Shown piece after piece: positions 1 to 64,000 of a stretch of DNA of 64,000 nt. Under the pieces are notes generated by a model. The model worked only from the letters and a program-made list of their open reading frames with translations. It searched no databases and was not told the origin of the DNA. Both the position numbers and the translations under genes were made by a program. Positions within the stretch are counted from its first letter, which is position 1; the number at the start of each line of letters is the position of its first letter. This DNA comes from Frankiaceae bacterium (GTDB lineage: Bacteria > Actinomycetota > Actinomycetes > BP-191): positions 3,439 to 67,438 of the forward strand of contig DASZER010000046.1 in NCBI GenBank assembly GCA_035940575.1. Direction: 5' to 3'.

Positions 1-862
1 TCTTTCCGTCGATCGTCAGAGACGTTGATTCGCCGGGTTGGTTCGGAAGTTCGCTCTCTGATTCCCCTATGCGAAATTGCCACTGGACTTTACCAGACGC
101 TTTTGAAGGCACGACGGGCTTATCGTCCATTGTCAGGGCAAACGTGGGGTTCAGTGGCAATGCTGTCGAAAGGACCCAGCGCAAGCGGCCGCGTTGAATG
201 TTCTGGGCCGTCGGCCTCAGCCGGGTAAGGATGGCGGCCGTCCAATGCGCTGTGCCCCCGTTCGCAAACAGTTGCTTGAGCACTTGCGGGTCGCGGGCGC
301 TGTCCGGGAGAGCCCGCGTCAAGGTTTCCTGTGCTTCATCCCTCGTCAGCGACGCCACCGAAAGCGTTAGGTCCGCGGGTTGACTCATTGAGCCCTGGAC
401 GCGCTCATAGTCCATCGTCATCGCAAGGTACTCGTCGCCACGATGTACGACGTAGGTTAGCTCCCTAGCGAGGACATACGTTGCGAGCTTGCCAATTCCA
501 AACTTCCCGATGGGGAGTCGGCCGCGTATGGGCTCGGTGTCTCGCTTCGTAGATTCGCCGATCTGCCATAGGTCGCGCAGACCGGCCAGGTCCATCGACT
601 CGCCGTCGTCAACGACAACGATAGTCGCCGTCGGGGCAGCCAGGTCGCTAGACAGGTAGACCCACACCCGTTCGGCACCAGCATCATAGGAGTTGGATAC
701 CAACTCCTCGAACGTCTTATTGGGCGAACTATAGAGGCCCTCCGAGAACCGCTCGATGATGCGCAGCGAGATGCGGACCGTGACGGCATCAACCGCACGG
801 TCGCCGCCGTCGACGAAGCCAGCGACGGGGACCGCGGTCGACGTCGGCGGGGTCGCGGTCAC
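1..862 (-). CDS. GHKL / HSP90-like ATPase domain protein (HATPase_c_3, MORC-like); N-terminal 287 aa only, 3' end runs off the window
   Basis: Own translation of the minus strand (edge-truncated, so absent from the ORF track). GTG at 862 is preceded by GGAGG. Product VTATPP...RISLRIIERFSEGLYSSPNKTFEELVSNSYDAGAERVWVYL...IVVVDDGESMDLAGLRDLWQIGESTK...GRLPIGKFGIGKL carries the Bergerat-fold N-box (ExxxNxxDA), G1 (DDGxxM) and G2 (GxFGxG). No in-frame stop down to base 1. Confidence 0.75.
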   Translation of the reverse strand, partial: MTATPPTSTAVPVAGFVDGGDRAVDAVTVRISLRIIERFSEGLYSSPNKTFEELVSNSYDAGAERVWVYLSSDLAAPTATIVVVDDGESMDLAGLRDLWQIGESTKRDTEPIRGRLPIGKFGIGKLATYVLARELTYVVHRGDEYLAMTMDYERVQGSMSQPADLTLSVASLTRDEAQETLTRALPDSARDPQVLKQLFANGGTAHWTAAILTRLRPTAQNIQRGRLRWVLSTALPLNPTFALTMDDKPVVPSKASGKVQWQFRIGESESELPNQPGESTSLTIDGK

Positions 863-1307
863 CAGTCACCTCCAAGCGGTCTGTCCGCGCGAACGCAACG
901 GACGAAGCGTGCTAGACGATCAGCCTAGCCGGGCGGTGCGACAAGAACGCTTCGTGCCTCGGGTCAGATCGCGCCGTTGGCGCGTCGATGCATGCGCGCA
1001 ATCTCCTCGCAGCGTTGTCGGACTGATGTTGTGGGCCAGATGTGGGCCGGAGCCACGCGGCGCGACGGCGCGTAGGCGCACAGCACGGCCCTGACCTGCG
1101 GTTTCGTCCACAACTTGGCCGTGGCTGCTTGACCAGGGCTAGGTGAGGAACTGGATATGACCGACGCGGGGCCGCCGCGGCCCCTGCTCGCTCGGAGGCG
1201 TTTGCACAGGTCAGAGGCTAGATCACGTCCCGTCGGGTGTCGTCTCGTGCTATCGAGAGTGCCTGACGCCTGCCCACGCCCGGAGGTGAGCGATCAATAC
1301 GGCGACG

Positions 1308-1745
1308 ATGGCGGCTGTGGTCGCGGCCGTCATGGCAGTGCTGATGTTCGCGTACATGCTCGGCGAGCGACGACGAGAGGACCGGCCGCGTCTTCATGTC
1401 GCCGTCGGTGCCGACGGATCAGGCCTTGTCGTGTGGAACGTGGGGCCCGGGCACGCGACCGACGTCAATGTCGTCGTCTCGTACTCGGGCCACGACCTGC
1501 CGACCATCACACGGACCGAGCTCGACCAGCTCGTCGCGATCGCGCCGCAGGCTCTGATCGCGTTGCGCCTCCGACCATTCGGCGAGGAGCTGGCCCTTCA
1601 CCAGATCGAGTCGACGTTCTACGAGCTCGCCTTCGAGATCGCGTGCCGGGACGTCCGTGGTCGCCTACGTCGGTTCACGCAGTCGCTGGTCCTGCCGTTG
1701 CCGTCCCGCCCGCCTCACCCAGGAGGTGAGCCACGAGACCCGTGA
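1308..1745 (+). CDS. hypothetical protein with hydrophobic N-terminal anchor
   Basis: 145-aa ORF with hydrophobic N-terminus MAAVVAAVMAVLMFAYML, balanced composition and G/C-rich third positions. Its 3' end overlaps the convergent CDS 1675..2544 by 71 nt, so one of the two calls is uncertain. Confidence 0.45.
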   Translation: MAAVVAAVMAVLMFAYMLGERRREDRPRLHVAVGADGSGLVVWNVGPGHATDVNVVVSYSGHDLPTITRTELDQLVAIAPQALIALRLRPFGEELALHQIESTFYELAFEIACRDVRGRLRRFTQSLVLPLPSRPPHPGGEPRDP

Positions 1746-2544
1746 GCTCGCGGAGCGACAGCTGGTTCTCCTGGGCGAGCGCCGCGGCACGGTCGAGGTG
1801 CCGTTCCGCATCGGCGGGCCGGGAGCGGAGACACCAGCGCGCGGAGACGAGGTGCAGGTTGTAGTGCGCGGCGCCGTACACGGCCGCACCGGCGGGAAGC
1901 AGGAGGGCCTCGGCCTCCAAGACCAGTGACTCGATCCGCCCGTCGTCGCCACCGCTGTCCAGCAGGTGCCGTCCGAGATCGAGTCGGCGGACCGCCCGCA
2001 TCCCCGTGCTGTCGTACCTGTCGGACGCGACGATCAGCCGGTGCTCGTCGTACGCGGCGCACGCGGCGACCGCATCGCCCTCGCGGGCTGCCAGCTGCGC
2101 CTCCATCGTCCGCTGCTCGATCCGGAGGCGACCGTACGGCGAGCCGGCCAGGGCCGCGTTGCGCCGTACGAGGTACCGCGCGCTCCTCAATGGCCCGTGC
2201 TTGACGAAGGTCGACGCGACCGCGATGTCCAGCCGTCCCGCGCGGTACGCGAGGTTGTGCAGCCGCGTACGCGCGAAGAGTCGCCGCGCCGCCGCCGCGT
2301 ACGCGGCCGTCGCGGCGGGAGCCCCTTGATGCCGTGCGACACCGGCGATGTTCTCGTAGCCGACCGCCGCGACCTCCGTGACGACCTCCTCGCGCACGGC
2401 GCCTTTCGACGTCAGCACGTGCAGCGTTCGCAGGGCCTGTCTCGTCGTCGTATCGACGCGAGCGAGGTCGCGGCACACCCACAGGTCGACATTGGCGTCA
2501 CGAATCGCGCGAACCGCCTCGTCCACGGCCTTTCCGCTTCTCAT
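1675..2544 (-). CDS. hypothetical alpha-helical protein, downstream partner of the GT8 gene
   Basis: C-terminal 289 aa of ORF 1675..3084 (MRSGKAVDEAVRAIRDANVDLW...). ATG at 2544 lies 1 nt after the GT8 stop (2546-2548). The upstream part of the long ORF is a Ser/Thr/Cys/Arg-rich shadow frame. Confidence 0.55.
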   Translation of the reverse strand: MRSGKAVDEAVRAIRDANVDLWVCRDLARVDTTTRQALRTLHVLTSKGAVREEVVTEVAAVGYENIAGVARHQGAPAATAAYAAAARRLFARTRLHNLAYRAGRLDIAVASTFVKHGPLRSARYLVRRNAALAGSPYGRLRIEQRTMEAQLAAREGDAVAACAAYDEHRLIVASDRYDSTGMRAVRRLDLGRHLLDSGGDDGRIESLVLEAEALLLPAGAAVYGAAHYNLHLVSARWCLRSRPADAERHLDRAAALAQENQLSLRELTGLVAHLLGEAGGTATAGPATA

Positions 2545-2545
2545 C

Positions 2546-3229
2546 TCACCAGCTCCCGCGAGGCGTCGGAACGTCGCTCTCCTGGACCGCGGCACCCGCC
2601 AGCGAGGCAAGCGTTCGGTGCGCCTGGTCGATACCGCGCGTGAAGTGGGCGAGTACGACGTGGTCGTGGGCACGACGGCCGTAGTGGAGAAAGTTGTACC
2701 GCTGCGGCAGCCAGCGAATCCTGACCGCACCGCGATGAGCCGCCACGTTGAGCAGCGACTGGTCGAGCAGCCGGAACTCCTGCGGCGCGTCGCGCCACAG
2801 CGCGCGTGCGTAGCGGAACATCCCGGCGTGTGCGGCACGGTTCGCGATGAACATCCCCGCGTTGAAGTACCGGACCCGTGGCACGCCGAGACCGTGCTCC
2901 CGATCGCCGATGAACCTGTCGCGAACGGCCACCAGCGCCGGCTCGTCGAGCAGCTGCGCCAAGTCCCACTCCCGGAGCACGACCACGTCCGGGTCGAAGA
3001 AGACGATCCGATCGCTGCCGACGATGTCGAACAGGTACAGCTTCGCGAGGGTGGGGTGGGCCAGCTCGATTCCCCTGACGTCACGGTCGTCGAGAACCCG
3101 GGTGCGTACGCGTGTCATCTGCTCGAATCGCGCCGCCGCCATCTCGGCGGTGTTCCGGTAGCGCCCGATTCCCAGAGTTACCGCGACGACCGAAGAGTCC
3201 ACGTGAGCCCCGTTCACGAGGGCGCACAT
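2546..3229 (-). CDS. glycosyltransferase family 8 (LPS galactosyl/glucosyltransferase-like)
   Basis: ORF 2546..3316 with internal ATG at 3229 (MCALVNGAHVDSSVVAVTLG...). GT8-type motifs are DRIVFFDPDVVVL (DxD region) and VRYFNAGMFIANR. Start chosen so the gene does not overlap the MFS gene. Confidence 0.7.
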   Translation of the reverse strand: MCALVNGAHVDSSVVAVTLGIGRYRNTAEMAAARFEQMTRVRTRVLDDRDVRGIELAHPTLAKLYLFDIVGSDRIVFFDPDVVVLREWDLAQLLDEPALVAVRDRFIGDREHGLGVPRVRYFNAGMFIANRAAHAGMFRYARALWRDAPQEFRLLDQSLLNVAAHRGAVRIRWLPQRYNFLHYGRRAHDHVVLAHFTRGIDQAHRTLASLAGAAVQESDVPTPRGSW

Positions 3230-3281
3230 GGCGCCGCACGTTCTCCCGATTATGTGGCCGGTCCGCAGGGGCGACAACAGG

Positions 3282-4487
3282 TCATCCGGAGACGCCGCGG
3301 GAGAGCGCGGCGACAACGGCGAGTGATGCCGCCGCGGCTGCGAGGCCGCCCGTGAGGAGAACGGCTGCGACGCCCGCTGAGGCGGCCAGTGCGCCTACGG
3401 CGGCGATGCCGACGGGCAGGAGGCTCCCGCTCACGAGCCAGTCGACGGAGGAGACGCGGCCTAGGAGGTTGGGCGGGACGTTCTCCTGGAGGGCGGACGT
3501 CCAGTAGACGTTGCCGAGCTCCAGGAGGAAGCCGGCCGCGGCGAGGGCCGAGGCGGCCAGGACGAGGGACGAGACAAGACCGAGGGCGGCGACGGACGCG
3601 CCGGCCACGGCGAACGACACGTGCGTCGCGACGACGAGGCGGCGGGGCGTTCGCGACGACGCGGCGACGACCGCCGCGACGGCGCCGCCGACGCCCTCCA
3701 CCGCGAGCAGGAGACCCAGTGCGCGGGCGCCGAGGCCGAGGTGCGAACGCACGTACACGGGAACGAGCACGGCGAGCGGAGCGCTGACGCCGAGGTTCAG
3801 CACGGCGAACGACGCGAGCGAGATACGCAGCCAACGCCGCCGAGCGCAGAACGCCACCCCCTCGCGCAGCCCCTCGAACGCCGAGGCCGACGCGCCGACG
3901 GGGCGGCGCGCGACGCGCAGCAGCGAGAGGCACGCCGCGCTGACCAGGAACGACACGGCGTCGGCGGCGAAGGCGGGCGCGGTGCCGTACGACGCCACGA
4001 GCAGGCCGCCGAGCGCGGGTCCCGCGAGGCGGCCGGCGGTGAGCTTGCCGATGGTGTTGAGCGAGTTCGCCCGCACGAGCAGGTCGCGCGGGACGACGTC
4101 GGGCAGCAACGCCGCCGACGCCGGAAGGAAGAAGCCGGACGCCGCGCCGGCGACGGCGCCGGCCAGGGCGAGGTGCCAGACGCGCAGCACGTCGAGCGTC
4201 GCGAGCAGGGCGACGCCGCCAACGGCAACGGCCTGGACGAGGTCGCAGACGACGAGGGTGGCGCGGCGCGAACGCCGGTCGCTGACGACGCCACCGGCGA
4301 GCAGCAGCGCGGTCGACGGTACGAACGTCGCGACGAGCACGAGGGACAGCGCGCGCGACCCGCCGAGCGACAGCGCCTCCCACGCGAGGGCGACGGTGAA
4401 CACGCCGTTGCCGACGAGGGAGACGGTCTGGCCGGCCCACAGGAGCGCGAAGCTCCTGACGCGCAACGGCGCGAGGGCGCGGGTCAT
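3282..4487 (-). CDS. MFS transporter (EntS/MFS_3-like)
   Basis: 401 aa beginning MTRALAPLRVRSFALLWAGQTVSLVGNG. About 12 hydrophobic segments, with the typical DRRSRR loop after TM2. Confidence 0.8.
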   Translation of the reverse strand: MTRALAPLRVRSFALLWAGQTVSLVGNGVFTVALAWEALSLGGSRALSLVLVATFVPSTALLLAGGVVSDRRSRRATLVVCDLVQAVAVGGVALLATLDVLRVWHLALAGAVAGAASGFFLPASAALLPDVVPRDLLVRANSLNTIGKLTAGRLAGPALGGLLVASYGTAPAFAADAVSFLVSAACLSLLRVARRPVGASASAFEGLREGVAFCARRRWLRISLASFAVLNLGVSAPLAVLVPVYVRSHLGLGARALGLLLAVEGVGGAVAAVVAASSRTPRRLVVATHVSFAVAGASVAALGLVSSLVLAASALAAAGFLLELGNVYWTSALQENVPPNLLGRVSSVDWLVSGSLLPVGIAAVGALAASAGVAAVLLTGGLAAAAASLAVVAALSRGVSG

Positions 4488-4547
4488 GCGACAAGGGGTA
4501 CCACCGCGAAAGGCGGAGGGAGCGCGCGTTCGCCGAGGGCGGAAGCG

Positions 4548-5963
4548 CTAGCGGCGCGGGACCTTCACGCCGGGCGAACGGTTGTCGACCGAGAGGCGCT
4601 TCTTCGACGCGAGCCAGTCGGTGAGCTCGGCGTACGCGAGCAGCGCGCCCGTCCACTCCTCGCGGCCGAAGTAGCCGTCCTCGGACATCGGGCCGTACGT
4701 CTGCCCGGTCGTGAACCGCGCCTGCATCCTGCGCGTGTGCCCGAGGTGCAACGCCGCCCACTTGCGGGCCGGCACGCGGAAGCCGCGGTCGAGGCCGAGG
4801 GCCGACATCTGCAGGTCGAACACGCCGTACACGACCTGCCTGTCGGTGCCCCAGTCGGCACCCATGGGGTAGTAGATGGCGCTGCTGTTGGGGCGGTACA
4901 CGGTGCCGCCCGGCGCGGCCCAGCCGCGGCCGAACTGGTGCGAGGTGAGGGCGCCGTACGTCGCGCGGTGACCGTGCACGGCGACGGCGGGAACGCCCTC
5001 CCCGACGAGGCCGGACACGACGGCGGCGTGCAGCGACATGGAGGCGGTGTAGTCCGGGCTGATGCGGCCATGGTTGACGACGACGCCGCTCGGCTCGACG
5101 TTGCTGCCGCCGAGCCAGCGCGAGAGCGGGCGGGCGTTGAGGACGACGTTCGACGTGACGTCGGCGGGACGCGCGTACGCCGCCGCGAAGCGCCGGTACG
5201 CGTGGTCGGCCCAGAACGTGCGCCGCGGGTGGCTCGGCATCAGCTCGACGGCCGTGAACAGCGCGAGCGCCTCCCAGGCCATCTCCTCCGAGCCGGAGTC
5301 GCCGTGGCTGACGATGGCGCCGGCGCGGTTGCGCAGGTACTTCACGGGCTTGCTCGTGACGTAGTCGGCCTCGACCTCGAGCATCCGCGCGAGCAGGACC
5401 TGGTCGGGGACGGGCAGCGCGGGGCCGACGAGCCAGCCGGCGAGCGCGGCCTGCGACGCCCACAGCGGCGACTGCCACGACTCACCCCAGCCCGAGCGGC
5501 CGAGGACGCCGGTGTGGGTGCGTACGAGCATCTGCACGAGCAGCACGGCGCGGTCGGTGGCGGTGGAGGCCGGAACGCCGGTGGCGCGGTAGTCGTACGT
5601 CCGCGTCGCGAGCGGCGCGGCGATCGACAGCGCGACGGAGGCGTAGCGGCGGACGTCCTCGGAGTTGATGGTGCCGCGGTGCTGCAGGCGGTCGGCCGAC
5701 CGCTGGTACGGCGTGAGCGACGTGACGCGCTCGTTCCACCAGGTGTTGAGGAAGTAGCGGTTGGCGTTGCCGAGGGCGCCGCGGACGGTCCTGGTGACGT
5801 CGTCGAGCGCGGCGACGCGGGTCATGGTGGGCACCTCGGCGAGCGCGAGGTCGCTCAGCGGCGGGGGCCCGCTCGTGACGCCGCCCACGCCTGCGCCGGC
5901 CGGGGCGGCTACCAGCGCGGCGGCACACACGACGGCACTCACGACAGCACGTACGGAACGCAT
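4548..5963 (-). CDS. secreted hypothetical protein
   Basis: C-terminal 471 aa of ORF 4548..6794. ATG at 5963 is preceded by GGGAGGGAG. Signal peptide MRSVRAVVSAVVCAAALVAAPAGAG. The upstream part of the ORF is an Arg/Pro-rich shadow frame. Confidence 0.7.
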   Translation of the reverse strand: MRSVRAVVSAVVCAAALVAAPAGAGVGGVTSGPPPLSDLALAEVPTMTRVAALDDVTRTVRGALGNANRYFLNTWWNERVTSLTPYQRSADRLQHRGTINSEDVRRYASVALSIAAPLATRTYDYRATGVPASTATDRAVLLVQMLVRTHTGVLGRSGWGESWQSPLWASQAALAGWLVGPALPVPDQVLLARMLEVEADYVTSKPVKYLRNRAGAIVSHGDSGSEEMAWEALALFTAVELMPSHPRRTFWADHAYRRFAAAYARPADVTSNVVLNARPLSRWLGGSNVEPSGVVVNHGRISPDYTASMSLHAAVVSGLVGEGVPAVAVHGHRATYGALTSHQFGRGWAAPGGTVYRPNSSAIYYPMGADWGTDRQVVYGVFDLQMSALGLDRGFRVPARKWAALHLGHTRRMQARFTTGQTYGPMSEDGYFGREEWTGALLAYAELTDWLASKKRLSVDNRSPGVKVPRR

Positions 5964-6115
5964 GACTCCCTCCCTGCGGACGTCAACGAGCGGCCCCAGG
6001 GACGGTGGCGGTCGTGCCGCGGGTTCGTTCCGATCCAACAGGAACGAACCCGCCCAAAGCCAGTCGACCCGCCCGCCGGCGAGTGCGGCGAGCGGGTCGA
6101 TCGGGCGGACGAGGG

Positions 6116-6877
6116 CTAGAAGTTGGCGCCGAGGTAGGTGTTGCCACAGCGGTTCACCTGGACGTTCGTGAACTGCTTCGTGACGCCGTTCTTGGTGATG
6201 CGCACGACGTAGACCTGGCCGGCCTGGAGGTTCGGGATCCGGTAGTAGCCGTCGTCGCGGCCGAAGCCCATGTTCCAGCCGAGGATCGGGCTGAGGTTGT
6301 TGTTGTCGCCGGCCATGGACCACGCGACGGCGCGGTCGACCTTGGTACGGACGCCGCGCACCGTCGCCCACCCGTGGATGCCGCCGGTCGTGCCGCCGGA
6401 GACGCCGCAGACGAGCGGCAGCGCCATGCGGATCGTGTATGCGTACGGCAGCGTGATGCGCGTACGCAGCGCGTGGCCGTACCTGCTCTGGTTGTCGCCG
6501 GTGTTGCCGGGACCCTTGGAGTACGCCTCGACGAACAGCTTCGCGGCGTTGACGGGGACGACGACGCGCCACGACTTCGAGCCGCTGGTCGCGCCGGTGG
6601 CGGCGACCGTGGGGTTGAGGCGCAGGGTCTGGCTGTACGCCCCGGTGAAGGGGCAGCCCCACGTCGACGAGCCCGGGCGGGCGTCGATCTTGCGGCCGTA
6701 CCTGTCGTGGACGTCGAAGCCGAGCATGGTGTCGACGACACGGCCGTCGGCACCCTGGATGTGGCCGTAGTAGGTACGGCTGTTGCCGACGCACGGGGCG
6801 GCGTGCGCGGACGGAGTCGCAAGGAACGGCGCGACCACGGTCGTGAGCGCGCAGACGAGGAAGAGGCGGAAACGCAT
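6116..6877 (-). CDS. secreted hypothetical protein
   Basis: 253 aa with signal peptide MRFRLFLVCALTTVVAPFLATPSAHA. Gly/Thr/Asn-rich, beta-type composition. Confidence 0.7.
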   Translation of the reverse strand: MRFRLFLVCALTTVVAPFLATPSAHAAPCVGNSRTYYGHIQGADGRVVDTMLGFDVHDRYGRKIDARPGSSTWGCPFTGAYSQTLRLNPTVAATGATSGSKSWRVVVPVNAAKLFVEAYSKGPGNTGDNQSRYGHALRTRITLPYAYTIRMALPLVCGVSGGTTGGIHGWATVRGVRTKVDRAVAWSMAGDNNNLSPILGWNMGFGRDDGYYRIPNLQAGQVYVVRITKNGVTKQFTNVQVNRCGNTYLGANF

Positions 6878-6947
6878 GGGTCCAGTGTCGGAGACTTCGG
6901 GCGCCTCGTTGAGTGCCGAGCGGGTGACTGTTGGCGACGGAGAGCGA

Positions 6948-7913
6948 CTAGGAAGTCACCGCGCGGCGGACGCGAAACGGGGCGAGATGGGAATAACCGC
7001 GCACGCTCTGCCGCCGCAGCGGGGACACCTCGAACGCCGCGTCGTCGCGTAGCGCGGAGGCCGCGCCGCGGTCGAGCAGGACGGTCCCGGGACGGGCCAG
7101 CGCGGTGAGCCTGCTGGCGATGTTCACGGTCGGGCCGAACACGTCGCCGAGCCTCGGCACGACCGGCCCGAACGCCACCCCGACCCGCACCTCGACGCCC
7201 GTCGCCTCGGGCGTCCGCTCCGCCAGGTCGAGGCCGAGGCGTACGGCGCCGTGGACGTCGTCGGCGACGAACAGCACCTCGTCGCCGAGCGTCTTCACGA
7301 CCCGCCCGCCGACGTCGCCGACGAGGTGCGCGGCCAGGTGCTCGAACGTCTCGACCAGCGCCGACAGCTCCTCCGGCGTCATCGACCGCGACGTCTCGGT
7401 GAAGCCGACGAGGTCCGCGAAGCCGACCGCCGTCTCGACGCTCGCGGCCGGCGCGGCCGTGAACGCCGACTCCGCCGCGACCGCGAGGTGCCTGCGCCAG
7501 ACGTACTCCAGCAGCGAGGCGACGTCGTCGAGCAACGTCTCCGCCGCCGTGTGCACGGCCTCGTCGGCGAGCGGGTCCAACGGCGCCGCGAGGCCGCCGA
7601 GGTACGACGCCGCGATCGACGCGTGCGAGTGCGCGAGCCGCGAGAGCGCCTGCGCCATCGTGCGCGTCAACGCCAGCAGCCCCGCCTCGTCGACGACGCC
7701 GAGCTCGCGCAGCAGCGACGCCGTACGCAGCGCGCGCACGTCGCGCTCGCTGAACACGCGGTCGCCGTCGCGCACCTCCGCGAAGCCCATGGCGCGCCAC
7801 AGGGCGACCGCGCTGTCGACCTCGACGCCGGCCGCGGCCGCGGTCTCGGCGCGGGTGTAGGCGGCGTCGCCGACGACGATCGCGCCGATCTCGCCGGCCA
7901 TGTCCTCGGTCAC
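6948..7913 (-). CDS. class III adenylate/guanylate cyclase
   Basis: 321 aa. The C-terminal catalytic domain reads AVGFADLVGFTETS...GGRVVKTLGDEVLFVADD...RVGVAFGPVVPRLGDVFGPTVNIASRL. Confidence 0.8.
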   Translation of the reverse strand: MTEDMAGEIGAIVVGDAAYTRAETAAAAGVEVDSAVALWRAMGFAEVRDGDRVFSERDVRALRTASLLRELGVVDEAGLLALTRTMAQALSRLAHSHASIAASYLGGLAAPLDPLADEAVHTAAETLLDDVASLLEYVWRRHLAVAAESAFTAAPAASVETAVGFADLVGFTETSRSMTPEELSALVETFEHLAAHLVGDVGGRVVKTLGDEVLFVADDVHGAVRLGLDLAERTPEATGVEVRVGVAFGPVVPRLGDVFGPTVNIASRLTALARPGTVLLDRGAASALRDDAAFEVSPLRRQSVRGYSHLAPFRVRRAVTS

Positions 7914-8044
7914 GACGGCACTCTCCCGCCTTTGGCGGAGACGCGCGACACGTCAAACGGGCTGTTTGACCGACCGATACGTATTGGGAGTAGTTTTCCG
8001 CGAGGTCACGGGGGACGTGACACCGTCACGAACGGGGGCGCGCG

Positions 8045-8494
8045 ATGACGCGCAGGCATGCCGCGGCGATGGCCGCATCGATCCTTCTCACGCTGGCGAC
8101 GGGGTCCGCGCACGCGGACACCGGGGTCGGGGCGGGCGCGACGCCCGCGAACCGCTGCGGCGGATCCCACTGCTGGGCGGGCGTGAACACCGTCAACGCG
8201 TACCCGCTGCCGCGCTCCGGCGCGGTCCTGGTCGTCTGGAACTGCCAGGCGACGTCGACGCCCGACGCGACGCTCACCTCCATCACGGAGTGCTCTTTCG
8301 GGGACTACGACGCGCCGGCGGTGACGGTGCCCGGCGGCTACGCGGCCACGGCGTCGTGGGCGATCGTGCCGACGCCGTTCGACGTCGAGGCCTGCGTCGG
8401 CGGCTTCGGCGTCTTCGCGGAGAACGCCGTCGGGGACCACGTCGTCAACGCCGCCGCCTGCAAGCGGATCGTCGCGGCCGACCTCCCGCTGTGA
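8045..8494 (+). CDS. small secreted Cys-containing protein
   Basis: 149 aa with signal peptide MTRRHAAAMAASILLTLATGSAHA and 6 Cys in the mature part. Its stop overlaps the next start (GTGA). Confidence 0.6.
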   Translation: MTRRHAAAMAASILLTLATGSAHADTGVGAGATPANRCGGSHCWAGVNTVNAYPLPRSGAVLVVWNCQATSTPDATLTSITECSFGDYDAPAVTVPGGYAATASWAIVPTPFDVEACVGGFGVFAENAVGDHVVNAAACKRIVAADLPL

Positions 8495-9414
8495 GGACGC
8501 GGCTCGCGCTCGCGCTGGCGACGCTCGCGGCCGCAACGGTCGCCGCTCCGGCCGCCCACGCCGCACCGGCGGCGTACGGCACCACGACGTTCGGCAGCAC
8601 GAACGGCGGCACGACGACGTTCGTGCTGCCGCGCGCGTCGACGTTCCACCTCGGCACGTCGATGCGGATGCCGGAGGTGTCGGTCATCGGAGGCGGTCGC
8701 ATCGCGGGCATCGTGATCGCCGCCGAGGGCGCGACGCTCGAGCGCGGAGCGGTCCTCTACGCCTTCCGGTTCAACTGGTGCTGGTCGCGCGGCTGCGAGA
8801 CGCCGCGCGACACGAAGCTCCCACCGGCGTCGTACGCCGGCACGCTGCACGCCGGCGAGGTGCACCGCGACGACGGCGTGACGGTGGCGACGCTGCCCGC
8901 GGGCCGGTACACCGCGCACGTCGTCGCGGACGGCGCGCCGGCGACGGTGACCGTGCGGTTCGACGGCGCGCGGGGACGCGGGCGCCTCGGTGCGTCGCGG
9001 CCGCTCGGCACGACGTTCGCCACGGCGGAGTCGACGCTGCCCGACCACGGCGCGCTGCCGGTGTCGGCGTACTCGGCGGGCGGCACCGCGAGGGTACGCA
9101 GCCCGATCGGCGTGCTCCTGTCGATGAACGAGGCACGCCTGCGAGGCAACGTCACCGACGCCGAGGGCACGTGTCTCTACGAGAACAGCGGGCCGCCGAA
9201 CGGCGTGTTCGGGCCCGGGTGCCCGGGCGGGCAGGCGTCGCCGCTGTTCGTCCTCAACGGCTTCCTGAGCTTCCACGTCGGGTCCGCGACGATCGCGCTC
9301 GTGCGCGGCGAGCGCGACGGCGTCGAGTGGACGCAGGGCGCGTACCGCACCGGCGTCCACGAGGACGAGTGGCTGTCGCCGACCGTCCTGCTGTGGGTTG
9401 AGGCGGGCGGCTAG
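8491..9414 (+). CDS. secreted hypothetical protein
   Basis: C-terminal 307 aa of ORF 7900..9414. GTG at 8491 overlaps the upstream stop. Signal peptide VRTRLALALATLAAATVAAPAAHA. Confidence 0.6.
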   Translation: MRTRLALALATLAAATVAAPAAHAAPAAYGTTTFGSTNGGTTTFVLPRASTFHLGTSMRMPEVSVIGGGRIAGIVIAAEGATLERGAVLYAFRFNWCWSRGCETPRDTKLPPASYAGTLHAGEVHRDDGVTVATLPAGRYTAHVVADGAPATVTVRFDGARGRGRLGASRPLGTTFATAESTLPDHGALPVSAYSAGGTARVRSPIGVLLSMNEARLRGNVTDAEGTCLYENSGPPNGVFGPGCPGGQASPLFVLNGFLSFHVGSATIALVRGERDGVEWTQGAYRTGVHEDEWLSPTVLLWVEAGG

Positions 9415-10568
9415 GCCCAGACGGGCTGGGGCTCGGCGCGGCGCTCGGCCAGCGGCACGGGCCCGTCGAACGTCCTGATGACCTCGTAGCGCGTGTTGCG
9501 CTCGACGGGCGTGAAGCCGGCGTCGCGGATGACGTCGAGCAGGTCCTCGCGGGTCATCTTGTCGGGCGTGCCGAAGCGGTCGGCGTCGTGGGTGATCTTG
9601 TACTCGACCACCGAGCCGTCGTGGTCGTCGGCGCCGAACGACAGCGACAGCGCCGCTGTCTGCAGGCCGTGCATGACCCAGAAGTTCTTGAGGTGCGGCA
9701 CGTTGTCGAACAGCAGCCGCGACACCGCGAACGTCTTGAGCACGTCCGCGCCCGTCGCCATCGTCGTGCGCGACTGCAGGCGGTTGCGCGGGTCGCCGTC
9801 GCGGTCGTGCTGGTAGCGCAGCGGGATGAAGACCGCGAAGCCGCCGGTCTCGTCCTGCAGCGAGCGCAGCCGCAGCACGTGGTCGACGCGGTGGCGCGGC
9901 TCCTCGATGTGGCCGTAGAGCATCGTCGCCGGCGTCCGCAGCCCCTTCTCGTGCGCGAGGCGGTGGATGCGCGACCAGTCCTCCCAGTGGGTGTCGTGGT
10001 CGACGATGTGCTGGCGCACCTCCCAGTCGAAGATCTCGGCACCGCCGCCGGTCAGCGACTCGAGGCCCGCGTCGATCAGCTCGTCCAGCACCTCCGAGGC
10101 GGACAGGCCCGACAGCTTCTCGAACCACTGGATCTCGGTCGCCGTGAAGCACTTCAACGACACGCCGGGCAGCGCCGCCTTGAGCTCGCGCAGGACGCGC
10201 GGGTAGTACCGCCACGGCAGCGTCGGGTGCAGGCCGTTGACGACGTGGAGCTCCGTGAGGCCCTCGCCCTCCATGGCCTTGGCGAGGCGTACGGCCTCCT
10301 CGACGCGCATCGTGTACGCGTCCTTCTCGCCGGGCTTGCGCTGGAACGAGCAGTACGCGCAGGACGCGACGCAGACGTTCGTGAGGTTCAGGTGGCGGTT
10401 GACGTTGAACATCACGCGGTCGCCGTTGAGCCTCGTCCGCACCTCGTGGGCGAGCGAGCCGAGCCACATCAGGTCGTCGGAGTCGTAGAGCGCGACGCCG
10501 TCCTCGTAGGTGAGCCGCTCACCCGAGCGGACCTTGTCCTCGAGCTCCCGCTTCAGTCCCGCGTCCAT
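9411..10568 (-). CDS. mqnE: radical SAM enzyme of the futalosine pathway, most likely aminofutalosine synthase MqnE (MqnC not excluded)
   Basis: 385 aa with radical SAM site NVCVASCAYCSF. Overall MqnE/MqnC-type layout. The neighbourhood (Lrp regulator plus UbiX/UbiA/UbiD-type genes) matches the Streptomyces mqn locus as I recall it. Confidence 0.7.
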   Translation of the reverse strand: MDAGLKRELEDKVRSGERLTYEDGVALYDSDDLMWLGSLAHEVRTRLNGDRVMFNVNRHLNLTNVCVASCAYCSFQRKPGEKDAYTMRVEEAVRLAKAMEGEGLTELHVVNGLHPTLPWRYYPRVLRELKAALPGVSLKCFTATEIQWFEKLSGLSASEVLDELIDAGLESLTGGGAEIFDWEVRQHIVDHDTHWEDWSRIHRLAHEKGLRTPATMLYGHIEEPRHRVDHVLRLRSLQDETGGFAVFIPLRYQHDRDGDPRNRLQSRTTMATGADVLKTFAVSRLLFDNVPHLKNFWVMHGLQTAALSLSFGADDHDGSVVEYKITHDADRFGTPDKMTREDLLDVIRDAGFTPVERNTRYEVIRTFDGPVPLAERRAEPQPVWA

Positions 10569-10608
10569 GACGCGAGCCTACGGCGCCCGCGCACCCGCCG
10601 CAGAACGC

Positions 10609-10653
10609 GGCAAAGCCCCGCGACTCCCCTCCTGCTCGTCGCGGGGCTTTGCC
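10609..10653 (-). terminator. stem-loop terminator after the surface-protein gene
   Basis: Perfect 16-bp stem ggcaaagccccgcgac / gtcgcggggctttgcc with a 13-nt loop, 17 nt past the stop at 10670. Confidence 0.6.
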
Positions 10654-10669
10654 GAAGTGCCGTGCTGCC

Positions 10670-12376
10670 TTACGCCTCCGAGCGCGTCATGCGGCGCGCG
10701 CCGAACGCGAGGGCCGTACCGATCACCGCGACGATGCCCAGGCCGGCCGGGACACCGGTCGCGGGGTGCGAGCCCGGGGTCGTCGGGGTCACGCCGGTCG
10801 TCGAGGCCGGGCGGAACTTCGCGGACTCGCCGAGCTCGCCGACCTTGAGCGACAGCGGGGCCGTCTTGAAGCCGGTCGCCGTGGGCAGGATCGCCGGGAG
10901 CGACGCCGCGTCGGTCAGCGCGAACTGCGTCGGGATCGTCGCCGAGCCGAGCTCCACCTGGAGCGCGGTGACGAGCGCCTTGGCGGTGCCGAACGCGCCC
11001 TCGGTGCCGGTGGACGTGGACTTCACCAGGAGCTTCACGCTCGGCGCGGGAACGGTCAGGCCGGTCGCCGTGGCGAGCACGGACGACAGCGCCTGGGTCG
11101 CGCCGGCGATCGTGGTGTTGACCTGCGAGGCGACGGTGCCCGCGAGACCCGCGACGTCCAGCTTCGTGTTGTTGGTCACGGTCTGGAGCACGTCCTGGCC
11201 GAGCACCTTCACGCCGCTGACGTAGCCGGTGACGTTCGCCGACTTCGTGGCGCCGGCGAGGGCACTGGTGCCCACCTGCGCCGCACCGATCTCGACGAGC
11301 GGGATGTCGGCGAGGACGCCGTCCACCAGCTCCGCGAGGTCGTCGATGAGCGGCTGGATCGCCGCGAGCGCCGTGGCGAGCGCGCCGGTGGCGGTGCCGT
11401 ACGCGGCCTTGGCGGCGACGTACGCGCTGAGCGGGTCGTCGATCGTGTCGAGCGCGTCCGCGGTCTTGAGCGCCTCCTGCACGGCCACGCCCGCGGGGGT
11501 CGCGCTGAGCGAGTCCCACTCGGAGTGCGTGATCGGCAGGTCGATGCCCTCCGGCAGCGTCTCCACCGGGACGGTGAACGGCGCGAGCGCGGCGTCGAGC
11601 GCGGCGGCCTTGGACTGGAGGTCGGCGGCCTTGGCGGCGAAGTCCGCCGAGGCGGCCTCGTACGCGTCGTCCGCGGCCTCGATCTGCGTGTTGACCGCGG
11701 CGAGCGCCGTCTCCGCCATGGCGGGGACGTCGATCGGGAGCGAGTCCACGAGACCGTTCAGCGTGTCGATCGGGAGCTTGCCGAGGTCGATGCCGAGAGC
11801 GGCGAGCACGTCCGCGATGCTCGGCAGCGAGACGTTGGAGATCGTCAAGGTCTTGCCCGCCTGCGACTTCGCGGCCTCGGTGGCCGAGCCGACCTTGACG
11901 CTGCCGTCGAGGCCGAGCGGGAGGCCGAGGAGCGACGCCTGGCCGAGCGACGCGGAGAGCGACGACACCGGGCCCGCGGCGGACTTCGCGGCGGACAGCG
12001 TGGCCGTCGGGCTCGACGCGGAGAGCACGTTGAGCGGGAGCGCGCCACTGGTGACGCCGCCGACCGTCTTCGGGCTGTTCTGCGGCGTGACCGTGACCTC
12101 GCCCTTCTTCACGCCGTCGAGCGTGATCGGGACGAACGACACGGCAGGCGCGTCCTGAGACAGCGTCTGCGCGATGGCGGAGAGCGTGCCGACGGAGATG
12201 GTGTGTCCGTCGATCGTCTGGCCGGCGACCGCGAGGTCGCCGACGCTGATGGTTGCCAGCGTCGCGCTGGACACGGCGCTTCCCGCAGCGGCTACGCCGG
12301 TGGCGGCGGAAGCGGCGGAGACGGGAAGTACGGTGCCCAGCGCGAGAGCGACGAGTACCGGGCGGTGCAGACGCAT
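10670..12376 (-). CDS. Ala/Thr/Ser-rich cell-surface protein with C-terminal sorting-signal-like tail (HPATG + TM + RRMTR)
   Basis: 568 aa with signal peptide MRLHRPVLVALALGTVLPVSAASA. C-terminus is ...GSHPATGVPAGLGIVAVIGTALAFGARRMTRSEA. Same architecture as 57752..59176. Confidence 0.7.
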   Translation of the reverse strand: MRLHRPVLVALALGTVLPVSAASAATGVAAAGSAVSSATLATISVGDLAVAGQTIDGHTISVGTLSAIAQTLSQDAPAVSFVPITLDGVKKGEVTVTPQNSPKTVGGVTSGALPLNVLSASSPTATLSAAKSAAGPVSSLSASLGQASLLGLPLGLDGSVKVGSATEAAKSQAGKTLTISNVSLPSIADVLAALGIDLGKLPIDTLNGLVDSLPIDVPAMAETALAAVNTQIEAADDAYEAASADFAAKAADLQSKAAALDAALAPFTVPVETLPEGIDLPITHSEWDSLSATPAGVAVQEALKTADALDTIDDPLSAYVAAKAAYGTATGALATALAAIQPLIDDLAELVDGVLADIPLVEIGAAQVGTSALAGATKSANVTGYVSGVKVLGQDVLQTVTNNTKLDVAGLAGTVASQVNTTIAGATQALSSVLATATGLTVPAPSVKLLVKSTSTGTEGAFGTAKALVTALQVELGSATIPTQFALTDAASLPAILPTATGFKTAPLSLKVGELGESAKFRPASTTGVTPTTPGSHPATGVPAGLGIVAVIGTALAFGARRMTRSEA

Positions 12377-12475
12377 GATGCGCCCCCTGTCACGAGACCG
12401 AGTGATTGATGCGACTCGGGCAAGACTTCGCGATCTGCCCGTTTTGGTCCATGACGAGATGGGGCTATTTCCTGC

Positions 12476-12937
12476 CTAGTCCTCGACGCGGACCCGGCCC
12501 TCCCAGCGGGTGGAGAGGACCACGGTGGTCCGCGTGCGGGCGACCCCGGGGATGCGCCGGAGCACGGCGAGCGTCTGCTCGAGCGTCTCCACGTCGGGCA
12601 CGCGGACCTTCACGACGAACGCCTCGTCGCCCGCCACGAACCAGCAGTCCTCGATCTCGGGGACGTCCGCGAGCCGCGTCGCGACGTCGTCCTGCTCGGC
12701 GTCGTCGCGCTGGTAGATGCCGACCAGGGCGCTGACGCCGAGGCCGAGCGCGACCGGCGCGACGGCCGCGTGGTAGCCGGTCACGATGCCCGCCGACTCC
12801 AGGCGGCGTACGCGGTCGTGCACGGCCGGCGCGGACAGCCCGACGACGCGGGCGAGCTCGGCGTACGTCGCGCGGGCGTTGGCGCGCAGGGCCGCGAGAA
12901 GCGACCTGTCGACGGAGTCGACGTTCGGCTTCGGCAT
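12476..12937 (-). CDS. Lrp/AsnC family transcriptional regulator
   Basis: 153 aa. HTH region LDRSLLAALRANARATYAELARVVGLSAPAVHDRVRRLESAGIV followed by an AsnC-type ligand domain. Confidence 0.85.
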   Translation of the reverse strand: MPKPNVDSVDRSLLAALRANARATYAELARVVGLSAPAVHDRVRRLESAGIVTGYHAAVAPVALGLGVSALVGIYQRDDAEQDDVATRLADVPEIEDCWFVAGDEAFVVKVRVPDVETLEQTLAVLRRIPGVARTRTTVVLSTRWEGRVRVED

Positions 12938-13016
12938 GGGAATACCTTTGCTCCGTAGGCGTTACAGGTGCTAGAGTTTCGATCTGTAAGGCAGGAACGT
13001 CAAGGAGGGGAACAAG

Positions 13017-13151
13017 ATGAGCGTCTACTCGGAGCTGTTCGAGGCGCGGTTCAACGAGGTCCGTCACGACTTCCAGGTGGCGAACGAGGGCCGCGGCTAC
13101 GCCAGGCCGTCCGCGCTGCGCACGCTGATCCGCCGCATCGCCTCCCGCTAG
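13017..13151 (+). CDS. 44-aa small protein (too short for the ORF track)
   Basis: ATG is preceded by AAGGAGGGG at 7-nt spacing. Product MSVYSELFEARFNEVRHDFQVANEGRGYARPSALRTLIRRIASR. 42 of 43 codons after the ATG end in G/C. The overlapping track ORF 12968..13420 is Arg/Gly junk. Confidence 0.55.
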   Translation: MSVYSELFEARFNEVRHDFQVANEGRGYARPSALRTLIRRIASR

Positions 13152-13455
13152 GAGGCTTCTGCGAAGCCCAGCCCGTCGCGAGCCGAGGGCCGCACGGCGA
13201 TCGGGCAAGGCCGCAGGGCGCCTGCGGGCTGGGTGATGCCCGCAGGCGAGGAGAGAACGCAGCCGGGCGTCGCGCGGGCTCGGCGCCGCAGGGCCGGGTC
13301 TCGCAGAGCCCTCCTGACCCGCAAGGGCCGCGGGGGCGGCGCCGGGGGGCGCCGCGTCCGGTTTGGTCGGTCGCGAGAACTTTCGTGCTGCCCGTCACCT
13401 CTGGGGCGGACCTTCGTTGAGGGGGACGAAGAGCCGTCCAGGCGAGGAGGACACC

Positions 13456-13644
13456 ATGGAGCGCGACCGCTTGATGACCCCCGGCGAGGTCGCGACGCTG
13501 TTCCGCGTCGACCCCAAGACCGTCACCCGCTGGGCCGTCGCGGGCCGCATCGGCAGCGTCCGTACGCCCGGTGGCCACCGCCGCTTCCGCGAGTCCGAGG
13601 TCCGCGCGCTCCTGCGCGGCGAGACCCGCGCCATCGCGGTCTAG
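13456..13644 (+). CDS. bldC: BldC-like small MerR/excisionase-type DNA-binding protein
   Basis: 62 aa MERDRLMTPGEVATLFRVDPKTVTRWAVAGRIGSVRTPGGHRRFRESEVRALL. It closely matches the Streptomyces BldC core (LLTPAEVATMFRVDPKTVTRWAKAGKL..IRTLGGHRRYREAEVRALL, from memory). GAGGAGG lies upstream of the ATG. Confidence 0.85.
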   Translation: MERDRLMTPGEVATLFRVDPKTVTRWAVAGRIGSVRTPGGHRRFRESEVRALLRGETRAIAV

Positions 13645-14264
13645 CCCTCCGAACGTTCGCGACGGGCGGCACCGAGGTCGCCCGTCCACCGCCGGTAGAG
13701 GTCGTGCTCCACGCCCAGCGCGTCGAGCACCCTCCCGGCCACGAAGTCCACGAGCTCCTGGACGGTCGAGGTCCCCGCGTAGAACGCCGGGCTCGCCGGC
13801 AGCACCACGGCCCCCGCGTCGTGCAGGGCCAGCATCGCCACCAGGTGCCCGCGGTCGAGAGGCGTCTCCCGCGGCACCACGACGAGCCTCCGCCGCTCCT
13901 TCAACGTCACGTCGGCGGCCCGCTGCACGAGGTCCTTCGACAGCCCTCCCGCGATGCCCGCGACGGCCGCCGTGCTGGCGGGGACGACGGCCATCCCGCG
14001 CGTGACGTACGAGCCGCTGCTCGGACCCGCGCCGAGGTCGCCTGGCCCCCAGTGTCGCACGTCGCCCTCGACGCCGACCCAGGCGTGCAGCGACGCCGCG
14101 TCGTCGTGCCACTGGATGCCGGTCTCGTCCAGCAGCGTGAGCCGCGCGGCGCGCGACACGACGAGGTCGACCGCGTGCCCGCCCTCGACCAGCGCGCGGA
14201 CGACGGCGGCGGCGTACGGCGTGCCGCTCGCGCCGGTGACGCCGACGACGTACGGCGCCCTCAT
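13641..14264 (-). CDS. ubiX: flavin prenyltransferase UbiX family
   Basis: 207 aa MRAPYVVGVTGASGTPYAAAVVRAL...VVPASTAAVAGIAGGLSKDLVQRAADVTLKERRRLVVVPRETP. ATGA overlap with the upstream gene. Confidence 0.85.
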   Translation of the reverse strand: MRAPYVVGVTGASGTPYAAAVVRALVEGGHAVDLVVSRAARLTLLDETGIQWHDDAASLHAWVGVEGDVRHWGPGDLGAGPSSGSYVTRGMAVVPASTAAVAGIAGGLSKDLVQRAADVTLKERRRLVVVPRETPLDRGHLVAMLALHDAGAVVLPASPAFYAGTSTVQELVDFVAGRVLDALGVEHDLYRRWTGDLGAARRERSEG

Positions 14265-15142
14265 GCCGCGCGGTCCAGCAGCGCGAACGCGAACAGGCCG
14301 ATGCCGACGTAGCCGTTGACGGTGAAGAACGCGCGGTTGACGCGCGACAGGTCGCCGGGCTTCACGATCGCGTGCTCGTACGCCAGCGCCCCGGCCGTCA
14401 GCGCGACGCCCGCCCACCACGCCCACCCGAGGCCCGCGTCGAGCCCGAACGCCACCAGCAGCGCCAGCGTCACGACGTGCGTCGCGACGGAGACGCGCAG
14501 CGCGGTCGCGACGCCGAAGCGGGCTGGCAGCGAGTGGACGCCGTTCGCGCGGTCGCTGTCGACGTCCTGGCAGGCGTAGACGAGGTCGAAGCCGGCGATC
14601 CAGGTGCCGACCGCGAGCCCGAGCCACAGCGCGGGCCGCGCGCCGTCGAACGTCTTCGACATCGCCACCCACGCGCCGACGGGCGCGATCGCCTGCGCGA
14701 GGCCGAGGACGTAGTGGCAGAGCCAGGTGAACCGCTTGGCGTACGGGTACAGCGTGAGCGGCGCGAGGGCGACCGGCGCGAGCGCGAGGCAGAGCGGGTC
14801 GAGCGCGAGCGCGGCGAGCAGGAAGATGGCGAGCGCGACGGCCATGCCGCCGTACGCCACCGAGACCGGCAGCGCGCCGGTCACGAGCTCGCGGCTCGCG
14901 GTGCGGGGGTTGCGCGCGTCGATCTCGCGGTCGATCACGCGGTTGGCCGCCATCGCGAACGTGCGCGCGGCCACCATCGCGACGGTGACGAGGAGCACGT
15001 CGAGCCAGTCGACGTCGGCGACGGCGGTCAGCGCGGCGATGTAGGCGAACGGCAGCGCGAACACCGAGTGCTCGATGACGACGAGCCGCAGGAAGCCCTT
15101 CACGCGCCCCTGGTGGACGACCGGCTCGGCGACGGTGCTCAC
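14261..15142 (-). CDS. mqnP: UbiA-family aromatic prenyltransferase (MqnP-like)
   Basis: 293 aa polytopic protein. UbiA motifs are NRVIDREIDARNPRT and the second Asp-rich region YACQDVDSD. GTGA overlap with the UbiD gene. Confidence 0.75.
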   Translation of the reverse strand: MSTVAEPVVHQGRVKGFLRLVVIEHSVFALPFAYIAALTAVADVDWLDVLLVTVAMVAARTFAMAANRVIDREIDARNPRTASRELVTGALPVSVAYGGMAVALAIFLLAALALDPLCLALAPVALAPLTLYPYAKRFTWLCHYVLGLAQAIAPVGAWVAMSKTFDGARPALWLGLAVGTWIAGFDLVYACQDVDSDRANGVHSLPARFGVATALRVSVATHVVTLALLVAFGLDAGLGWAWWAGVALTAGALAYEHAIVKPGDLSRVNRAFFTVNGYVGIGLFAFALLDRAA

Positions 15143-16578
15143 AAGCCCAGCTCACCCCAGCGGCGCGTGACGCGCTCGACGACGGCCGGGTCCTGCTCGA
15201 TCTCCGGCGGCCAGCCGCCGGCGCGCGCGTAGCCCTCGGTGGGCAGCTTGCGGGTCGCGTCGATGCCGGCCTTGCCGCCCCAGAACTGCTGGTACGCCGC
15301 GTGGTCGAGGTGGTCGACGGGGCCCGTCGACAGCAGCAGGTCGTGGGCGTAGTCGACGTTGCCGAACGCCCGCCACGCGACCTCGGAGTAGTCGTGCACG
15401 TCGCAGTCGGCGTCGACCACGACGACGAGCTTCGTCAGGGAGAGCAGGCCCGCGCCCCAGATCGCGTTCATCACCTTCTGCGCCTGCTTCGGGTAGCGCT
15501 TCTCGACCGAGACGATCGCGCAGTTGTGGAACACGCCCTCGACCGGCAGGTCGTAGTCGACGATCTCGGGCACCGTCATCTGGATCAGCGGTAGGAAGAT
15601 GCGCTCGGTCGCCTTGCCGAGCCACTCGTCCTCCTGCGGGGGACGCCCGACGACGATCGTCTGGAACACCGGGTCGCGCCGCATCGTCATCACGTCGACC
15701 GTCAGCGCGGGGAACGGCTCGACCGGCGTGTAGAAGCCGGTGTGGTCGCCGAACGGCCCCTCCGGCAGCCGTACCCCCGGCTCGAGCCAGCCCTCGAGGA
15801 CGATCTGCGCGTCGGCGGGGACCTGCAACGGCACCGAGAGGCAGTCGACCAGCTCGATCCGCTCGCCCTTGAGGAACCCGGCGAACAGGTACTCGTCGAT
15901 GCCCGGCAACGGCGCGCTGGCCGAGTAGGTCACGACCGGCTCGCAGCCGAACGCGATCGCGACCGGCAGCCGCTCGCCGCGCCGCTCGGCGACGGCGTGG
16001 TGGGCGTTGGAGTCCTTGTGGATCTGCCAGTGCATGCCCACCGTGCGCTTGTCGTGGCGCTGGAGCCGGTACATGCCGAGGTTGCGCGTGCCCTCGGTGG
16101 GGTGGCGCGTGTGGGTGAGGCCGAGGTTCAGGAACGCGCCGCCGTCGAGCGGCCACGTGTGCAGCGCGGGGAGGTCGTAGAGGTCGATCTCGTCACCGCG
16201 ACGGACGACCTCCTGGCACGGCGCGGTCTTGACCTTCTTCGGCGGGACCGAACGCAGCGAGAGCAGCTTGCCGAGGGACTCCCTGATGCCGGAGAGGCCG
16301 ACCGGCAGCTCGGGCCGCACGAGGTCGCGGATGCGGTCGCCGATGTCGTCCAGCCGCGCGACGCCGAGCGCGGCGGCCATGCGGCGCTCGGTCCCGAAGA
16401 CGTTGATGGCCAGGGGCATCGAGGAGCCGGTGACGTTCTCGAACAGCAGCGCCGGGCCGCCCGCGCGGGTCACGCGCTGGACGATCTCGGTCACCTCGAG
16501 GTGCGGGTCGACCGGCGCCTTGACCCGCTTGAGGTCGCCGTCCTTCTCGAGACGGCGGAGGAACGCGTCGAGGCTCAC
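15139..16578 (-). CDS. ubiD: UbiD-family (prFMN-dependent) decarboxylase
   Basis: 479 aa starting from GTG 16578 (VSLDAFLRRLEKDGDLKRVKAPVDPHLEVTEIVQRV...). Full-length UbiD-like. The upstream part of ORF 15139..16974 is Arg-rich shadow. Confidence 0.85.
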   Translation of the reverse strand: MSLDAFLRRLEKDGDLKRVKAPVDPHLEVTEIVQRVTRAGGPALLFENVTGSSMPLAINVFGTERRMAAALGVARLDDIGDRIRDLVRPELPVGLSGIRESLGKLLSLRSVPPKKVKTAPCQEVVRRGDEIDLYDLPALHTWPLDGGAFLNLGLTHTRHPTEGTRNLGMYRLQRHDKRTVGMHWQIHKDSNAHHAVAERRGERLPVAIAFGCEPVVTYSASAPLPGIDEYLFAGFLKGERIELVDCLSVPLQVPADAQIVLEGWLEPGVRLPEGPFGDHTGFYTPVEPFPALTVDVMTMRRDPVFQTIVVGRPPQEDEWLGKATERIFLPLIQMTVPEIVDYDLPVEGVFHNCAIVSVEKRYPKQAQKVMNAIWGAGLLSLTKLVVVVDADCDVHDYSEVAWRAFGNVDYAHDLLLSTGPVDHLDHAAYQQFWGGKAGIDATRKLPTEGYARAGGWPPEIEQDPAVVERVTRRWGELGL

Positions 16579-17108
16579 TGCCCCACCCTGCCGTCGATCG
16601 CCTGGCGCAGCAGGTCGGCGTGGCCCATGTGCCGCGCGTACTCCTCGATCATGTGCAGCATCACCCAGCGCAGGGAGACCCGCTTCTCCACGCCGACGAG
16701 GTCGAGGTCGTTGCGCTCGAAGAAGTCCTCGGCGTACGCCACCTCCTCGCGCCACGCGGCCCACGCCTCGTCCACGCCGTCGGCGCTCGCGCGGTCCCAG
16801 GCCGCGTCCACGTCGTCGTCGCGCTTGAACGGGCGCGGCGCGTCCTCGCCCGCGAGGCCGCGGCGGAACCATCCGCACTCCACGTCGGCCATGTGGCGTA
16901 CGAGGCCCAGCAGCGACATCGACGTCATCGGGACGGGGCGCGACGCGAGCTGCTCGGGTGTCAGCCCCTCGCACTTGAGGACGAGCGTCTCGCGCTGCCA
17001 GCGCAGGAAGCCGGCCAGCAGCTCGCGCTCGGTGCCGGCCCTCGGGACGTCCGTACGCGGGTCGTCGCCGGGGTCGACGAAGACGTCAGCGAACGGGGTC
17101 GTGCTCAG
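16575..17108 (-). CDS. DinB/DUF664-family protein, probable non-canonical CTG start
   Basis: Family region ERELLAGFLRWQRETLVLKCEGLTPEQL...SLLGLVRHMADVECGWF...HMIEEYARHMGHADLLRQ. There is no ATG/GTG/TTG between the far-upstream ATG 17378 and the internal MTSMS. CTG at 17108 overlaps the upstream stop as CTGA. Confidence 0.55.
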   Translation of the reverse strand: MSTTPFADVFVDPGDDPRTDVPRAGTERELLAGFLRWQRETLVLKCEGLTPEQLASRPVPMTSMSLLGLVRHMADVECGWFRRGLAGEDAPRPFKRDDDVDAAWDRASADGVDEAWAAWREEVAYAEDFFERNDLDLVGVEKRVSLRWVMLHMIEEYARHMGHADLLRQAIDGRVGQ

Positions 17109-17323
17109 TGCGCCTCGGCGCTCTCGGAGGCGCCGACCTGCTCGGTGGGGAACCGGTGCGGCGACGACTCGCGCGGCCCGTCGGAGAACGCCGCGAGGTA
17201 GTACGCCGCGATGCCCAGGATCAGCAGCGCGAGCGCGAGGTACCAGCGCGGCGCGGGGTTGTGGTCGACCTCGTCCCCGTCGCCGGTCGCGATCGGGTCG
17301 ATGAACAGCGGCCGCTCGGTCAC
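17105..17323 (-). CDS. 72-aa single-TM membrane protein
   Basis: MTERPLFIDPIATGDGDEVDHNPAPRWYLALALLILGIAAYYLAAFSDG... ATGA overlap with the CcoO-like gene. Confidence 0.55.
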   Translation of the reverse strand: MTERPLFIDPIATGDGDEVDHNPAPRWYLALALLILGIAAYYLAAFSDGPRESSPHRFPTEQVGASESAEAH

Positions 17324-17832
17324 TCGGACTCCTCGCAGGTGTGCTCGACGAGGAACGCCGCGAGCCGTTCGAGGTCACGGTGCACGAGGTGGCGGTACGA
17401 CGGCATCGTCGAGCCGGGATGCGCGGCGGCCGGGTCCTTGAGGTACTCGACCATCGCCGCGACCTTCTGCTCCTTGGTCGCGCCGTCCTCCGCGCCGGGC
17501 ACGCGGTCGCCGGCGCAGGCGAGGTCGGGGCCGTAGCGCGCCTGGCCCTGCAGGCCCGGCACGTCGTTGAGACCCTCGCCCGCGCTGCTCGGGCCCGCGG
17601 CGAGGTCGGCGTCGGTGAAGGCGTCGCGCACCTGGCGGGTGTGGCAGTAGACGCAGCCGTTGGAGCCGTAGAGGCCGCGGCCCTTCGCGCCCGCGACGCT
17701 GTGCTCGCGCGTCGCGTCGGTACGGGTCGTGGTGACGTCGGCCGTGGCGGGCGCGACGACCGTGGCGCCGTAGCCGAGGGCCACGAGCAGCGCGGGCCCG
17801 GCGAGCACGGGGAGCAGCGTCATGCGGCGCAT
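17320..17832 (-). CDS. CcoO/FixO-type monoheme cytochrome c (cbb3 oxidase subunit II-like)
   Basis: 170 aa with N-terminal TM MRRMTLLPVLAGPALLVALGYG. Heme site GRGLYGSNGCVYCHTRQVRD compares with canonical G.xxYxxEGCxxCHSQxxR. Distal region RYGPDLACAGDR...HPGSTMPSYRHL compares with GPDL...MPxY. Confidence 0.75.
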   Translation of the reverse strand: MRRMTLLPVLAGPALLVALGYGATVVAPATADVTTTRTDATREHSVAGAKGRGLYGSNGCVYCHTRQVRDAFTDADLAAGPSSAGEGLNDVPGLQGQARYGPDLACAGDRVPGAEDGATKEQKVAAMVEYLKDPAAAHPGSTMPSYRHLVHRDLERLAAFLVEHTCEESE

Positions 17833-17834
17833 CG

Positions 17835-19253
17835 TCACGACTCCTCGGGCGCCAGCGGGTCGCCGGCGGTCGACGTGGAGAACACCTGCTGGAACGCCGT
17901 CACGAGCGCGAACGTCACGAGCACCTCGCCCACGACGCGCAGCCAGAGCAGCGGGCGGATCGCGTCGGTGACGCGTACCCACGCGTCGCCGGTCGCGACC
18001 GAGGAGCCGTCGCGGACGCCCTGCGCGAGCAGCACGCCCTGGACGTAGCCCGCGACGAGCAGCGACAGCGCGACGAGCAGGACGCCGACGACGAGCGGCC
18101 AGGCGGCGTTGGCCGCGAGGCGCGGGTTGGTGATGCGGTTGCCCGACGCGGCCGGCAGCACGTGGAACACGCCCGCCAGGATGCCCGCGGCCGCGACGCC
18201 GAGCAGCGCGAGCTCGGACAGGCCGTCGGAGGCGACGCTGGCGTGCAGGAAGTCGCCCGCCGTACGCCCCGCCGTCGTCCCGGCGAGCAGCGCCCACGCG
18301 CCGAGCAGGCCGGCGGCGGCGAGGCCGAAGCGGAGGTCGGCGCCGTGCGCCAGCGCGGTGCGGCGCGCGTAGGTGCTCGCGACGAGCGTGACGTAGGCCA
18401 GGACGCCCGCGCCGAGCGCGATCGTCGCGGCGATGCCGACCGACTCGAGCCAGTCCTGCGCCGGCCCCCCGGCGAGGCGGGCCGCCCCCGCGAACGGCGC
18501 GAACACGAACCAGCCCCAGAACGCCGCCACGGCGAGCTGGCGGCTGTGCAGCGGCGCGCGCGACGACACCGGGATCGCGTAGAGCGCGAGGCCGAGCGCG
18601 AGCGGGACGAGCCAGAGCAGCTTGAGCCCGGACAGGCCGAACGCGAGCACCATCTCGTCGTTGACGCCGCGCACGCGCGGCAGCGCGCCGAACAGGATCA
18701 CGACGGGCGCGCAGAACAGCGCGCCGACCACGAACCACAGCGACGGGTGGACCTCGTCCTCGCGGCGCTTCGAGACCGTGCGCAGCACCGAGCAGAGCAG
18801 CAGGAGCTGGCCGAGCGCGATCAGCACGGCGAGCGGGCGCGGCATCTCGAAGCCCACGCGGCCGTTGCCGTGGCCGGTCAGCACCGCGAGCACCGAGCCG
18901 ACGACGCCGACCGTGACGATCGCGCCCGCGGCCTTGGAGAGGTTGTCGAGCTGGACGGGCGCCTTGGCGAGCCGGCGCGCGACGTCGAGGGCGGCGCCGT
19001 TGCCGAGCATGCCGAGGCCGCCGTAGGTGACCAGCAGGAACGCCGCCGGGCGCAGCCTGCCGACGTTCGTCGCCGCGCCGACCGTGAACACGTCGGCCGC
19101 GACCGTCTGCACCGAGACGAGCAGCAGCAGGAACGCGCCCAGGGCGAGGAACACCACGCCCGCGAGCAGCCAGGTCAGCGTCGACGCGGAGGGCTGCTCC
19201 CACGTGGGGGCGCTGGACTCCGACGCCGTCGACGGCGACGTCGTGACAGCCAC
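17835..19253 (-). CDS. cbb3-type oxidase subunit I (CcoN/FixN) homologue lacking the canonical His metal ligands
   Basis: 472-aa polytopic protein. It retains CcoN signature stretches (VGRLRP, EVHPSLWFVVGALF, QDWLESVGIA, AGYVQGVLL). Where CcoN has LHT, WWYGHNAVGF, WAGPHHLHY and GHVHSGALG, it has AAF, LAFGLSGLKL, FAGAARLAG and SDGLSELALLG. The comparison is from memory of Pseudomonas stutzeri CcoN. Confidence 0.6.
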   Translation of the reverse strand: MAVTTSPSTASESSAPTWEQPSASTLTWLLAGVVFLALGAFLLLLVSVQTVAADVFTVGAATNVGRLRPAAFLLVTYGGLGMLGNGAALDVARRLAKAPVQLDNLSKAAGAIVTVGVVGSVLAVLTGHGNGRVGFEMPRPLAVLIALGQLLLLCSVLRTVSKRREDEVHPSLWFVVGALFCAPVVILFGALPRVRGVNDEMVLAFGLSGLKLLWLVPLALGLALYAIPVSSRAPLHSRQLAVAAFWGWFVFAPFAGAARLAGGPAQDWLESVGIAATIALGAGVLAYVTLVASTYARRTALAHGADLRFGLAAAGLLGAWALLAGTTAGRTAGDFLHASVASDGLSELALLGVAAAGILAGVFHVLPAASGNRITNPRLAANAAWPLVVGVLLVALSLLVAGYVQGVLLAQGVRDGSSVATGDAWVRVTDAIRPLLWLRVVGEVLVTFALVTAFQQVFSTSTAGDPLAPEES

Positions 19254-19340
19254 GCGGCAACCTCCGGGGACGCGGACGCAGGATCGGCCCAGATGTTAGT
19301 GGGGCGGGCACGCACGGCGCGAAACGCGCGCCGCGCGACC

Positions 19341-19703
19341 TCAGTCGTGCGCGGTACGCGGCTTGCGAATCCGCTTGGCGGGCGGAGCGTCCACGGTCTT
19401 GGCCGGCTTGGCGTCCGGGGCCGCACCGTCGTTCGAGTTCAGGAAGGCGTTGAGGGCGTCGCGTGTCAGGTCGGACACCGACCGTCCCGTCCTCTGGGCG
19501 AACGCCACGACCTTGCCGTGGAGGTCCGAGGGGATGCGCGTGTTCAGCGCCTTGCTCGTCCCGCCCTCGGCGGACAGCGACGGGCGGCCCGCCTTGCGCA
19601 GCGGGTTCGGGACCGCGGGACCGACCTCGCGCGCATCGAGCCCCTTCTCGGCCTTCGCGAGCGCGGCGGCCTCGCGCTCGGGGGTCCACGGCTTCTTCGT
19701 CAT
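19341..19703 (-). CDS. ribbon-helix-helix (CopG/BrnA-like) antitoxin
   Basis: 120 aa starting at ATG 19703. RHH segment is GRPSLSAEGGTSKALNTRIPSDLHGKVVAFAQRTGRSVSDLTRDALNAFL. Lies 5 nt downstream of the small toxin-like gene. Confidence 0.6.
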   Translation of the reverse strand: MTKKPWTPEREAAALAKAEKGLDAREVGPAVPNPLRKAGRPSLSAEGGTSKALNTRIPSDLHGKVVAFAQRTGRSVSDLTRDALNAFLNSNDGAAPDAKPAKTVDAPPAKRIRKPRTAHD

Positions 19704-19708
19704 CGTCG

Positions 19709-19981
19709 TCACCTGGTCGTCTGGTCGTAGAGGGGCCGGTACTTGGGGCGCATCGGCATCACGTGGAAGATCCGTACGGCCTCGGCTCCCAGGAGCCGCA
19801 CCATGACCTCCAGCGGGACGCCGTTCGGGTCGTCGCCGAGGAACAGCAACAGGTCGGGGTCGGGCTCGCCGTCCTCGTCCACGACCGGGAACGCCGTCGG
19901 TGCCGTGTCGAGCACATGCCGCGCACGGGCGCGAGAGACGCCGTGCCTGGCCGCCGACTGCGCCCACTCGTACCGAGGCAT
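19709..19981 (-). CDS. putative toxin of a toxin-first TA pair (BrnT-like arrangement)
   Basis: 90 aa MPRYEWAQSAARHGVSRARARHVLD...VRIFHVMPMRPKYRPLY. The small size, toxin-then-RHH order and W..x..HGVS / I.H.M..R motifs recall BrnT-type toxins. The family assignment is tentative. Confidence 0.45.
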   Translation of the reverse strand: MPRYEWAQSAARHGVSRARARHVLDTAPTAFPVVDEDGEPDPDLLLFLGDDPNGVPLEVMVRLLGAEAVRIFHVMPMRPKYRPLYDQTTR

Positions 19982-20031
19982 GCCCCGGAATTCTGTCACA
20001 CAAAAAGGTGGGCGGCAACGGGCCGGCCGGT

Positions 20032-20961
20032 CTAGACCCCGGCGTAGGAGTGCAGGCCCGACACCCAGATGTTGACGACGTAGTACGTCACCATCAGCGA
20101 GGCGAAGCCGGCGACGGCGATCCAGGCGGCGCGGCGGCCGCGCCAGCCGGCGGTCGAGCGCGCGTGCAGGTAGCCGGCGTAGACGACCCAGGTCACGAAC
20201 GACCAGGTCTCCTTCGGGTCCCAGCCCCAGTACCGCCCCCACGCGGCCTCGGCCCAGACGGCACCGGCCATGACGGTGAACGTCCACACAGGGAAGCCGA
20301 ACGCGTGCACGCGGTACGACACCCGGTCCAGCGTCGCCGCGGACGGCAGGCGCGAGGGCTTGTCGGGCGCGCGGCGGTCGCGCCAGGAGCGCCACAGGTA
20401 CAGCGCGGCGGCGACGAAGCCGACCATGAAGATGCCCGACGACGCCATGGCGCCGACGACGTGGATCTTGATCCAGTACGAGTTGAGCGCGGGGACGAGC
20501 GGGGCGGCGGGCGCGTAGAGGACGAGCGCCGCGACGCCGAGGTAGAGGATCACCGGCAGCATCACGAAGCCGCCGAGGTGGCGCAGCGGGTGGCGGCGGA
20601 TCACGCCGAGCCACGCGACGACGGCGAACAGCGACACCATCGACGAGAACTCGTACATGTTGCCCCACGGCACGCGGTCGACCGCGAGGCCGCGCGTGAC
20701 GGCGGATGCGACGTGCAGCAGCAGGCCCACGACGGTTGCGACGACGGCGACGCGGCCGGCGAGGCGCGGCACCCGCGAGGGCGCGGCGACCGCGGCGGCG
20801 ACGGGCGCCGGCACGGTGTCGACGGCGCCGCCCGCGATGGGGCGCGGCGCGAGGCGGCCGAACGACAGCTCCACGAAGTAGCCGAACATCGCGACGACGT
20901 ACGCGATCACCGCCGCGAACAGCAGCGTGTCGCTCGCCCGCGCGAGCCCCTCGTCGATCAC
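20032..20961 (-). CDS. ccsB: cytochrome c biogenesis protein CcsB/ResC (system II heme handling)
   Basis: 309 aa starting at GTG 20961 (GTGA overlap). Trp-rich WWD-type region is WAEAAWGRYWGWDPKETWSFVTW. Polytopic. Confidence 0.85.
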   Translation of the reverse strand: MIDEGLARASDTLLFAAVIAYVVAMFGYFVELSFGRLAPRPIAGGAVDTVPAPVAAAVAAPSRVPRLAGRVAVVATVVGLLLHVASAVTRGLAVDRVPWGNMYEFSSMVSLFAVVAWLGVIRRHPLRHLGGFVMLPVILYLGVAALVLYAPAAPLVPALNSYWIKIHVVGAMASSGIFMVGFVAAALYLWRSWRDRRAPDKPSRLPSAATLDRVSYRVHAFGFPVWTFTVMAGAVWAEAAWGRYWGWDPKETWSFVTWVVYAGYLHARSTAGWRGRRAAWIAVAGFASLMVTYYVVNIWVSGLHSYAGV

Positions 20962-22502
20962 GGCTTCTCCAGCGACGCTTGCAACGACTCGGCCACGCTC
21001 GCGAGCTCCGGCTCGTACCCCGCCGGGTCCTGGCGCGCGAGCCCGCCGACCTCCACGAGGGTACCCGCCTCGGTCGCGGTCGCCTTCACCCAGAGCCGCC
21101 GCCTGCGGATCCGCAGCGACAGGATCAGGCCGGTCAACGCCAGGATCGCCGCGACGAGCACGACCCGCTTGCCCGGGTCGGAGTTGACGTGCAGGACCGC
21201 GAAGTCCTTCACGCCGTCGAACTCCACGGTCAGCCCGCCGGGCAGCCGCTCGATCGTCTCGCCGAGGAACGCCACGCCCCCGCCCGCGCGCACCATCCCC
21301 TCCGTGTCGAGCTCGTAGACGTTCTGCGGCAGGCCGCTGTCGAGGCCGAGGCTGCCCGCCCACGTCTCGTAGACGAACGCCGGGATCAGCGCCTCGGGCG
21401 CGGCCGAGAACACCGTCTGCCCCCGCCGCGCGTACGTCGGCACGAACCGCCCGCGCAGCCCCACGTCGGGCAGCCCGCCGCCGAGGTCGGAGACCTTGAC
21501 GACGCCGTCGGAGACGAGGTTGGCCGCGCCCCTGTCGGGGAGGAACGGCTGCCACTGGTCGTAGACGACGGTGCCGTCGGGCAGGCGCGCGGTGAAGTGC
21601 AGCGCGTAGCCGTGGTCGAGCAGGTAGACCCGCGCGCCGCGCACGGTCAGCGGCTCGTTGACCCGGACGGTCCGCTTCCGGTCTGGCGCGCCCACCGAGG
21701 GGCGCCAGCGCACGTCGACCTCGTACGACGACGGCGCGCCGTTGGGCAGGAACCGCGCCCTGAAGTCGTCCACCGTCACCTCGAACGGCGGCAGGTCGTC
21801 GCCGGTGTTGAGGCGGCCGGGGTGCAGCTCGTCGTACGCCGCCGGCGTGTTGACGAACGTGTCGCCCTCCACGACGAGCACGTCGCCGCGGTACCCCCAC
21901 GCGGCGCCCATCGCGACGCCGGCGAGCAGGCCGAGCAGCGCGAGGTGGAACGCGATGTTGCCGGTCTCGCGCACGTAGCCGCGCTCGGCGGACAGGCCGG
22001 TGTCGTACGGCCGCACGCGCCAGCGCCGCAGCGACCGCCGGGCCGCGTCGTAGACCTCGGTAGGCGACGCCGACGTCGTGAACGACCGCGAGACGGGGAG
22101 GCGCGAGAGGTTGCGCGGCGGCGCCGGCGGGACCGAGCGCAGCGCGCGCACGTGCAGCCGGATGCGCGGGGTGAGGCAGCCGACGAGCGACACCATCAGC
22201 GCGAGGTAGATCGCGCCGAACCACGGCGAGGCGTAGACGTCGAACGCGTACAGCCGGTCCAGCCACGGCGCGAGCGACGGGTGGTCGCCGTAGTAGCCGG
22301 CGACGCCCGACGGGTTGAGCGAGCGCTGCGGCAGCAGCGAGCCCGGCACCGCCGCGACGGCGAGCAGGAACAGCAGCAGCAACGCCGTCCGCATCGACGT
22401 CCACGTACGCCACGCCCTGCGCATCGCCGCGCCGGGCCCGACGCGGGGCGGCGCGGGCGCGCGGTCCTCTGGCGAGGTGGAGAGCTCGGTCGTCGCGGTC
22501 AC
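20958..22502 (-). CDS. resB: cytochrome c biogenesis protein ResB/Ccs1
   Basis: 514 aa starting at GTG 22502 (GTGA overlap). N-terminus is WRTWTSMRTALLLLFLLAVAAVPGSLLPQR, followed by a large extracytoplasmic domain and a C-terminal TM. Confidence 0.85.
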   Translation of the reverse strand: MTATTELSTSPEDRAPAPPRVGPGAAMRRAWRTWTSMRTALLLLFLLAVAAVPGSLLPQRSLNPSGVAGYYGDHPSLAPWLDRLYAFDVYASPWFGAIYLALMVSLVGCLTPRIRLHVRALRSVPPAPPRNLSRLPVSRSFTTSASPTEVYDAARRSLRRWRVRPYDTGLSAERGYVRETGNIAFHLALLGLLAGVAMGAAWGYRGDVLVVEGDTFVNTPAAYDELHPGRLNTGDDLPPFEVTVDDFRARFLPNGAPSSYEVDVRWRPSVGAPDRKRTVRVNEPLTVRGARVYLLDHGYALHFTARLPDGTVVYDQWQPFLPDRGAANLVSDGVVKVSDLGGGLPDVGLRGRFVPTYARRGQTVFSAAPEALIPAFVYETWAGSLGLDSGLPQNVYELDTEGMVRAGGGVAFLGETIERLPGGLTVEFDGVKDFAVLHVNSDPGKRVVLVAAILALTGLILSLRIRRRRLWVKATATEAGTLVEVGGLARQDPAGYEPELASVAESLQASLEKP

Positions 22503-23260
22503 AGCGCGGTCTCGAACCCGCCGATCCAGACCTGCATCCGCGCCACGATCCGCGTCCACTCGCCGGTGACGAGCAGCACGCCGATCAGCACGAGGAACCC
22601 GCCGCCGATCCGCGTGACGAGCGCGTAGTGGCGCTTCACGACCGCGAACGCCGCCATGGAGCGCTCGAACGCGAGCCCCGCCAGCACGAACGGCAGGCCG
22701 AGGCCGAGGCAGTAGAACAGCGAGAGCAGCGCGCCGCGGCCCGCCGTGCCGGTGGAGTAGGCGAGGGAGTTGACGGCGGTCAGCGTCGGCCCCGCGCACG
22801 GCGTCCAGCCGACGCCGAACAGCACGCCCAGCAGCGGCGCCCCCGCGAGCCCGGTCTTCGGCAGCGCATGGATGCGGAACTCCCGCGAGAACAGCGACAC
22901 CCGCGACAGCGCGCCCATGAACGCCAGGCCGAGCACGATGGTCACGACGCCGAGCACCCGCGTGATCGCGTCGGCGTGGTCGGCGAACACCCGCCCCGCC
23001 GCGCCGAACGCCGCGCCCGCCGAGACGAACACCACCGAGAAGCCGAGCACGAACAGCAGCCCGCCCACGACCACCCGCGAGCGCTGCCGCGCGGTGACGT
23101 CGGCCTCCGCGAGGTCGGCGCCGGTGAGGCCGGTGACGAAGGACAGGTAGCCCGGCACGAGCGGCAGCACGCACGGCGAGAGGAAGGACACGAGCCCGGC
23201 CAAGACCGCGATCGGGATGGCGGCCAGCAGCGACCCGGAGAGGACGGTGTCCTGGATCAC
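22499..23260 (-). CDS. ccdA: cytochrome c biogenesis thiol-reductant transporter CcdA (DsbD family)
   Basis: 253 aa starting at GTG 23260. Conserved Cys motifs are FLSPCVLPLVPGY and GWTPCAGPTL. Confidence 0.85.
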   Translation of the reverse strand: MIQDTVLSGSLLAAIPIAVLAGLVSFLSPCVLPLVPGYLSFVTGLTGADLAEADVTARQRSRVVVGGLLFVLGFSVVFVSAGAAFGAAGRVFADHADAITRVLGVVTIVLGLAFMGALSRVSLFSREFRIHALPKTGLAGAPLLGVLFGVGWTPCAGPTLTAVNSLAYSTGTAGRGALLSLFYCLGLGLPFVLAGLAFERSMAAFAVVKRHYALVTRIGGGFLVLIGVLLVTGEWTRIVARMQVWIGGFETAL

Positions 23261-23823
23261 GGCGCCCGCTCCGCGAGCACCCGGTCGACGAGCGTCCGCA
23301 GCGGCGCCTCGTCGAGCACGCCGAACGCGTACGCCGCGACGCGGCCCGACCTGTCGACGACGTAGGTGGCGGGCGGCGACTTCGGCACGGTCTCGAACAG
23401 CGTGAGCAGCCGCCCCGGCTCGTCGTGGAAGGAGGGGTACGTCACGCCGTAGCGCTCGACGTGCCGCCTCGCGGCGACGGCGTCGTCGCGGATGTCGATG
23501 CCGACGAACGCCACGCCCCGCGAACGCGTGTCGCGCCAGACGCGTTCCAGGTGCGGCTGCTCGGCGCGGCACGGGACGCACCAGGCGCCCCACACGTTCA
23601 CCACCGCGACGCCGCCGCCGCGCAGCTCCGCGAGCGAGAGCGGCCTGCCGTCCAGGCCCTCGCCCGCCAGCGCCGGGGCGGGCTCGCGAGAGCCCGTGGA
23701 GACGTACGTCACCACGGCGTCGCCGGCGACGTAGCGCTCCGCGCCGTCGGGCGCGCCGCCGCGCGTGCAGCCCGCCGCCGCCACCAGGGCGAGCGCGAGC
23801 GCCACGGCGCGGAGGCGGGGCAC
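23257..23823 (-). CDS. resA: TlpA/ResA-type thiol-disulfide oxidoreductase lipoprotein
   Basis: About 188 aa. Lipobox LVAAAGC and thioredoxin motif VNVWGAWCVPCRAE. The GTG 23823 start is approximate. Confidence 0.75.
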   Translation of the reverse strand: MPRLRAVALALALVAAAGCTRGGAPDGAERYVAGDAVVTYVSTGSREPAPALAGEGLDGRPLSLAELRGGGVAVVNVWGAWCVPCRAEQPHLERVWRDTRSRGVAFVGIDIRDDAVAARRHVERYGVTYPSFHDEPGRLLTLFETVPKSPPATYVVDRSGRVAAYAFGVLDEAPLRTLVDRVLAERAP

Positions 23824-23997
23824 GGGAGAGGACCCTCCGGGGGGATCGGGGGACGAGGCGCGGCGCGCACGTGGCGCGGCCGTTGGATTCGCGGGCGCGA
23901 AGCCCAGGGACGTAGTATCGCCCGTGCCGGGCAAGCCCGCTCCGGCACGTCCGGCACGCGCCGGTCAGAGCACCCGAAGACCCGAGGAAGGCGGCGC

Positions 23998-24312
23998 ATG
24001 GCCAACCCGCTCCAGCGGTCCCAGTGGCTCCGCGTGGCCTTCGGGTCGCTGCTCTGCACGATGCTGTTCATGGTGTTCTTCGCGGCCGTCCCCTCGGCGA
24101 TCATCAACTGGTCCGACGGCTGGTCCTGGGTCCAGGCGCCCGAGACGTTCGGCGTCCTCGGCCTCGGCAAGCGGCTCCGCGACCTGATCATCGTCGGCTG
24201 GTACGGCGCCATCACCCCCGTCACGTTCGTCGCGTTCTCGCTCTGGCAGAAGCTGCACCCGGTCAACGCCGATGCGGACGAGCCGAAGCGCGACGCGGGC
24301 GGCTACCGCTAG
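23998..24312 (+). CDS. 104-aa membrane protein, first gene of the b6-type operon
   Basis: ATG 23998 is preceded by GAGGAAGG. Product MANPLQRSQWLRVAFGSLLCTMLFMVFFAAVPSAII...IIVGWYGAITPVTFVAFSLW has 2-3 hydrophobic segments. Confidence 0.6.
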   Translation: MANPLQRSQWLRVAFGSLLCTMLFMVFFAAVPSAIINWSDGWSWVQAPETFGVLGLGKRLRDLIIVGWYGAITPVTFVAFSLWQKLHPVNADADEPKRDAGGYR

Positions 24313-24328
24313 ACGGAGGCGCGCCCAC

Positions 24329-24682
24329 ATGACCGACAACCGCGTCGAGATCTACGACGACTACGTCCTCGGCACCGTCGACCCCAACTGGCTCCAGGAG
24401 CGGGTCAAGCCGAAGCGTCACATCGCGCTCTCCCCCGAGCTGTGCATCCTCTGTCGGGCGTGCGAGGACGTGTGCCCGTGGGAGTGCATCTACATGATGT
24501 CGCCCGACATCGTCGCGGGCGCGGAGAGCAGCGACCTCAAGACGCTCTCGGAGACGGCGGGCGCCGTCTTCATCATCGACGACAACGAGTGCACCCGGTG
24601 CGGCATCTGCGTCGACCGCTGCCCGCCCGGCGCGCTGTTCTACTCGAAGATCGGCGAAGCCGCCGCGAAGAAGAAGCACTAG
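24329..24682 (+). CDS. 2x[4Fe-4S] ferredoxin-type protein
   Basis: 117 aa with two motifs, CILCRACEDVCP and CTRCGICVDRCP. 16 nt after the previous gene and 12 nt before cytochrome b6. Confidence 0.8.
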   Translation: MTDNRVEIYDDYVLGTVDPNWLQERVKPKRHIALSPELCILCRACEDVCPWECIYMMSPDIVAGAESSDLKTLSETAGAVFIIDDNECTRCGICVDRCPPGALFYSKIGEAAAKKKH

Positions 24683-24694
24683 GAGGTCGGGCCG

Positions 24695-25492
24695 GTGGCC
24701 GAGAAGGACGGTCGTCTCAACGAGGCGAAGGACGCCCTCGTCGAGATGGTGAAGCCGAAGGACCCGCGCGAGGGCGCGGTCTGGAAGTCCATCTTCCGCC
24801 CCGGCTCGATCTACCGCCCCGGGTACAGGGACACGTCGCGCGACCGCGCGCTCGCGACGATGAACAACGTCCTGTACCACCTGCACCCGGTGAAGCTGAA
24901 GCGCCACGGCCTCAAGCTCACCTACACGTACTGCCTCGGCGGCCTGTCGTTCTTCCTGTTCATCGTGCTGACGGTGACGGGCATCTACCTGATGTTCTTC
25001 TACCGGCCCTCGGCCGGCTTCGGGCAGGAGCTCGCGTACCGCGACATCCAGAACCTGTCGTCGGGCATCGCGTTCGGCCAGCTCGTCCGCAACATGCACC
25101 GATGGTCGGCGCACGGCATGGTCTTCACGGTCTTCCTGCACATGGCGCGCGTCTTCTACCACGGCGCGTACAAGGCACCGCGCGAGTTCAACTGGGTCGT
25201 CGGCGTCATCCTGCTGCTGCTGACCCTGCTGCTGTCGTTCACGGGCTACCTGCTCCCGTGGGACCAGCTCGCGATCTGGGCCGTCGCCGTCGGCACGCAG
25301 ATGATGGGCTACACGCCGGTCTTCGGTGCCGAGGTGCGCTTCGTGCTCCTGGGCGGCGTCGAGATCGGGCCGCCCACCCTCCTCCGCTGGTACGTCCTCC
25401 ACGTCCTCGCGCTGCCATTCGTGGCGGTCATCTTCATGGCCGTCCACTTCTGGCGGATCCGCAAGGACGGCGGAATCTCCGGACCTCTGTAA
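24695..25492 (+). CDS. cytochrome b6-type subunit (N-terminal four-helix half of cytochrome b)
   Basis: 265 aa. His pairs lie in VRNMHRWSAHGMVFTVFLHMARVF and LRWYVLHVLALPFVAVIFMAVHFWRIRKDGGISGPL. The YCLGG Cys is present. The C-terminus is almost identical to plastid/cyanobacterial b6 (...IRKQGISGPL). Confidence 0.85.
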   Translation: MAEKDGRLNEAKDALVEMVKPKDPREGAVWKSIFRPGSIYRPGYRDTSRDRALATMNNVLYHLHPVKLKRHGLKLTYTYCLGGLSFFLFIVLTVTGIYLMFFYRPSAGFGQELAYRDIQNLSSGIAFGQLVRNMHRWSAHGMVFTVFLHMARVFYHGAYKAPREFNWVVGVILLLLTLLLSFTGYLLPWDQLAIWAVAVGTQMMGYTPVFGAEVRFVLLGGVEIGPPTLLRWYVLHVLALPFVAVIFMAVHFWRIRKDGGISGPL

Positions 25493-25501
25493 GGGGCGTC
25501 G

Positions 25502-26398
25502 ATGGCTGAAGAGATCACCCCGGACCCCGAGGTCTACGCCGCCGCGATCGCGGCCGGCGACTCGGAGCGGATGGCGCGCGCCAAGGCCAAGTCAGCCGCG
25601 GTGAAGAAGGCGCGCAAGGCGGCGGGCATCCCGTCGCCGGCCGAGCAGGCCGCGGCGGCCGCCGCCGCACCTGCCGCCGCCGCCGCGCCCGCCGCGAGCG
25701 ACGCGCCTCCCCCGGCCACCGCCGCTGCCGTCGCCGCCCCCGCCGCCACGGCGGGTGCCCCGGCCGCGGCTCCCGCGGCCGCCGCGGGTGGCGGTGGCAC
25801 GGCGACCCTGACGCGTTCGACGCCGCTGTCCCCCGCCGAGCGCGCGGCGCGCGTGGCCGCCGCGACGCAGGGCAAGGCCGGAGGCGGGCGCGGGCTGTCG
25901 GGCGAGATGACCCACCGCCTGCTGGCGATGGTCCCGCCGGAGGGCATCCAGCGCGTCGAGCGCACGCAGGACGACAAGGTCAACGTCTGGCCGCACCTGC
26001 TCCTCGAGGAGTTCGTCGCGGTCCTCGCGTGCACGGCGTTCCTCGTGCTGTTCTCGACGTTCGTCAACGCGCCGCTGCTGGACCTGGCGAACGTCAACCT
26101 GACGCCGAACCCCTCCAAGGCGCCGTGGTACTTCCTGGGCCTCCAGGAGCTGCTGCGCTACTACCACCCGATGATCGCCGGCGTGCTCATCCCCGGCATC
26201 GGCCTGGGCATCCTGATGGCGTTCCCCTACATCGACAAGAACCCGTCGATGCGGCCCGCCAACCGCAAGTTCGCGATCATGCTGTTCACGTTCTTCATGA
26301 TGTTCTCGGCGATCCTGTCGACGATCGGTTCCCTCTTCCGCGGGCCTGGCTACAACTTCATCTTCCCGTGGCAAAAGGGCCTCTACTTCGAGTTCTAG
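25502..26398 (+). CDS. subunit IV-like protein (C-terminal half of cytochrome b) with a ~150-aa Ala/Pro-rich N-terminal extension
   Basis: 298 aa. The C-terminal 3-TM domain contains NPSKAPWYFLGLQELLRY (PEWY-box equivalent). The N-terminus is low-complexity AAAAAPAAAAAP... Confidence 0.8.
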   Translation: MAEEITPDPEVYAAAIAAGDSERMARAKAKSAAVKKARKAAGIPSPAEQAAAAAAAPAAAAAPAASDAPPPATAAAVAAPAATAGAPAAAPAAAAGGGGTATLTRSTPLSPAERAARVAAATQGKAGGGRGLSGEMTHRLLAMVPPEGIQRVERTQDDKVNVWPHLLLEEFVAVLACTAFLVLFSTFVNAPLLDLANVNLTPNPSKAPWYFLGLQELLRYYHPMIAGVLIPGIGLGILMAFPYIDKNPSMRPANRKFAIMLFTFFMMFSAILSTIGSLFRGPGYNFIFPWQKGLYFEF

Positions 26399-26412
26399 CG
26401 AGAGGCAGGACG

Positions 26413-26973
26413 GTGGCGAAGAAGAAGGGCATGTCCCGGCGGGACTTCTTCCGCACGGGGATGCTCGGCAGCGCGGCGGTGTTCGGTGGCGGCTTCACCG
26501 CCGCCACCCTCGGCATGCTCTGGCCCAGCCTCAAGGGCGGCTTCGGCGCCAAGATCAACCTGGGCCGCGCGGACGACCTCAAGGCCGAGCTCGCCGCGAT
26601 CCCGCACAACTGGAAGTACTACGCCGAGGCGCGGTCGTACATCATCCTGTACACCCCCGCGGCCGGGCAGGAGGCGTTCTACAAGGGCGTCGCCGAGGGC
26701 GGGTTCCTCGCGACGTACCAGAAGTGCGCGCACCTCGGCTGCAAGGTCCCGCAGTGCGAGTCGAGCGGCTGGCTCGAGTGCCCGTGCCACGGCTCCCGCT
26801 ACAACAAGGCCGGCGAGTACGAGTTCGGCCCCGCGCCGCGCGGGCTCGACCACTTCCCGATCATCCTCGACGGCGACAACATCATCGTCGACACCGCCAC
26901 GCGCAAGGAAGGCCCGCCGCGCGGCACCAACACGATCAACCAGAACCCCGCCGGCGCGCACTGCCAGGGCTAG
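26413..26973 (+). CDS. Rieske [2Fe-2S] protein with Tat signal
   Basis: Cluster boxes are CAHLGC and CPCHGS. Twin-arginine motif is SRRDFFRTG. The start is GTG 26413 or ATG 26431. Confidence 0.85.
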   Translation: MAKKKGMSRRDFFRTGMLGSAAVFGGGFTAATLGMLWPSLKGGFGAKINLGRADDLKAELAAIPHNWKYYAEARSYIILYTPAAGQEAFYKGVAEGGFLATYQKCAHLGCKVPQCESSGWLECPCHGSRYNKAGEYEFGPAPRGLDHFPIILDGDNIIVDTATRKEGPPRGTNTINQNPAGAHCQG

Positions 26974-27012
26974 CCAGCCCTACCTGATCCGAGAAGGAGA
27001 CCCCTCCGAGCG

Positions 27013-27699
27013 ATGAGCGACATCTCCCCGCGCGAGCGGCGTTCCGACGCCGTAGCCCGGCGCAAGAAGCTCTCGGTCCCGATCGGGTTCCGTCCGGCGC
27101 CGTCCGACGACGAGCTGGAGACCAACGTCCTGGAGCGGTGGCAGGGCTGGGGCCTGCTCCTGCTGCTGTTCCTGGCGCTGTTCCTGCCGCTGTACTTCAT
27201 CTTCTTCGAGAACCAGCGCTCCAACGACGCCGCGCTCGAGCAGCGCGCGGAGTCGATCAGGCGGGGCGCCGCGATCTTCGCGCAGGGCAAGCCCGGCGCC
27301 CACGGCTTCCAGGCCGGGTGCGCGCGCTGCCACGGGACGTACGCCGGCGGCGGCGTCGTGCCGCAGTGGAAGGCCAACCCGACCGCCCAGCCCGCCGACG
27401 TCCCCGCGCCGTCGCTGACCGAGGTGTTCAAGCGCCAGATCGTCGACCTCAAGAAGACGCCGCGCGACGCCTACCGCTTCGTCTACGAGACGATCGCGCA
27501 GGGCCGCCCCGGCACGCCGATGCCCACGTGGGGCCTCGGCTACGGCGGCCCGATGAACGACCAGCAGATCGAGGACGTCATCAACTACCTGCTGTCGGTC
27601 CAGACCGGCCTGCCGGAGGAGGTCGCCAGCGAGATCGCGCTCGGCGACGGCTCCGGCGGCGCGTTCTCCCACCTCATCACCTTCGCCGCCTCGCGGTAG
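27013..27699 (+). CDS. membrane-anchored monoheme cytochrome c
   Basis: 228 aa with one TM (WGLLLLLFLALFLPLYFIFF), a single CARCH heme site and GRPGTPMPTWG as the Met-ligand region. Confidence 0.8.
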   Translation: MSDISPRERRSDAVARRKKLSVPIGFRPAPSDDELETNVLERWQGWGLLLLLFLALFLPLYFIFFENQRSNDAALEQRAESIRRGAAIFAQGKPGAHGFQAGCARCHGTYAGGGVVPQWKANPTAQPADVPAPSLTEVFKRQIVDLKKTPRDAYRFVYETIAQGRPGTPMPTWGLGYGGPMNDQQIEDVINYLLSVQTGLPEEVASEIALGDGSGGAFSHLITFAASR

Positions 27700-27711
27700 G
27701 AAAGGTTCGAC

Positions 27712-28545
27712 GTGCCGAACGTGTACGCCCTCGCCGCCCACCCGCTGGTCCAGCAGGTGGCGCAGGAGGAGGTCAAGACCAAGGGGCCCCGCGCCGTCTT
27801 CGGCGTGATCCTCATGTTCCTCATCCTCTGCGGCGGCGTCTGGATGCTGCTCCAGTCGTCGTTCGGGCCGTGGCAGGCGTACCTGATCTCGAGCGTCGCG
27901 TTCTGGGGCTCGTGGCTGGTGCTGTCCACGATCTGGCTCGTCGGCGTCCCCGGCGTCGGCGGGTGGATCCCGCGCTCGACGCCGCGCTTCAACGGCCCGC
28001 AGGGCGCCGAGGCGTCGTGGGTCGTGGTCAACCCGCACGGCGAGGACGAGAAGCTGAAGAAGGCGTTCGACGAGTTCGCGAACGGCGGCGACGCGGCGTT
28101 CTTCACGGTCGACGAGTCGCTCCAGGACCCGACCACGCAGTCGCAGAAGTCGTCGGCCGAGTCGGCCGCGAACGAGCGCATCTCCGAGGAGTACGCCCGC
28201 GACCTCGGCGTCGGCGCGGCCGACGTGACGTCGCCGAACGTCATCACGGTCACCGAGACGCAGCTCGGCAAGGAGGACGGCAAGTTCAAGTACGCGCGGA
28301 TCACGTTCGGCCCCGCGAAGCCGAACGCCACCGACAACGAGCCGACGAAGGCGCTCATCGCGCGGATCAAGCCGAAGACCATGGAGCTCGCGCTGCACGA
28401 GGGCTCGCTGGCGAGGCCGACGTACGTCGCGATGCCGCTGTTCGGCGTGCTGTTCCTCCTCCACGCGCTGCTGCTGGCCAGGTACGAGACCAAGCACGTG
28501 GACACCCCGCAGGGCGCGCCGGAACGGGTGACCGCGGGCGTCTGA
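27712..28545 (+). CDS. membrane protein of unknown function, last gene of the b6-type operon
   Basis: 277 aa with two N-terminal TMs, an acidic soluble domain of about 150 aa and a C-terminal TM (YVAMPLFGVLFLLHALLLA). 12 nt after the cytochrome c gene. Confidence 0.6.
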   Translation: MPNVYALAAHPLVQQVAQEEVKTKGPRAVFGVILMFLILCGGVWMLLQSSFGPWQAYLISSVAFWGSWLVLSTIWLVGVPGVGGWIPRSTPRFNGPQGAEASWVVVNPHGEDEKLKKAFDEFANGGDAAFFTVDESLQDPTTQSQKSSAESAANERISEEYARDLGVGAADVTSPNVITVTETQLGKEDGKFKYARITFGPAKPNATDNEPTKALIARIKPKTMELALHEGSLARPTYVAMPLFGVLFLLHALLLARYETKHVDTPQGAPERVTAGV

Positions 28546-28557
28546 CGCCGTACGTGC

Positions 28558-28592
28558 CGAAGGGGCGCCCCGTTCGCGGGAGCGCCCCTTCG
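28558..28592. terminator. bidirectional stem-loop between convergent genes
   Basis: 11-bp perfect stem cgaaggggcgc / gcgccccttcg with a 13-nt loop, between stops at 28545 (+) and 28603 (-). Confidence 0.55.
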
Positions 28593-28602
28593 TCGTTGCT
28601 GC

Positions 28603-28773
28603 CTAGTCGAAGCAGATCCTGAAGTGGTGGATCTCGCCGGTCGTGTCGCCGTACGAGCCCTCCACGCCGATGCCCTCGTCGCAGGGGTGGGCCTCGGCGG
28701 CGTAGGCGGGGGCGGCCACGGCCAGCGAGGCGGCGGCGAGGGCGGCGGCGGCGAGCAGCCGGGTGGCGGGCAT
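28603..28773 (-). CDS. 56-aa secreted peptide precursor (2 Cys)
   Basis: ATG 28773 is preceded by GAAGGAGC. Product MPATRLLAAAALAAASLAVAAPAYA|AEAHPCDEGIGVEGSYGDTTGEIHHFRICFD. Confidence 0.6.
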   Translation of the reverse strand: MPATRLLAAAALAAASLAVAAPAYAAEAHPCDEGIGVEGSYGDTTGEIHHFRICFD

Positions 28774-28884
28774 GGGTGCTCCTTCGTGTGGTGAGGGTGC
28801 CGCCACGGCGGCGGCGAGGACGGTGAGGGTGCCCCCTCGCCGCGCGCGCCGCCATGTCCGATCGGGACGATCCCGGACGCGCGC

Positions 28885-28911
28885 AGGCCCCGGCCGCGAG
28901 GGCCGGGGCCT
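28885..28911 (-). terminator. stem-loop after peptide gene B
   Basis: aggccccggcc gcgag ggccggggcct, an 11-bp stem, 58 nt past the stop at 28969. Confidence 0.5.
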
Positions 28912-28968
28912 GGCGTCGTAGCGGTTGGCGGGCGGAGGCGGATCAGGCCGCCCGCGACGAGGTCGCGA

Positions 28969-29130
28969 CTACGGCAGCGGGATGCACTGCGTGACCGTGA
29001 CGGGCATGCCGTTGATGATGGTCGTGTGGGTGATGCAGATCATGCCGGCGTCGGGCTGCGCGACGGCGGCGGGCGCCGCGGCGAACAGCGACGCCGTCAC
29101 AGCGGTGGCGGCGAGCATCTTGCGCATCAT
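28969..29130 (-). CDS. 53-aa secreted peptide precursor (2 Cys)
   Basis: ATG 29130 is preceded by GGGGAG. Product MMRKMLAATAVTASLFAAAPAAVA|QPDAGMICITHTTIINGMPVTVTQCIPLP. Confidence 0.6.
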   Translation of the reverse strand: MMRKMLAATAVTASLFAAAPAAVAQPDAGMICITHTTIINGMPVTVTQCIPLP

Positions 29131-29217
29131 GGAACTCCCCGTTCTGTTGGCGCCGCTCCTGCGCGGCGCGACCGGGGCAGGCTCGTTGCGCACGGCCCAC
29201 GCGTCAAGGCGTAGGCC

Positions 29218-29427
29218 TCACCCCTGGATTCGGTCGACCGTGACGCAGACGGTCGGCCCGTCGCCTACGCACAGCAGCGGCGGGCCCTCGGGGCGCGCGG
29301 GGCAGACCGCGATCACGGGCCCGGGAACGATCACGTCGACGCAGGGGGCGGCGCTCGCGGGGGCGGCGAGCGACACGACGGAGGCCGCGGCGAGGGAGGC
29401 GGCGGCGAGGATGCGGGGGAGGGTCAT
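29218..29427 (-). CDS. 69-aa secreted peptide precursor (4 Cys, Pro/Val-rich)
   Basis: MTLPRILAAASLAAASVVSLAAPASA|APCVDVIVPGPVIAVCPARPEGPPLLCVGDGPTVCVTVDRIQG. An alternative TTG start lies at 29448. No clear SD. Confidence 0.5.
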   Translation of the reverse strand: MTLPRILAAASLAAASVVSLAAPASAAPCVDVIVPGPVIAVCPARPEGPPLLCVGDGPTVCVTVDRIQG

Positions 29428-29460
29428 GGCGCGCAACGCTCGCGGCAACGCCGCGCCACG

Positions 29461-30099
29461 TCAAGCGCCCGGCGGCACGTCCTTGCGCGCCAGCGCGCCG
29501 GCGGGCTCGGTGTAGGTCACGCTCGCCAGCCGCGTGCCGTGCCATGTCAGCGTCGTGACGCTCGCGAGGCCGCACTGCCGGCTGCGCGGGTCGTGCCACA
29601 GGCGGCGGCCCTCGAGGTGGCGGCGCAGGACGTAGATCGGGAGCTGGTGGCTCACGCAGATCGCCTCGTGCCCGGCGACCTCGTCGCGTACGTCGGTCAC
29701 GGCGTCGAGCATCCGGCGCGCGGTCTGCGCGTACGGCTCGCCCCACGACGGCAGGAACGGGTTGCGCAGGTACCGCAGGCTCGCCCACGACGCGAACGAC
29801 CGCCATCCCCGGTCGACCGCCCGCCCCTCGAAGTGGCTGGCGCTCTCGATCAGCCGCTCGTCGGCGCGGGCGGCGCGGGCGTACGCCTCCTCCAGCGGCC
29901 GCGCGGTCTCCCGCGCGCGCTGCAACGGCGACGTGAGCAGCAGCACGACGTCGCGCCCGGCCAGCGCCTTCGTCGCGACCTCGGCCATCCGGTGCCCCGT
30001 CTCCGAGAGGCCGTAGCCGGGCAGGCGGCCGTAGAGGATCTTCTGGGGGTTGTGCACCTCGCCGTGGCGCAGCAGGTGGACCCGCGTGACCGTCGTCAT
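29461..30099 (-). CDS. histidine phosphatase (phosphoglycerate mutase) family protein
   Basis: 212 aa [18 protein letters not shown]... (RHG catalytic motif). ATGA overlap with hemL. Same position as the phosphatase downstream of hemL in mycobacteria and streptomycetes (from memory). Confidence 0.8.
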
Positions 30100-31376
30100 G
30101 CGGCGGCCGCCGCGCGCGCGGCGTGCGGCACCGCGTCGGCGATCCGCTGCAACGCCTCGTCGCCGTGCGCGGCGCTGACGAACCACGCCTCGTACGCGCT
30201 CGGCGGCAGGTAGACCCCGCGCCGCAGGCACTCGTGGAAGAACGCGCCGTAGCGGCCGGTGTCCTGCGTCGTGGCGGTGGCGTAGTCGACGACGGCGTCG
30301 TCGGTGAAGAAGAACGAGAACAGGCTGCCCGCGGTGTTGAGCCGGTGCGCGACGCCCGCCTCGGTCAGCGCGTCCGTGACGAGCGCGGCGACGGCGGCGG
30401 CGGTCTTGTCGACGTGCGCGTAGACGTCGTCGGTGCAGGCGCGCAGCGTCGCGAGCCCGGCCGCGACGGCGACGGGGTTGCCCGACAGCGTGCCCGCCTG
30501 GTACACCGGCCCCGCCGGCGCGAGGTGGCCCATCACGTCCGCCCGCCCGCCGAACCCGGCGGCCGGCAGCCCGCCGCCCATGACCTTGCCGAACGTCGCG
30601 AGGTCCGGCGCGACGCCCTCGAGGCCGTACCAGCCGCTCGGGCCGACGCGGAAGCCGGTCATCACCTCGTCGAGGATCAGCAGCGCGCCGTGCCGCGTGC
30701 AGAGGTCGCGCAGGGCGGCGTTGTAGCCGGGCAGCGGCGGGACGACGCCCATGTTGGCCGCGGCCGCCTCGGTGATGACGCAGGCGATGTCGTCGCCGTG
30801 CGCCTCGAACGCCGCCTCGACGGCGGCGACGTCGTTGTACGGCAGCACGATCGTGTCGGCGGCGCTCGCGCCGGTCACGCCGGGGGTGTCGGGCAGCCCG
30901 AACGTCACGACGCCGCTGCCCGCGCTGGCCAGCAGCGCGTCGACGTGGCCGTGGTAGCAGCCGGCGAACTTCACGACCTTGGACCGGCCGGTGAACCCGC
31001 GCGCGAGGCGCACCGCGCTCATCGTGGCCTCCGTGCCGGAGCCGACGAGGCGCACCTGCTCCACGAACGCCACCCGCCGCACGATCTCCTCGGCGAGCTC
31101 GACCTCGCCGGGCGTCGGCGTGCCGAACGACGTGCCGCGCGAGACGGCCTCGTTGATCGCCTCGATCACCGACGGGTGGCGGTGGCCGAGGATCATCGGC
31201 CCCCACGAGCAGACGAGGTCGACGTACGTCACGCCGTCCGCGTCGGTCAGCCACGGCCCGTCGCCCGAGACCATGAAGCGCGGCGTGCCGCCGACGGCGC
31301 GGAAGGCGCGGACGGGGGAGTTCACGCCGCCGGGGGTGACGCGCTGCGCGCGCGCGAACAGGTCCTCTGAGGTCAC
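30096..31376 (-). CDS. hemL: glutamate-1-semialdehyde 2,1-aminomutase
   Basis: 426 aa starting at GTG 31376 ([30 protein letters not shown]...). Full-length HemL with [11 protein letters not shown] and the GKVMGGG PLP-Lys region. Confidence 0.9.
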
Positions 31377-31726
31377 CCGTCCATCTTCGCAGCCACGCGC
31401 CCTTCGGCGCGTTCGGCGAACGCGCGCCAGGTCGCGGCCAGCCCGTCCACGACGGAGTCGCACCGGATGCTCGTCCGCAGCCCGTGCGCGTGCGCGGACA
31501 CCAGGTGCCACTGCTCGGTCCGGACGCCGACCTCGGTGACGCCGAGATGGATCGCGAGCGAGAGCAGGATCTCCGACGCCTCGTCGCCGCCGGGCGCGAC
31601 GCCACGCGCGCGGATCCGCTCCCTGACCTCCGCGCGCAGCGCCGCCGCGGCGGCCGCGCCCGCGTCGTCGCACGTGCAGACGAAGTCGTCGAACGCCTCC
31701 GCGCCGGGAGGGCCGGCGCCCGTCAC
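31373..31726 (-). CDS. hypothetical protein
   Basis: 117 aa starting at GTG 31726. GTGA overlaps at both ends. No family recognised. Confidence 0.5.
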
Positions 31727-33336
31727 CGCATCCGGGGCGGCAGCCGGAACGTCGTCTGGTTCGCCGAGATCGTCTCGGCCGACAGCGCGAACGCCGCCGC
31801 CGGGGCGCGGACCTCGCCCACGAGGAACGCGCGGCGGTCGCGGCGCAGCGCGGGGATCGAGACCGAGCCCGCGCTGACCGTCACCTGCCCGCCGCTCGCG
31901 GAGGGGACCCAGAAGTCGTCGTTCGCCAGCACCTCGACGCCGACGCGGTGGCCGCGCTCGAAGCGCCAGTCCTGCGGGTACAGGTCGAACGCCACCTTGC
32001 CGGAGACGCCCGCGTGCACGCCCTTCGTGACGAGGACGGCGTTGCCGCCGGCGTCGACGTCCCACAGCCGCACCGCGACCTGCGCGGGCCCGACGCCCTT
32101 CGCGTCGACGGTGACGCGCGGTACGCCGGAGAGGTGCACGGCGTACGGCAGCGCCTGGCTGAAGGACCACGCCGAGCCGCCCCGCTCGCGGAGCTGCGAG
32201 CCGTCGGCGCTGGGGTAGGCGACGTAGGAGCCCTCGCGCAGCGTCAGCAGCGCCGGTCGCGCGTCGCTCGGCGGCCAGCGGTCGTCCGTACGCCAGCGGC
32301 CGTCGCCCTGCTGGACCACCGCGCCGGGCTGGCGCTGGACGGCGCGCAGCGCCTTGGCGTCGCGCTTCACGTACGCGTCGAGCCACGCGTAGGCCTCGGC
32401 GACGTAGCGCTCGCGGACCTCCTCGTAGTCCGGGTCGATCGGCGCGCGATGGATGAACTGGCCCGTCCACATCCGCTTCGGCCCGCGCAGCAGCGGATAG
32501 AGCTGGCTCATGTTGTCGGGCTTCACCTGGAAGTCGAGGAAGCCCTGCGAGTACAGCACCGGCACGGTGCTCGTCGCGGCGCGCGCGACGAGGTCGCGCT
32601 CCTTCCAGTAGGCCGTCGTCGGGTCGCCGACCTTGGTCATGCCGACGTTGGTGGCGTAGCAGTGCGGCGCGCTCGCGGTGCCGGAGACGGCGGTGACGAT
32701 CCCGTCGGGGCCGGTCGACTGGTGCGGCGGCATCAGGTCCATCTGGGCGTAGAGGCTCGACGTCGCGAGCCAGCCGCCCTCGTAGTGCGCGCCGTTCATC
32801 CAGAAGCCGGAGTACCCGCGCGTGATCGGTGCCTGCACGACGAGCGCGGCGAGGCCCTTGGGGCGCGTGGCGAGCGCCATGATCTGCGTCCAGCCGTCGT
32901 AGGAGATGCCCCACATGCCGACGCGGCCGGTGGACCACGGCTGCGCCGCCGACCACTCGACGGCCGCCTTCGCGTCCATCTGCTCGCCGGGCCCGCCGAG
33001 GTCGCCGCAGCCGCCTGAGGCGTTGTAGCCGCGCAGGCTCACCTCTACGACGGCGTAGCCGCGGTAGAGCAGCTCCTCCATCTCCTCGTACTCGGGGATG
33101 CCGGGGCCGCGCGGCGAGTGCGCCGGGCTGATGCCGTTGAGGTACGGCGACACGAGCAGCACGACGGGCACCCGCCCGCCGCGCGCGGGGCGGTAGACCT
33201 GCGCGTGCAACGGCGTGCCGTCGCCGGACGCGATGTACGTCGTGGAGAACGTCCAGTCGTCGTCCGCGTGCGTCGCGGGAGCGACGGGACCGGCGAGGAG
33301 GAGCGCCGCGAGGGCGGCGACGATACGGGTGCGCAC
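31723..33336 (-). CDS. secreted CocE/NonD-family (X-Pro dipeptidyl-peptidase S15-like) hydrolase
   Basis: About 537 aa with signal peptide [24 protein letters not shown]. Nucleophile-elbow region is [12 protein letters not shown]. The start is approximate. Confidence 0.7.
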
Positions 33337-33368
33337 GAGTGGCAAGAGCCGCGAGGCGGCCCGCGGGT

Positions 33369-33782
33369 TCAGTCGGCGTGCCCGGCGGCGCGGCGTACGG
33401 CCGCCCGCAGCAGGTCGTCGACCTCCGCCGTCGGCTCGACGTCGTGGCGCCGCAGCAGCGCGGCGAGCTCGGCGGCGGGGCCGCCAGGGTCGAGCTCGGT
33501 CACCTCGGCGACCTTCTGCGCGGCGGCGTACGGCGTCAGGCGCCCGTCCATCTCGGCGCACGCCCAGCGCACGACCGGGTGCGCGTCGCTCTCGGCGTGG
33601 CCGAGGGAGGCGAGGACGGCGGGGAGCAGCGCGCGGGCCTCGGCGGCGTCGCGGCGGGTGAGGCCCGCCAGCGCGCGCAGCTCGCCCGAGTCGTGGCCCT
33701 CCGCGAGCCAGCCGGCGGCGAGCATCGGCAGGTCCTCGTCGCGTACGGCCCCGGGGTCGCGGGCCACGTCCTGCGGCGTCAC
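33369..33782 (-). CDS. hypothetical protein
   Basis: 137 aa starting at GTG 33782 (GTGA overlap with the hemB stop). No family recognised. Confidence 0.5.
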
Positions 33783-34762
33783 CGCAGGCGGCGGGCGACC
33801 TCGGTGGCCCAGTACGTGAGCACGAGGTCGGCGCCCGCGCGGCGGATGGAGGTGAGCGTCTCGTCGACCGCGCGGTCGCGGTCGATCCAGCCGTTGGCCG
33901 CGGCGGCCTCGACCATCGCGTACTCCCCCGACACCTGGTACGCGGCCACCGGCACGGTCGCGACCTCGCGCACGCGGCGTACGACGTCGAGGTAGGCCAT
34001 CGCGGGCTTGACCATCACCATGTCCGCGCCCTCGGCGAGGTCGAGCAGCACCTCGCGCACGGCCTCGTCGGAGTTGGCCGGGTCCTGCTGGTACGCGTTG
34101 CGGTCCCCGAACCGAGGCGCGCACTCCGCCGCCTCGCGGAACGGGCCGTAGAACGCGCTCGCGTACTTCGCCGAGTAGGCGAGGATCGCGACGTCGGGGT
34201 GGCCGTCGGCGTCGAGCGCCTCGCGGATCGCGCGGACCTGCCCGTCCATCATCCCGCTGGGCGCGACGACGGCGCTGCCCGCACGGGCCTGCGCGACGGC
34301 GGCGGCGGCGTAGCGGGCGAGGGTGGCGTCGTTGTCGACGGTGCCGTCCTCGCGCAGCAGGCCGCAGTGGCCGTGGTCGGTGTACTCGTCCAGGCAGCAG
34401 TCGGTCATCAGGACCGTGGAGTCGCCGAGCTCGGCGACGAGGTCGCGCAGCGCGACCTGCACGATGCCGTCGGGGTCGTCGGCGCCGGAGCCGCGCGCGT
34501 CCTTGACCTCGGGGATGCCGAACAGGATCAGCCCGCCGACACCCGCCTCGACGGCCTCGACGGCGGCCTTCCGCAGCGAGTCGCGGGTGTGCTGGACGAC
34601 GCCCGGCATCGAGCCGACGGGCGCGGGGTCGGCGATGCCCTCCTTCACGAACAGCGGCAGCACGAGGTCGGCGGGGTGCAGCCGCGTCTCGGCCGCGAGG
34701 CGGCGCAGCGCGGGCGTACGGCGCAGCCGGCGCGGGCGCGCGGCGGGGAACTCCGCGCTCAC
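33779..34762 (-). CDS. hemB: porphobilinogen synthase (delta-aminolevulinate dehydratase)
   Basis: 327 aa starting at GTG 34762: [14 protein letters not shown]...[14 protein letters not shown]...[10 protein letters not shown]. Confidence 0.9.
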
Positions 34763-36420
34763 CGCCGGGCCGCCTTGCCGGGCGCCTTCTTCGCGGGTGC
34801 CTTCGCGACGACCTTGGCGACCTTGGCCGGCGCCTTCTTCGCGGTCTTGCGCGCCGGCTTCGCGGCGGCCGCCGTCAGGGCCTCCTCGCGCGCGGCGACG
34901 ACGTGGTCGGCAAGCGCCTTGGTGACGGCGGCGACGGAGGCGACCCGCGACTGCACGTCCACGCGCAGCCCCGCCTCGCGCGCGGCGGCGGCGGTCTGCG
35001 GGCCGATGGCGGCGACGAGCGTGCGCTCGTGCGGCTTGCCGCAGAGCGCGACGAGGTTGCGGACGGTCGACGACGACGTGAACACGATCGCGTCGACGTC
35101 GCCGTTGCGGACCGCCTGCTTCACCTCGTCGGGCGGCGCGGCGGCGCGGACGGTGCGGTACGCCGTCACCTCGTCCACGGCCCAGCCCTTCGCCTTCACC
35201 GCGCCGACGAGCGTCTCGGTCGCGATGTCGGCGCGCGGCAGCAGCACGCGATCGAGGAAGTCGAGCTGCGCGTCGTACGGCGGCCAGACCTTGCCGAGCC
35301 CCTCGGACGACTGCTCGTCGTCGGGCTTGAGGTCGCAGAACAGGCCCCACTCCCGCAACGCCGCCACGGTCGCGTCGCCGACGGCCGCGATCTTCACGCC
35401 GGCCAGCGCGCGGGGGTCGAGGCCGACCTCCTCCATGCCCTCGCGGATCGCGCGGACGGCGTTGGCCGAGGTGAACGCCACCCACTGGTAGCGCCCCTGC
35501 ACGAGGCCACTGACCGCGCGGCGCATCGGCTCGGGGTTGCGCGGCGGCTCGATCGCGATGGTCGGCACCTCGATCGGCTCGCCGCCGAGGGCGCGTACCT
35601 CCGACGACAGCGTCCCGGCCTGCTGGCGGGTGCGCGGCACGAGCACCGACATGCCGAACAGCGGGCGGCCCTCGTACCAGTTGAGGCGCTGGCGCAGCGA
35701 CACGACCGAGCCGATGACCGTCACGGCGGGCGCGGTCATCTTCGCGGCGGCCGCGGCCTCCTCGATCGTGTTCAGGTCGGCGACGACAGTGCGCTGCATG
35801 GCCGTGGTGCCGTAGCGCGTCATCGCGACGGGGGTGTCGCCGGGGCGGCCGTGCTCGATGAGCTTCGCCGCGATCTTGCCGATCTTCTCGGCGCCCATGA
35901 GCAGCACGATCGTGCCCGGGCCGTTCGCGAGCGCGCGCCAGTCGACGGTGCTGCCCGGCGCCTGCGGGTCGACGTGGCCGGATACGACGACGAAGTCCTG
36001 CGTCTTGCCCCGGTGCGTGACCGGGATGCCGGCGTACGCGGGCACGGCGATCGCCGACGTGACGCCGGGTACGACCTCCCACGGGACGCGCGCCTTGACG
36101 CACGCCTCCGCCTCCTCGCCGCCGCGGCCGAAGACGAACGGGTCGCCGCCCTTGAGCCGCACGACGTTGAGGCCCTGCTTGGCGCGGTCGACGAGGACGG
36201 CGTTGATGTCCTCCTGCGTCATGCCCTCGCCGTGCGGCGCCTTGCCCGCCTCTACCACCTCGACGTCGGGGCGGCAGTGCCGCAGCAGCTCGCGCGAGGC
36301 GAGCCGGTCGACCACGACGACGTCGGCGCGTTCGAGCAGCTCGAGGCCGCGCAACGTGATCAGCTCGGGGTCGCCGGGACCCGCACCGACGAGCGAGACG
36401 GTCCCCTTCGGCTTCCTCAT
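34759..36420 (-). CDS. cobA/hemD: fused uroporphyrinogen-III C-methyltransferase / uroporphyrinogen-III synthase with Lys/Ala-rich C-terminal tail
   Basis: 553 aa. N-terminal SUMT region is [18 protein letters not shown]...[16 protein letters not shown], followed by the HemD domain. Tail is [36 protein letters not shown]. Confidence 0.85.
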
Positions 36421-37319
36421 CGCGCCTCCCCCATGAGCTCGGCGGCGCCGTCCTCGAGCAGGATCGCGGCGAGACGTTCGCCCAGCGCCTCGGGCTCGTC
36501 CACCGGTCCGGTGAGGCTCTGGCGCAGCACGTCCGAACCGTCCGGCGCGCACACGGTCGCGCGCAGGTAGATCTCGTCCTCGGCCAGGTCCGCGAGCGCG
36601 CCCACGGGCGCGGTGCAGCCCGCCTCCAGCGCCCGCAGCAGCGCCCGCTCGGCGAGCACGCACGCGCGCGTCGCCGGGTCGTCCAGGGCGGCGTAGAGGT
36701 GCTCGTCGCCGGTACGGCACTCGATCGCGAGCGCGCCCTGGCCGGGCGCGGGGAGCACCTGGATCGGGTCGAGCGTCTCGCTGACCGCGTCGAGCCGGTC
36801 GAGCCTGGCGAGGCCCGCGCGGGCGAGCACGACCGCGTCGACCTCGCCGTTGGCGGCCTTCTTGAGGCGGGTGTCGACGTTGCCGCGGATCGGGACGACC
36901 TCGATGCCGAGGCCGAGCGCGAGGAGCTGCGCCGCGCGGCGGGGCGACCCGGTGCCGACGCGCGCGCCCTCGGGCAGCTCGCCGAGCGTGAGCCCCGCGG
37001 GCGAGCAGAGCACGTCGCGCGGGTCCTCGCGCGCGGGCACCGCCGCGAGCGACAGGCCCTCGGCGGGTGCGGTCGGGAGGTCCTTGAGCGAGTGGACGGC
37101 GAGGTCGATCTCGCCGGCGAGCAGCGCCTCGCGCAGCGCGCTCACGAACACGCCCGTGCCGCCGATCTGCGTGATGGCGGACGGGTCGACGTCGCCGCGC
37201 GTGGTGACCTCGACCAGCTCGACGTCGCGGCCGGTCAGCGCGATCAGCGTCGCGGCGACGCCGCCGCTCTGCGCCATCGCGAGGGCCGACGCGCGGGTGC
37301 CGAGTCGGAGGGCCTTCAC
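36417..37319 (-). CDS. hemC: hydroxymethylbilane synthase (porphobilinogen deaminase)
   Basis: 300 aa (V)[17 protein letters not shown]...VHSLKDLPT... Confidence 0.9.
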
Positions 37320-38620
37320 GGCGACTCCTCGGGCGCGGTCACAGCCTCGGGCACCTGCGGGTCGAGCCCGAACAGCTCGCGCAGCGCCTCGGCGTAGTGG
37401 TCGCCGCCGGGCGCCTCGGCCAGCTCCTTCACGCGCACGGTCGGGGCGTGCAGCAGCTTCTCGACCACGCGGCGTACGGACTGCTCGACCTCGGCGCGCT
37501 CGCGCGGGTGGAGGTCGACGCGGCCGGTGAGGCGTTCGAGCTCGGCGGCGATGAGCGCGTCGGCCTTAGCGCGCAGGGCGACGACCGTCGGCGCGACGCG
37601 CATGGCGCGTTGCCAGCCGAGGAACACGCCCACCTCGTCGGCGACGATCCGCCTGCACTCGTCGAGGTCCGCGCCGGTCGGCTCGGTGTCGAGCACCGCG
37701 CGCAGGGCGTCGAGGTCGGCGAGGCGGACGTTCGGGAGCGCGCGGACCCCGGGGTCGACGTCGCGGGGCAGCGCGAGGTCGAGCAGGAACAGCGGCCGCT
37801 CCGACGCCCGCAGCGCCAGCGCGGCCTCGACGTGCGCGTGCTCGACGACGATGCCCGAGGCGCCGGTGGAGGACACGACGACGTCGGCCTCGGCGATGGC
37901 CTCGACCAGGGTGTCGAGCGAGGCCGTGGTGCCGCCGAGGGTCTGCGCCAGCGTCGCGGCGCGGTCGGCGGTGCGGTTGGCGACCACGATGCGTTCGACG
38001 CCCTCGCGCTTGAGGGTCGCGCCGGTGAGTGCGCCCATCGCGCCGGCGCCGACGATCAGCGCGCGCGTCTCGGCACCGAGCGGGCCGAGCGCGGCCTCGG
38101 CGATGCGCAGGCCGACCCCGACGAGCGAGGCGCCCGCGCGGCCGATCTCGGTCTCGGTGCGGACGCGCTTGCCGACGCGCAGCGAGTGGCGGAACAGCTC
38201 GCCGAGCACCCGCGCGACCGCCCCCTCCTCCTCCTGCGCGACGCGGAAGGCGTTGCGGAGCTGGCCGAGGATCTGGCCCTCGCCGACGACCATCGAGTCG
38301 AGCCCGCTCGCGACGGTGAACAGGTGGTGTACGGCCCGCTCCTCGTAGTGCACGTAGAGGTGGTCGGACAGCTCCTCGAGCGGCACGCCGGACATGCGCG
38401 CGAGCAGGTCGGAGACCTCCTGGACGCCGCCGTGGAAGCGGGTCACGTGCGCGTAGACCTCGACGCGGTTGCACGTCGACAGGACGACGGCCTCGACGAC
38501 GTTGGTGCCCTGGAGCAGGTCGTGGAGGGCCTTCGGGACGTGGTCGGCGTTGATGGCGGCGCGTTCGAGCAGCTCGACCGGCGCGCTGCGGTGCGAGAGG
38601 CCGACGACGAGGACGCTCAC
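37316..38620 (-). CDS. hemA: glutamyl-tRNA reductase
   Basis: 434 aa starting at GTG 38620: VSVLVVGLSHRSAPVELLER...VLSTCNRVEVYA...GAGAMG. Confidence 0.9.
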   Translation of the reverse strand: MSVLVVGLSHRSAPVELLERAAINADHVPKALHDLLQGTNVVEAVVLSTCNRVEVYAHVTRFHGGVQEVSDLLARMSGVPLEELSDHLYVHYEERAVHHLFTVASGLDSMVVGEGQILGQLRNAFRVAQEEEGAVARVLGELFRHSLRVGKRVRTETEIGRAGASLVGVGLRIAEAALGPLGAETRALIVGAGAMGALTGATLKREGVERIVVANRTADRAATLAQTLGGTTASLDTLVEAIAEADVVVSSTGASGIVVEHAHVEAALALRASERPLFLLDLALPRDVDPGVRALPNVRLADLDALRAVLDTEPTGADLDECRRIVADEVGVFLGWQRAMRVAPTVVALRAKADALIAAELERLTGRVDLHPRERAEVEQSVRRVVEKLLHAPTVRVKELAEAPGGDHYAEALRELFGLDPQVPEAVTAPEESP

Positions 38621-39315
38621 CGCTCCACCGCCTCGGCCAGGTCCGCGAGGTCGGCCAGCGGCGCGGTCGTACGGAGCCTGCTCATCGCCGCCTTGCGCTG
38701 CTCGTGGAACGACAGGATCTGCAGCTCGATCGAGAGGTCGACCTTCCGCAGGTCGACGCCCGCGGGCACCGTGAGCACGACGGGCGCGAAGTTGAGGATG
38801 CTCGTCACGCCCGCCGCGACGAGGCGGTCGCAGACCTCCTGCGCGGCGTGCGCGGGCGTCGCGATGACGCCGATGCTCGCGGCGGTGTCGCGCACGACGC
38901 CGTCGAGGTCGTCGAGGTGGCGTACGCGCACGCCCGCCAGCTCCTCCCCGACCCTGCGGCGGTCGGCGTCGAGCAGGGCGGCGATGCGGAAGCCGCGCTC
39001 GGCGAACCCGCCGTAGTTGGCGAGCGCGTGGCCGAGGTTGCCGACGCCGACGATGACGACGGCCCAGTCCTGGGTCAGGCCGAGCTCGCGGCTGATCTGG
39101 TGGACGAGGTAGTTGACGTCGTAGCCGACGCCGCGGGTGCCGTAGGAGCCGAGGTAGGAGAGGTCCTTGCGGACCTTGGCGCTGTTCACGCCTGCCGCGA
39201 GCGCGAGGGCGTCGGAGGACACGGTCTCGTGGCCGCCGTCCGCGAGCCCGGCGAGGGCCCTGAGGTAGACGGGGAGCCGGGCGACGGTCGCCTCGGGGAT
39301 GCCGCGATCCTTCAC
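38617..39315 (-). CDS. rex: redox-sensing transcriptional repressor Rex
   Basis: 232 aa starting at GTG 39315: IPEATVARLPVYLRAL...SYLGSYGTRGVGYDV...VIVGVGNLGHALANY. Confidence 0.85.
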   Translation of the reverse strand: MKDRGIPEATVARLPVYLRALAGLADGGHETVSSDALALAAGVNSAKVRKDLSYLGSYGTRGVGYDVNYLVHQISRELGLTQDWAVVIVGVGNLGHALANYGGFAERGFRIAALLDADRRRVGEELAGVRVRHLDDLDGVVRDTAASIGVIATPAHAAQEVCDRLVAAGVTSILNFAPVVLTVPAGVDLRKVDLSIELQILSFHEQRKAAMSRLRTTAPLADLADLAEAVER

Positions 39316-39417
39316 GCGCCACCCCGCTGCCGGCCCACGGAACACACCCCTCACGCGAGACCTCAGTCCCGGCGCCGACGCGTCCGGGCCGCTCGCTTGT
39401 GCCTTTGAGAATACGCC

Positions 39418-39435
39418 TTGTGAACGCAAGCACAA
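39418..39435. promoter_or_regulatory. candidate Rex operator (ROP-like inverted repeat)
   Basis: TTGTGAACGCAAGCACAA compared with the remembered consensus TTGTGAA-N4-TTCACAA. The left half is perfect and the right half matches 5/7. About 100 nt upstream of the rex start. Confidence 0.5.
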
Positions 39436-39577
39436 ACTCGGCTCGGAGGCCGCACGCGCCACGGTGACCAATGCCCCGCGGCGCCCAGGGGCGTCCTGGC
39501 AAGGCCGCAGGGAGCGCCGCGTGCCGGGGCACGCAAGCGACCGAGAACGCCGCCAGGGCGCACCTGGGCGTCGCGGC

Positions 39578-39802
39578 CTAACGGACGAGGTCCCGGCGCA
39601 GCCGGGCCTCGTCCACATCCCAATAGCTGTGCTCGCGGCCGTCGAGCAGCACGACCGGGATGCGGTCGCCGTACTCGTCGTAGAGCGCGGCGTCGGTGGT
39701 GACGTCCCGCTCGTCGAACGGCTCCCCGATCCGTTCGAGCACGGCCCGCGCCTCGTCGCAGTGGGGGCACCCGGGCTTCGACAGCAACGTCACGCGCGGC
39801 AC
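39578..39802 (-). CDS. glutaredoxin-like small redox protein (CPHC)
   Basis: 74 aa MPRVTLLSKPGCPHCDEARAVL... Same position upstream of hemA as the glutaredoxin-like gene in mycobacteria (from memory). Confidence 0.8.
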   Translation of the reverse strand: MPRVTLLSKPGCPHCDEARAVLERIGEPFDERDVTTDAALYDEYGDRIPVVLLDGREHSYWDVDEARLRRDLVR

Positions 39803-39821
39803 GCCACCCAGTAAAGACGAC

Positions 39822-39851
39822 GGCGCCCCCGGCTCGGAAGCCGGGGGCGCC
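39822..39851 (-). terminator. stem-loop terminator after the giant surface-protein gene
   Basis: ggcgcccccggc tcggaa gccgggggcgcc, a 12-bp perfect stem. On the minus strand it is followed by GUCGUCUUUACU. Confidence 0.6.
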
Positions 39852-39870
39852 GTGTCGTGCTGTCTTGGCG

Positions 39871-42800
39871 TTACTTGCGCGACGCGTCCCAGTTGGCCGG
39901 GATCGGGTCGAGCGTGCCGACGCCCCAGATGCCGCCCGTGCCCGGGAGGACGATCTTGGAGGCCGAGTCACCCGCGAGGTTGGTGACCTTCACGACGACC
40001 GACGTGATCTTGTAGCGGTCGATCGCCGCACCGGTGGTGAAGCCGGTGGCGGTACGCGGCAGGTAGCTCGGCGAGTACGGCCAGGCGTTCGACGTGTTGA
40101 AGCCCATCGTGTTGAACGTCGTCGGGTTCGCGAAGGTCCGCAGGACCGTCCGCGACACGACGCCGTACGTCGTCGAGTTGACCTTGACCATCACGCCGTC
40201 GCGGTAGCCGCGCATGAACGTCGTGTCGTACGGCACCGCCCGGTCGTAGCTGTTCGCCGAGTAGATCTGCGCACCCGGGACGAGCGTGCGGAGGGCCCAC
40301 GAGGAGGTCACACCGCGGCGCACGACCTGGCCGAGACGGTTCTTGGTGATCTGGTTGACCGAGCCGTCGGGGAAGCGGACCCAGGTGCCGAGCGCGTGCG
40401 CGCCGTAGGCGAAGCCGGCACCCGTGGGGTGGGCGTTCAGCTCGCCGGAGCTCACGTTGTACACCTGGCTCAGCGGCATCTTCCACGCCGCCAGCTGGCC
40501 CGAGCTGATCGGGCGCTTGATGCTGTCGTACACGTAGTAGTAGCCGCTGCCGCTGGTCTTGATGACGGCACCGTCACGGAAGCCGACGCGGGTGAGGCGC
40601 GGGTAGCCGTTCAGGACCGACACCGGGACCGTGATGACCGAGCTGTCCGTGATCTGCCAGCTCCGGCGGGCGTTGACCGACACGAACTGGCGGCGAGCCA
40701 GCGTGCCGTTGGCGCCGTCCACGATCAGCCAGCCCGGGTCGTTGGCGGACTGCTTCAGCACGGTGCCCACCGGGTAGCGGGTCGTGCCGACCACCTTGAC
40801 GAACGGGAACGTCATCGTCCGGCTCTTGCGGAACGTCGTCGTGCTGAGGTCGCAGGAGAACGGAGCGACGGCGCCCAGCGACTTGTTCGCGGTGATGCCG
40901 CGGTAGTCGATGGACATGCGGGCCGAGGAGCAGACGCCGTTCGGCGCCCACTGGTCCGCGTCGTTGCTGTAGCCGACGGCCTTGACGTTGAGGTTGTCGC
41001 CGTCGACGACCGTGTCGGTGCGGCCCCACGTGCCCGTCGCCGGGCGCGTGGTGTTCACGAGGCTGACGGTGCCGATCTCCGGCGCGCGCAGGATCGTGAT
41101 GGTGTCGCTGACGGTCGGCGTGACGCCGGCCGTGCGGCCGTAGTCGTCCTTGCCGGACAGGTACAGCGTGAGCGAGCCCTCGGGCAGCGTGGTGTTGCCC
41201 TGCGGGTACACGGACGGGTAGTCCGCGGTGTACTCGCCCGCCGGCGTGGTCGCCGTCGGCGCGGTCGTGCTCAGGCGCCAGTACCGCACGAGGCCCGTCG
41301 TGGCGACCGCACCCGTGTTGACCTTGGTGGCACCGCAGAACGTCGTGGAGTTGCTGACCGGGCAGCTCAGGTCGAGCTTCACGGTCGGCGCGGCCGGGGC
41401 GAGCACCGACGCCGTCTGCGAGTTGCCGACGTTGCCCGCCGAACGGTCGTCCACGACGTTGGCGGCGGAGAAGCGCACGAGGGCGTCCTTCGTCGCGTCG
41501 ATCGCCTTCTCCGCGAGGGTCAGGTCGGCCGACTTGCCGTCGGTGGCGGTCGTGACCGCGGTGACCGCCTTGTTCGTGCCGGCGGGCTGCTCGACCAGGA
41601 TCTCGCCGACCGCGAGGCCGTCGACGGCCTCGGAGAAGAAGACCTTGATCTTGTCCTCGGCCGTGGTGTCGAGCGGGCAGCTGCCGTTGTTGGCCGCCGT
41701 ACCGGCGCACGCGCCGGTGATGGCCGGGCCGGCGCCGTCGGTCGTCGGCTGCGCCGCCGCGTCGATGCGGACCGCGTTGCGCTGGTCGCTCGCGTCGGTC
41801 AGGCCGACGTTGTCGGTGCCGCCGTGGTACTGCACGGTCGGCGTCGAGTCGGTGTCACCGACCACGCCGGGAGCGATCGGCGCGAGGTTGAGCCGCACGC
41901 CGGTCGAGCCGAGCAGGTCGATGCTCGTGATGGTCCTGTTGCTGACCGTGAACCGCGCGGTCTCCACGGAGAAGCCGTTGAGGGCCTCGCCGTAGACGAT
42001 GTCGATCGCGTCGATGCGGCCGTCGCTGTTCAGGTCCTTGGTGGTGCGGGAGACGACCACCGGCGGGGCCTTGTCGAGCACCCGGTTGAAGACGAACGGC
42101 GTGTCGTTCGCGCCGGTGCCCCAGCCGGTGCCGGAGACGTTCTGCGTCTGCGACAGCGGGTTGGAGCCCACCTTCGGGTCGGCCGGGCGGTAGTCGTTGA
42201 TCGTCGCCGTCGTCGGCGTCGCCGCCGTGTCGGGAACGTCGCCGACGCACAGGCCGATCAGCGTGACGTTCGGCGTGTCGCCCTCGGACGCGGTGTTCTC
42301 CTCGTCCGTCAGGAGGCAGCCGGACGGGTGGTTCTCGTAGCCGTTGACGCGGTACGAGCCGTCGGCCTCGCCGTCGAGCGCGCTGCGGTAGATCGCCTCG
42401 CTGTACTTGGCGACGACCGTGTCGAGCTGGCCGTCGGCGTCGGAGTCCGACGTCGTGACCATCTGCACCGCGGGCGCGGCCTTGTCGGTCGCCGTGACCG
42501 TGAAGTCCGGCACGTCCACGCCGCCGGCCTTGAGGCCACCGGTGGCGGGGCGGGTGTAGACCAGGCGCGGCTGCTCACTGGTGAGCATGACGCCGCCGAA
42601 CGTGAGGGTGAACGTCGTGTTGCTGGTCACCGTCACGGCCGTCGGGGTCTGCACGTCCGAGCCCATGATCTTGAAGTTCGCCAGGTTCTCGGCGACCTTC
42701 GTCTGGTAGTCCTCGATCGCGAACGGGAACGTGACCGTCATCCGGTCCAGGTAGCCGTCGCGGCCCTGGTTGTACAGGTTCCGGCCGGCGACGTCGCCGG

Positions 42801-44697
42801 TCGTGACGGCGCTGCTGGCGGGCTTCGGCGGGATCGCGCCGATGAAGCGGTCGCTGAGCGTCGGGTCCGTCGCGGAGTTGCCGACCGCGTCCTGGACCGC
42901 CGGCTCCATGCGGACCTTGTCGTTGACCTTGGGCAGGCGCTTCGAGCCGCTCGGCGGCGTCGGCTCGGTCGTCGGGCCGAGCTCGATCGTCAGCGAGGTG
43001 AGGTCGGCCGACCACGTGACGGTCGGGTTCGAGCCCCAGCTGATGCCGCCGTCCGGGAACGTCAGGCGCTCGTTGACGCAGGCCGCCGCGAGCGCGCAGG
43101 TGTTGCTGTCGCCGGTCTCGGAGATCGAGTCCTTGTACATCTTCTCGCTGAACGTCACCTGCACGACGTCGCCGGCCGCGCCGACGCCGTCGTTGCCGCC
43201 GTCAGAGAGGAACGACACCGACGCGAGGCGCGGCGGGATCGTGTCCTTGGTGTACGTGCTGGCGGAGTTCCAGGAGTCGGTCGTGTTGCCGAACGGGTCG
43301 AGCAGGCGGCCCTGGATGGTCATCAGGCTGCCGGTCGTGCCCACACCGGTGGTGTCGACGCGGACGACGTCCGGGGACGTGTTGTCGGAGGCGACCGGCG
43401 TCCACGCCGTGGCGTCGCCGGGAGCCGTGGAGAGCGCGCCACCGGCGGTGACGACGAAGCGGGCCTCGGTCGTGCTGACGCTGTTGTGGCCGCCGGCGCT
43501 GGTCGCCTGGCCGGAGAACGCCACGCGGGCGGGCGCCTGGGTGACGTTCGCCGCGTTGATGCCGCGGTGGGCCGCGGAGCCGTCGTGGAGGTCGATCGCG
43601 CCGTTCGTGGTGGTCGGGGCCGTGACGTCGTTGCTGCGGTCGACCTTGTCGCCGCTGCCGTTGCGGTTGTCGAACAGGCGGACGGCGGCGGTGAGGTTGC
43701 CGAGCCGGTCGAATGCGCGGACGAAGACGTCGTCGCTGACCTGGCCGTTGCGGGCGGTCTTCGACGTGGCCGTGATGCCGGTGCCGTCACCGATGAACAG
43801 CTCCTGCGTGGCGCCGGGGAGCGCGGGCAGCGTGAACATCGCGGGCGAGCCGTCTGGACGCTTGAGGAAGTTGGCCTCGGTGACGTTGTTGCCGTCGTTG
43901 AGGAACAGCAGCGTCTTGTCGGGGTCGTTGTGCTCCGAGGCGCCGACGGCGTACGCGTCCTCCTTCGGCGTGCCGGTCTGGCGCTCCATCGGCGGGCGGT
44001 TGATCGGCGCGAAGCTCGTGGACTTCGGGTCGACCGGCGGCTTCGAGTCGATGGTCAGCTTCTGCGTCTCGACGGCGGCCGCGGGGCTGGTCGTGCTGTC
44101 GGAGAAGCGGATGCCGTTGGCCGGGACCGCGAGCTTGAAGTCGCGGTTCTCGATCGTGCCGGCGCTGCTGCCGGGGTGGACCGTGACGAAGTAGCCCGTG
44201 CTGCCGGTCGCGCGCACGCCGTCGACCGCGATGCGGATCGGGATCTGCCCGCCGCTCGGCGAGCCGATGACGTAGCCGGTGCTAACGGGGGTCTGCGTGA
44301 AGTCGATCTCGCCGAACGCGCCGTCGGGGCCGCCGAGCGAGGCGCTCGTGCCGCTGACGTCCTTGTAGACGGCGAAGCCGTCGCCGGGCGCGAAGTCGCG
44401 GTCCGGGACGATCGCGGGACCCGTGGGGTAGCCGCTGAGACGAAGCTCGACGCCGTTGATGGCGGCGTTGGCGGCGGTGTCGACCTTGAAGACCGCCGTG
44501 TTGCCGCGCACACCCTGGGAGGTGTTGCGGAAACCGGCGTTGGGGCCGACGGTGTTGCTCTCGCCGATGTTGTTCGAGTAGACGGCGACGGTCGCGGTCG
44601 CGGCGGACGCCGGAGCCACGAGCGGGCCGGCTGCAGCGATGAGCGGCACGGTCGCCGCCACCACCGCGAAGCGGCTACGTGCACGGGTAGAACGCAT
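39871..44697 (-). CDS. 1608-aa secreted surface (S-layer-like) protein
   Basis: Signal peptide MRSTRARSRFAVVAATVPLIAAAGPLVAPASA. Thr/Ser/Gly/Asp/Asn/Val-rich and poor in Lys/Arg/Glu. GAGGAG lies before the ATG, with a 430-nt upstream spacer and a strong terminator. No catalytic motif recognised. Confidence 0.75.
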   Translation of the reverse strand: MRSTRARSRFAVVAATVPLIAAAGPLVAPASAATATVAVYSNNIGESNTVGPNAGFRNTSQGVRGNTAVFKVDTAANAAINGVELRLSGYPTGPAIVPDRDFAPGDGFAVYKDVSGTSASLGGPDGAFGEIDFTQTPVSTGYVIGSPSGGQIPIRIAVDGVRATGSTGYFVTVHPGSSAGTIENRDFKLAVPANGIRFSDSTTSPAAAVETQKLTIDSKPPVDPKSTSFAPINRPPMERQTGTPKEDAYAVGASEHNDPDKTLLFLNDGNNVTEANFLKRPDGSPAMFTLPALPGATQELFIGDGTGITATSKTARNGQVSDDVFVRAFDRLGNLTAAVRLFDNRNGSGDKVDRSNDVTAPTTTNGAIDLHDGSAAHRGINAANVTQAPARVAFSGQATSAGGHNSVSTTEARFVVTAGGALSTAPGDATAWTPVASDNTSPDVVRVDTTGVGTTGSLMTIQGRLLDPFGNTTDSWNSASTYTKDTIPPRLASVSFLSDGGNDGVGAAGDVVQVTFSEKMYKDSISETGDSNTCALAAACVNERLTFPDGGISWGSNPTVTWSADLTSLTIELGPTTEPTPPSGSKRLPKVNDKVRMEPAVQDAVGNSATDPTLSDRFIGAIPPKPASSAVTTGDVAGRNLYNQGRDGYLDRMTVTFPFAIEDYQTKVAENLANFKIMGSDVQTPTAVTVTSNTTFTLTFGGVMLTSEQPRLVYTRPATGGLKAGGVDVPDFTVTATDKAAPAVQMVTTSDSDADGQLDTVVAKYSEAIYRSALDGEADGSYRVNGYENHPSGCLLTDEENTASEGDTPNVTLIGLCVGDVPDTAATPTTATINDYRPADPKVGSNPLSQTQNVSGTGWGTGANDTPFVFNRVLDKAPPVVVSRTTKDLNSDGRIDAIDIVYGEALNGFSVETARFTVSNRTITSIDLLGSTGVRLNLAPIAPGVVGDTDSTPTVQYHGGTDNVGLTDASDQRNAVRIDAAAQPTTDGAGPAITGACAGTAANNGSCPLDTTAEDKIKVFFSEAVDGLAVGEILVEQPAGTNKAVTAVTTATDGKSADLTLAEKAIDATKDALVRFSAANVVDDRSAGNVGNSQTASVLAPAAPTVKLDLSCPVSNSTTFCGATKVNTGAVATTGLVRYWRLSTTAPTATTPAGEYTADYPSVYPQGNTTLPEGSLTLYLSGKDDYGRTAGVTPTVSDTITILRAPEIGTVSLVNTTRPATGTWGRTDTVVDGDNLNVKAVGYSNDADQWAPNGVCSSARMSIDYRGITANKSLGAVAPFSCDLSTTTFRKSRTMTFPFVKVVGTTRYPVGTVLKQSANDPGWLIVDGANGTLARRQFVSVNARRSWQITDSSVITVPVSVLNGYPRLTRVGFRDGAVIKTSGSGYYYVYDSIKRPISSGQLAAWKMPLSQVYNVSSGELNAHPTGAGFAYGAHALGTWVRFPDGSVNQITKNRLGQVVRRGVTSSWALRTLVPGAQIYSANSYDRAVPYDTTFMRGYRDGVMVKVNSTTYGVVSRTVLRTFANPTTFNTMGFNTSNAWPYSPSYLPRTATGFTTGAAIDRYKITSVVVKVTNLAGDSASKIVLPGTGGIWGVGTLDPIPANWDASRK

Positions 44698-45127
44698 GTG
44701 ATCTCCTCGCCAGCCTGGCTGGGCTTGGCTAACAGGGGTTGAACCGATTGTGCGCGCGGCCCTCCGCCCCTGGGGGGATTTTCAGACCACGAGCCTGGCT
44801 TCGACGCCTTGATGACGTCTCCTGCCGGGGTCCCGCGCCGCCACGAACGATGGCTTGAGCGCAGGGACCGGTACGCAATAGACGGTAAGGAGCGAAGTGC
44901 CCGATTCGTTCCCGGGTAACGCGACTGTCGCCTCGATGGGGAAGTAGGCCGCCCTCACCGCCGGGTGAGGACGTTCCGGGCGAAGCGGGGCGAAGCCGGT
45001 GTTGTCGGGCACGGTCGGGCCGGGGGACAGTAGCGCGACGGCGTACGGGGCGCCGAACGGGGAGGCTGCCGTGGCGGCTGCTGAGGAACGCCGTGCCGAG
45101 CGCTCGGGTGACGCCGGCGCGACGGGG

Positions 45128-46138
45128 ATGACGTTCGACGAGCTGTGCGAGGCGTACTACGACCGCGTCGTCGGCCTGGCGGTGCGGGCGTTCGGGCGCC
45201 GCGAGGCGGAGGACGTGGCGCACGAGGCGCTGTCGCGGGCGCTGGCGTCGTACGACACCGTGGACCGCGACCGCGACGTGTGGCCGTGGCTGGCGACGGT
45301 CGTGCGCAACGCGGGACGGGACGCGTTGCGACGGCGGCCCTCGGTGCCGCTGGAGGAGGCGTCCGTCGCCGGCGAGGCCGACCCGGCGTTCGACGCGGCG
45401 GCGTCGGCGGAGGAGCGGCGGCTGCTCGCGCGGGCGCTGGCGCGGGTGCCGGAGGACGACCGCGAGGTGCTGCTGATGCGCGTGCGCGAGGGGCTGCCGT
45501 ACGCCGACATCGCGGCGCGCACCGGGCGCTCGGCGGGGGCGTTGCGGGTCCAGGCGCTGCGGGCGCGGCAGCGGCTCGCGGCGGAGTTCGCGCGGGTCGG
45601 CGGGACGGCGTACGGGATCGGCGCGGCGCTGTCGCTGCGGTTCGCGCGGGTCCGGGAGCGGGTGGCCGGCGTCGCGGCGGCGGTGCCCTCGGCGGCGCAG
45701 GTGGTGACGGCGGCGGTGATCTGCGGCGGCCTCGCGACGGGCGGCGCCGGCCCGACGGCGGCGGGCGTCGCGTCGCCCGGCGGCGCGGGGGTCGCAGGCG
45801 TCGCGGCGCGAGGGGCCTCGGGAGCGGGCGGCGCGGCGTGGGCGGCCGGCCCGGCGCGCCGCGCGGGCGGCATGGGTGCCGGCCGGGAGGTCGGCGGGGC
45901 CGGCGGCGGGGTGGCGCGGCCGTCCGGCGGGCCCGGACCCGAGGTCATGGACCCGCCGGAGCCGGCGGGGGCGCCGGTCGTCGGGGCGGTACGGGCCCCG
46001 CACAGCGCGGGGCGGCAGCGGCGGGAGGCCGGCGTCGCGACGCACGACCGCGAGGTCGGGGTCGCGACGGACGCGTACGGCGCGCCTGTCCACGCGCCGT
46101 GCCTCCCGGCGGTGCCCTCCTGCGAGGCGTCCCGCTAG
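45128..46138 (+). CDS. ECF sigma factor with ~190-aa C-terminal extension containing a hydrophobic segment
   Basis: Region 2 is EDVAHEALSRALASYDTVDRDRDVWPWLATVVRNAGRDALRRR. Region 4 is DREVLLMRVREGLPYADIAARTGRSAGALRVQALRARQRL. These are followed by AAQVVTAAVICGGLATGG and a Gly/Ala/Pro-rich tail. Confidence 0.7.
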   Translation: MTFDELCEAYYDRVVGLAVRAFGRREAEDVAHEALSRALASYDTVDRDRDVWPWLATVVRNAGRDALRRRPSVPLEEASVAGEADPAFDAAASAEERRLLARALARVPEDDREVLLMRVREGLPYADIAARTGRSAGALRVQALRARQRLAAEFARVGGTAYGIGAALSLRFARVRERVAGVAAAVPSAAQVVTAAVICGGLATGGAGPTAAGVASPGGAGVAGVAARGASGAGGAAWAAGPARRAGGMGAGREVGGAGGGVARPSGGPGPEVMDPPEPAGAPVVGAVRAPHSAGRQRREAGVATHDREVGVATDAYGAPVHAPCLPAVPSCEASR

Positions 46139-46407
46139 GCGGGGCCCCACGGGATGATCGTCGGCGTGCAGGTGTGCCAGACGACGTAGCCCTCGGGCTT
46201 CACCCCGGCCCAGCCGTGCTCGCAGTACATCCCGTTGTCGTAGACGTTGACGGTGCAGAACGTCCCGGTCGTCACGTGCGGCAGGACGTCGCCCTGCGTC
46301 TCGTAGTTGAAGCAGATGTCCTCGGCGGCCGAGGCGGGAGCCGCGCCCGGGACACCGAGGGCGGTGGCGAGGGCGAGCAGGAGCAACGGACGGCGCATGG
46401 TGCGCAC
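46135..46407 (-). CDS. small secreted Cys-rich protein
   Basis: 90 aa with signal peptide MRTMRRPLLLLALATALGVPGAAPASA. The mature part has 4 Cys (EDICFNYETQ...FCTVNVYDNGMYCEHGW...HTCTP). Confidence 0.6.
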   Translation of the reverse strand: MRTMRRPLLLLALATALGVPGAAPASAAEDICFNYETQGDVLPHVTTGTFCTVNVYDNGMYCEHGWAGVKPEGYVVWHTCTPTIIPWGPA

Positions 46408-46465
46408 CCCTTTCGTCGGAGGTCCGCAAGACCTCCGGGGTGCCGTGCCGTGACGTCGGTTGGCG

Positions 46466-47151
46466 CTACGACGCCGTACGCGGCGGCCGTGACGCGAGCA
46501 CGAAGCCCGCGTACATCACGGCGACGCCGACCGTGAGGGTGGTCGCCTGGCTCGCGACCTCGGAGAGGAACGCGAGCGCGCCGCCCAGCGCGGCGATCGC
46601 GACGCCGAGCGCGATGACGAGCGTGCCGCGGAAGCGGGCGCGCGCGGCCGCCCCACTCCTGCGGGCGCGCAGCCCCGACCAGACGGTGCCGCCGAGGACG
46701 ACGAACGTCCCCACGACGTTGGACACGACGACGAGCACGCGGGGCAGCACGGCGAAGAAGTCCTTGCCGTGCGGCACGGCGTAGCCCGCCACGGGGACCG
46801 CCGTCACGAAGTCCGACGCCGCCAGCACGAGCGCCGCGTCGACGGACAGGATCGCGAGGAACACCGCGAGCACCCGCGTCGCCCGCCCGGGCCAGAGCAG
46901 CTCGACCTCGCCCATCGCGAGCCACGGCACGGACAGCAGCGCGCCGAAGACGTAGTAGCCGCGCAGGCTCGCCCCCGACCAGCCGAACGCCGTGCCGTAG
47001 GTGAGGAACGCCGCGCCCGTCGCGAAGAACAGCAGCGACAGCGCCCAGGACCGCAGGTACGGCCGCCGCGAGCGCCACCACCGCCGCAGCAGCGCCAGCG
47101 AGAACTCCCAGGCGATGACCGTGGCGACGAACGGCAGGACAGCCTCTGGCC

Positions 47152-47155
<4 letters not shown>
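46466..47155 (-). CDS. polytopic membrane protein, unknown function
   Basis: 229 aa starting at GTG 47155 (GTGA overlap with the acyl-CoA synthetase stop). About 6 hydrophobic segments. Confidence 0.6.
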
Positions 47156-48675
<1,520 letters not shown>

Positions 48676-48761
48676 GAGCCCGCCCTTCGGTTCCGCCTCA
48701 CCCGGGCGAAGTGTGCCATGTGGCGGTCAAGATCCGCGCCGCCACCGCCGATGGGCTCACC

Positions 48762-49040
48762 ATGGCGCACGGCGCGAAGGGGATCCCTCCGATACCGCCC
48801 GGCTTCGTCGTCGGCGCGAAGGCCGTGCTGCGGGCCGTGTCGTCGGCCCGCGGGGACGTCGCGCGGGTCATCGTGGCGAAGGACGCGCCGAGCGAGACCG
48901 TCGAGCCGGTACGCCGCAGCGCGCGCGAGTCGTCGTTGACGCTGGTCGAGGTCTCCTCCTCGGAGGAGCTCGGGCGCCACTGCGGGCTCCCGAGACCCGT
49001 CGCCGCGGCGGCGCAGCTCCGCGGAGCGTCGGGACTTTAG
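48762..49040 (+). CDS. L7Ae/L30e/YlxQ-family RNA-binding protein
   Basis: 92 aa: VVGAKAVLRAVSSARGDVARVIVAKDAPSETVEPVRRSARESSLTLVEVSSSEELGRHCGLPRPVAAAAQL matches the YlxQ pattern G.xAVxxAIxxGxxxLVxxAxDA...ELGxxxG... Confidence 0.65.
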   Translation: MAHGAKGIPPIPPGFVVGAKAVLRAVSSARGDVARVIVAKDAPSETVEPVRRSARESSLTLVEVSSSEELGRHCGLPRPVAAAAQLRGASGL

Positions 49041-49283
49041 TCCCTGCGGGGTGGCAAGAAAGGCTCAAGTTCCTGCCGGACCCGCCGATACATCTGCTGT
49101 CAGCAACCGTTCCGAGACGGCCGCCGACCTCGACAAAGGCACACCGCGCGCGAGCGCGGGCCGCAAAGGCATGGGACTGCCCCGGCAGTCAGCCAGCCCG
49201 CCGAAGGGTCAACGGCCAAGAGCGTTGGACCGCCGACTTCAAGCACGTGGAGACGGCAGCCGCCTCGGGGTTCGCACCCGGAG

Positions 49284-50006
49284 GTGCTGTCCGTGCTTCG
49301 CCGATTCGCCTCGGTCCTCGTGGCCTCGACCATCGCCCTCACCGGGCTGGCCGCCGCCGCGCCCAGCGCGTCCGCCTCGACGCAGGAGTCGCAGTTCGTC
49401 TCGCTGACGAACGGCGCCCGCTCCAACAAGGGCCTCCGCACCTACGGCGTCGCCTCCGACCTCGTCTCCGTCGCCCGCCGCCACGCGCAGCGCATGGCGT
49501 CGCAGAAGTCGCTGTACCACAACCCGAACCTCGGCTCCGAGGTCTCCGGCTGGCAGGCCGTCGGCGAGAACGTCGGCATGGGCGGCTCGGTGTCGTCCAT
49601 CCACAACGCGTTCATGAACAGCACCGCGCACCGCGCGAACATCCTCGACACGGACTTCACGCAGGTCGGCATCGGCGTCGCGTTCGACTCCGACGGCGTC
49701 ATGTACGTCACCGAGGTCTTCCGCAAGCCGAGCGGCTCGACGTCCGTCACCCCGGCCCCGCGGCCCCGCCCGGTCGCCACGGCCCGCCCGCGCACGACGT
49801 ACAAGCCGGCCGTCGCGCCGAAGCCTGTCGCCAAGCCCGTCGCCCGCAAGCCCGTCGCCCGCAAGCCCGTCGTGAAGCGCCCCGACCCCCGCGCGCAGCT
49901 CGCCGCCCGCCTCGCCCACGCCCGCCAGGTCGCGTCCGCCCGTGCCGCGGAGAGCGCCCTCGAGCACGCCGTCGTGTACGTCGACGTGATGGGCTCGCTC
50001 GCGTAG
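49284..50006 (+). CDS. secreted CAP/SCP (PR-1-like, YkwD-type) domain protein, paralogue 1
   Basis: 240 aa with a signal peptide. CAP core is SQFVSLTNGARSNKGLRTY...ARRHAQRMASQKSLYHNPNLGSEVSGW...GENVGMG...HNAFMNSTAHRANIL...FTQVGIG. A Pro/Lys/Ala linker contains a 15-bp tandem repeat (KPVAR). Confidence 0.8.
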   Translation: MLSVLRRFASVLVASTIALTGLAAAAPSASASTQESQFVSLTNGARSNKGLRTYGVASDLVSVARRHAQRMASQKSLYHNPNLGSEVSGWQAVGENVGMGGSVSSIHNAFMNSTAHRANILDTDFTQVGIGVAFDSDGVMYVTEVFRKPSGSTSVTPAPRPRPVATARPRTTYKPAVAPKPVAKPVARKPVARKPVVKRPDPRAQLAARLAHARQVASARAAESALEHAVVYVDVMGSLA

Positions 50007-50264
50007 CACCTCCCCGTCAGGCTCCCGCCCCGGTCCGTTCGTACGGACCGGGGCGGTGTCGTGTACGCCGAACGGAGTAGTGCCAGTCTGCTTACCGGCG
50101 GGTGGTTTTCGGCCCCGGTGCTGGCATTTGGGCTAATCCTCTGGCAGGGTCTTGCCCGCAGGGGTGGGACCGGGCGCGTCGTCTTCCCTGGACGCGGCCG
50201 TCACGTGTACGCCCGCCGGCTTCCGAGCTCGATCGGTCGGCCTGATCCCTCGAGGTACGTCTTC

Positions 50265-50978
50265 TTGCTGCGCCGCGTGCTCGTACTGCTCCTCCTCGTC
50301 CTGCCGCTGTCCGCCGTCTCCGCGACGCCGGCGTACGCGTCGGCGACGGAGTCGGAGTTCGTCTCCCGCACCAACTCCGCACGGACGTCGCGCGACCTGC
50401 GCGCGTACGTCGTGCGCAGCGACCTCGTCTCCGTCGCCCGCCGCCAGGCGGCGCGGATGGCGGCCGCGCGGCGGATCTCCCACAACCCGAACCTCACCTC
50501 CGAGGTCACGAGCTGGCGCAACGTCGGCGAGAACGTCGGCAGCGGCAGCACCGTGTCGCGCATCCACACGGCGTTCATGAACTCGTCGGGCCACCGCGCG
50601 AACATCCTCAGCGCGACGTTCACCGAGGTCGGCATCGGCACCGCGCGCGGCGGGGACGGGCTCATCTACGTCTCCGAGGTGTTCCGCCGCCCGACGTACG
50701 CCACGACGTACGCCCCCGCGCGCAGCACCACGACGACCAGGCGGCGTACGACGACCGCCCCCCGCACCAGGACGACCGTCCGCGCCTCGCGCTCGGCCGC
50801 CCGCCGGCCGCTGCCGCCGGCCCGCCCGGCGACCGTACGTCGCGTGACGGTCCGCGTCGTCGACCGTACGGCGGGGCGCCTGCGCTACGCGTACGGCATC
50901 TACCGCACGCCGCGGCCCGTCGGGTCGCTCGACCGCGCGGTGTCGTACGTGCGCGCGTCGCAGATCCTCGCGGGCTAG
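50265..50978 (+). CDS. secreted CAP/SCP domain protein, paralogue 2
   Basis: The TTG 50265 start is approximate. Signal peptide LLRRVLVLLLLVLPLSAVSATPAYA. Same CAP core (ARRQAARMAAARRISHNPNL...HTAFMNSSGHRANIL). Confidence 0.75.
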   Translation: MLRRVLVLLLLVLPLSAVSATPAYASATESEFVSRTNSARTSRDLRAYVVRSDLVSVARRQAARMAAARRISHNPNLTSEVTSWRNVGENVGSGSTVSRIHTAFMNSSGHRANILSATFTEVGIGTARGGDGLIYVSEVFRRPTYATTYAPARSTTTTRRRTTTAPRTRTTVRASRSAARRPLPPARPATVRRVTVRVVDRTAGRLRYAYGIYRTPRPVGSLDRAVSYVRASQILAG

Positions 50979-51181
50979 AGCCCTCCTACTAGTCCCTTCC
51001 GCTCTCTCCTCCCGGCAGGTGCCGGGCGTTCCGTGACGAAATGTCACGGTCCGCCCCGCCCCCTCGTGGTCGTCCGGCGTCACTTCGTCACTGACGGGGT
51101 AGGCGCGCGTTAGTGCGTTCGGACCAGCACGTCAGGGCCATAGGGCCCGAGGTCCGACGCACTAGCCGAGGGAGGGCCACC

Positions 51182-51874
51182 GTGCTCCGCAAGGTCGCCG
51201 CGCTGCTGCTGGCCCCGCTCGTCGTCGCGGGCGTCGCCTTCTGGGGCAGTGCCGCCTCGGCGGCCGACGCGCACGCGGGCTCGTTCGTCAGCAAGGCGAA
51301 CGCCGAGCGCACCTCGCGCGGGCTGCGCGCCTACACGGTCGCGTCCGACCTCTCCGTCGTCGCCCGCCGCCACGCGGAGCGGATGGCGGCCAAGCACTCG
51401 CTGTACCACAACCCCAACCTCGGCTCCGAGGTCTCCGGCTGGCAGGTCGTCGGCGAGAACGTCGGGATGGGCGGCGACGTCCAGTCGATCCACCAGGCGT
51501 TCATGGACAGCCCGGAGCACCGCGCGAACATCCTCGCCCGCGACTACACCGAGATCGGCGTCGGCACGGTCGTCGACGCCGACGGCGTGCTGTGGGTCAC
51601 CCAGGTCTTCCGGCTCCCGATGAAGGCCGTCGCGCCGGTCCCCGCCAAGCCGCGCGTCGTCGTGGCGTCGCGGTCGCGTACCGCGCCCGTCGTGCACCAC
51701 GCTGCGGTCCGCCCGGTCGCGAAGCCCGCGCCGGCCCGCAAGGTCGTCGCGGCCCCCGCGCCGGTCGCGGTCGACGCGAACGCGCTCGCCGGCGCCCTCG
51801 CCGACGCGACGGCGGTCGACCCGGTCGCGCAGGCGATGGCGTACGCCGACGCCATGGCGGCGATCGGCCGCTGA
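51182..51874 (+). CDS. secreted CAP/SCP domain protein, paralogue 3
   Basis: GTG 51182 is preceded by GAGGGAGGG. Signal peptide VLRKVAALLLAPLVVAGVAFWGSAASAADA. Same CAP core (ARRHAERMAAKHSLYHNPNL...HQAFMDSPEHRANIL). Confidence 0.8.
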   Translation: MLRKVAALLLAPLVVAGVAFWGSAASAADAHAGSFVSKANAERTSRGLRAYTVASDLSVVARRHAERMAAKHSLYHNPNLGSEVSGWQVVGENVGMGGDVQSIHQAFMDSPEHRANILARDYTEIGVGTVVDADGVLWVTQVFRLPMKAVAPVPAKPRVVVASRSRTAPVVHHAAVRPVAKPAPARKVVAAPAPVAVDANALAGALADATAVDPVAQAMAYADAMAAIGR

Positions 51875-51904
51875 CGCCGACCGCCGCCACAGGCGGCACG
51901 GTCC

Positions 51905-52114
51905 CTAGCAGGCGGCTCGGTGGAACGTCGGGATGCCCTGGCAGCACTCGGTCGGCGCGACGGCGCTGTACTCGACCATGACGTTGCAGTCGCAGTCGGT
52001 AAGCCCCGTGTAGCACGTGAGGTGCGTGCCCGGGCCGCCCGCGACGGTACGGAGCTCGTCGGGCGTGAGCGCCGCGAGCGTCTCCTTCGCGAGGGTGAGC
52101 CGGCGGGTCAGCAT
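51905..52114 (-). CDS. 69-aa Cys6 peptide with double-glycine-type leader (RiPP/bacteriocin-precursor-like), copy 2
   Basis: MLTRRLTLAKETLAALTPDELRTVAGG|PGTHLTCYTGLTDCDCNVMVEYSAVAPTECCQGIPTFHRAAC. The start overlaps the stop of copy 1 (ATGCTGA). G/C-rich third positions. Confidence 0.7.
   Translation of the reverse strand: MLTRRLTLAKETLAALTPDELRTVAGGPGTHLTCYTGLTDCDCNVMVEYSAVAPTECCQGIPTFHRAAC
51918..51957. repeat. 40-nt exact direct repeat, copy A (3' end of peptide gene 2)
   Basis: cggtggaacgtcgggatgccctggcagcactcggtcggcg is identical to 52127..52166. Confidence 0.9.
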
Positions 52115-52326
52115 GCGGCACCCGCCCGGTGGAACGTCGGGATGCCCTGGCAGCACTCGGTCGGCGAGAACACGCTCGGGTGGAACACCGGCGTGATCGC
52201 GCACTCGACGCACGTGTAGCACGTGCCGACCGACGCGTCGGCACCGGCGCCGACGGCGCCGAGGTCGTCCGACGTGAGCGCGGCGAGGGTCTCCTTGGCG
52301 AGGGTGAGCCGTACGGAACGCTTCAT
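52108..52326 (-). CDS. 72-aa Cys6 peptide with double-glycine-type leader, copy 1
   Basis: AGGAG lies 6 nt before ATG 52326. Product MKRSVRLTLAKETLAALTSDDLGAVGAG|ADASVGTCYTCVECAITPVFHPSVFSPTECCQGIPTFHRAGAAC. Confidence 0.7.
   Translation of the reverse strand: MKRSVRLTLAKETLAALTSDDLGAVGAGADASVGTCYTCVECAITPVFHPSVFSPTECCQGIPTFHRAGAAC
52127..52166. repeat. 40-nt exact direct repeat, copy B (3' end of peptide gene 1)
   Basis: Identical to 51918..51957. Encodes PTECCQGIPTFHR in both genes. Confidence 0.9.
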
Positions 52327-52441
52327 CTGGGCTCCTGGGGAACGAGGGGGACGAGCCGCGCTCTGGGCGCGCGACTCCGCGTCGCCACGTTCCCCGCGGC
52401 GGCTCCCCCACACCCGCGACCTCACCCCCCACGCGCCGACG

Positions 52442-52465
52442 GCCGCAGGACGCTCCGCCTGCGGC
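52442..52465 (-). terminator. stem-loop downstream of the PBP gene
   Basis: gccgcagg acgctccg cctgcggc, an 8-bp stem, 57 nt past the stop at 52522. No U-tract. Confidence 0.35.
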
Positions 52466-52521
52466 ACGGGCGTCCGACGGCGGCGCGCCGCCGGCGGCGG
52501 GCGCGAACCGCGCAACGCGCG

Positions 52522-54750
52522 CTACGGCGGCGCGGGGCCGCCGGTGCCGCCGCCGGGGGGCGGGTTCGAGGTGGGGGGCGGGTTCGACGTCGGAGGCGGC
52601 TCGGTGGTCGGCGGCGGCTCGGGCGTCGTAGTCGGCGTCGGCTCCGCGGTGGCCGTCGGGGACGGCGCCGCGGTCGTGGGCCGCACGGTCGACGTCGGCG
52701 GCGGCGCGGCGGGCGAGGGCGTGCGCGTACGCGGCCGCCGGCGCGTCGGCGACACGGACGGCGACGGCGAGGCGCCGATGCCCGCCTCCTTCGCCGCCTC
52801 GGCCTTCACGAGCTCGGCGTGGTGCTTCCAGAACCGGCTGAAGATCGTCGCCGGCAGCGTGCCGCCGTACACGGGACGTACGCCGTGCACGCGCCCGAGC
52901 GGCTTCACCGCGCCCTTGTGGCCCATCCACGTCACGACGCACAGCTCGGGCGCGCAGCCTGCGAACCACGCGTCGGTGTTGTTGTTGGTCGACCCGGTCT
53001 TGCCGAACACGCGCTTGCCCGGCACCCGCGCCGCCCGCGCGGTGCCCTTCTCGACCACGTCGTACATGGCCTCGACGACCTGGTCGGCGACGTTCTTCGG
53101 GATGACCTGCGTGCCCGCGGGCTCGGGCTCCGCGCGCATGACCTCGATGCCGCTGAACGTCCTCGCGGTGTCGGCGTTGCGACGCTCCTCGAGCACGAGC
53201 CGCATGTCGCGGCGCACGCCGCCGGCCGCGAGCGTCGCGAACGCCTGCGCGACCGACAGCGGCGAGACGTTGATCGCGCCGAGCGACATGGCGGGGTTGG
53301 TCCCGATGCCGGACGCCGGGCCCATGCCCGCGGCGACGGCGACGTCCTTGACCTTCTGGGTGCCGACGTCGACGGCGAGCTTGGCGTAGACGGTGTTGAC
53401 GGAGCTCGCGAGGCCGCGGCGCAGCGTGTACGACCGCCCGCCGCCGCCCTCGGCGTTGCACGGCCGGTAGTACGGCTTGCGCGACACGACGAGGCACGAG
53501 GGGCCCGGGTAGACCGTGTCGAGCGTCTTGCCGTTCTGCAGCGCGGCGGCGAGCGTGAACGGCTTGATCGCCGAGCCGGTCTGCACGCGCGCGTCCTCGG
53601 CGAGGTTGAAGCCGTTGCGGACGTAGCGCGACGAGTAGATCGCCTTGAGGTCGCCGGTGCGCGGGTCGATCGCGACGACGGCCGCGTCCGGCTCGTCGGC
53701 GTCCGGCGTGGCCGGGTTGAGGCCGGGCAGCGTCTGGAACACCGCCCGCTCGATGGCGCGCTGCACGATCAGGTCGAGCGTCGTGCGGACGCGCAGGCCG
53801 CCGCCGTAGAGCTCGTCGTCGGTGAGCGTCTGCTTCAGCTCCGCGGTCACCATGTCGGTGAAGATCGGCGCCTCGGTCGCCTCGGCGGCCGGCTTCTCCT
53901 TCGCGAGGGCCAACGGCTGCCGGTACGCCCGCGACGCGTCGATCGGCGAGATGTAGCGGTTGGCGCTCAGCCGGTCGAGCGCGTAGAGCTGGCGGGCCTT
54001 GGCGTTGTCCATCGACTTCACGGGGTTGTTCGCCGACGGTGCGTTGATCATCCCGGCGATCATCGCGGCCCGCGCGAGCTCCAGCACCGGCGAACGCCGC
54101 CCCGACGCCTTGTCGAGCGCGAGGTCCTTCACGGGCACGCCGAAGTAGTACTTGGCCGCGGCCTGCACGCCGTACGTGCCGTTGCCGAGGTACACGCTGT
54201 TCAGGTAGCGGTGCAGGATCTCGGCCTTGCCGAACTTCCGCTCCGCGCGGTACGCCACCACGGCCTCGCGCATCTTGCGCAGCGCGGTCTTCTCGCGGCC
54301 GACGTAGATGTTCTTGACCCACTGCTGCGTGATCGTCGAGCCGCCCTGGGTGCGCCCCCCGCCGAACACGTCGCGGTACGCCGCGCGCCCGATCGCCATC
54401 GGGTCGACGCCCTTGTGCCGGAAGAAGCGCTCGTCCTCGGCCGCGATCACGGCGTCCTTGAGGACCTTGGGGATCTCCGACTCCGCGACGTCCTCGCGGA
54501 TCTCGGGGGCCCTGATGGAGGCGTAGAACCGCTCGGAGGAGTCCAGCAGCAGCGCCGTCGGCAGCCGCGCGGGCACCGTCAGGTCGATCGGCGCGACGAG
54601 CAGCCCGGCGACGAACGACACCAGCCCGACGAGCGCCGCGAACAGCGTCCAGCGGACGAACGGGAACCGCCTGCGCCGCCGCACGCGCACGCTCGGCGCG
54701 GCGGCGGGGTTGCCTCCGCCGCCGCGACCCGGGAGAGTCGTCGCCGTCAT
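52522..54750 (-). CDS. class A penicillin-binding protein (GT51 transglycosylase + transpeptidase) with Pro/Thr-rich C-terminal tail
   Basis: About 742 aa starting at ATG 54750. GT51 motifs are AAEDERFFRHKGVD and GGSTITQQWVKN. The transpeptidase region has TGSAIKPF and KTGSTN. The tail is PTTTPEPPPTTEPPPTSNPPPTSNPPP. Confidence 0.85.
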   Translation of the reverse strand: MTATTLPGRGGGGNPAAAPSVRVRRRRRFPFVRWTLFAALVGLVSFVAGLLVAPIDLTVPARLPTALLLDSSERFYASIRAPEIREDVAESEIPKVLKDAVIAAEDERFFRHKGVDPMAIGRAAYRDVFGGGRTQGGSTITQQWVKNIYVGREKTALRKMREAVVAYRAERKFGKAEILHRYLNSVYLGNGTYGVQAAAKYYFGVPVKDLALDKASGRRSPVLELARAAMIAGMINAPSANNPVKSMDNAKARQLYALDRLSANRYISPIDASRAYRQPLALAKEKPAAEATEAPIFTDMVTAELKQTLTDDELYGGGLRVRTTLDLIVQRAIERAVFQTLPGLNPATPDADEPDAAVVAIDPRTGDLKAIYSSRYVRNGFNLAEDARVQTGSAIKPFTLAAALQNGKTLDTVYPGPSCLVVSRKPYYRPCNAEGGGGRSYTLRRGLASSVNTVYAKLAVDVGTQKVKDVAVAAGMGPASGIGTNPAMSLGAINVSPLSVAQAFATLAAGGVRRDMRLVLEERRNADTARTFSGIEVMRAEPEPAGTQVIPKNVADQVVEAMYDVVEKGTARAARVPGKRVFGKTGSTNNNTDAWFAGCAPELCVVTWMGHKGAVKPLGRVHGVRPVYGGTLPATIFSRFWKHHAELVKAEAAKEAGIGASPSPSVSPTRRRPRTRTPSPAAPPPTSTVRPTTAAPSPTATAEPTPTTTPEPPPTTEPPPTSNPPPTSNPPPGGGTGGPAPP

Positions 54751-54783
54751 CGCCGAGCAGCGTACGACGGAGGTGTGACAGGA

Positions 54784-55164
54784 ATGGCCGTCAGGGTCAT
54801 GGTCGTCGACGACACCGACCACGTGCGCACGATGCTGGCCGAGATGCTGGAGCTCGACGGGTTCGAGGTCGTGGCCAGGGCGGCGAGCGGCGAGGACGCC
54901 GTACGCGCCGTCGCCGCGAGCGACCCGGACGTCGTCGTGATGGACCTCAAGATGCCGGGCATCGACGGCCTCGAGACGACGCGGCGGATCAAGGAGGCAC
55001 GGCCCGACCAGCCGGTCATCCTCTACACCGCCTACCTCGACCCGACCATCGAGGCGGCCGCCCGCGAGGTGGGCGTCACGCTGTGCCTCGGGAAGATCGA
55101 CGGCCTGCCCGAGCTCGAACGGCAGATCTCGCGGCTGACCCTGGAGCTCGCCGGAGACTCTTAG
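54784..55164 (+). CDS. stand-alone CheY-like receiver-domain response regulator
   Basis: 126 aa MAVRVMVVDDTDHVRTMLAEML...DVVVMDLKMPGIDGLETTRRIK...ILYTA. No output domain. Only the last part of track ORF 52129..55164 is credible. Confidence 0.8.
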   Translation: MAVRVMVVDDTDHVRTMLAEMLELDGFEVVARAASGEDAVRAVAASDPDVVVMDLKMPGIDGLETTRRIKEARPDQPVILYTAYLDPTIEAAAREVGVTLCLGKIDGLPELERQISRLTLELAGDS

Positions 55165-55242
55165 GCACCGTCACCGTCTCCGGCGTGGCGCGTTCAAGAG
55201 TGAGAGCCGGACACCCGACACTCTGAGTTGTCCGATTCTGGA

Positions 55243-55269
55243 CGGAACGTGACAAGTGGCCCCACGATG
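55243..55269 (+). promoter_or_regulatory. candidate ECF-type promoter (CGGAAC-N16-CGATG)
   Basis: An AAC-containing -35 and a CG(A/T)T -10 at ECF-like spacing, about 35 nt upstream of the uORF ATG. A related motif sits at 57637..57664. Confidence 0.35.
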
Positions 55270-55301
55270 GGCTGCTCGCACCCCACCCCCGGAGCCGCCG
55301 C

Positions 55302-55391
55302 ATGCGTACGCAGACCGCCGTCGGCGTGCTGCTGCTGCTGCTCGCCATCGTGGTCTCGGCCGGGGTCACGGTCGCGCAGGTGATGCGGTGA
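55302..55391 (+). CDS. 29-aa hydrophobic upstream ORF coupled to the sigma-factor gene
   Basis: GGAG lies 7 nt before the ATG. Product MRTQTAVGVLLLLLAIVVSAGVTVAQVMR. 27 of 28 codons end in G/C. Its TGA overlaps the sigma GTG (GTGA). Confidence 0.5.
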   Translation: MRTQTAVGVLLLLLAIVVSAGVTVAQVMR

Positions 55392-56170
55392 CGCGTCCCC
55401 ACGGCCGGCTGAGCGGGTTCGACGCGCTGCGCGCCGAGCTCGTCCGCTACCACACCGACCCGCACGCGTTCGGCGACGGGACGCTCGGCGTCCCGCGCGG
55501 CAGCCTGGGCAACGTCATCCCGTTGCGGCCCGAGCTGGCCGGAGCGGTGCCCGCTCCGGCCGACGAGCACGCCGCCGCCGCGGAAGACGCGGCCCCGGAA
55601 GGCGACGAACCGTTCGAGGCGGAGCCGGCCGTCGTCGAGCTGGTCGCGCGGGCGCAGGGCGGCGACGCGGAGGCGTTCGGGCTGCTCTACGACCGCTACC
55701 TCGACCTCGTCTACCGCTACGTGTACTACCGCGTCGGCTCGAAGGCCCTCGCGGAGGACCTCGTCAGCGAGACGTTCCTGCGTGCGCTGCGGCGCATCGG
55801 GTCGTTCGAGTGGCAGGGCCGCGACTTCGCCGCCTGGCTCGTCACGATCGCGCGCAACATCGTCGCGGACCACTACAAGAGCGGCAGGTTCCGCCTCGAG
55901 GTGTCGACCGCGGACATGCTCGACGCCGACCGCGCGACCGACGGGCCCGAGAACGAGGTCCTCGAAGGCATCACGAACGTCACGCTGCTCGAGGCCGTCA
56001 AGCGGCTCAACGGCGAGCAGCAGGAGTGCGTGGTGCTGCGGTTCCTGCAGGGCATGTCGGTGCTCGAGACCGCGCAGGCCATGGGCAAGACCGAGGGCGC
56101 CATCAAGGCGCTGCAGTACCGCGCTGTACGCACCCTCGGCCGGATGCTGCCGAAGGAGCTCGTCCTGTGA
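55388..56170 (+). CDS. ECF sigma factor with N-terminal extension (BldN/SigD-like by sequence and context)
   Basis: Region 2 is AEAFGLLYDRYLDLVYRYVYYRVGSKALAEDLVSETFLRALRRIGSFEWQGRDFAAWLVTIARNIVADHYK. Region 4 is QQECVVLRFLQGMSVLETAQAMGKTEGAIKALQYRAVRTL. About 85 aa precede region 2. The GTG 55388 start is approximate. Confidence 0.8.
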   Translation: MTRPHGRLSGFDALRAELVRYHTDPHAFGDGTLGVPRGSLGNVIPLRPELAGAVPAPADEHAAAAEDAAPEGDEPFEAEPAVVELVARAQGGDAEAFGLLYDRYLDLVYRYVYYRVGSKALAEDLVSETFLRALRRIGSFEWQGRDFAAWLVTIARNIVADHYKSGRFRLEVSTADMLDADRATDGPENEVLEGITNVTLLEAVKRLNGEQQECVVLRFLQGMSVLETAQAMGKTEGAIKALQYRAVRTLGRMLPKELVL

Positions 56171-56258
56171 CGCTCCGTCGATATGCGAAGGATTCGGGCG
56201 GCCGCGCCCGTAACCGTCCGTACCCGGCCTCGTTGGGGAACGGGAAGGAGGCACTCCG

Positions 56259-57509
56259 GTGATGCGCCGTTCGGCAAGGCTCGCTGAGGAGTTCGCCGCC
56301 GCCCTCGAGGGCCGCGGCGTCGCCTCCGCGCGCCGTGACCCGGCTCTCGCCCCCCTCCTGAGCGTGGCGCAGGGCCTGGCTTCGGTCCCCGTCGCCGCCT
56401 CCCCCGACTTCCGCGACGCGCTGCGCCGCCGCCTGCTCGCCGTCGCGACCGTGCCGCCCGTCGCCGTCCCCGCCCCGAGCCCCGTCGAACGGGCCAAGGG
56501 CTGGGTCGAGGGCTGGCGCGTCCAGAAGGCGATGGCCGCCGCGGCCGCGTCCATGGCCGTCGTCGTCGGCGCCTCCGGCGTCAGCGTCGGCGCGAGCCGG
56601 TCCGTGCCCGGCGACGCCCTCTACGGCCTCAAGCGCAGCGCCGAGGGCGTGCAGCTCTCGCTGGCGCGCAACGACGTCAACCGCGGCAAGCGCCACCTCC
56701 AGCACGCCGAGACCCGCCTGCACGAGATCGCGAAGCTCGTCGACACCGACCTCGCCCTCGCGCCCGGCGCACCGGCCGCGCCCGGCCAGATCACGGTCGC
56801 GTTCGGCGGCTCCCGCTCCGAGCGGGTCGGCGAGGCGTTGCGGCTGATGGACGAGGACACCCGCGACGGCACGCGCCTGCTGTTCGAGGCGTACGCCGAG
56901 GAGCACGACGACGACGTGCTGCGCGTCGTACGCCGCTTCACGCAGCGCCAGCGCGACCACCTCGGCCAGGTCCTCGACAAGCTGCCCACCGCCGCGCACG
57001 CCAAGGCCGAGGAGTCCCTCGCGCTCGTCGCGAGCCTCGACCTGCGCGCGACGCAGCTCCTGTCGGTCGGCACGTGCGGCGACGACTGCGCCGCCCCGGT
57101 GCCGACCGCGCCGACGCCCGGCGCGACGCAGGTCCCGACGCCGGCGCCGTCCCCGTCGTACGACTCCCTCGGCCCGCTGCCGTGCACCTGCCCCGAGGAC
57201 CCGAACGCGTCCCCGACGCCGGAGCCCACGCCGACGCCGACGCCGTCCGAGCCGACGCCGTCCCCGACGCCCTCGCCGGAGCCGTCCTCGACGTCGCGCC
57301 CGCCGGTCACGGCCTCGCCGACGCCCGAGCCGACGCAGACGCACTACCCGGTGCCGACGTACGTGCCCGGCCCGGTCGCGACCCCGGTCCAGACCGTGGC
57401 CGACGAGGTCAACGAGGTCCTGCCGACGCCGCTGCCGACGTTGCCGCCGACCCTGCCGGTCCCTGTCGACGCGCCGGTCGTCCCCGGCATCCCCGTCTCC
57501 CGCCCGTAG
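56259..57509 (+). CDS. anti-sigma factor, DUF5667/RsdA-RsbN-like, single TM, Pro/Thr/Ser-rich C-terminus
   Basis: 416 aa with N-terminal sigma-binding-like helix RLAEEFAAALEG and TM AAAAASMAVVVGASGVSVGA. The extracytoplasmic segment PGDALYGLKRSAEGVQLSLARNDVNRGKRHLQHAETRLHEI resembles the Streptomyces RsbN-type domain (from memory). Confidence 0.65.
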   Translation: MMRRSARLAEEFAAALEGRGVASARRDPALAPLLSVAQGLASVPVAASPDFRDALRRRLLAVATVPPVAVPAPSPVERAKGWVEGWRVQKAMAAAAASMAVVVGASGVSVGASRSVPGDALYGLKRSAEGVQLSLARNDVNRGKRHLQHAETRLHEIAKLVDTDLALAPGAPAAPGQITVAFGGSRSERVGEALRLMDEDTRDGTRLLFEAYAEEHDDDVLRVVRRFTQRQRDHLGQVLDKLPTAAHAKAEESLALVASLDLRATQLLSVGTCGDDCAAPVPTAPTPGATQVPTPAPSPSYDSLGPLPCTCPEDPNASPTPEPTPTPTPSEPTPSPTPSPEPSSTSRPPVTASPTPEPTQTHYPVPTYVPGPVATPVQTVADEVNEVLPTPLPTLPPTLPVPVDAPVVPGIPVSRP

Positions 57510-57636
57510 CGCTCAACCGCTGGGCCGAACGTCCGATACAGGACGTAGGTCACCGGCTGCGCTACCGTGCGCCGTCGGCGATGTCCGATTGGTCCGAACT
57601 GACCACTCTTGACCAGGAAAAATCTTCAAGGAAGCC

Positions 57637-57664
57637 CGTAACCCCGTCGATCTACTAGTCGTTG
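57637..57664 (+). promoter_or_regulatory. candidate ECF-type promoter (CGTAAC-N17-CGTTG)
   Basis: About 90 nt upstream of ATG 57752 of the LAXTG surface protein, directly downstream of the sigma/anti-sigma pair. Confidence 0.35.
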
Positions 57665-57751
57665 TGGGCTACGTCGTACACCACCCGTACGAACACACAG
57701 ACAAGCGAAGGGCCGGCCAACGTGGCGGGCCAACACTCGGAGGTCGGGAGC

Positions 57752-59176
57752 ATGACCAAGTACAACAGCCGGGGGGCGCGGCTCACCGCTCTCGCCCTTG
57801 CCACCGGCACGCTCGTCGTCTCGGCGACGGCGCCCGCGGGCGCTGACGCCGTACCGGTGCCGGACATCTTCGGCGGCCGCGCGCAGGGCACCGCGATCCA
57901 CCTGGAGGTCAACCTCCCGGCGCCCGTGAACCTGCCCGGCATCGGCGACATCACGTCGCTCGTGCAGGACATCTCGTTCACCGAGGGCAACACGGCGAAG
58001 GACCTGGTCGCGAAGCCGACCTCCGTCGCCAAGGCCGTCCTCGGCAACGGCAACGTCGTCGTCCTCTCGGACGTCCTCGGCAAGGCCGTCATCTCCAGCC
58101 TGGACGGCAAGTCCTCCGCGAACGACTCGATCCTCGCGCAGGACCTGGGCCTCCTGAAGATCGGCGTCGGCGAGATCACCTCCGCCGTGTCGCCCGACTC
58201 CGCCACCTCGGCGCTCACGAGCACCTCGTCCTCCTCGCTCGCCAGCCTCCGCATCGGCCTCGCCGGCCTGCCGGACCTGCCGCTGAAGACGGACCTGAAC
58301 GCGGTCGTCAACCAGCTCAACGACACGGTCGACGGTGCGCAGAGCACGGTCGGTGCCGCGGTCGAGAACGCCCTCGGTGTCCTCGACGAGGCCACGCAGG
58401 GTGCGGCCGCCCCGGTCGTCGCGCAGGTCGAGGCCGTCAAGGCGCAGCTCACCTCGCTGCTCGACTCGCTCCAGAACACGATCGCCAACCTCTCGGCCGA
58501 CACGGACCTCGTCCGCCTGTCGCTCCTGGAGTCCACGGAGACGATCACCCGCGCGGGTGCCATGGTCACGGCCAAGGCGACCTCGGGCGTCGGTGGCCTC
58601 GACATCCTCGGCGGCCTCGTGCACCTCGACGCCGTCAAGACCGAGTCGTTCTCCTCGGCGAACGGCAGCAAGGGCGCGGCCGCGGCCGACACCCTCACCA
58701 CGATCCTGGGCCTCAAGGTCGCGGACGTCCTCGACCTGAAGCTCACGTCCGAGGGCCTCTCCGGCACCGTTCTGGGCAACGCCCTCCCGGCTGAGGCGCA
58801 GGACGCGATCCAGACCGTGATCTCGCAGGTGAACGGCGTTCTCGCCCTCGCCGGTGTCACGATCGTCAACGGCCAGACCACGAAGGCCGTGGACGCCAAC
58901 GGCAAGTTCGCGAGCAGCTCGTCCGAGGGCGTTGGCATCGTCGTCAACCCGCTCAAGGCCGCCAAGCCGCTCGTGAAGGTCCAGCTGGTCCCGGCCGGCA
59001 CGGCCGTCAACGCGGCGATCGCGCCCCGCGCGGTCACCCCGCCGAAGGTCACCACCCCGGAGACCAAGACCCCGCTGGCCCGCACCGGCGTTGAGCTCCC
59101 GCTCTTCGCGGTCATCGGCACCGGCCTCGTGGGCGTCGCCCTCGTCGCCCGCCGCCGCCGCACCGTCGAGGCGTAA
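57752..59176 (+). CDS. LAXTG-anchored (sortase substrate) Ala/Ser/Thr-rich surface protein
   Basis: 474 aa starting at ATG 57752 (GGAGG 8 nt upstream). Signal peptide MTKYNSRGARLTALALATGTLVVSATAPAGADA. C-terminus is PLARTGVELPLFAVIGTGLVGVALVARRRRTVEA. Confidence 0.8.
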   Translation: MTKYNSRGARLTALALATGTLVVSATAPAGADAVPVPDIFGGRAQGTAIHLEVNLPAPVNLPGIGDITSLVQDISFTEGNTAKDLVAKPTSVAKAVLGNGNVVVLSDVLGKAVISSLDGKSSANDSILAQDLGLLKIGVGEITSAVSPDSATSALTSTSSSSLASLRIGLAGLPDLPLKTDLNAVVNQLNDTVDGAQSTVGAAVENALGVLDEATQGAAAPVVAQVEAVKAQLTSLLDSLQNTIANLSADTDLVRLSLLESTETITRAGAMVTAKATSGVGGLDILGGLVHLDAVKTESFSSANGSKGAAAADTLTTILGLKVADVLDLKLTSEGLSGTVLGNALPAEAQDAIQTVISQVNGVLALAGVTIVNGQTTKAVDANGKFASSSSEGVGIVVNPLKAAKPLVKVQLVPAGTAVNAAIAPRAVTPPKVTTPETKTPLARTGVELPLFAVIGTGLVGVALVARRRRTVEA

Positions 59177-59201
59177 CCAGTAGCACCAAGCTCGACCTCC
59201 C

Positions 59202-59233
59202 CCGAAGGCCCCCGCGAAAGCGGGGGCCTTCGG
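59202..59233 (+). terminator. stem-loop terminator
   Basis: ccgaaggcccccgc gaaa gcgggggccttcgg, a 14-bp perfect stem with a GAAA tetraloop, 26 nt after the stop. Confidence 0.7.
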
Positions 59234-59292
59234 CATGTCGGCCACCGCCGCTCGACGCGGCGGTGGGCGACGTCTGGAGAGGGGGGCAGGGG

Positions 59293-59374
59293 GTGGGCGC
59301 GGTACGGCGTGCCGGTCCGCCGACTAAGGCGACGCAGGAGCCCTAGGCGGGCCGGCACGCCGTACCCCGCCCAC
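59293..59374. repeat. 29-bp imperfect inverted repeat (27/29) with 24-nt spacer
   Basis: Left arm gtgggcgcggtacggcgtgccggtccgcc (59293-59321). Right arm ggcgggccggcacgccgtaccccgcccac (59346-59374). Ends 12 nt before GTG 59387. Confidence 0.8.
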
Positions 59375-59386
59375 TAGGGTTGGCCC

Positions 59387-60283
59387 GTGTTCGGGAAGCG
59401 CAAGCGTCGCGACGACGAGGTGACGCACGTCCTGACGGGCGCGGCGAGTGCCGCGGCGGCGGAGGTCGAGCAGGCGCTCGAGGTGCCGCCCGACCCGACG
59501 GCGGCGGCGTTCTTCGACTGCGACAACACCCTGATGGTCGGCGCCAGCATCTACCACTTCGCCAAGGGCCTCGTCGCGAGGAAGCTCTTCACGACCAGGG
59601 ACATGGTCGGCTTCATGTGGGACCAGCTCCTGTTCCGCGTGCGGGGCACCGAGGACCGCGGCGCGATGGTGGAGGCGCGGGAGGCGGCGCTGTCGTTCGT
59701 GAAGGGCCGCGAGGTCGCGGAGATCGTCGCGTACGGCGAGGAGATCTACGACGAGCTGATGGCGGAGCGCATCTACAGCGGCACCCGGGCTCTCGCGCAG
59801 CAGCACCTCGACAACGGCCAGCGGGTCTGGATCGTCACGGCGACGCCCGTCGAGCTGGCGAGCATCATCTCCCGCCGCCTGGGGCTGACCGGCGCGCTGG
59901 GCACGGTGTCGGAGGTACGCGACGGCCGCTACACGGGCAGGCTCGTCGGCGAGCCGCTGCACGGGGCCGCGAAGGCCGAGGCGGTACGCGCGCTGGCCGA
60001 GCGCGAGGGCCTGGACCTGGCGCGCTGCACGGCGTACAGCGACTCGGCCAACGACATCCCGATGCTGTCGACGGTCGGCCACGCCGTCGCCGTGAACCCC
60101 GACGGCGAGCTGCGCGACGTCGCCCGCGAGCGCGGCTGGGAGGTCCGCGACTTCCGGACCGGGCGCAAGGCCGCGATGATCGGCATCCCCGCCGCGGCGG
60201 GCGTCGGGGCGGTCGCGGGAGGCGTGATGGCCGGGTTGGCGTACCGGAGGCGGCGCAACGCCGTCTACGCTGGTACGCGATGA
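59387..60283 (+). CDS. HAD-IB family hydrolase (SerB-like phosphatase) with C-terminal hydrophobic segment
   Basis: 298 aa with motif I FFDCDNTL and later IVTATP...[11 protein letters not shown]. The start codon is uncertain because the upstream hairpin abuts it. Confidence 0.75.
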
Positions 60284-61260
60284 CCACCACCACGCTCGCC
60301 GCGAACGACCTCTGCTGGTGTGGCAGCGGCCGGCGCTACAAGCGCTGCCACCGCCTCGCCGACCTCGACCCGGCCGCCGCCGCCGCGAAGGCGGCCGCCG
60401 CCGAGCCCGTGCGCCGGGTGAAGCCCGGCCGGCTCTCGCCGCCGCGCGAGGTGCCTGCGCACATCCCGCGCCCCGACTACGCCGTCACGGGCACCCCGGT
60501 GCGTACGCGCGCGAGCGGCAAGCCGAAGACGCCCGACGAGATCGAGCGGATGCGCCGCGCCGGCCGTGCCGCCGCCGAGGTGCTGCAGGTCGTGGGCGCC
60601 GCCGTACGTCCCGGCATCACCACCGACGAGCTCGACGCGATCGCGCACGAGGAGTGCCTCAAGCGTGGCGGCTACCCGAGCCCGCTCAACTACAACGGCT
60701 TCCCGAAGTCGTTGTGCACCAGCGTCAACGAGGTCATCTGCCACGGCATCCCGGACTCGTCGGTCCTCGACGACGGCGACATCGTGAACCTCGACGTCAC
60801 GATCTTCCTCGACGGCGTGCACGGCGACACCAACGCGACGTTCCTCGTCGGCGACGTGGACGAGGAGTCGCGCAGGCTCGTCCGCGTGACGAAGGAGTGC
60901 CTCGACCGCGGCATCGCGGTCGTGCGTCCCGGCGCGCAGGTGCGCGACATCGGCAGGGCGATCCAGGACCACGCGGAGGCGAACGGCTTCGGCGTCGTGC
61001 GGGCGTTCGTGGGGCACGGCATCGGGACGACGTTCCACGCCGACCCGCAGATCCCCCACTACTACGACCCGCGCGCCACGACGCGGCTCGAGGCGGGCAT
61101 GACGTTCACGATCGAGCCGATGATCACGGCCGGCTCGTGGGAGCACCGCATGTGGGACGACGACTGGACCGCCGTCACGGCGGACCTCAAGCGCACCGCG
61201 CAGTTCGAGCACACCCTGCTCGTCACCGACGACGGCGCCGAGATCCTCACATGCTGCTGA
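60280..61260 (+). CDS. map: type I methionine aminopeptidase with N-terminal SEC-C zinc motif
   Basis: 326 aa. ATGA overlap with the HAD gene. SEC-C motif [13 protein letters not shown]. Metal-ligand regions are [23 protein letters not shown] and QFEHT. Confidence 0.9.
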
Positions 61261-61373
61261 CGCTCCTCCCGCAGGGCGACCCGGGGGCGGGGCTGCGGTC
61301 GCCGTTCGCCGCGGTCGTGGGCCTCGCGGCGTTGCTCGCGACGCTCGTCGCGCTGCTGCGGAACCGGCGTTAG
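61251..61373 (+). CDS. possible 40-aa single-TM peptide overlapping the map stop
   Basis: [40 protein letters not shown]. 39 of 40 codons end in G/C. No SD. It fills the otherwise empty map-plsC spacer. Confidence 0.35.
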   Translation: MLLTLLPQGDPGAGLRSPFAAVVGLAALLATLVALLRNRR

Positions 61374-62305
61374 CGCCAGACGGAGCGGCGCTGCATCAGC
61401 AGGCGGTAGAGCGTCTGCTGGATGACCTCGCGGACCTGGTCGGTGAGGTTGAACACCAGCATCGGGTCGTCGGCCGCGGCCGCGCCGAGGTGGTCGGTGT
61501 GGATCGGCTCGCCGAACTCGATGAGCCACTTCGACGGCAGCGGGATCGCGCCGAGCGGGCCGAGCAGCGGGAACGTCGGCGTGACCGGCACGTACGGCAG
61601 CCCGAGGACCCGCGCGAGGGTCTTCATGTTGCCGATCATCGGGTAGATCTCCTCGGCCCCGACGATCGAGACGGGGATGATCGGGACGCCCGTCCGCAAC
61701 GCCGCCGACACGAACCCGCCACGGCCGAAGCGCTGCAGCTTGTAGCGCTCGCTGAACGGCTTGCCGACGCCCTTGAAGCCCTCGGGCCACACGCCGACGA
61801 GCTCGCCGGAGGACAGCAGCCGCTCGGCGTCCTCGTTGCACGCGAGCGTGTGCCCGGCCTTGCGGGCCAGCGGCGCGAGGACCGGCAGCCGGAACACCAG
61901 GTCCGCGCCGAGCATCCGCAGGTGCCGGTGCGCGGGGTGCTGGTCGAGCAGCGGCAACGCCACGCCGATCGCGTCGAGCGGCACCGTCCCGGAGTGGTTG
62001 GCGACGATCAGCGCGCCGCCGGTCGAGGGGACGTTCTCCAGGCCGCGCGCCTCGACGCGGAACCACTTCTCGTACAGCGGCCGCGCGGCGGGCAGCAGCA
62101 CGTGGTCGGTGAGGTCGGGGTCGAAGCCGAAGTCGTCCACCGGGTAGTCGCCGGTGATCCGCCGCCGCACGAACGCCAGCGCGCCGGCGAGGCGGCGCTC
62201 CCACTCGGGGCCCTCCTCGGCGAGCTCCGCCGGGTCGAACGGCTCCGGCTCGGGCGCGGGACCGGAGTCGCGGATCGGGATGACGCGCGCGTCAGGCATG
62301 GACAC
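61370..62305 (-). CDS. lysophospholipid/1-acylglycerol-3-phosphate acyltransferase family protein
   Basis: 311 aa with acyltransferase box IVANHSGTVPLD (HxxxxD) and later VWPEG. Confidence 0.8.
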   Translation of the reverse strand: MSMPDARVIPIRDSGPAPEPEPFDPAELAEEGPEWERRLAGALAFVRRRITGDYPVDDFGFDPDLTDHVLLPAARPLYEKWFRVEARGLENVPSTGGALIVANHSGTVPLDAIGVALPLLDQHPAHRHLRMLGADLVFRLPVLAPLARKAGHTLACNEDAERLLSSGELVGVWPEGFKGVGKPFSERYKLQRFGRGGFVSAALRTGVPIIPVSIVGAEEIYPMIGNMKTLARVLGLPYVPVTPTFPLLGPLGAIPLPSKWLIEFGEPIHTDHLGAAAADDPMLVFNLTDQVREVIQQTLYRLLMQRRSVWR

Positions 62306-63341
62306 TCCCCGAGGGGCTACGGCGCGACGGCAGCCGCGACAGCACGGCCTCCTCGGCGACGGACACGACGTCCGGGTTGAGCAGGCGGTTGAGGCCGCGC
62401 GCGCGGACGAAGTCGTCGAAGGCCTCGACGGAGGTGTAGCGCGGCACGTAGCCGAACGACTCGTGCAGCCGCGTCGTGTCGGCCACCCGCCCGTGCTCCA
62501 GGAAGCGCATCTGCTCCGGCGAGAAGTCCACGACGCCGGCGCGGCGGAACGACTGCCCCACGACGTTGACCAACGGCTCGAGGACCGGGAACGACGCCCG
62601 CCCGGCCCGCCGGATCGCCTGCGAGAGAAGGAGGACGCCCGACCCGCCGACGTTGACGATCCCCGGCTTGTCCTCCAGCGTCGCGAGCCGCAGCACCTCC
62701 AGCGCGTCGTCCTCGTGCACGAACTGGATGCGCGGGTCGAAGCCGAACACCGTCGGCACGACGGGCAGCGAGAAGTAGCGGGTGAGCGGGGTGTCGATGC
62801 GCGGCCCGACGAAGTTCGTGAACCGCAGGATCGACAACGACACGTCCGGGCGCCGGCGACCGAAGCCGCGGACGTAGCCCTCGACCTCGACGGAGTCCTT
62901 GGCGTAGCCGGAGCGCGGGAGGTGGCGCGGCTCCATGTCCTCGGTGAACAGCGCCGGGTCCTTCGGCGACGAGCCGTAGACGGCGGTCGTGCTCTTGAGG
63001 ACGAGCTTGCGGACCGACGCCGACTTCTGGCACGCGGCCAGGAGCTGCATCGTGCCGATGACGTTGATCTCCTTCATCGCCGTGCGGCCGCCGACGGTGA
63101 GCGGCGTCGCGACGACGTTGAGGTGCACGACCGTGTCGACCTCGGACGAGGCGATGACCTTGGCGATCAGCGGGTTGCGGATGTCCGCGCGGACGAACTG
63201 CGTGCGCCCGAGGTCGCCGCGCGGCGGCACGGTGTCGACGCCGATGACCTGCTCGATCTCGGGGTCCGCCTGCAACGCCGCCACGAGCCGCGCGCCCAGG
63301 AACCGGGACACTCCGGTGACCAGCACGCGACGCGGACGCAT
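62292..63341 (-). CDS. NAD-dependent epimerase/dehydratase (extended SDR)
   Basis: 349 aa MRPRRVLVTGVSRFLGARLV (Rossmann GxxxxxG). The YxxxK region is present (YAKDSVE). Confidence 0.8.
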   Translation of the reverse strand: MRPRRVLVTGVSRFLGARLVAALQADPEIEQVIGVDTVPPRGDLGRTQFVRADIRNPLIAKVIASSEVDTVVHLNVVATPLTVGGRTAMKEINVIGTMQLLAACQKSASVRKLVLKSTTAVYGSSPKDPALFTEDMEPRHLPRSGYAKDSVEVEGYVRGFGRRRPDVSLSILRFTNFVGPRIDTPLTRYFSLPVVPTVFGFDPRIQFVHEDDALEVLRLATLEDKPGIVNVGGSGVLLLSQAIRRAGRASFPVLEPLVNVVGQSFRRAGVVDFSPEQMRFLEHGRVADTTRLHESFGYVPRYTSVEAFDDFVRARGLNRLLNPDVVSVAEEAVLSRLPSRRSPSGSVHA

Positions 63342-63351
63342 GCGGACGATC

Positions 63352-63984
63352 CTACGTCCGTGGCCGCAGGCCCTCGATCTGGAGGTTCAGCACGGCCTCG
63401 ACCAGCGACGGCACCGGCGGCCACGGGAAGCCCGGCTCGCTGACCAGCAGCGACACCAGGCCGTGGAACGACGCCCACAGCGCGATCGACGTGGCGAGCG
63501 GGTCGGGCGTCACGCTCGCGCCCGCCTCGACCGCGCCGGCGACGGCCTCCACGAGGTGCCCGAACGCCCGTGCCCCCGCCGTCGCGCCGTCGGGCGTGAG
63601 GTCGCCGAGCTCCATCGTGCGCTCGTGCCTGGTCATGAAGATGACGCGGTAGTGCTCGGGGTGGTCGAGCCCGAACGCGACGTACGCCTCGCCCCTCGCG
63701 CGCAGCGCCGCGATGGGGTCGGGCGCGGACGCCGCGGCCTTCTCGAGCGCCTCGTCGAACTCCGCGAACCGCTGCTCGCACACCGCCTCGATCAGCGTGT
63801 CCTTGTCGGGGAAGTGCAGGTAGATCGAAGGGGGCGTGACCCCGACGGCGTCGGCGATCATGCGGATCGAGACGGCGTTCTCGTCGCCCTTCTCGGCCAG
63901 CAGGCGACCCGCCGCGTCGAGGATCTCGGCCCGCAGCAGGTCGCCGTCGCCGCGCCTCGCGCGCGGCCTACGGGCAGGGCTCAC
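63352..63984 (-). CDS. TetR family transcriptional regulator
   Basis: 210 aa with HTH AEILDAAGRLLAEKGDENAVSIRMIADAVGVTPPSIYLHFPDKDTL. Confidence 0.85.
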   Translation of the reverse strand: MSPARRPRARRGDGDLLRAEILDAAGRLLAEKGDENAVSIRMIADAVGVTPPSIYLHFPDKDTLIEAVCEQRFAEFDEALEKAAASAPDPIAALRARGEAYVAFGLDHPEHYRVIFMTRHERTMELGDLTPDGATAGARAFGHLVEAVAGAVEAGASVTPDPLATSIALWASFHGLVSLLVSEPGFPWPPVPSLVEAVLNLQIEGLRPRT

Positions 63985-64000
63985 CCGGCGGGCTCCAGCT

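Follow-up and report, generated by a model that had tools for sequence, protein, structure and literature searches.

Background

Physical coupling between complex III and a terminal oxidase is known from several respiratory systems. In the actinobacterial QcrCAB-CtaCDEF (III2-IV2) arrangement, for example that of C. glutamicum (7Q21), a c-type cytochrome anchored in the membrane connects complex III with the aa3 oxidase. Proteins with the CcoN fold of the cbb3 oxidases (CcoNOQP, represented by P. stutzeri 3MK7) dock on complex III in the solved bc1-cbb3 supercomplexes 8SMR (P. aeruginosa), 6XKW (R. capsulatus) and 9G83. A survey of the HCO superfamily in 2021 describes the active-site histidines as otherwise completely conserved (10.1101/2021.10.15.464467), and in the literature that we searched no paper was found on CcoN-like proteins that lack the ligands and are encoded next to ACIII or complex III. 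The late futalosine operon mqnL-mqnP-mqnM (SCO4490-SCO4492 type) was predicted by Ravcheev and Thiele in 2016 (PMC4746308).

The current report concerns a locus of a Frankiaceae bacterium in which relatives of these systems are joined in one gene chain (Table 1). We refer to the whole stretch of 64,000 nucleotides analysed here as the window, and to the first three genes of the chain (pCcoN, pCcoO and TM72) as the trio, or pseudo-cbb3 unit. The trio resembles CcoNOQP in its gene order (N, O, small or P-like anchor), in the 12-helix CcoN fold of pCcoN (TM 0.87-0.89, rmsd 2.5-2.9 A) and in the TM anchor, CxxCH motif and Met ligand of pCcoO; its genes also lie near those of a quinol:cytochrome c oxidoreductase. 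It differs from CcoNOQP in that six His and the cross-linked Tyr are replaced, that there is no dihaem CcoP and that the equivalog scores are far lower (60 vs 583 for CcoN, 51 vs 201 for CcoO). Ligand-less CcoN-like proteins of other phyla share with it the loss of ligands, the retention of c-type cytochrome partners and a place adjoining a quinol:cytochrome c oxidoreductase. A functional analogy to QcrCAB-CtaCDEF is possible, in that within the family the trio and canonical QcrA/QcrB exclude each other, but the trio has no sequence relationship to QcrC and the analogy is drawn from one phyletic event and the gene neighbourhood. The distal part of the chain matches the SCO4490-SCO4492-type operon in gene order, in 4-nt overlaps and in passing the MqnL, MqnP and UbiX models; unlike that operon, it has lost the GATACT box described below and is joined via a DinB gene to an upstream respiratory unit.

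Table 1. Features of the gene chain and its surroundings, with positions counted from the first nucleotide of the window
Feature	Coordinates	Strand	Remarks
b6-type complex III operon, divergent	24272..27696	+	2x[4Fe-4S] ferredoxin, cytochrome b6-like, subunit IV-like, cytochrome c; Pfam
resA-like thioredoxin	23823..23260	-	Pfam AhpC-TSA/Redoxin
resB	about 22700..20961	-	Pfam ResB, 424 bits
ccsB	20985..20035	-	Pfam Cytochrom_C_asm, 164 bits
Pseudo-cbb3 promoter-like region	19293..19325	-	GTTTCG box 19325..19320, then TAACAT 19298..19293
pCcoN (CcoN-like)	19253..17835	-	472 aa; GTG start, GGAGG 7 nt upstream
pCcoO (CcoO-like)	17832..17320	-	170 aa; start 2 nt past pCcoN stop; GAGGAG upstream
TM72 (72-aa TM protein)	17323..17105	-	start overlaps pCcoO stop as GTGA
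DinB/MST	17108..16575	-	177 aa; joined to TM72 by CTGA
mqnL (UbiD-type menaquinone decarboxylase)	16578..15139	-	start overlaps DinB stop as GTGA
mqnP (UbiA-type prenyltransferase)	15142..14261	-	GTGA overlap with mqnL
mqnM (UbiX-type flavin prenyltransferase)	14264..13641	-	ATGA overlap with mqnP
bldC-like gene, convergent with mqnM	13456..13644	+	stop read within CTAG

Structure of the gene chain

The seven genes are co-directional and follow one another in the order that the initial annotation had given, from the CcoN-like to the UbiX-type gene. Reading of the sequence gave the junctions, in order, as TGAcgATG (a 2-nt gap, to which a GTGA start is an alternative), GTGA, CTGA, GTGA, GTGA and ATGA. 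The reported pattern of one gap and five 4-nt overlaps is thereby upheld except for the first overlap, which had been listed as ATGA. The stop codons of mqnM and the bldC-like gene have in common the palindrome CTAG at 13641-13644 and, because of this and the overlapping junctions, no intergenic DNA is left from 19253 to 13641. Over positions 16400-18000 the sequence shows 0 differences from a Logan contig obtained independently from the source soil metagenome. A search for sequencing runs that contain the stretch found DNA metagenome runs and no RNA run. The genome is compact, with a G+C content of 73%.

Taken alone, the 4-nt motif means little, because most TGA stops would show NTGA (with N other than C) by chance. 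Candidate 4-nt overlaps were found at ~12% of the co-directional neighbour pairs in this genome, with a longest run of 3, by a crude GC3-based gene caller that missed three of the seven chain genes, so that run lengths are indicative only. The starts of the chain genes are nevertheless fixed by homology beyond the motif, since tblastn alignments of each chain protein to its orthologues in 12 related genomes start within residues 1-3. CTGA is the weak link of the chain. Between 17378 and codon 62 the DinB frame contains no ATG, GTG or TTG, which leaves the CTG within CTGA as the sole candidate; DinB would therefore need a CTG start or reinitiation. Every junction is a stop/start overlap or a gap of at most 2 nt, the arrangement of a single translationally coupled operon, and a scan of 12900-21200, which has little power at 73% G+C, yielded no terminator-like sites. 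The seven genes most likely constitute one unit of transcription and translation in this genome.

Proteins of the pseudo-cbb3 unit and of the menaquinone genes

In an alignment of pCcoN with CcoN of P. stutzeri, residues H60, H207, Y251, H257, H258, H345 and H347 correspond to A71, L207, A252, A258, R259, L345 and E347, and throughout the family these replacements are fixed, with the same residue types. With all six His ligands and the cross-linked Tyr replaced, haem b, haem b3 and CuB cannot bind in the known way; the description of pCcoN as a redox-dead oxidase scaffold agrees with this, and a role in O2 reduction is excluded. Only the superfamily domain is recognized (PF00115, 69.8 bits, cut-off 34.8); the score with the CcoN equivalog TIGR00780 is 60.5 bits, far from its cut-off of 583. 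The AF2 model (pLDDT 86.9, pTM 0.89) has 12 helices in the CcoN (C-family) fold, and its best Foldseek match is CcoN of 3MK7 (TM 0.88); the top matches as a group are CcoN of 3MK7, 8SMR and 6XKW (TM 0.83-0.89), with NorB (0.75-0.81) and members of the A and B families ranking lower. About 60 residues, many buried Arg, Glu and His among them, are invariant in 47 sequences with identities down to 47%, and dN/dS is 0.43 in comparison with genome G005.

The product of pCcoO passes PF02433 (FixO; 59.6 bits, cut-off 29.6) and does not reach the TIGR00781 equivalog (50.6 vs 200.65). It retains an N-terminal TM anchor, the haem motif CVYCH and the Met ligand in MPSY, all of which align to CcoO of 3MK7 and 8SMR; CxxCH and the Met ligand are conserved in 11/11 orthologues. 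It can be classed as a FixO/CcoO-type monohaem cytochrome c, intact and anchored in the membrane. The CcoO-like gene of genome G010 has lost its haem domain, so a relay role cannot be universal. TM72, a single-pass membrane protein, follows pCcoO in all 13 trio genomes, and its dN/dS reaches ~1. The FixP_N profile (PF14715), characterized by D-N-P-x-P-x-W-W plus a TM helix, matches three of six TM72 orthologues below threshold (E 0.003-0.09, 13-18 bits vs a cut-off of 24.9) and matches the 61-aa positional equivalent of TM72 at the distant locus L049 with 29 bits, above the cut-off. TM72 is possibly what is left of the N-terminal anchor of CcoP.

Of the remaining gene products, DinB/MST scores 154 bits with PF04978, MqnL 650 bits with TIGR03701 (cut-off 496), MqnP 427.7 bits with NF041584, MqnP_SCO4491 (cut-off 420), and MqnM 168.5 bits with TIGR00421 (cut-off 108.9). 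Genes of the MqnA/D family lie elsewhere in this genome, and both the order mqnL-mqnP-mqnM and its 4-nt overlaps recur across the Actinomycetes. The trio evolves faster than MqnL and MqnM (dN/dS 0.3-0.6 vs 0.16-0.27).

Respiratory neighbourhood and distant relatives

The neighbourhood in the window comprises a b6-type complex, cytochrome c maturation genes, the trio and the menaquinone genes. The pseudo-cbb3 unit has ccsB as its immediate upstream neighbour in all family members, and the same holds for four distant lineages. When the family profile was used as a query, 127 of the best 150 library representatives were found to keep 0-2 of the six ligand His. The distant loci of such genes repeat much of the respiratory setting, with ccsB, resB or ccmE at L046, L047/48, L049, L051, L056 and L061, and with b6 plus ferredoxin operons or ACIII at L047, L052, L054, L055 and L056; at L047, L052, L054 and L056 the b6-type operon lies beside the ligand-less CcoN gene and its cytochrome b6 is 66-70% identical. 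The pair GGR-nuoA also follows the trio at distant loci, but since it exists apart from the trio in this genome we regard it as backbone synteny and not as a trio partner. At none of the 13 distant loci does a ligand-less CcoN relative have an mqn gene within 2-10 kb. The Actinomycetes family, which is 26-31% identical to other ligand-less CcoN proteins, is the only one found in the class and the only one adjoining mqn genes.

Promoter-like elements and history of the junction

Upstream of pCcoN, TAACAT fits TAnnnT and lies ~20 nt after the GTTTCG box and 39 nt before the start codon. The architecture GTTTCG...TAnnnT...GGAGG is conserved in this position in 12 genomes of four genera. In their alignment the TT of the box, T-A-n-n-n-T and CGGAGG vary little or not at all, with flanks that have otherwise diverged; the region is a putative promoter. 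A different element, GATACT, precedes the mqnL start codon by 6-7 nt; 18 of the 26 actinomycete loci compared have it. Its position fits the description of leaderless promoters (PMC3160421), and it is probably a leaderless-type -10 element of mqnL, though it starts with G and not T and may be something other than a -10. The box is kept in 8/13 trio genomes and in 3/3 sequenced trio-less junctions; it is absent before mqnL in the window, and has been lost on at least three separate branches (the window with G005, G002 and G015). An independent promoter between the CcoO-like gene and the UbiD-type gene had been named as a finding that would refute the proposed coupling, and a candidate for one is thus present in eight of the 13 trio genomes, though not in the window.

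In a sample of 400 Actinomycetes genomes, the trio was confined to one uncultured family, as was the b6-type cytochrome b. In five other Actinomycetes families (G029, G031, G036, G045 and G055) ccsB is followed directly by mqnL-mqnP-mqnM after gaps of ~30-115 nt, which implies that the trio was inserted into an older ccsB-mqnL junction. Within the family, the trio adjoins mqnLPM in 13/13 trio genomes. The junctions within the trio and within mqnLPM are tight in every genome; that from TM72 to mqnL varies from -4 to about +820 nt, and its cargo differs by genome (DinB, NUDIX, opposite-strand KTSC or PhzF), with an opposite-strand PhzF or KTSC gene in 3/13. Only the window and G005 carry DinB/MST in this slot; the G005 copy begins with ATG after a 37-nt spacer. 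By these comparisons the tight fusion of trio and mqnL arose at least three times (window/G005, G002, G015), the window being one case. The mqnLPM genes are present and conserved in trio-less genomes within and outside the family.

All 13 trio genomes have the b6-type cytochrome b only and no QcrA_N, whereas canonical QcrA and QcrB were found in the trio-less genomes G007 and G011 and a QcrB-like fragment in G008; several trio-less genomes are incomplete MAGs. The trio-less family genomes form one clade, the one in which canonical QcrAB was found, so the complementarity of trio and QcrAB reflects what is in essence one evolutionary event.

Origin and meaning of the gene chain

We think it likely that two ancestrally separate units were fused secondarily and recently, in this lineage, to give the chain, and that co-expression arose by capture and not from a common biochemical function. 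The first unit would be the trio, with its own conserved promoter-like region and Shine-Dalgarno-led start, and would belong to the neighbouring respiratory cluster of ferredoxin-bearing b6-type complex III and resA-resB-ccsB. The trio is most likely a membrane scaffold or a cytochrome c relay attached to complex III, and would stand where, in other actinobacteria, canonical QcrCAB connects to the aa3 oxidase. The second unit would be the old actinobacterial mqnL-mqnP-mqnM, normally placed directly after ccsB with its own GATACT -10 box. Insertion of the trio between ccsB and mqnL in one uncultured family was probably followed, in the sub-lineage of the window, by the landing of DinB/MST in the trio-mqnL slot and then by deletions that cost the locus its spacers, the box of mqnL and the start codon of DinB. 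With the spacers and the box lost, mqnLPM in this genome probably depends for transcription on the promoter of the pseudo-cbb3 unit and for translation on stop-start coupling. The adjacency in 13/13 genomes and the fusion at least three times count against capture; selection for co-expression could explain both. The faster evolution of the trio and the missing haem domain in G010 also weigh against this reading as a whole.

Such selection might have acted on two units with different jobs, placing the finishing of the quinone under the promoter of a quinol-oxidising branch so that supply follows demand. The repeated replacement of the mqnL box by tight junctions would agree with this, as would the respiratory character of the whole neighbourhood. 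We nonetheless consider such adaptive coupling unlikely: most family members have kept separate units, the gathering of unrelated NUDIX, KTSC, PhzF and DinB genes in the slot looks like neutral turnover, spacer loss is common in so compact a genome, and destruction of the DinB start codon looks more like accident than design. It is less probable still that the trio is a decaying, functionless remnant of a cbb3 oxidase, chained as a neutral leftover, its long frames persisting at 73% G+C. Loss of all catalytic ligands, relatively high dN/dS (0.43-0.59 for pCcoN, up to ~1 for TM72), loss of the trio in one clade and deletion of the haem domain in G010 would fit decay, but they have to be set against the invariant pCcoN residues, the CxxCH and Met ligand kept in 11/11 pCcoO orthologues, the conserved promoter-like region and Shine-Dalgarno sequence, the confident AF2 model and the large, diverse ligand-less family with the same partners in distant lineages.

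We give least credence to the proposal that pCcoN and pCcoO are functional partners of the late menaquinone enzymes, whether as a quinol- or naphthoate-binding scaffold or as an assembly platform for MqnP or MqnL, with the chaining setting their stoichiometry. Six consecutive junctions without intergenic DNA, the invariable adjacency and the recurrence of tight fusion in G005, G002 and G015 are what such a partnership might produce and, since MqnP is itself integral to the membrane, a scaffold there could be imagined. Against it, mqnLPM is conserved where the trio is missing, the GATACT box or opposite-strand genes separate the two units in 8/13 and 3/13 genomes, respectively, and the junction was already ccsB-mqnL before the trio was inserted; an uninterrupted pair of trio and mqnLPM, free of separate promoters, is not conserved across lineages. 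The pair does travel with the mqn genes, as a neighbour, within the family, but not at the 13 distant loci. Of the chained co-expression that had been proposed, a single unit in this genome survives as most likely, but not the functional partnership with menaquinone biosynthesis; the older ccsB-mqnL junction, the variable trio-mqnL junction, the GATACT boxes and the distant loci speak against a quinone-related role. An electron outlet, as had also been suggested, would be compatible with these findings, though as one of complex III and not of quinone synthesis.

Gene content and junctions of the chain

Since the G+C content of the window is 73%, mechanical ORF lists for it are full of spurious frames, and the seven real genes of the chain were picked out on the minus strand by profile searches. 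They comprise a trio consisting of pCcoN (a CcoN-like protein without the haem and copper ligands), pCcoO (a CcoO-like cytochrome c) and TM72 (a 72-aa membrane protein), a DinB/mycothiol-S-transferase family gene, and the menaquinone-finishing genes mqnL, mqnP and mqnM (UbiD-, UbiA- and UbiX-type, respectively; together mqnLPM).

Genes of the chain and promoter-like elements upstream of it (window numbering; all on the minus strand)
Feature	Position	Strand	Length, match or basis
GTTTCG box upstream of pCcoN	19325-19320	-	cross-genome comparison
TAnnnT element (TAACAT)	19298-19293	-	cross-genome comparison
Shine-Dalgarno (SD) sequence of pCcoN	19265-19261	-	cross-genome comparison
pCcoN, COX1/CcoN-like	19253..17835	-	472 aa; profile search
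pCcoO, FixO/CcoO-like cytochrome c	17832..17320	-	170 aa; profile search
TM72, membrane protein	17323..17105	-	72 aa
DinB/mycothiol-S-transferase family protein	17108..16575	-	PF04978, 154 bits
MqnL	16578..15139	-	TIGR03701, 650 bits
MqnP	15142..14261	-	NF041584, 428 bits
MqnM, UbiX-family	14264..13641	-	profile search

Read directly from the sequence, the six successive junctions are TGAcgATG, GTGA, CTGA, GTGA, GTGA and ATGA, so that the chaining of seven genes described in the initial annotation is real and its list of junctions is correct apart from the first overlap, which had been given as ATGA. Candidate 4-nt overlaps account for ~12% of co-directional neighbours in the genome of the window according to a crude GC3-based gene caller, and at that pairwise frequency five overlaps in succession are unusual; the caller missed pCcoO, TM72 and mqnM, and run lengths drawn from it are not relied upon here. 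The gene boundaries are better supported by the alignments with orthologues, which begin at residues 1-3 of each protein. SD-like sequences (GGAGG or GAGGAG) precede pCcoN, pCcoO and TM72, and the remaining genes have weaker ones. At the far end of the chain, the stop codons of mqnM and of a convergent bldC-like gene on the plus strand both fall within one palindrome, CTAG (13641-13644), which leaves no room for terminators between them.

The CTGA junction (17105-17108) is peculiar in that no canonical start is available to the DinB frame, the CTG being located where the orthologue of the closest relative, following a 37-nt spacer, has ATG-GGC. An assembly error at this position was ruled out, as a second, independent contig (Logan, source metagenome) is identical to the window over 16400-18000. 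A second and independent CTGA follows the 72-aa gene of genome G002 (locus L014, oriented 7140-7152), where the affected gene is mqnL itself and ACG stands in place of the ATG of other genomes. Both junctions thus leave the next gene without ATG, GTG or TTG, and the pair suggests that CTG initiation or termination-reinitiation might operate in this lineage.

A cbb3 skeleton without its cofactors

The seven residues H60, H207, Y251, H257, H258, H345 and H347 of the Pseudomonas stutzeri CcoN (3MK7) align with A, L, A, A, R, L and E in pCcoN, and the same pattern of replacement is found in 47 family sequences with identities down to 47%, among which ~60 residues are invariant, including H169, R259 and many other arginines. 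The AF2 model of pCcoN is confident (pLDDT 86.9, pTM 0.89) and finds its best structural matches in CcoN chains (TM 0.83-0.89), with NorB and the A and B families ranking lower. In pCcoO, the CxxCH motif and the methionine of MPSY are kept in 11/11 full-length orthologues. With the ligands replaced and the CcoN fold and a haem-c subunit retained, the trio is a cofactor-less skeleton of a cbb3 enzyme; the initial annotation was right that the CcoN/CcoO pair is not an oxidase. TM72 follows pCcoO in every genome that has the trio; its matches to FixP_N stay below threshold, and in one distant locus the gene at the same position exceeds the cut-off for that family, so that TM72 may be the relic of a CcoP anchor.

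The constraint on these genes was gauged from dN/dS ratios (Nei-Gojobori), which are inflated, with synonymous change compressed at GC3 > 0.9, and were compared only with those of neighbouring genes in the same genome pairs. On this scale pCcoN (0.43-0.59) and pCcoO (0.31-0.76) are close in rate to MqnP (0.33-0.44) and outpace MqnL and MqnM (0.16-0.27), and TM72, on the same inflated values, nears neutrality at larger distances. In genome G010 (locus L022, ~6380-6590), the CcoO-like gene has been reduced to a 69-aa remnant: the TM anchor and, at the C-terminus, the LAAYLV..HC helix remain, the whole haem-c domain with its CxxCH has been lost, and pCcoN and the small TM gene next to it are intact. 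The trio is a constrained module, but not an indispensable one.

Conservation of the linkage and promoter-like elements

The relatives of the genome of the window are without exception uncultured MAGs, with the labels Frankiaceae bacterium or Mycobacteriales bacterium. The trio occurs in 13 of the 17 genomes of this family and in none of the other families of the class among 400 sampled genomes. All 13 share the gene order ccsB, trio, mqnL-mqnP-mqnM, convergent bldC, lrp; in five other families of Actinomycetes ccsB is followed directly by mqnLPM across gaps of ~30-115 nt, so that the junction existed before the trio was inserted into it. Two small genes (19341-19981) separate ccsB from the trio in the genome of the window only, and most relatives have 67-190 nt at that place.

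Junctions within the trio and within mqnLPM are tight in all genomes. The distance from TM72 to mqnL varies: it is -4 through DinB in the window, +37/-4 in G005, a CTGA overlap in G002, +3 in G015, +27 to +65 in G010, G014, G016 and G009, +236 in G001 and ~430-820 nt in G004, G006, G003 and G012. Pfam-verified cargo of the long gaps includes a same-strand NUDIX gene (G003, G004, G006), an opposite-strand KTSC gene (G001, G003) and an opposite-strand PhzF gene (G012), and family members without the trio carry a bacterioferritin or chlorite-dismutase-family gene at that spot. The linkage expected by the initial annotation thus stands in so far as the trio adjoins mqnLPM in 13/13 genomes, but the spacing is variable and unrelated genes come between in some of them. 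In the window, the chaining arose locally, as a derived fusion, at a slot where gene turnover is high.

The cargo of this slot depends on the genome. Between TM72 and mqnL (L015, L016, L017, L005, L045) it includes a NUDIX hydrolase, KTSC-domain, PhzF-family or DinB/MST gene, and between ccsB and mqnL (L033, L034) a bacterioferritin with a Bfd-like gene or a chlorite-dismutase-family gene.

A scan for sigma-70 and terminator consensus sequences returned 0 sites (0.0 and 1.5 expected) and is uninformative at 73% G+C; conserved promoter-like motifs emerged from cross-genome comparison only. Upstream of pCcoN, 12 genomes have in common a GTTTCG box, a TAnnnT element that follows it by ~20 nt, and CGGAGG ahead of the start; the GTTTCG box may be a regulator site, since its spacing to TAnnnT exceeds that of a usual -35/-10 pair. 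When the 75 nt ahead of mqnL were compared in 26 actinomycete loci, a (G)GGATACT box (variants GATAAT, AATACT) was found to end 6-7 nt before the mqnL start in 18 of them (for example L018 7205-7222, L032, L036 and L041), namely in eight trio genomes, three junctions without the trio and seven other families. TAnnnT at that position marks leaderless genes in Actinobacteria (PMC3160421), and the box, although its first base is usually G, looks like a leaderless-type -10 element of the mqnLPM operon. The window, G005, G002 and G015 lack the box, and because they occupy three or more separate branches of the MqnL and CcsB trees, the tight fusion arose repeatedly. The simplest model would have two ancestral units, the trio and mqnLPM, which collapsed into one in the window.

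In the genome of the window the trio is probably co-expressed with mqnLPM, as had been supposed. Runs matching the stretch were soil, air and biocrust DNA metagenomes, with no RNA runs among them. In compact genomes of high G+C content, genes can be chained simply because spacers were lost recently and by accident, and a trio that is seemingly welded to quinone biosynthesis in the window stands apart as a unit of its own in most relatives. Natural pairs of fused and unfused operons, together with the two independent start-less CTGA junctions, offer material for the analysis of promoter capture and reinitiation in Actinomycetota.

Partners of the trio and its possible role

A profile of the family detected 1,153 proteins among 1.84 billion representatives. 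In 127 of the best 150, only 0-2 of the six histidine ligands remain, and ~20 are canonical, so that the cofactor-less state is widespread and diverse. The genetic context was inspected for 13 distant loci, several on short contigs, whose ligand-less CcoN is 26-31% identical to pCcoN. UbiD, UbiA and UbiX genes were found in 0/13 within the 2-10 kb available. Six of the 13 have the ligand-less CcoN directly after resB/ccsB or beside ccmE, and five have it beside a quinol:cytochrome c oxidoreductase (four b6-type operons and one alternative complex III). The four b6-type operons carry a 2x[4Fe-4S] ferredoxin and a cytochrome b6 66-70% identical to that of the window, where the layout is the same: the ferredoxin-b6 operon (plus strand, 24272-27696) is oriented divergently to resA-resB-ccsB, with the trio following these three genes. 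A mixed alignment of the distant relatives offered no conserved stretch suitable for searching, and a narrower one led to one MAG only. The literature searched yielded no account of CcoN proteins that lack the ligands, nor of this operon.

Judged by gene neighbourhood, the conserved partners of the pair are complex III and cytochrome c maturation. The quinone-biosynthetic role that the initial annotation drew from the chaining is not supported, since the chaining is derived and local and the conserved partners are others. A geranylgeranyl-reductase-like (GGR/MenJ-like) gene that, with nuoA, comes after the trio in several distant loci was considered as a second quinone link and rejected: the GGR-nuoA pair also exists in the genome of the window, on another contig and away from the trio, and is therefore backbone synteny.

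The distribution of complex III within the family adds a testable pattern, the relic occurring in genomes that lack the canonical actinobacterial bc1. A b6-type cytochrome b occurs in 16/17 family genomes and nowhere else in the class sample. All 13 trio genomes have this type only, with no QcrA_N domain; of the genomes without the trio, G007 and G011 encode a canonical QcrA with QcrA_N and a QcrB of 540-565 aa, and G008 a QcrB-like fragment. Trio and canonical QcrA/QcrB are mutually exclusive across the 17 genomes (G000-G016). This fits a trio that is dispensable where a classical bc1 is present, in a pattern that rests on one event, the trio-less genera forming one nested clade (100/100 in the MqnL tree).

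The comparison thus places a cofactor-less oxidase relic beside an unusual ferredoxin-bearing b6-type complex III. The most likely function of the trio, to which we give a little less than an even chance, would be that of a redox-dead membrane scaffold with a c-haem relay on this complex. A more elaborate proposal, unlikely as a whole, would make the trio an obligate adaptor replacing the QcrC-type link, with the cofactor-less CcoN docked on the ferredoxin-b6 complex III and the CcoO-like haem c facing the aa3 oxidase, and would have the menaquinone-finishing genes captured by the trio promoter, with non-canonical CTGA reinitiation, in the sub-lineage of the window; expression of the quinol-oxidising branch would in that case be joined in a single unit with the supply of quinone. 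The database name of pCcoN, "cbb3-type cytochrome c oxidase subunit I", would wrongly credit these soil bacteria with a high-affinity oxidase.

The genome of the window has one canonical CtaD. Its CtaC, subunit II of the aa3 oxidase, is encoded outside the window (contig C31:13595-14659) and has, at its C-terminus, a second cupredoxin domain of blue-copper-like type (HNIAV...YRFYCQVHPLMEG). Cupredoxin domains on CtaC, COX2 and ligand-less CcoN hint at a possible copper-protein route for electrons. In the distant loci, such domains are found on COX2 or on the ligand-less CcoN itself (L046 3485-4597; C-termini of the fused proteins P0057 and P0074).

Follow-up and report, generated by a model that had tools for sequence, protein, structure and literature searches.

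Haem-copper oxidase subunit I is normally defined by six invariant His ligands. What, then, is the function of a cbb3-type subunit I (CcoN) homologue that appears to have none of them and is encoded next to a conserved cytochrome c? This question is raised by three consecutive minus-strand genes in a 64,000-nucleotide stretch of a Frankiaceae genome (hereafter the window), which a first-pass annotation took for a catalytically dead oxidase scaffold carrying a docked haem-c subunit, followed by a small single-transmembrane (TM) protein. The coordinates and ORFs given there were exact (17835..19253, 472 aa; 17320..17832, 170 aa; 17105..17323, 72 aa; all on the minus strand), and every motif it quoted was found in the translations.

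The first gene of this trio (17835..19253) has a GTG start with the Shine-Dalgarno sequence GGAGG 7 nt upstream and encodes a 472-aa product with 12 predicted TM helices. Pfam COX1 (PF00115) matched residues 26-445 (E=2.8e-19, 69.8 bits against a cut-off of 34.8), and the NCBIfam ccoN equivalog TIGR00780 matched at 60.5 bits against a cut-off of 583, hence the equivalog criterion was not met. An AlphaFold2 (AF2) model (pLDDT 85.6, pTM 0.88) was compared with solved structures using Foldseek and aligned to the CcoN chains of 3MK7, 8SMR, and 9G6B with TM scores of 0.83-0.88 (0.86-0.88 for Pseudomonas stutzeri CcoN, and 0.86-0.87 in the comparison with chain 3mk7_A); the next-best structural matches were the NO reductases (NORs) 4xyd_A and 3o0r_B (TM 0.76-0.80). 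These results agree with the original assignment to CcoN.

Ligand positions were located by aligning the protein with phmmer to CcoN chains of known structure (3mk7_A and 9g6b_A); these alignments reproduced the by-eye register behind the initial claim that every ligand His is replaced. In P. stutzeri numbering, the low-spin haem b ligands H60 and H347 are A71 and E347, the CuB ligands H207, H257, and H258 are L207 (S208 in a canonical-profile alignment; neither is His), A258, and R259, and the proximal haem b3 ligand H345 is L345. The cross-link Tyr, Y251, is replaced by A252, which is invariant across the family. All seven cofactor positions are therefore substituted, chiefly by Ala, Leu, or Val, and no conserved Met, Cys, Lys, Tyr, or His occurs at any of them. 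The product contains six His in total (128, 169, 236, 303, 337, and 364), none at a ligand position and only H169 family-invariant. In the same alignment, Ala or Leu occupies the positions of S240, H243, Y317, and E323, which we take from the 3MK7 structure to be the cbb3 proton path. Among the residues invariant in the family are R259 and E347 at the H258 and H347 positions and E136, the equivalent of E122, which is presumably the periplasmic Glu at the N-O interface that ligates Ca2+ and propionate in 3MK7. Glu is found at the latter position in nearly all ligand-less representatives. R259 and E347 recur in the nearest ligand-less relatives (pattern FEQWIRNE) and are absent from most other ligand-less clades.

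These data confirm that the predicted 472-aa product is a full-length CcoN homologue without any metal-binding residue. Alignment and model together, in the absence of purified protein, show a subunit that retains the 12-helix fold and would bind no haem b, haem b3, or CuB. Lacking both the ligands and the proton-pathway residues, it is predicted to reduce neither O2 nor NO and to pump no protons, although there are no activity data. The invariance of E347 and R259 and the retained Glu at the E122 position could be taken to mean that the protein retains redox activity, as a reductase of unknown kind that holds haem or a metal through non-His ligands. We give this hardly any credence, as none of the seven cofactor positions is preserved (most are now Ala, Leu, or Val), the sites lack conserved Met, Cys, Lys, or Tyr, and some relatives have only one or two His in ~500 residues (P0054, P0056, and P0183).

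The second gene (17320..17832) encodes a CcoO/FixO-type membrane-anchored monohaem cytochrome c of 170 aa. Its ATG lies 2 nt past the stop codon of the CcoN-like gene (junction TGAcgATG, with GAGGAG upstream), and the third gene (17105..17323) begins with a GTG that overlaps the CcoO-like stop (GTGA); the genes are thus near-abutting or overlapping, and each member of the trio has its own Shine-Dalgarno sequence. Pfam FixO matched the 170-aa protein above its gathering score (E=4.1e-16, 59.6 bits, cut-off 29.6), covering positions 19-146 of the 219-position profile, consistent with a protein shorter than CcoO. The NCBIfam ccoO equivalog matched at 50.6 bits against a cut-off of 200, and the CcoO chains of 8smr, 9g6b, 6xkw, and 3mk7 aligned at E values of 1e-11 to 1e-10. 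The TM anchor, a single CxxCH (C60), and the Met ligand of MPSY are all present, as the first-pass annotation had inferred when it called this partner intact, and two further Cys are conserved (GPDLxC and LVxxxC). The CxxCH and Met ligand are invariant in 9/10 species. The 72-aa single-TM protein is kept in 10/10 related loci and has no CxxCH, and no dihaem CcoP subunit was found after the CcoO-like gene. A PDB profile search with the 72-aa protein returned no match; FixP_N was the top Pfam family for 5/10 of its homologues (best E=0.0029) and FixQ for one, all below cut-off. With this sub-threshold support only, the protein may be what is left of the N-terminal anchor of CcoP or of CcoQ.

The trio is kept at 47-81% identity in uncultured Frankiaceae/Mycobacteriales metagenome-assembled genomes (MAGs). 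The six His and Y251 are absent in all 50 homologues of the CcoN-like protein (47-100% identity), whose ORFs remain intact at ~462-499 aa down to 47% identity and share 70 invariant columns. In the closest pairs, dN/dS (omega) was 0.13-0.28, about equal to that of resB and resC in the same pairs. These values were calculated by NG86 and are inflated by near-saturated GC3 (~0.99), hence they were used only relative to neighboring genes. On this basis, the trio appears to be under purifying selection comparable in strength to that on neighboring resB. Conservation was similar by region (TM 0.75, P-loops 0.73, N-loops 0.76), without the concentration on periplasmic loops expected of a docking face, and no such face was apparent. 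In the most divergent lineage (L011/L002), the CcoO-like protein is reduced to its TM anchor, its whole haem domain being gone, and both the CcoN-like gene and the small protein are retained. An electron relay can therefore not be the sole selected function, and a purely structural role is left in that lineage.

Such losses could instead mark the trio as the functionless remnant of a decaying cbb3 operon, hitchhiking within a cluster of respiratory genes. Every catalytic residue is lost, the partner haem domain has been deleted in one lineage, and the CcoN-like protein evolves far faster than cytochrome b6 of the same loci (47-81% vs. 89-98% identity). Decay is, however, very unlikely given intact ORFs with 70 invariant columns, an omega that matches that of resB and is far less than 1, a confident AF2 model, and ligand-less clades that are deep and diverse, including one of 108 members with a mean identity of 57%. 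The first reading of the trio, a haem-c subunit on a dead scaffold with a small single-TM protein, is supported by family, fold, conserved ligand loss, selection close to that on resB, and tight gene coupling.

To place the trio in its context, neighboring genes, as called on the identical JGI contig, were assigned by Pfam. Upstream, on the strand of the trio, lies a System II cytochrome c maturation set (20032..23805), comprising resA (23257-23805), ccdA (22499-23260), resB (20958-22394), and resC/ccsA (20032-20961). Divergent from it, on the plus strand, is a Rieske/cytochrome b6-type operon (23998..28545) that encodes the putative partner complex: a 104-aa membrane protein (23998-24312), a 2x[4Fe-4S] ferredoxin (24329-24682), cytochrome b6 (24695-25492), a subunit-IV-like protein (25502-26398), the Rieske protein (26413-26973), a monohaem cytochrome c of 228 aa with one CxxCH (27013-27699), and a 277-aa membrane protein (27712-28545). 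Downstream of the trio, on the minus strand, are genes for a mycothiol S-transferase family protein (16575-16928), a ubiD-type decarboxylase (15139-16578), a ubiA-type prenyltransferase (14261-15142), and a ubiX-type flavoprotein (13641-14264), together spanning 13641..16928. The order Rieske/cytochrome b6 operon, resA-ccdA-resB-resC, trio, ubiD-ubiA is invariant, and the arrangement of the Rieske/b6 operon and resABC is identical in 10/10 loci, the former being found in every related locus with enough flank. In 10/10 Frankiaceae-type loci, the CcoN-like gene is directly downstream of resC on the same strand, with a gap of only ~100 bp in L007-L011. A toxin-antitoxin pair was considered for the two small ORFs that separate resC from the CcoN-like gene, but the idea was dropped as they had no Pfam match. 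A promoter/terminator scan of 16400-20200 found nothing. No ccoGHIS-type assembly genes were called in the 10 kb flanking the trio on each side, and the 64-kb window contains no terminal oxidase, so the acceptor of any relay proposed below is unidentified.

Menaquinone synthesis genes adjoining the trio would fit a minimal quinol:cytochrome c oxidoreductase, in which menaquinol in the vacated haem b pocket reduces the CcoO-type haem c and the buried R259 and E347 bind quinol or release protons; both residues are family-invariant and recur in the nearest ligand-less relatives (FEQWIRNE). Most other ligand-less clades have not retained this Arg and Glu, however, and every locus already encodes an adjoining quinol oxidoreductase. 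The menaquinone neighbors themselves are probably background actinobacterial synteny outside the module, because hem-ccs-menaquinone synteny is general in actinobacterial genomes; ubiD/ubiA follow the trio in all Frankiaceae-type loci but not in the more distant ligand-less loci L013, L014, and L021. We consider a quinol:cytochrome c oxidoreductase function of this kind distinctly unlikely. In the survey of homologues proposed in the first-pass annotation, ligand loss was general in the family (50/50) and frequent among representative relatives (127/149 with two or fewer of the six His), and the informative neighbors were the Rieske/b6 operon and resABC, not the mqn genes.

Beyond the family, we defined ligand-less CcoN-like scaffolds as proteins with the CcoN fold, no more than two of the six His, a P-side carrier as partner, and a position beside a Rieske/b or alternative complex III (ACIII) operon. 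The window meets this definition (0/6 His, CcoO-like partner, adjoining Rieske/b6 operon), and two or fewer of the six His were retained in 127/149 representative relatives. The partner of ligand-less relatives is either a FixO-type cytochrome c, separate or as a C-terminal fusion, or a fused cupredoxin with an intact type-1 Cu motif (CDVHPNM), making a P-side electron carrier the constant feature. In each of the 10 further ligand-less loci examined, an operon for a quinol:cytochrome c oxidoreductase lies immediately upstream. In three of these (L013, L014, and L021), this is a Rieske/b complex with resABC, including the same ferredoxin-cytochrome b-subunit IV-Rieske set and the resA-ccdA-resB-resC order; in the other seven (L012, L018, L019, L020, the P0241 place, L022, and L023), it is ACIII. 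In L013 and L021, the Rieske/b operon and a caa3 operon flank the scaffold-cupredoxin gene. The ACIII-linked position is also taken by a canonical sister clade (L017), and P0323, examined for its context in the ACIII clade, proved to be a canonical enzyme and was kept as a sister-group control.

Neighbor-joining trees placed one ligand-less set of 108 members in a single clade with a mean identity of 57%; these trees are rough and do not fix the number of independent ligand losses. No cultured carrier of a ligand-less CcoN was found by tblastn of P0113, a ligand-less representative, against 72,556 plasmids. This search returned 491 plasmid records (Ralstonia, Cupriavidus, Paraburkholderia, and others), and the two matches that were translated (Cupriavidus L015 and Paraburkholderia L016) were rejected as canonical (pattern HEHYHHHH). 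For pattern scanning of metagenomes, a profile built from 35 diverse ligand-less proteins proved too divergent, and a narrower profile recovered only 3 loci. Judged from its wider relatives, the trio is a member of a large radiation of ligand-less CcoN proteins and not a one-genome oddity.

The wider loci also bear on whether the trio assists cytochrome c maturation or haem handling, either by transiently binding or passing haem in the emptied pockets of the CcoN-like protein or by chaperoning apocytochromes with ResB/ResC. The CcoN-like gene is directly downstream of resC not only in 10/10 Frankiaceae-type loci but also in L013, L014, and L021. The seven ACIII-linked ligand-less loci, however, have no ccs genes beside them, the old ligand positions carry no conserved His, Cys, or Met and so nothing obvious to hold haem, and the partner can be a cupredoxin, which has no need for it. 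Furthermore, ccs genes are expected anyway near operons rich in c-type cytochromes. A maturation role is, on this evidence, unlikely.

We instead propose that the CcoN-like protein is not an oxidase but a redox-inert scaffold of 12 helices, keeping a periplasmic one-electron carrier beside a complex-III-type enzyme, an inferred mechanism that we hold with about as much confidence as doubt. By sequence and model, the trio encodes a degenerate cbb3-type oxidase module whose conserved core is a membrane scaffold for the carrier, here the CcoO-type haem c, together with the small TM helix. By inference, scaffold and carrier would assist the neighboring Rieske/cytochrome b6 complex, docking beside it much as active cbb3 does in bc1-cbb3 supercomplexes, and would pass electrons from the monohaem cytochrome c of that complex to a separate acceptor, e.g., an aa3-type oxidase. 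The two monohaem cytochromes together would then do the work that dihaem cytochrome cc does in the ordinary bcc-aa3 supercomplexes of actinobacteria, and the module may also stabilize the Rieske/b6 assembly. Its link to the Rieske/b complex is one of gene adjacency only, with no physical association shown. It also counts against this role that an anchor of 12 helices is a high price for a single haem c.

If cofactor-free CcoN scaffolds were a widespread, unrecognized class of respiratory subunit, i.e., former cbb3 oxidases turned into membrane docks that tether a cytochrome c or cupredoxin to Rieske/cytochrome b or ACIII complexes, then many entries named "cbb3-type oxidase subunit I" in MAGs of Actinomycetota, Verrucomicrobiota, Methylomirabilota, and other groups would falsely point to O2 respiration of high affinity; we regard this generalization as tentative, somewhat more doubtful than not. 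NCBI and JGI label the ligand-less proteins "cbb3-type cytochrome c oxidase subunit I", hence microaerobic, high-affinity respiration inferred from a COX1/FixN match can be wrong. Checking the six His positions would correct these inferences. A conserved, selected, and diverse ligand-less group indicates that the scaffold has a second use, tied to complex-III-type enzymes. The group forms a natural series from the full enzyme through forms with haem b ligands only to ligand-free forms, with partners ranging from haem c or cupredoxin to a lineage without any cofactor, and offers a route to study the recruitment of dead enzymes by respiratory supercomplexes. Consistent with the statement in the first-pass annotation that it knew of no function for such a pseudo-oxidase, no account of a ligand-less CcoN turned up in our literature searches, although a PF00115 "unknown group" attributed to Muntyan et al. 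2015 might overlap. The group is apparently undescribed, and current superfamily classifications, e.g., the families tabulated in PMC11214002, include no ligand-less family.

Among known systems, the trio most resembles cbb3 CcoNO(Q)P (P. stutzeri 3MK7, P. aeruginosa 8SMR), with which it shares a 12-helix subunit I (TM 0.86-0.88), the gene order N, O, small TM protein, a CcoO-type monohaem c with TM anchor, CxxCH, and Met ligand, and the Glu equivalent to E122. Unlike cbb3, it lacks the His ligands for haem b, haem b3, and CuB as well as Y251, its proton-path residues are replaced, it has a 72-aa helix and no dihaem CcoP, there is no ccoGHIS within 10 kb, and its NCBIfam equivalog scores are ~1/10 (ccoN) and ~1/4 (ccoO) of the cut-offs. 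The NORs, cNOR (NorBC) and qNOR, likewise pair a 12-helix subunit with a monohaem c subunit, but keep all His ligands and the FeB Glu. In qNOR, one half of the pair can lose its cofactor, namely the haem c of the NorC-like domain (PMC11214002); the trio is the reverse, the catalytic subunit having lost its cofactors and the cytochrome c being kept. In complex III-complex IV supercomplexes (bc1-cbb3 6XKW/8SMR, ACIII-caa3/aa3, and actinobacterial bcc-aa3), as in the trio locus, oxidoreductase genes adjoin those of an oxidase-type module; ACIII clusters are often followed by oxygen-reductase clusters (PMC5928083), and the dihaem c1 of Corynebacterium provides a c-type haem relay in place of soluble cytochrome c (PMC5040959). 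The "complex IV" member of the trio, in contrast, has no catalytic center and has not been observed in any supercomplex. Dead-enzyme structural subunits of a respiratory complex are also known from mitochondrial bc1, in its inactive peptidase-like core proteins. Those are soluble-domain proteins placed in solved complexes, whereas the CcoN-like protein is an integral membrane catalytic core with a role that is only inferred; in both, an enzyme fold has stayed under selection after catalysis was lost, apparently as a structural part of an electron-transfer assembly.

The three genes lie on the minus strand of DNA of ~73% GC, to which JGI metagenome contig Ga0334906_000067 is identical, and the coordinates assigned in the first-pass annotation proved exact for all of them: the CcoN-like gene at 17835..19253 (472 aa), the CcoO-like gene at 17320..17832 (170 aa), and a small-protein gene at 17105..17323 (72 aa). 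The CcoO-like ATG falls 2 nt past the TGA of the CcoN-like gene, the GTG of the 72-aa gene overlaps the stop codon of the CcoO-like gene (GTGA), and GAGGAG or GGAGG precedes each start, a layout expected for co-produced subunits. The 170-aa protein had been read as an intact CcoO/FixO-type cytochrome c, and rightly so: it exceeded the Pfam FixO gathering score, aligned with CcoO chains at E ~1e-11, and retains a single CxxCH as well as the MPSY methionine, with two more conserved Cys.

The proposed CcoN homology of the 472-aa protein was upheld by a profile-HMM match to Pfam COX1 from end to end (E = 2.8e-19), not to an unrelated transporter family, and the protein scored about one tenth of the cut-offs of the NCBIfam ccoN models. 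Based on 25 homologues, the AlphaFold2 model was confident (pLDDT 85.6, pTM 0.88), with CcoN chains as its best structural matches (3MK7, 8SMR, 9G83, 6XKW, and 9G6B; TM 0.83 to 0.88), followed by NorB and then A/B-family subunit I. Phmmer alignments to 3mk7_A and 9g6b_A (P. stutzeri numbering) reproduced both the by-eye register and the loss of every His ligand claimed from it. The haem b axial ligands H60 and H347 are replaced by A71 and E347, the haem b3 proximal ligand H345 by L345, the CuB ligands H207, H257, and H258 by L207 (S208 in the canonical-profile alignment), A258, and R259, and the cross-link Tyr (Y251) by A252; none of the six His in the protein occupies a ligand position. In the same alignments, the positions of S240, H243, Y317, and E323, which we take to be part of the cbb3 proton path (3MK7), are Ala or Leu. 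The Glu equivalent to P. stutzeri CcoN E122 is invariant (E136). The CcoN-like protein is thus shown not to be an oxidase of known kind. No terminal oxidase was found in the rest of the window, which carries haem synthesis and housekeeping genes.

Searching 5.8 billion proteins recovered 50 relatives, 47 to 100% identical and nearly all of 462 to 499 aa, the named close ones being uncultured Frankiaceae/Mycobacteriales MAGs; the gene is present in 9 GTDB species. Ligand loss holds in all family members, with A252, R259, and E347 invariant and A71 nearly invariant, nor is there any conserved Met, Cys, Lys, or Tyr in place of the lost His ligands. Only biochemistry could exclude that a cofactor is bound through unusual ligands or that the vacated pocket forms a quinol site, yet either reading accounts for fewer observations than a scaffold that docks and relays through an electron carrier. 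Neutral decay of the module likewise awaits biochemistry to be excluded and explains less than docking and relay. Compared within the same genome pairs, the CcoN-like gene had a dN/dS close to the values for resB and resC (0.135 versus 0.154 and 0.199, respectively, for loci L009-L010) and above that of cytochrome b6 (0.03); extreme GC3 inflates the absolute values, which were read only relative to neighboring genes. The gene is maintained by selection together with a carrier protein. In the most divergent lineage (L011, = L002; 11395-11753), the CcoO-like gene is shortened to 69 aa, retaining the TM anchor, C-terminal helix, and both non-haem Cys with the CxxCH and haem domain deleted, and the small protein is shortened to 50 aa, while the CcoN-like gene is intact. 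This complex would be without any redox cofactor; the lineage demonstrates that the scaffold can be retained for structure alone.

Gene order was identical in all ten related loci. A seven-gene, single-strand Rieske/cytochrome b6 operon (23998-28545, +, in the window) is divergent from resA-ccdA-resB-resC, after which come the CcoN-like, CcoO-like, and 72-aa genes and then ubiD-ubiA-ubiX. The operon encodes, in order, a 104-aa membrane protein, a 2x[4Fe-4S] ferredoxin, cytochrome b6, a subunit-IV-like protein, a Rieske protein, a monohaem cytochrome c, and a 277-aa membrane protein. Haem handling together with ResBC cannot be ruled out without biochemistry, yet it too covers fewer observations than a docked carrier.

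The make-up of this complex is unusual, with a split cytochrome b6 (89 to 98% identical across the clade) alongside a subunit-IV-like protein whose Ala/Pro-rich N-terminal extension runs to ~130 aa, a monohaem cytochrome c, two membrane proteins of unknown kind, and a leaderless ferredoxin; a cytoplasmic-side ferredoxin on a Rieske/b complex is unusual. The ferredoxin-b-SUIV-Rieske set was seen again in loci L013, L014, and L021. Between resC and the CcoN-like gene lie two small ORFs of 120 and 68 aa without a Pfam family (19341-19915, -), and this gap ranges from ~0.1 kb (L007-L011) to 2.3 kb (L003), which makes it an insertion hot spot within the cluster. A mycothiol S-transferase (MST/DinB) family gene (16575-16928, -) separates the 72-aa gene from ubiD; it is missing in several relatives (L004, L008, L009, L010, and L011), leaving a gap of ~25 to 130 bp. 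Elsewhere, a 1608-aa ORF without a Pfam family (39871-44697, -) has coding-like GC3 (0.97); high GC3 also marks opposite-strand ORFs inside it (41228-41995 and 42770-44194), which leaves the actual coding strand in doubt.

Searching the family profile against 1.84 billion representative proteins gave 1175 matches at E <= 0.001. When the best 149 of these were re-aligned to a profile of canonical members only, 85 had no His at the six ligand positions, 26 had one, 16 had two, and 22 had five or six; some have a single His in ~500 residues. Individual alignments to 3mk7_A confirmed P0202 and P0230 as ligand-less and P0323 as canonical. Among the 119 closest relatives of representative P0065, which, where named, are MAGs of Verrucomicrobia and Methylomirabilota, 109 were ligand-less and 10 canonical. 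With the ligand columns removed, a neighbor-joining tree placed 108 ligand-less proteins in one clade, sister to the 10 canonical enzymes (~48% identity). Many ligand-less proteins are fused at the C-terminus to a CxxCH-bearing FixO domain or to a cupredoxin whose CDVHPNM copper site is intact. P0057, P0083, P0208 (L013, 8001-10142), and a protein of L021 (9959-12109) are ligand-less homologues of ~700 aa, the first three with a cupredoxin bearing the CDVHPNM type-1 motif. In P0076 (HEDSRRLH) and P0103 (HEEYRRYH), the only ligand positions still occupied by His are the axial pair of low-spin haem b; the haem b3/CuB ligands are gone, and these proteins may represent intermediates in stepwise cofactor loss. 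Nearly all ligand-less representatives still have the E122-aligned Glu even though the adjoining haems are gone; a contact of this residue with the CcoO-type subunit is possible.

A quinol:cytochrome c oxidoreductase operon lay directly upstream in all ten further ligand-less loci that were readable. Three (L013, L014, and L021) have the ferredoxin-cyt b-SUIV-Rieske operon and resA-resB-resC, as in the window; a caa3 operon comes after the scaffold-cupredoxin gene in L013 and L021. The other seven (L012, L018, L019, L020, the P0241 place, L022, and L023) are downstream of a complete or partly captured Alternative Complex III (ACIII) operon, with FixO next and then a further c-type cytochrome gene wherever the contig was long enough; the canonical sister member P0323 (L017) holds the same place. 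Menaquinone genes 3.5 kb downstream of the L018 module (13056-16672; ubiX, ubiA, and the futalosine-pathway radical SAM/CofH_C and VitK2_biosynth genes) echo those adjoining the window's module, but occur in one of four ACIII-linked loci with DNA, so chance is possible.

Despite deep divergence and two unrelated kinds of complex-III-type neighbor, two elements persist throughout: a 12-helix scaffold and, attached or fused to it, a periplasmic one-electron carrier. Our inference is that the scaffold serves to dock the carrier next to the Rieske/b6 complex, from which the carrier would relay electrons on to a separate terminal enzyme; the scaffold may also stabilize the assembly. Databases label the ligand-less proteins cbb3 oxidase subunit I, and ACIII-adjacent cbb3 genes are treated as high-affinity oxidases in genome papers, e.g., PMC6688271, on an organism whose gene may or may not retain the ligands. 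A current survey of the haem-copper oxidase superfamily lists no ligand-less family (PMC11214002), and no description of ligand-less CcoN was found in the literature searched, although overlap with the "unknown group" of Muntyan et al. (2015) is not excluded. As inferred, the trio would function in the manner of a complex III-IV supercomplex component, and it fails the tests that define cbb3 oxidases, namely the ligands, the Tyr, CcoP, and the equivalog scores.

Follow-up and report, generated by a model that had tools for sequence, protein, structure and literature searches.

Seven open reading frames were found on the forward strand between positions 23998 and 28545 of the window (the whole 64-kb stretch of DNA analysed), at the positions given in an earlier note on this DNA. 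The gene content and order proposed there were borne out by the reading frames and by Pfam and NCBIfam matches (Fer4 twice, Cytochrome_B, Cytochrom_B_C, Rieske, and Cytochrom_C). The features of the locus were as follows:

g1: 23998-24312, + strand; two-TM membrane protein of 104 aa, putative small subunit
g2: 24329-24682, + strand; 2x[4Fe-4S] ferredoxin of 117 aa, no signal peptide, putative cytoplasmic-side subunit
g3: 24695-25492, + strand; four-helix cytochrome b6-like protein of 265 aa, GTG start, heme ci Cys, N-terminal extension of ~45 residues
g4: 25502-26398, + strand; subunit IV of 298 aa, three TM helices, APWY Qo motif, Ala/Pro-rich N-terminal extension of ~135-150 aa
g5: 26413-26973 (alternative ATG at 26431), + strand; Rieske [2Fe-2S] protein of 186/180 aa, twin-arginine signal/anchor
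g6: 27013-27699, + strand; class-I monoheme cytochrome c of 228 aa, N-terminal TM anchor
g7: 27712-28545, + strand; membrane protein of 277 aa, GTG start, TM hairpin, α/β domain of ~160 aa, C-terminal TM helix, putative subunit
hairpin: 28558-28592, + strand; GC-rich, then UUCGUCGUU, likely operon terminator

Spacers from g1 to g7 measured, in order, 16, 12, 9, 14 (or 32), 39, and 12 nt. GGAGG-like sites were present upstream of the starts of g1, g2, and g3, with GAGGAAGG preceding g1, and AAGGGG-, GAGAGG-, and AAGGAG-like sites upstream of g4-g6. GC3 was 0.91-0.99 across all seven genes (0.99 in g1), the Ala/Pro-rich stretch of g4 included. The terminal hairpin, beginning 13 nt past the g7 stop codon, displayed a minimum free energy of -36.9 kcal/mol (z = -4.63), which was equalled by none of 200 shuffled sequences. 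Taken together, this hairpin and the spacers of only 9-39 nt indicated that g1-g7 are carried on a single transcript.

The product of g3 matched PF00033 (1.5e-41), and its top solved structure was the b6 subunit of b6f (1.8e-44, 43% identity). It scored 197 bits with the b6 model PRK03735, under the cut-off of 325, and 295.6 bits with NF040969 "ExtP" (cut-off 290); we consider the NCBI "ExtP selenite/tellurite" label an over-extension. Cys80 sits in YCLGG, the b6 heme ligands His86/100/187/202 have their aligned counterparts in the pairs His135/His149 and His236/His251, and the protein ends in ...RIRKDGGISGPL, its C-terminus FWRIRKDGGISGPL aligning with plastid MIRKQ-GISGPL. Subunit IV (g4) presented three TM segments, the motif SKAPWYF, and a PF00032 match at residues 196-287. 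The b6-like hallmarks noticed earlier (YCLGG Cys, both His pairs, the C-terminus, and APWYF in subunit IV) were thus confirmed by motif check and alignment. In the N-terminal extension of g3, the segment W.SIFRPGS...VLYHLHP.K.KRH was at least 93% conserved in the family, and its upstream part W.SIFRPGS lies outside the ExtP model, which begins at query residue 56. This segment (W.SIFR...HLHP) was common to GltD-linked cytochrome b whereas it was lacking in plastid b6, with which the alignment begins at query residue 77.

A frameshift artefact, named in the earlier note as the case that would undo a split cytochrome b, was ruled out as the cause of the separation of b6 and subunit IV, since in all 75 related loci with sequence at that point ISGPL was likewise followed by a TAA stop and subunit IV had a gene of its own. 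The split is therefore genuine. The sequence relationships nevertheless placed it elsewhere than the split cytochromes b with which it had been compared. The b6 protein was 54% identical to GltD-linked cytochrome b vs. 43% to plastid b6, and membership in the b6f or Firmicute clade was rejected; likewise, residues 138-292 of subunit IV showed 46% identity with the C-terminal half of a GltD-linked cytochrome b of the long, fused form, in contrast with a barely detectable match to PetD. APWY was found in 75 of the 76 family members and CxGG in all of them. Its sequences assign the complex to the "APWY" or subfamily-G clade of Rieske/cyt b complexes, which is published but uncharacterised. Thus, of the statement that the b subunit is split as in b6f and Firmicute complexes, the split and its hallmarks stood but the affiliation did not, whereas the view that the locus encodes neither qcrCAB nor a canonical b6f/Firmicute complex held on domain matches and on comparisons with solved relatives. 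Split cytochrome b with APWY and CxGG had already been reported in deep-branching Actinobacteria, and as of 2014 no APWY-motif complex had been characterised in vitro or in vivo (Kao & Hunte 2014, PMC4122944).

The Rieske protein (g5) matched PF00355 and contained the motif RRDFF and the boxes CAHLGC...CPCHGSRY. Its best solved relatives were the anammox Rieske proteins 9rk4 and 9rk3; anammox Rieske proteins have been measured at +303 and +335 mV (PMC12954380). A Ser/Tyr pair of g5 was kept across the clade and occurs also in 9rk4. The cytochrome c (g6) matched PF00034 and presented one CxxCH motif (CARCH), a TM segment at residues 47-65, and a basic N-terminus. The core domains and every cofactor-binding residue of the catalytic core were therefore present at the locus.

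A genome scan returned at least 585 matching stretches encoding a relative of the cytochrome b, from which 80 were kept for comparison; their cytochromes b were 66-90% identical, and their hosts were Nitriliruptoria, Acidimicrobiia, and many unclassified Actinomycetota. The window itself comes from a metagenome, and it was assigned to the actinobacteria by its gene order and by how related MAGs are labelled. In 79 of 79 loci, the gene immediately 5' of cytochrome b encoded the ferredoxin. In an iterative profile search, 81 loci had a g1 homolog next to the ferredoxin gene on its 5' side, among them 78 of the 79 loci with 1 kb or more of upstream sequence, and a g7 homolog followed the cytochrome c gene in 66 loci. 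All seven genes occurred in the same order in 56 of the 59 loci with enough flank, so that the arrangement does exist elsewhere, a point raised in the earlier note; the operon is real and common to many Actinomycetota species rather than a rarity. Among the features regarded there as additional to the canonical complexes, the ferredoxin and both membrane proteins were family-wide but the Ala/Pro-rich extension of subunit IV was lineage-specific, its sequence being unconserved and its length variable among relatives. No description of the seven-gene complex was found in the literature searched.

The operon lay between genes for cytochrome c maturation by System II (resA-ccdA-resB-ccsA) and hemL-hemB-hemD-hemC-hemA, a hem/ccs neighbourhood seen again in Salsipaludibacter and other MAGs. 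Upstream of it were menaquinone genes of the futalosine pathway and a CcoN/CcoO-like oxidase. This context suggested that the complex is probably the housekeeping complex III of the lineage. We consider it unlikely that it is instead an accessory, condition-specific, or reverse-running complex beside a canonical qcrCAB complex III. Such a role would fit the enrichment of the APWY clade in organisms that have more than one complex and the proposal that APWY complexes run in reverse (PMC4122944), the label "Mycobacteriales" borne by the nearest MAGs (cultured members of that order use qcrCAB), and the presence nearby of a second, divergent CcoN/CcoO-like oxidase. The cytochrome b was very strongly conserved over classes (66-95% identity), the position in the hem/ccs core locus was fixed in several lineages, and a caa3-type oxidase (COX1/COX2-cytochrome c) adjoined the operon in locus L004, all of which argues against an accessory role. 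In addition, qcrCAB was absent from the 64-kb window, and only split forms were found in the listed strains of Rubrobacteridae and Acidimicrobidae (Kao & Hunte, PMC4122944).

The ferredoxin (g2) gave Fer4 and Fer4_7 matches in Pfam, and its sequence contained no signal peptide. All eight Cys were conserved, as was the N-terminal segment DDYxLxxVDPxWLQERVKPKRHI, and the family was compact (10 cluster representatives below 1e-30). Outside it, the nearest relatives were ferredoxin domains at the C-terminus of GltD-like NAD(P) oxidoreductase subunits: the best single-stretch matches to multidomain proteins fell in the C-terminal Fer4 of Fer4_20+Pyr_redox_2+Fer4 proteins of 551-615 aa (BLASTP, 41% identity over 81 aa with E 1e-17, and 35% over 112 aa), and the genes for such proteins lay directly beside Rieske/cyt b genes in both of the two checkable cases. 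Similarity among Fer4 domains is partly generic, and polyferredoxins also scored well against g2. In the anammox complexes a GltD-like subunit has been modelled on the n side, its chain of FeS clusters running towards the cytochrome b dimer (PMC12954380). The AF2 model of g2 (pLDDT 51.7) was too poor for docking. The cytochrome b of locus L089 has WGLGG and no heme ci Cys, yet its N-terminal segment was the same and an FeS partner was still present, which indicated that the FeS module does not track heme ci.

The membrane protein g1 displayed hydrophobic segments at residues 18-36 and 63-81 and conserved W10, P32, D62, Q84, and a C-terminal GGYR. Neither g1 nor g7 gave a significant match in Pfam or NCBIfam (for g7, Phage_holin_3_6 stayed sub-threshold at 17.5 bits vs. 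a cut-off of 28.4), and the AF2 model of g7 (mean pLDDT 79.5) found no Foldseek match in the PDB at E ≤ 0.001. Among close relatives of g7 (41-90% identical) the hairpin LMF..LCGGVW.LLQSSFGP showed strong conservation and the last helix contained an invariant His251, with much lower conservation over the wider family. Most likely, g1 and g7 are lineage-specific structural membrane subunits. It seems quite improbable that g1, g2, and/or g7 are co-transcribed biogenesis factors, which could be, for example, a heme ci attachment machinery functionally analogous to plastid CCB or a redox helper for cofactor insertion. Such a role would agree with the heme-biosynthesis and cytochrome c maturation neighbourhood, with the lack of a recognisable family or fold for g1 and g7, and with the maturation step needed by the CxGG Cys of every clade member; CCB-type factors for heme ci attachment are not known outside oxygenic phototrophs, which would also favour it. 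However, g1 and g7, having no significant family in Pfam or NCBIfam, matched no model of the CCB family or of another maturation factor. Moreover, the nearest relatives of the ferredoxin are structural electron-transfer domains of Rieske/cyt b-linked subunits, the FeS partner persists in L089 where the heme ci Cys is missing, and the strong conservation of the g7 hairpin in close relatives is as expected for a packed subunit.

With fair confidence, we interpret the operon as encoding a seven-subunit Rieske/cytochrome b6-type menaquinol:cytochrome c oxidoreductase, probably housekeeping, whose ferredoxin wires the n-side hemes to a cytoplasmic partner. We infer that all seven products belong to one complex, for g1, g2, and g7 solely from conserved operon membership. 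Cytochrome b6, subunit IV (APWY), and the Tat-exported Rieske protein, predicted to be high-potential, would together form the Qo site at which menaquinol is oxidised; the first electron would pass from the Rieske protein through the membrane-anchored cytochrome c to a terminal oxidase, and the second would cross the membrane via heme bp and heme bn, reaching a heme ci bound covalently on the cytoplasmic (n) side. The ferredoxin may be a permanently associated peripheral subunit of the cytoplasmic face, its probable docking site being the basic and conserved extension at the N-terminus of cytochrome b6. It would represent, as a separate protein, the ferredoxin domain through which NAD(P) oxidoreductase subunits are joined to complexes of the anammox type, and would connect the n-side hemes electrically with a cytoplasmic redox partner. 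The operon could help to test how ferredoxins communicate with b6-type complexes.

The same homology to a docking ferredoxin domain, together with the Ser/Tyr signature of the Rieske protein, its nearest relatives in anammox bacteria (measured above +300 mV), and the menaquinone biosynthesis genes within the window, would suit electron bifurcation rather than a simple Q cycle, the second electron passing via the b and ci hemes into the [4Fe-4S] clusters of the bound ferredoxin and on to a low-potential cytoplasmic acceptor, for example a soluble ferredoxin or, with the help of a partner, NAD(P)+. From the scheme in PMC12954380 we estimate that menaquinone at about -74 mV and a Rieske protein at about +300 mV would give about -450 mV for that electron. 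We regard bifurcation as unlikely: none of the more than 80 operons contained an NAD(P)- or FAD-binding module, the hosts resemble common aerobic bacteria equipped with heme-copper oxidases, which would be expected to need a proton-motive Q cycle, and the heme ci site (CxGG) suggests that quinone is reduced at a working Qi site. Bifurcation has been proposed for the anammox complexes too, and is unproven even there (PMC12954380). As regards the cytochrome c of the proposed oxidoreductase, g6 orthologs had a single heme site in 39 loci, and in 27 loci, from Nitriliruptoria and Acidimicrobiia, they were diheme.

Seven open reading frames were found on the forward strand between positions 23998 and 28545 of the window, where an earlier note, made from the sequence alone, had placed them, and all the motifs named in that note (the YCLGG cysteine, both His pairs, the C-terminus and the APWYF box) were recovered. 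A strong hairpin closes the operon unit:

23998-24312, forward strand: g1, membrane protein with two transmembrane (TM) segments, 104 aa
24329-24682, forward strand: g2, ferredoxin, 117 aa
24695-25492, forward strand: g3, cytochrome b6-like protein, 265 aa, GTG start
25502-26398, forward strand: g4, subunit IV, 298 aa
26413-26973, forward strand: g5, Rieske protein, 186 aa (180 aa from an alternative ATG at 26431)
27013-27699, forward strand: g6, cytochrome c, 228 aa
27712-28545, forward strand: g7, membrane protein, 277 aa, GTG start
28558-28592: hairpin of -36.9 kcal/mol (z = -4.6; 0 of 200 shuffles as stable), with UUCGUCGUU directly after it

Intergenic spacers from g1 to g7 measured 16, 12, 9, 14 (or 32 with the alternative start of g5), 39 and 12 nt. 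GGAGG-like sites were located 5' of the starts of g1, g2 and g3, with comparable purine-rich sites 5' of g4 to g6, and GC3 ranged from 0.91 to 0.99 in all seven genes, the Ala/Pro-rich first 150 codons of g4 included. A gap of 174 nt separated g1 from a divergent resA-like gene on the opposite strand; a scan of the window for sigma-70 promoters found nothing, as expected for actinobacterial sequence of 73% GC. Searches with Pfam and NCBIfam models identified two Fer4 domains in g2, Cytochrome_B in g3, Cytochrom_B_C in g4, Rieske in g5 and Cytochrom_C in g6; g1 and g7 gave no significant match in either collection.

The cysteine of YCLGG (residues 79-83) in g3 is Cys80, and in the alignment the heme-binding His86/100/187/202 of b6 correspond to His135/149 and His236/251. 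Among 85 sequences, the two bis-His heme sites on helices B and D were conserved to at least 93% and CxGG was present without exception (FCLGG in 51, LCLGG in 25 and YCLGG in 8), its cysteine being the predicted thioether donor to heme ci. The C-terminus of g3, FWRIRKDGGISGPL, aligns with plastid MIRKQ-GISGPL, and a TAA stop after ISGPL ends a four-helix protein; subunit IV, with three TM segments and the motif SKAPWYF (APWY in 75 of 76 family members), is encoded separately by g4, and this split was kept in 75 loci. A frameshift or fusion artefact was rejected as the origin of the split because the b6 stop and the separate subunit IV gene are conserved. At 25490-25504 of the window both genes lie in the same frame, only the TAA and 9 nt apart, whereas in a 95%-identical relative (L002) their frames differ; the shared frame is therefore coincidental and does not reflect programmed read-through, and the split is not the result of a sequencing frameshift. 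With respect to plastid b6, g3 presented an N-terminal extension of 45 residues, in which W.SIFRPGS..R.GY.D..R.R....MN.VLYHLHP.K.KRH was conserved to at least 93% in the 85 sequences; the stretch before helix A is basic (16 K/R vs. 9 D/E). The Ala/Pro-rich extension of g4 was unconserved and variable in length, conservation starting around residue 138 with RLL...PHLL, and it sits where the fused relative described below has its b-to-IV linker.

Pairwise identities of g3 and g4, taken together with the ranking of NCBIfam models and the best matches of the Rieske protein, support a placement of the complex encoded by the operon, at the level of sequence, in the APWY clade. Identity of g3 to Chlamydomonas b6 was 43%, and its best match among solved structures (1.8e-44) was the b6 of b6f. 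The closest non-family cytochrome b compared was a fused long cytochrome b from a metagenomic cluster (L089), where it lies beside a GltD-like oxidoreductase; it has APWY and the N- and C-terminal motifs of g3, and its two halves were 54% identical to g3 (N-terminal half) and 46% identical to g4 (C-terminal half), the match of g4 to PetD being marginal (22 bits). Among NCBIfam models g3 scored highest with ExtP (295.6 bits, cut-off 290), followed by b6 (197 bits) and actinobacterial QcrB (108 bits). The 'APWY clade' (Kao & Hunte 2014, PMC4122944) corresponds to subfamily G (Dibrova et al. 2017, PMC5600118) and to groups A1/A2 (Baymann et al. 2012, PMC3509893). Earlier work on the clade had recorded Rubrobacter, Conexibacter, Patulibacter and Ilumatobacter as carriers of a split cytochrome b whose motif is APWY or PEWY (PMC4122944, PMC5600118, PMC3509893), and according to Kao & Hunte none of the APWY complexes had been characterised as of 2014 (PMC4122944). 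In common with the clade, the operon encodes a split four-helix cytochrome b with the CxGG cysteine and a subunit IV with APWY, and cytoplasmic FeS/oxidoreductase partners are known in the clade. In contrast, its FeS partner is a 117-aa stand-alone ferredoxin without FAD/NAD(P) module, its acceptor is a mono- or diheme class-I cytochrome c where that of the clade is multiheme, the conserved membrane proteins g1 and g7 are added, and the CxGG context is Y/F/L-CLGG instead of the clade-typical WCMGG (PMC4122944).

The anammox complexes of Kuenenia (Kuste4569-4574 and Kustd1480-1485) also combine a b6-like cytochrome b with a subunit IV-like protein and possess high-potential Rieske proteins, the closest solved relatives of g5. 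In them an n-side FeS chain is modelled on the cytochrome b dimer, and g2 is similar to the ferredoxin domain at the C-terminus of subunits of this kind, a likeness established by homology to metagenomic proteins of the same architecture and not to the Kuenenia sequences themselves. Where the operon has g2, they have a GltD/NfnB-like NAD(P) oxidoreductase, a large protein exceeding ~500 aa; their subunit IV has five helices and their cytochromes c are hexa- or octaheme (PMC12954380). With cyanobacterial and plastid b6f the operon shares a three-helix subunit IV, a Rieske protein and a four-helix b6 in which all four His and the YCLGG cysteine for heme ci (cn) are retained and the C-terminus is almost identical. 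Cytochrome f is absent from the operon, the class-I cytochrome c g6 (PF00034, CARCH) standing in its place, as are PetG/L/M/N genes; APWY replaces PEWY, and the b6 extension and a dedicated ferredoxin gene are additional. The Firmicute QcrABC (b6c) is a comparable respiratory, menaquinol-oxidising complex with a split cytochrome b, which carries covalent heme ci; it is not known to have equivalents of the ferredoxin, g1 or g7. Bacillus QcrABC joins the subunit IV part and cytochrome c in one protein and has PDWY at the Qo site (PMC4122944), whereas in the operon g4 lacks CxxCH, carries APWY and is distinct from the cytochrome c gene g6. Actinobacterial QcrCAB (cytochrome bcc) belongs to the same phylum and is presumed to serve the same purpose, the oxidation of menaquinol to supply a heme-copper oxidase; it differs in a long and unsplit QcrB, a diheme QcrC and a polytopic QcrA. 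Scores with the bc1_Qcr*_actin models were below their cut-offs (108.5 of 500 bits for QcrB, 15.8 of 200 for QcrC and 33.3 of 275 for QcrA) and neither cytochrome f, PEWY nor a fusion of subunit IV with cytochrome c was present, and the operon is neither qcrCAB nor a canonical b6f or Firmicute complex.

The high score of g3 with ExtP, a marginal pass, made this the best-scoring curated model for the protein, and ExtQ was the sole one for g4 (49.9 bits, cut-off 150); both matches to Geobacter ExtOPQ are explained by shared APWY-clade ancestry. The Geobacter cluster extHIJKLMNOPQS includes the porin ExtI, the rhodanese ExtH and the multiheme ExtKL/M/N/S (PMC5877670). None of this context was present at the operon, whose neighbours are ccs, hem and mqn genes, and membership in the Geobacter Ext system was rejected on genomic context. 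In NCBI records, many b6 proteins of Egibacteraceae, Nitriliruptor and Salsipaludibacter bear the name 'selenite/tellurite reduction operon b-type cytochrome ExtP'; as the cut-off was barely passed and the context is unrelated, use of this name for actinobacterial homologs is an annotation over-reach, and the label is misleading for these proteins.

The Rieske protein g5 (PF00355) displayed a twin-arginine motif (RRDFF) and the boxes CAHLGC and CPCHGSRY, and its best solved relatives were two Kuenenia anammox Rieske proteins, 9rk4 and 9rk3. Since the Ser/Tyr pair occurs in the family as CPCHGS[KRQ]Y and these nearest solved homologs were measured at +303/+335 mV (PMC12954380), g5 is predicted to hold a high-potential centre. 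The product of g6 is a class-I cytochrome c with a single CARCH behind a single TM helix; across the family, 39 loci encode a monoheme form of this subunit and 27 a diheme form, the latter in Nitriliruptoria and Acidimicrobiia.

The ferredoxin g2 has no signal peptide and contains only two Fer4 motifs over its length; it is acidic (19 D/E vs. 13 K/R). All eight cluster cysteines were conserved in its family, together with an N-terminal DDYxLxxVDPxWLQERVKPKRHI and CPWxCIxM. The family profile, run against 1.84 billion cluster representatives, gave 159 matches below 1e-10 and only 10 below 1e-30, which indicates a compact family. With the family itself and repeat-rich polyferredoxins set aside, the best single-stretch multidomain matches were the C-terminal domains of 551-615-aa proteins with the arrangement Fer4_20 + Pyr_redox_2 + 2x Fer4, which the 'NAD(P) oxidoreductase' subunits of anammox Rieske/cyt b complexes also have. 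By BLASTP g2 was 41% identical to one of them, P0441, over 81 residues (E 1e-17) and 35% identical to another, P0452, over 112 residues (E 8e-16), with identical spacing between the two Cys motifs. Three such proteins were considered, P0454 being the third, and a Rieske gene lay directly 3' in both of the readable contigs, those of P0441 and P0452; in L089 the Rieske gene is followed by the long APWY cytochrome b and then by a large c-type cytochrome. The Pyr_redox_2 and Fer4_20 (FAD/NAD(P)) domains are missing from g2, and a gene for an FAD/NAD(P) module was found in none of the related operons examined. Identity of g2 as a NuoI, FwdF or PsaC-like protein was rejected, the similarity being of the generic Fer4 kind and below family cut-offs (41.3 bits against a cut-off of 113 for the NuoI model TIGR01971, with no nuo genes adjacent). 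The AF2 model of g2 was unusable (mean pLDDT 51.7).

In a 2025 paper the anammox NAD(P) oxidoreductase subunits were modelled with AlphaFold3 on the cytoplasmic side, with an FeS chain that runs towards the cytochrome b dimer and towards an additional heme b, which is proposed to sit on an N-terminal His of each cytochrome b (PMC12954380). The GltD-linked cytochrome b of L089 also has an N-terminal extension of the g3 type, which plastid b6 lacks, and we infer that the extension of g3 serves as docking platform for the FeS module. His62, His64 and His71 of g3 are candidates only for the equivalent of the proposed anammox extra-heme ligand (His43/His62). The ExtP model begins at g3 residue 56 and does not cover W.SIFRPGS, the upstream part of the extension. 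In L089 (2959-4548, 624-2444) the fused long APWY cytochrome b shows WGLGG, with the CxGG cysteine replaced, and keeps both the W.SIFR...HLHP segment and the GltD-like FeS flavoprotein partner; the FeS partner is thus independent of heme ci.

A scan covering one genome per GTDB species matched at least 599 stretches, at least 585 of them encoding a cytochrome b relative, and 80 of the latter, 66-90% identical to g3, were kept. The sources of these loci are Nitriliruptoria, Acidimicrobiia, among them Aquihabitans sp. G128 with its complete genome, and a large number of unclassified Actinomycetota/Actinomycetes MAGs, the nearest MAGs being labelled 'Mycobacteriales bacterium' or 'Actinomycetota bacterium'. 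By tblastn the order ferredoxin, b6, subunit IV, Rieske and cytochrome c was observed in essentially all loci with sequence there, and iterative profile searches located g1 just 5' of the ferredoxin in 81 loci and g7 just 3' of cytochrome c in 66. The same seven-gene order was thereby found elsewhere, all genes being in order in 56 of the 59 loci with at least 1 kb of upstream and 3.8 kb of downstream sequence; where upstream sequence was available, the ferredoxin was present in 79 of 79 loci and g1 in 78 of 79. Independent gene calls gave the same layout in Salsipaludibacter albus and four other contigs, and in a sixth (L004), with poorer gene calls, the order was the same by homology. The operon usually lies between hemL and ccs genes, a fixed place that suggests old, largely vertical inheritance within the phylum; in L004 it adjoins COX1-COX3 / COX2-cytochrome c oxidase.

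Because operon membership holds across classes, g1 and g7 probably belong to the complex, and they may have a role in biogenesis; that g1, g2 or g7 are assembly factors is, in our estimation, quite improbable. In the two-TM protein g1 a small number of positions are conserved, namely W10, P32, D62, Q84 and the GGYR at the C-terminus. A TM hairpin, an alpha/beta domain of ~160 residues and a C-terminal helix make up g7, the membrane side of the domain being ambiguous by charge bias. In close relatives of g7 (41-90% identical) the hairpin LMF..LCGGVW.LLQSSFGP was very strongly conserved and His251 of the last helix invariant, the hairpin being much less conserved over the wider family. A Foldseek search of the AF2 model of g7 (mean pLDDT 79.5) against PDB gave nothing at E<=0.001, the top TM-scores (<=0.34) being noise.

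The window is metagenomic, as g7 was 100% identical to a protein encoded on a 107-kb contig (Ga0334906_000067) of JGI metagenome 3300037503. The operon is surrounded by a region of respiratory and cofactor genes:

9411-16578, reverse strand: futalosine-pathway menaquinone genes, encoding MqnE (TIGR03700, 516 bits), MqnP (SCO4491 type), an SCO4490-type decarboxylase and a UbiX-like flavoprotein
17320-19253, reverse strand: very divergent CcoN/CcoO-like pair (CcoN 472 aa; CcoO 172 aa, FixO domain)
20032-23823: ccsA, resB, ccdA and resA
28603-29448, reverse strand: three small tandem secreted-peptide ORFs of ~53-76 aa, directly after the operon

Beyond the small ORFs follow genes for a His-phosphatase, hemL, hemB, cobA-hemD, hemC, hemA and a Rex-like regulator. 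The mqn-ccs-hem layout is presumably collinear with that of Streptomyces and Mycobacterium, the operon being inserted between the His-phosphatase/hemL side and resA.

Most likely, the operon product is a Q-cycle menaquinol:cytochrome c oxidoreductase with the ferredoxin as a relay on the cytoplasmic face. In such a complex b6, the Rieske protein and subunit IV with its APWY would together build the Qo site; the high-potential branch would run from the Rieske protein through the anchored cytochrome c to a heme-copper oxidase, and the low-potential branch from heme bp through heme bn to heme ci at the Qi site. With its two clusters the ferredoxin would relay electrons between the hemes of the n side and a partner in the cytoplasm. 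Following the scheme of PMC12954380, the pairing of a high-potential Rieske centre with menaquinone should give enough driving force to bring the second electron to ferredoxin-like potentials. This makes thermodynamically plausible a bifurcating variant in which menaquinol drives reduction of a low-potential cytoplasmic acceptor; we nevertheless consider it unlikely, given that the hosts appear to be ordinary aerobes and that the operons examined are devoid of an NAD(P)/FAD module. It is likewise doubtful that the operon encodes an accessory complex working alongside qcrCAB; neither qcrCAB nor ctaCDE was found among the ~50 ORFs scanned in the 64-kb window. The likelihoods given to these readings do not sum to one, since the bifurcating and accessory readings overlap the Q-cycle oxidoreductase and do not exclude it.

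Deep-branching Actinobacteria were already known to possess split cytochromes b of the b6-like type that carry CxGG and APWY; also known were the cytoplasmic FeS/NAD(P) oxidoreductase partners in subfamily G and anammox complexes. The full-text literature searched contained no description of a ferredoxin-containing actinobacterial b6 complex, and in that literature the operon matched no complex already characterised. Four features not found in that literature are apparently new: a seven-gene complex kept across many Actinomycetota species, a stand-alone ferredoxin homologous to an oxidoreductase docking domain, two conserved membrane proteins matching no detectable family or fold, and a conserved N-terminal extension of b6. 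In textbooks, Actinobacteria use the QcrCAB bcc complex; many Actinomycetota (Acidimicrobiia, Nitriliruptoria and unclassified soil and saline lineages) encode, instead of it or besides it, a b6-like complex with a heme ci site, which brings three subunits that no one has characterised. The common ferredoxin docking domain ties these complexes to those of the anammox type bearing NAD(P) reductases. A more far-reaching proposal, to which we give a low probability, is that much of aerobic Actinomycetota respires via a b6-type complex whose hard-wired cytoplasmic-face ferredoxin lets the low-potential branch (hemes b and ci, possibly with an extra interfacial heme on the HLHP His) exchange electrons with the ferredoxin/NAD(P) pool. 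If true, this would constitute a quinol-driven respiratory source of low-potential reductant, or a ferredoxin:quinone reductase, and a natural, stable version of the link between ferredoxin and heme ci long debated for photosynthetic b6f. What heme ci does, and whether ferredoxin supplies electrons to the n-side of b6-type complexes or withdraws them, is a long-standing question in photosynthesis research; a complex with its own two-cluster ferredoxin in cultivable aerobes (Aquihabitans, Salsipaludibacter) offers a simple system for cryo-EM, EPR and kinetics on heme ci.

Several side features of the window were also recorded. The CcoN/CcoO-like pair adjoins cytochrome c maturation genes in a contig of actinobacterial type and resembles a highly diverged heme-copper oxidase or an enzyme akin to NO reductase; the CcoN-like protein scored 78 bits vs. 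1080 (PRK14485) and 60.5 vs. 583 (ccoN), and the CcoO-like one 59 vs. 218. Each of the small ORFs at 28603-29448 begins with a stretch resembling a signal peptide, and its mature part is short and contains Cys; six such small-peptide genes occupy the equivalent place (10891-12253, reverse strand) in the related contig L087. A c-di-GMP-I riboswitch (RF01051, 52 bits, gathering score 35) was detected at 49128-49205 on the forward strand, ~80 nt 5' of a gene for a secreted CAP-domain protein (cysteine-rich secretory protein family) at 49284-50006, and a further CAP-domain gene lies at 51113-51874. An ORF of 1597 aa on the reverse strand (39871-44664) is strongly supported as coding by its GC3 of 0.98 and matched no model of Pfam or NCBIfam; in L087 a gene of 1601 aa is found at the corresponding place, following the genes for Rex and glutaredoxin.
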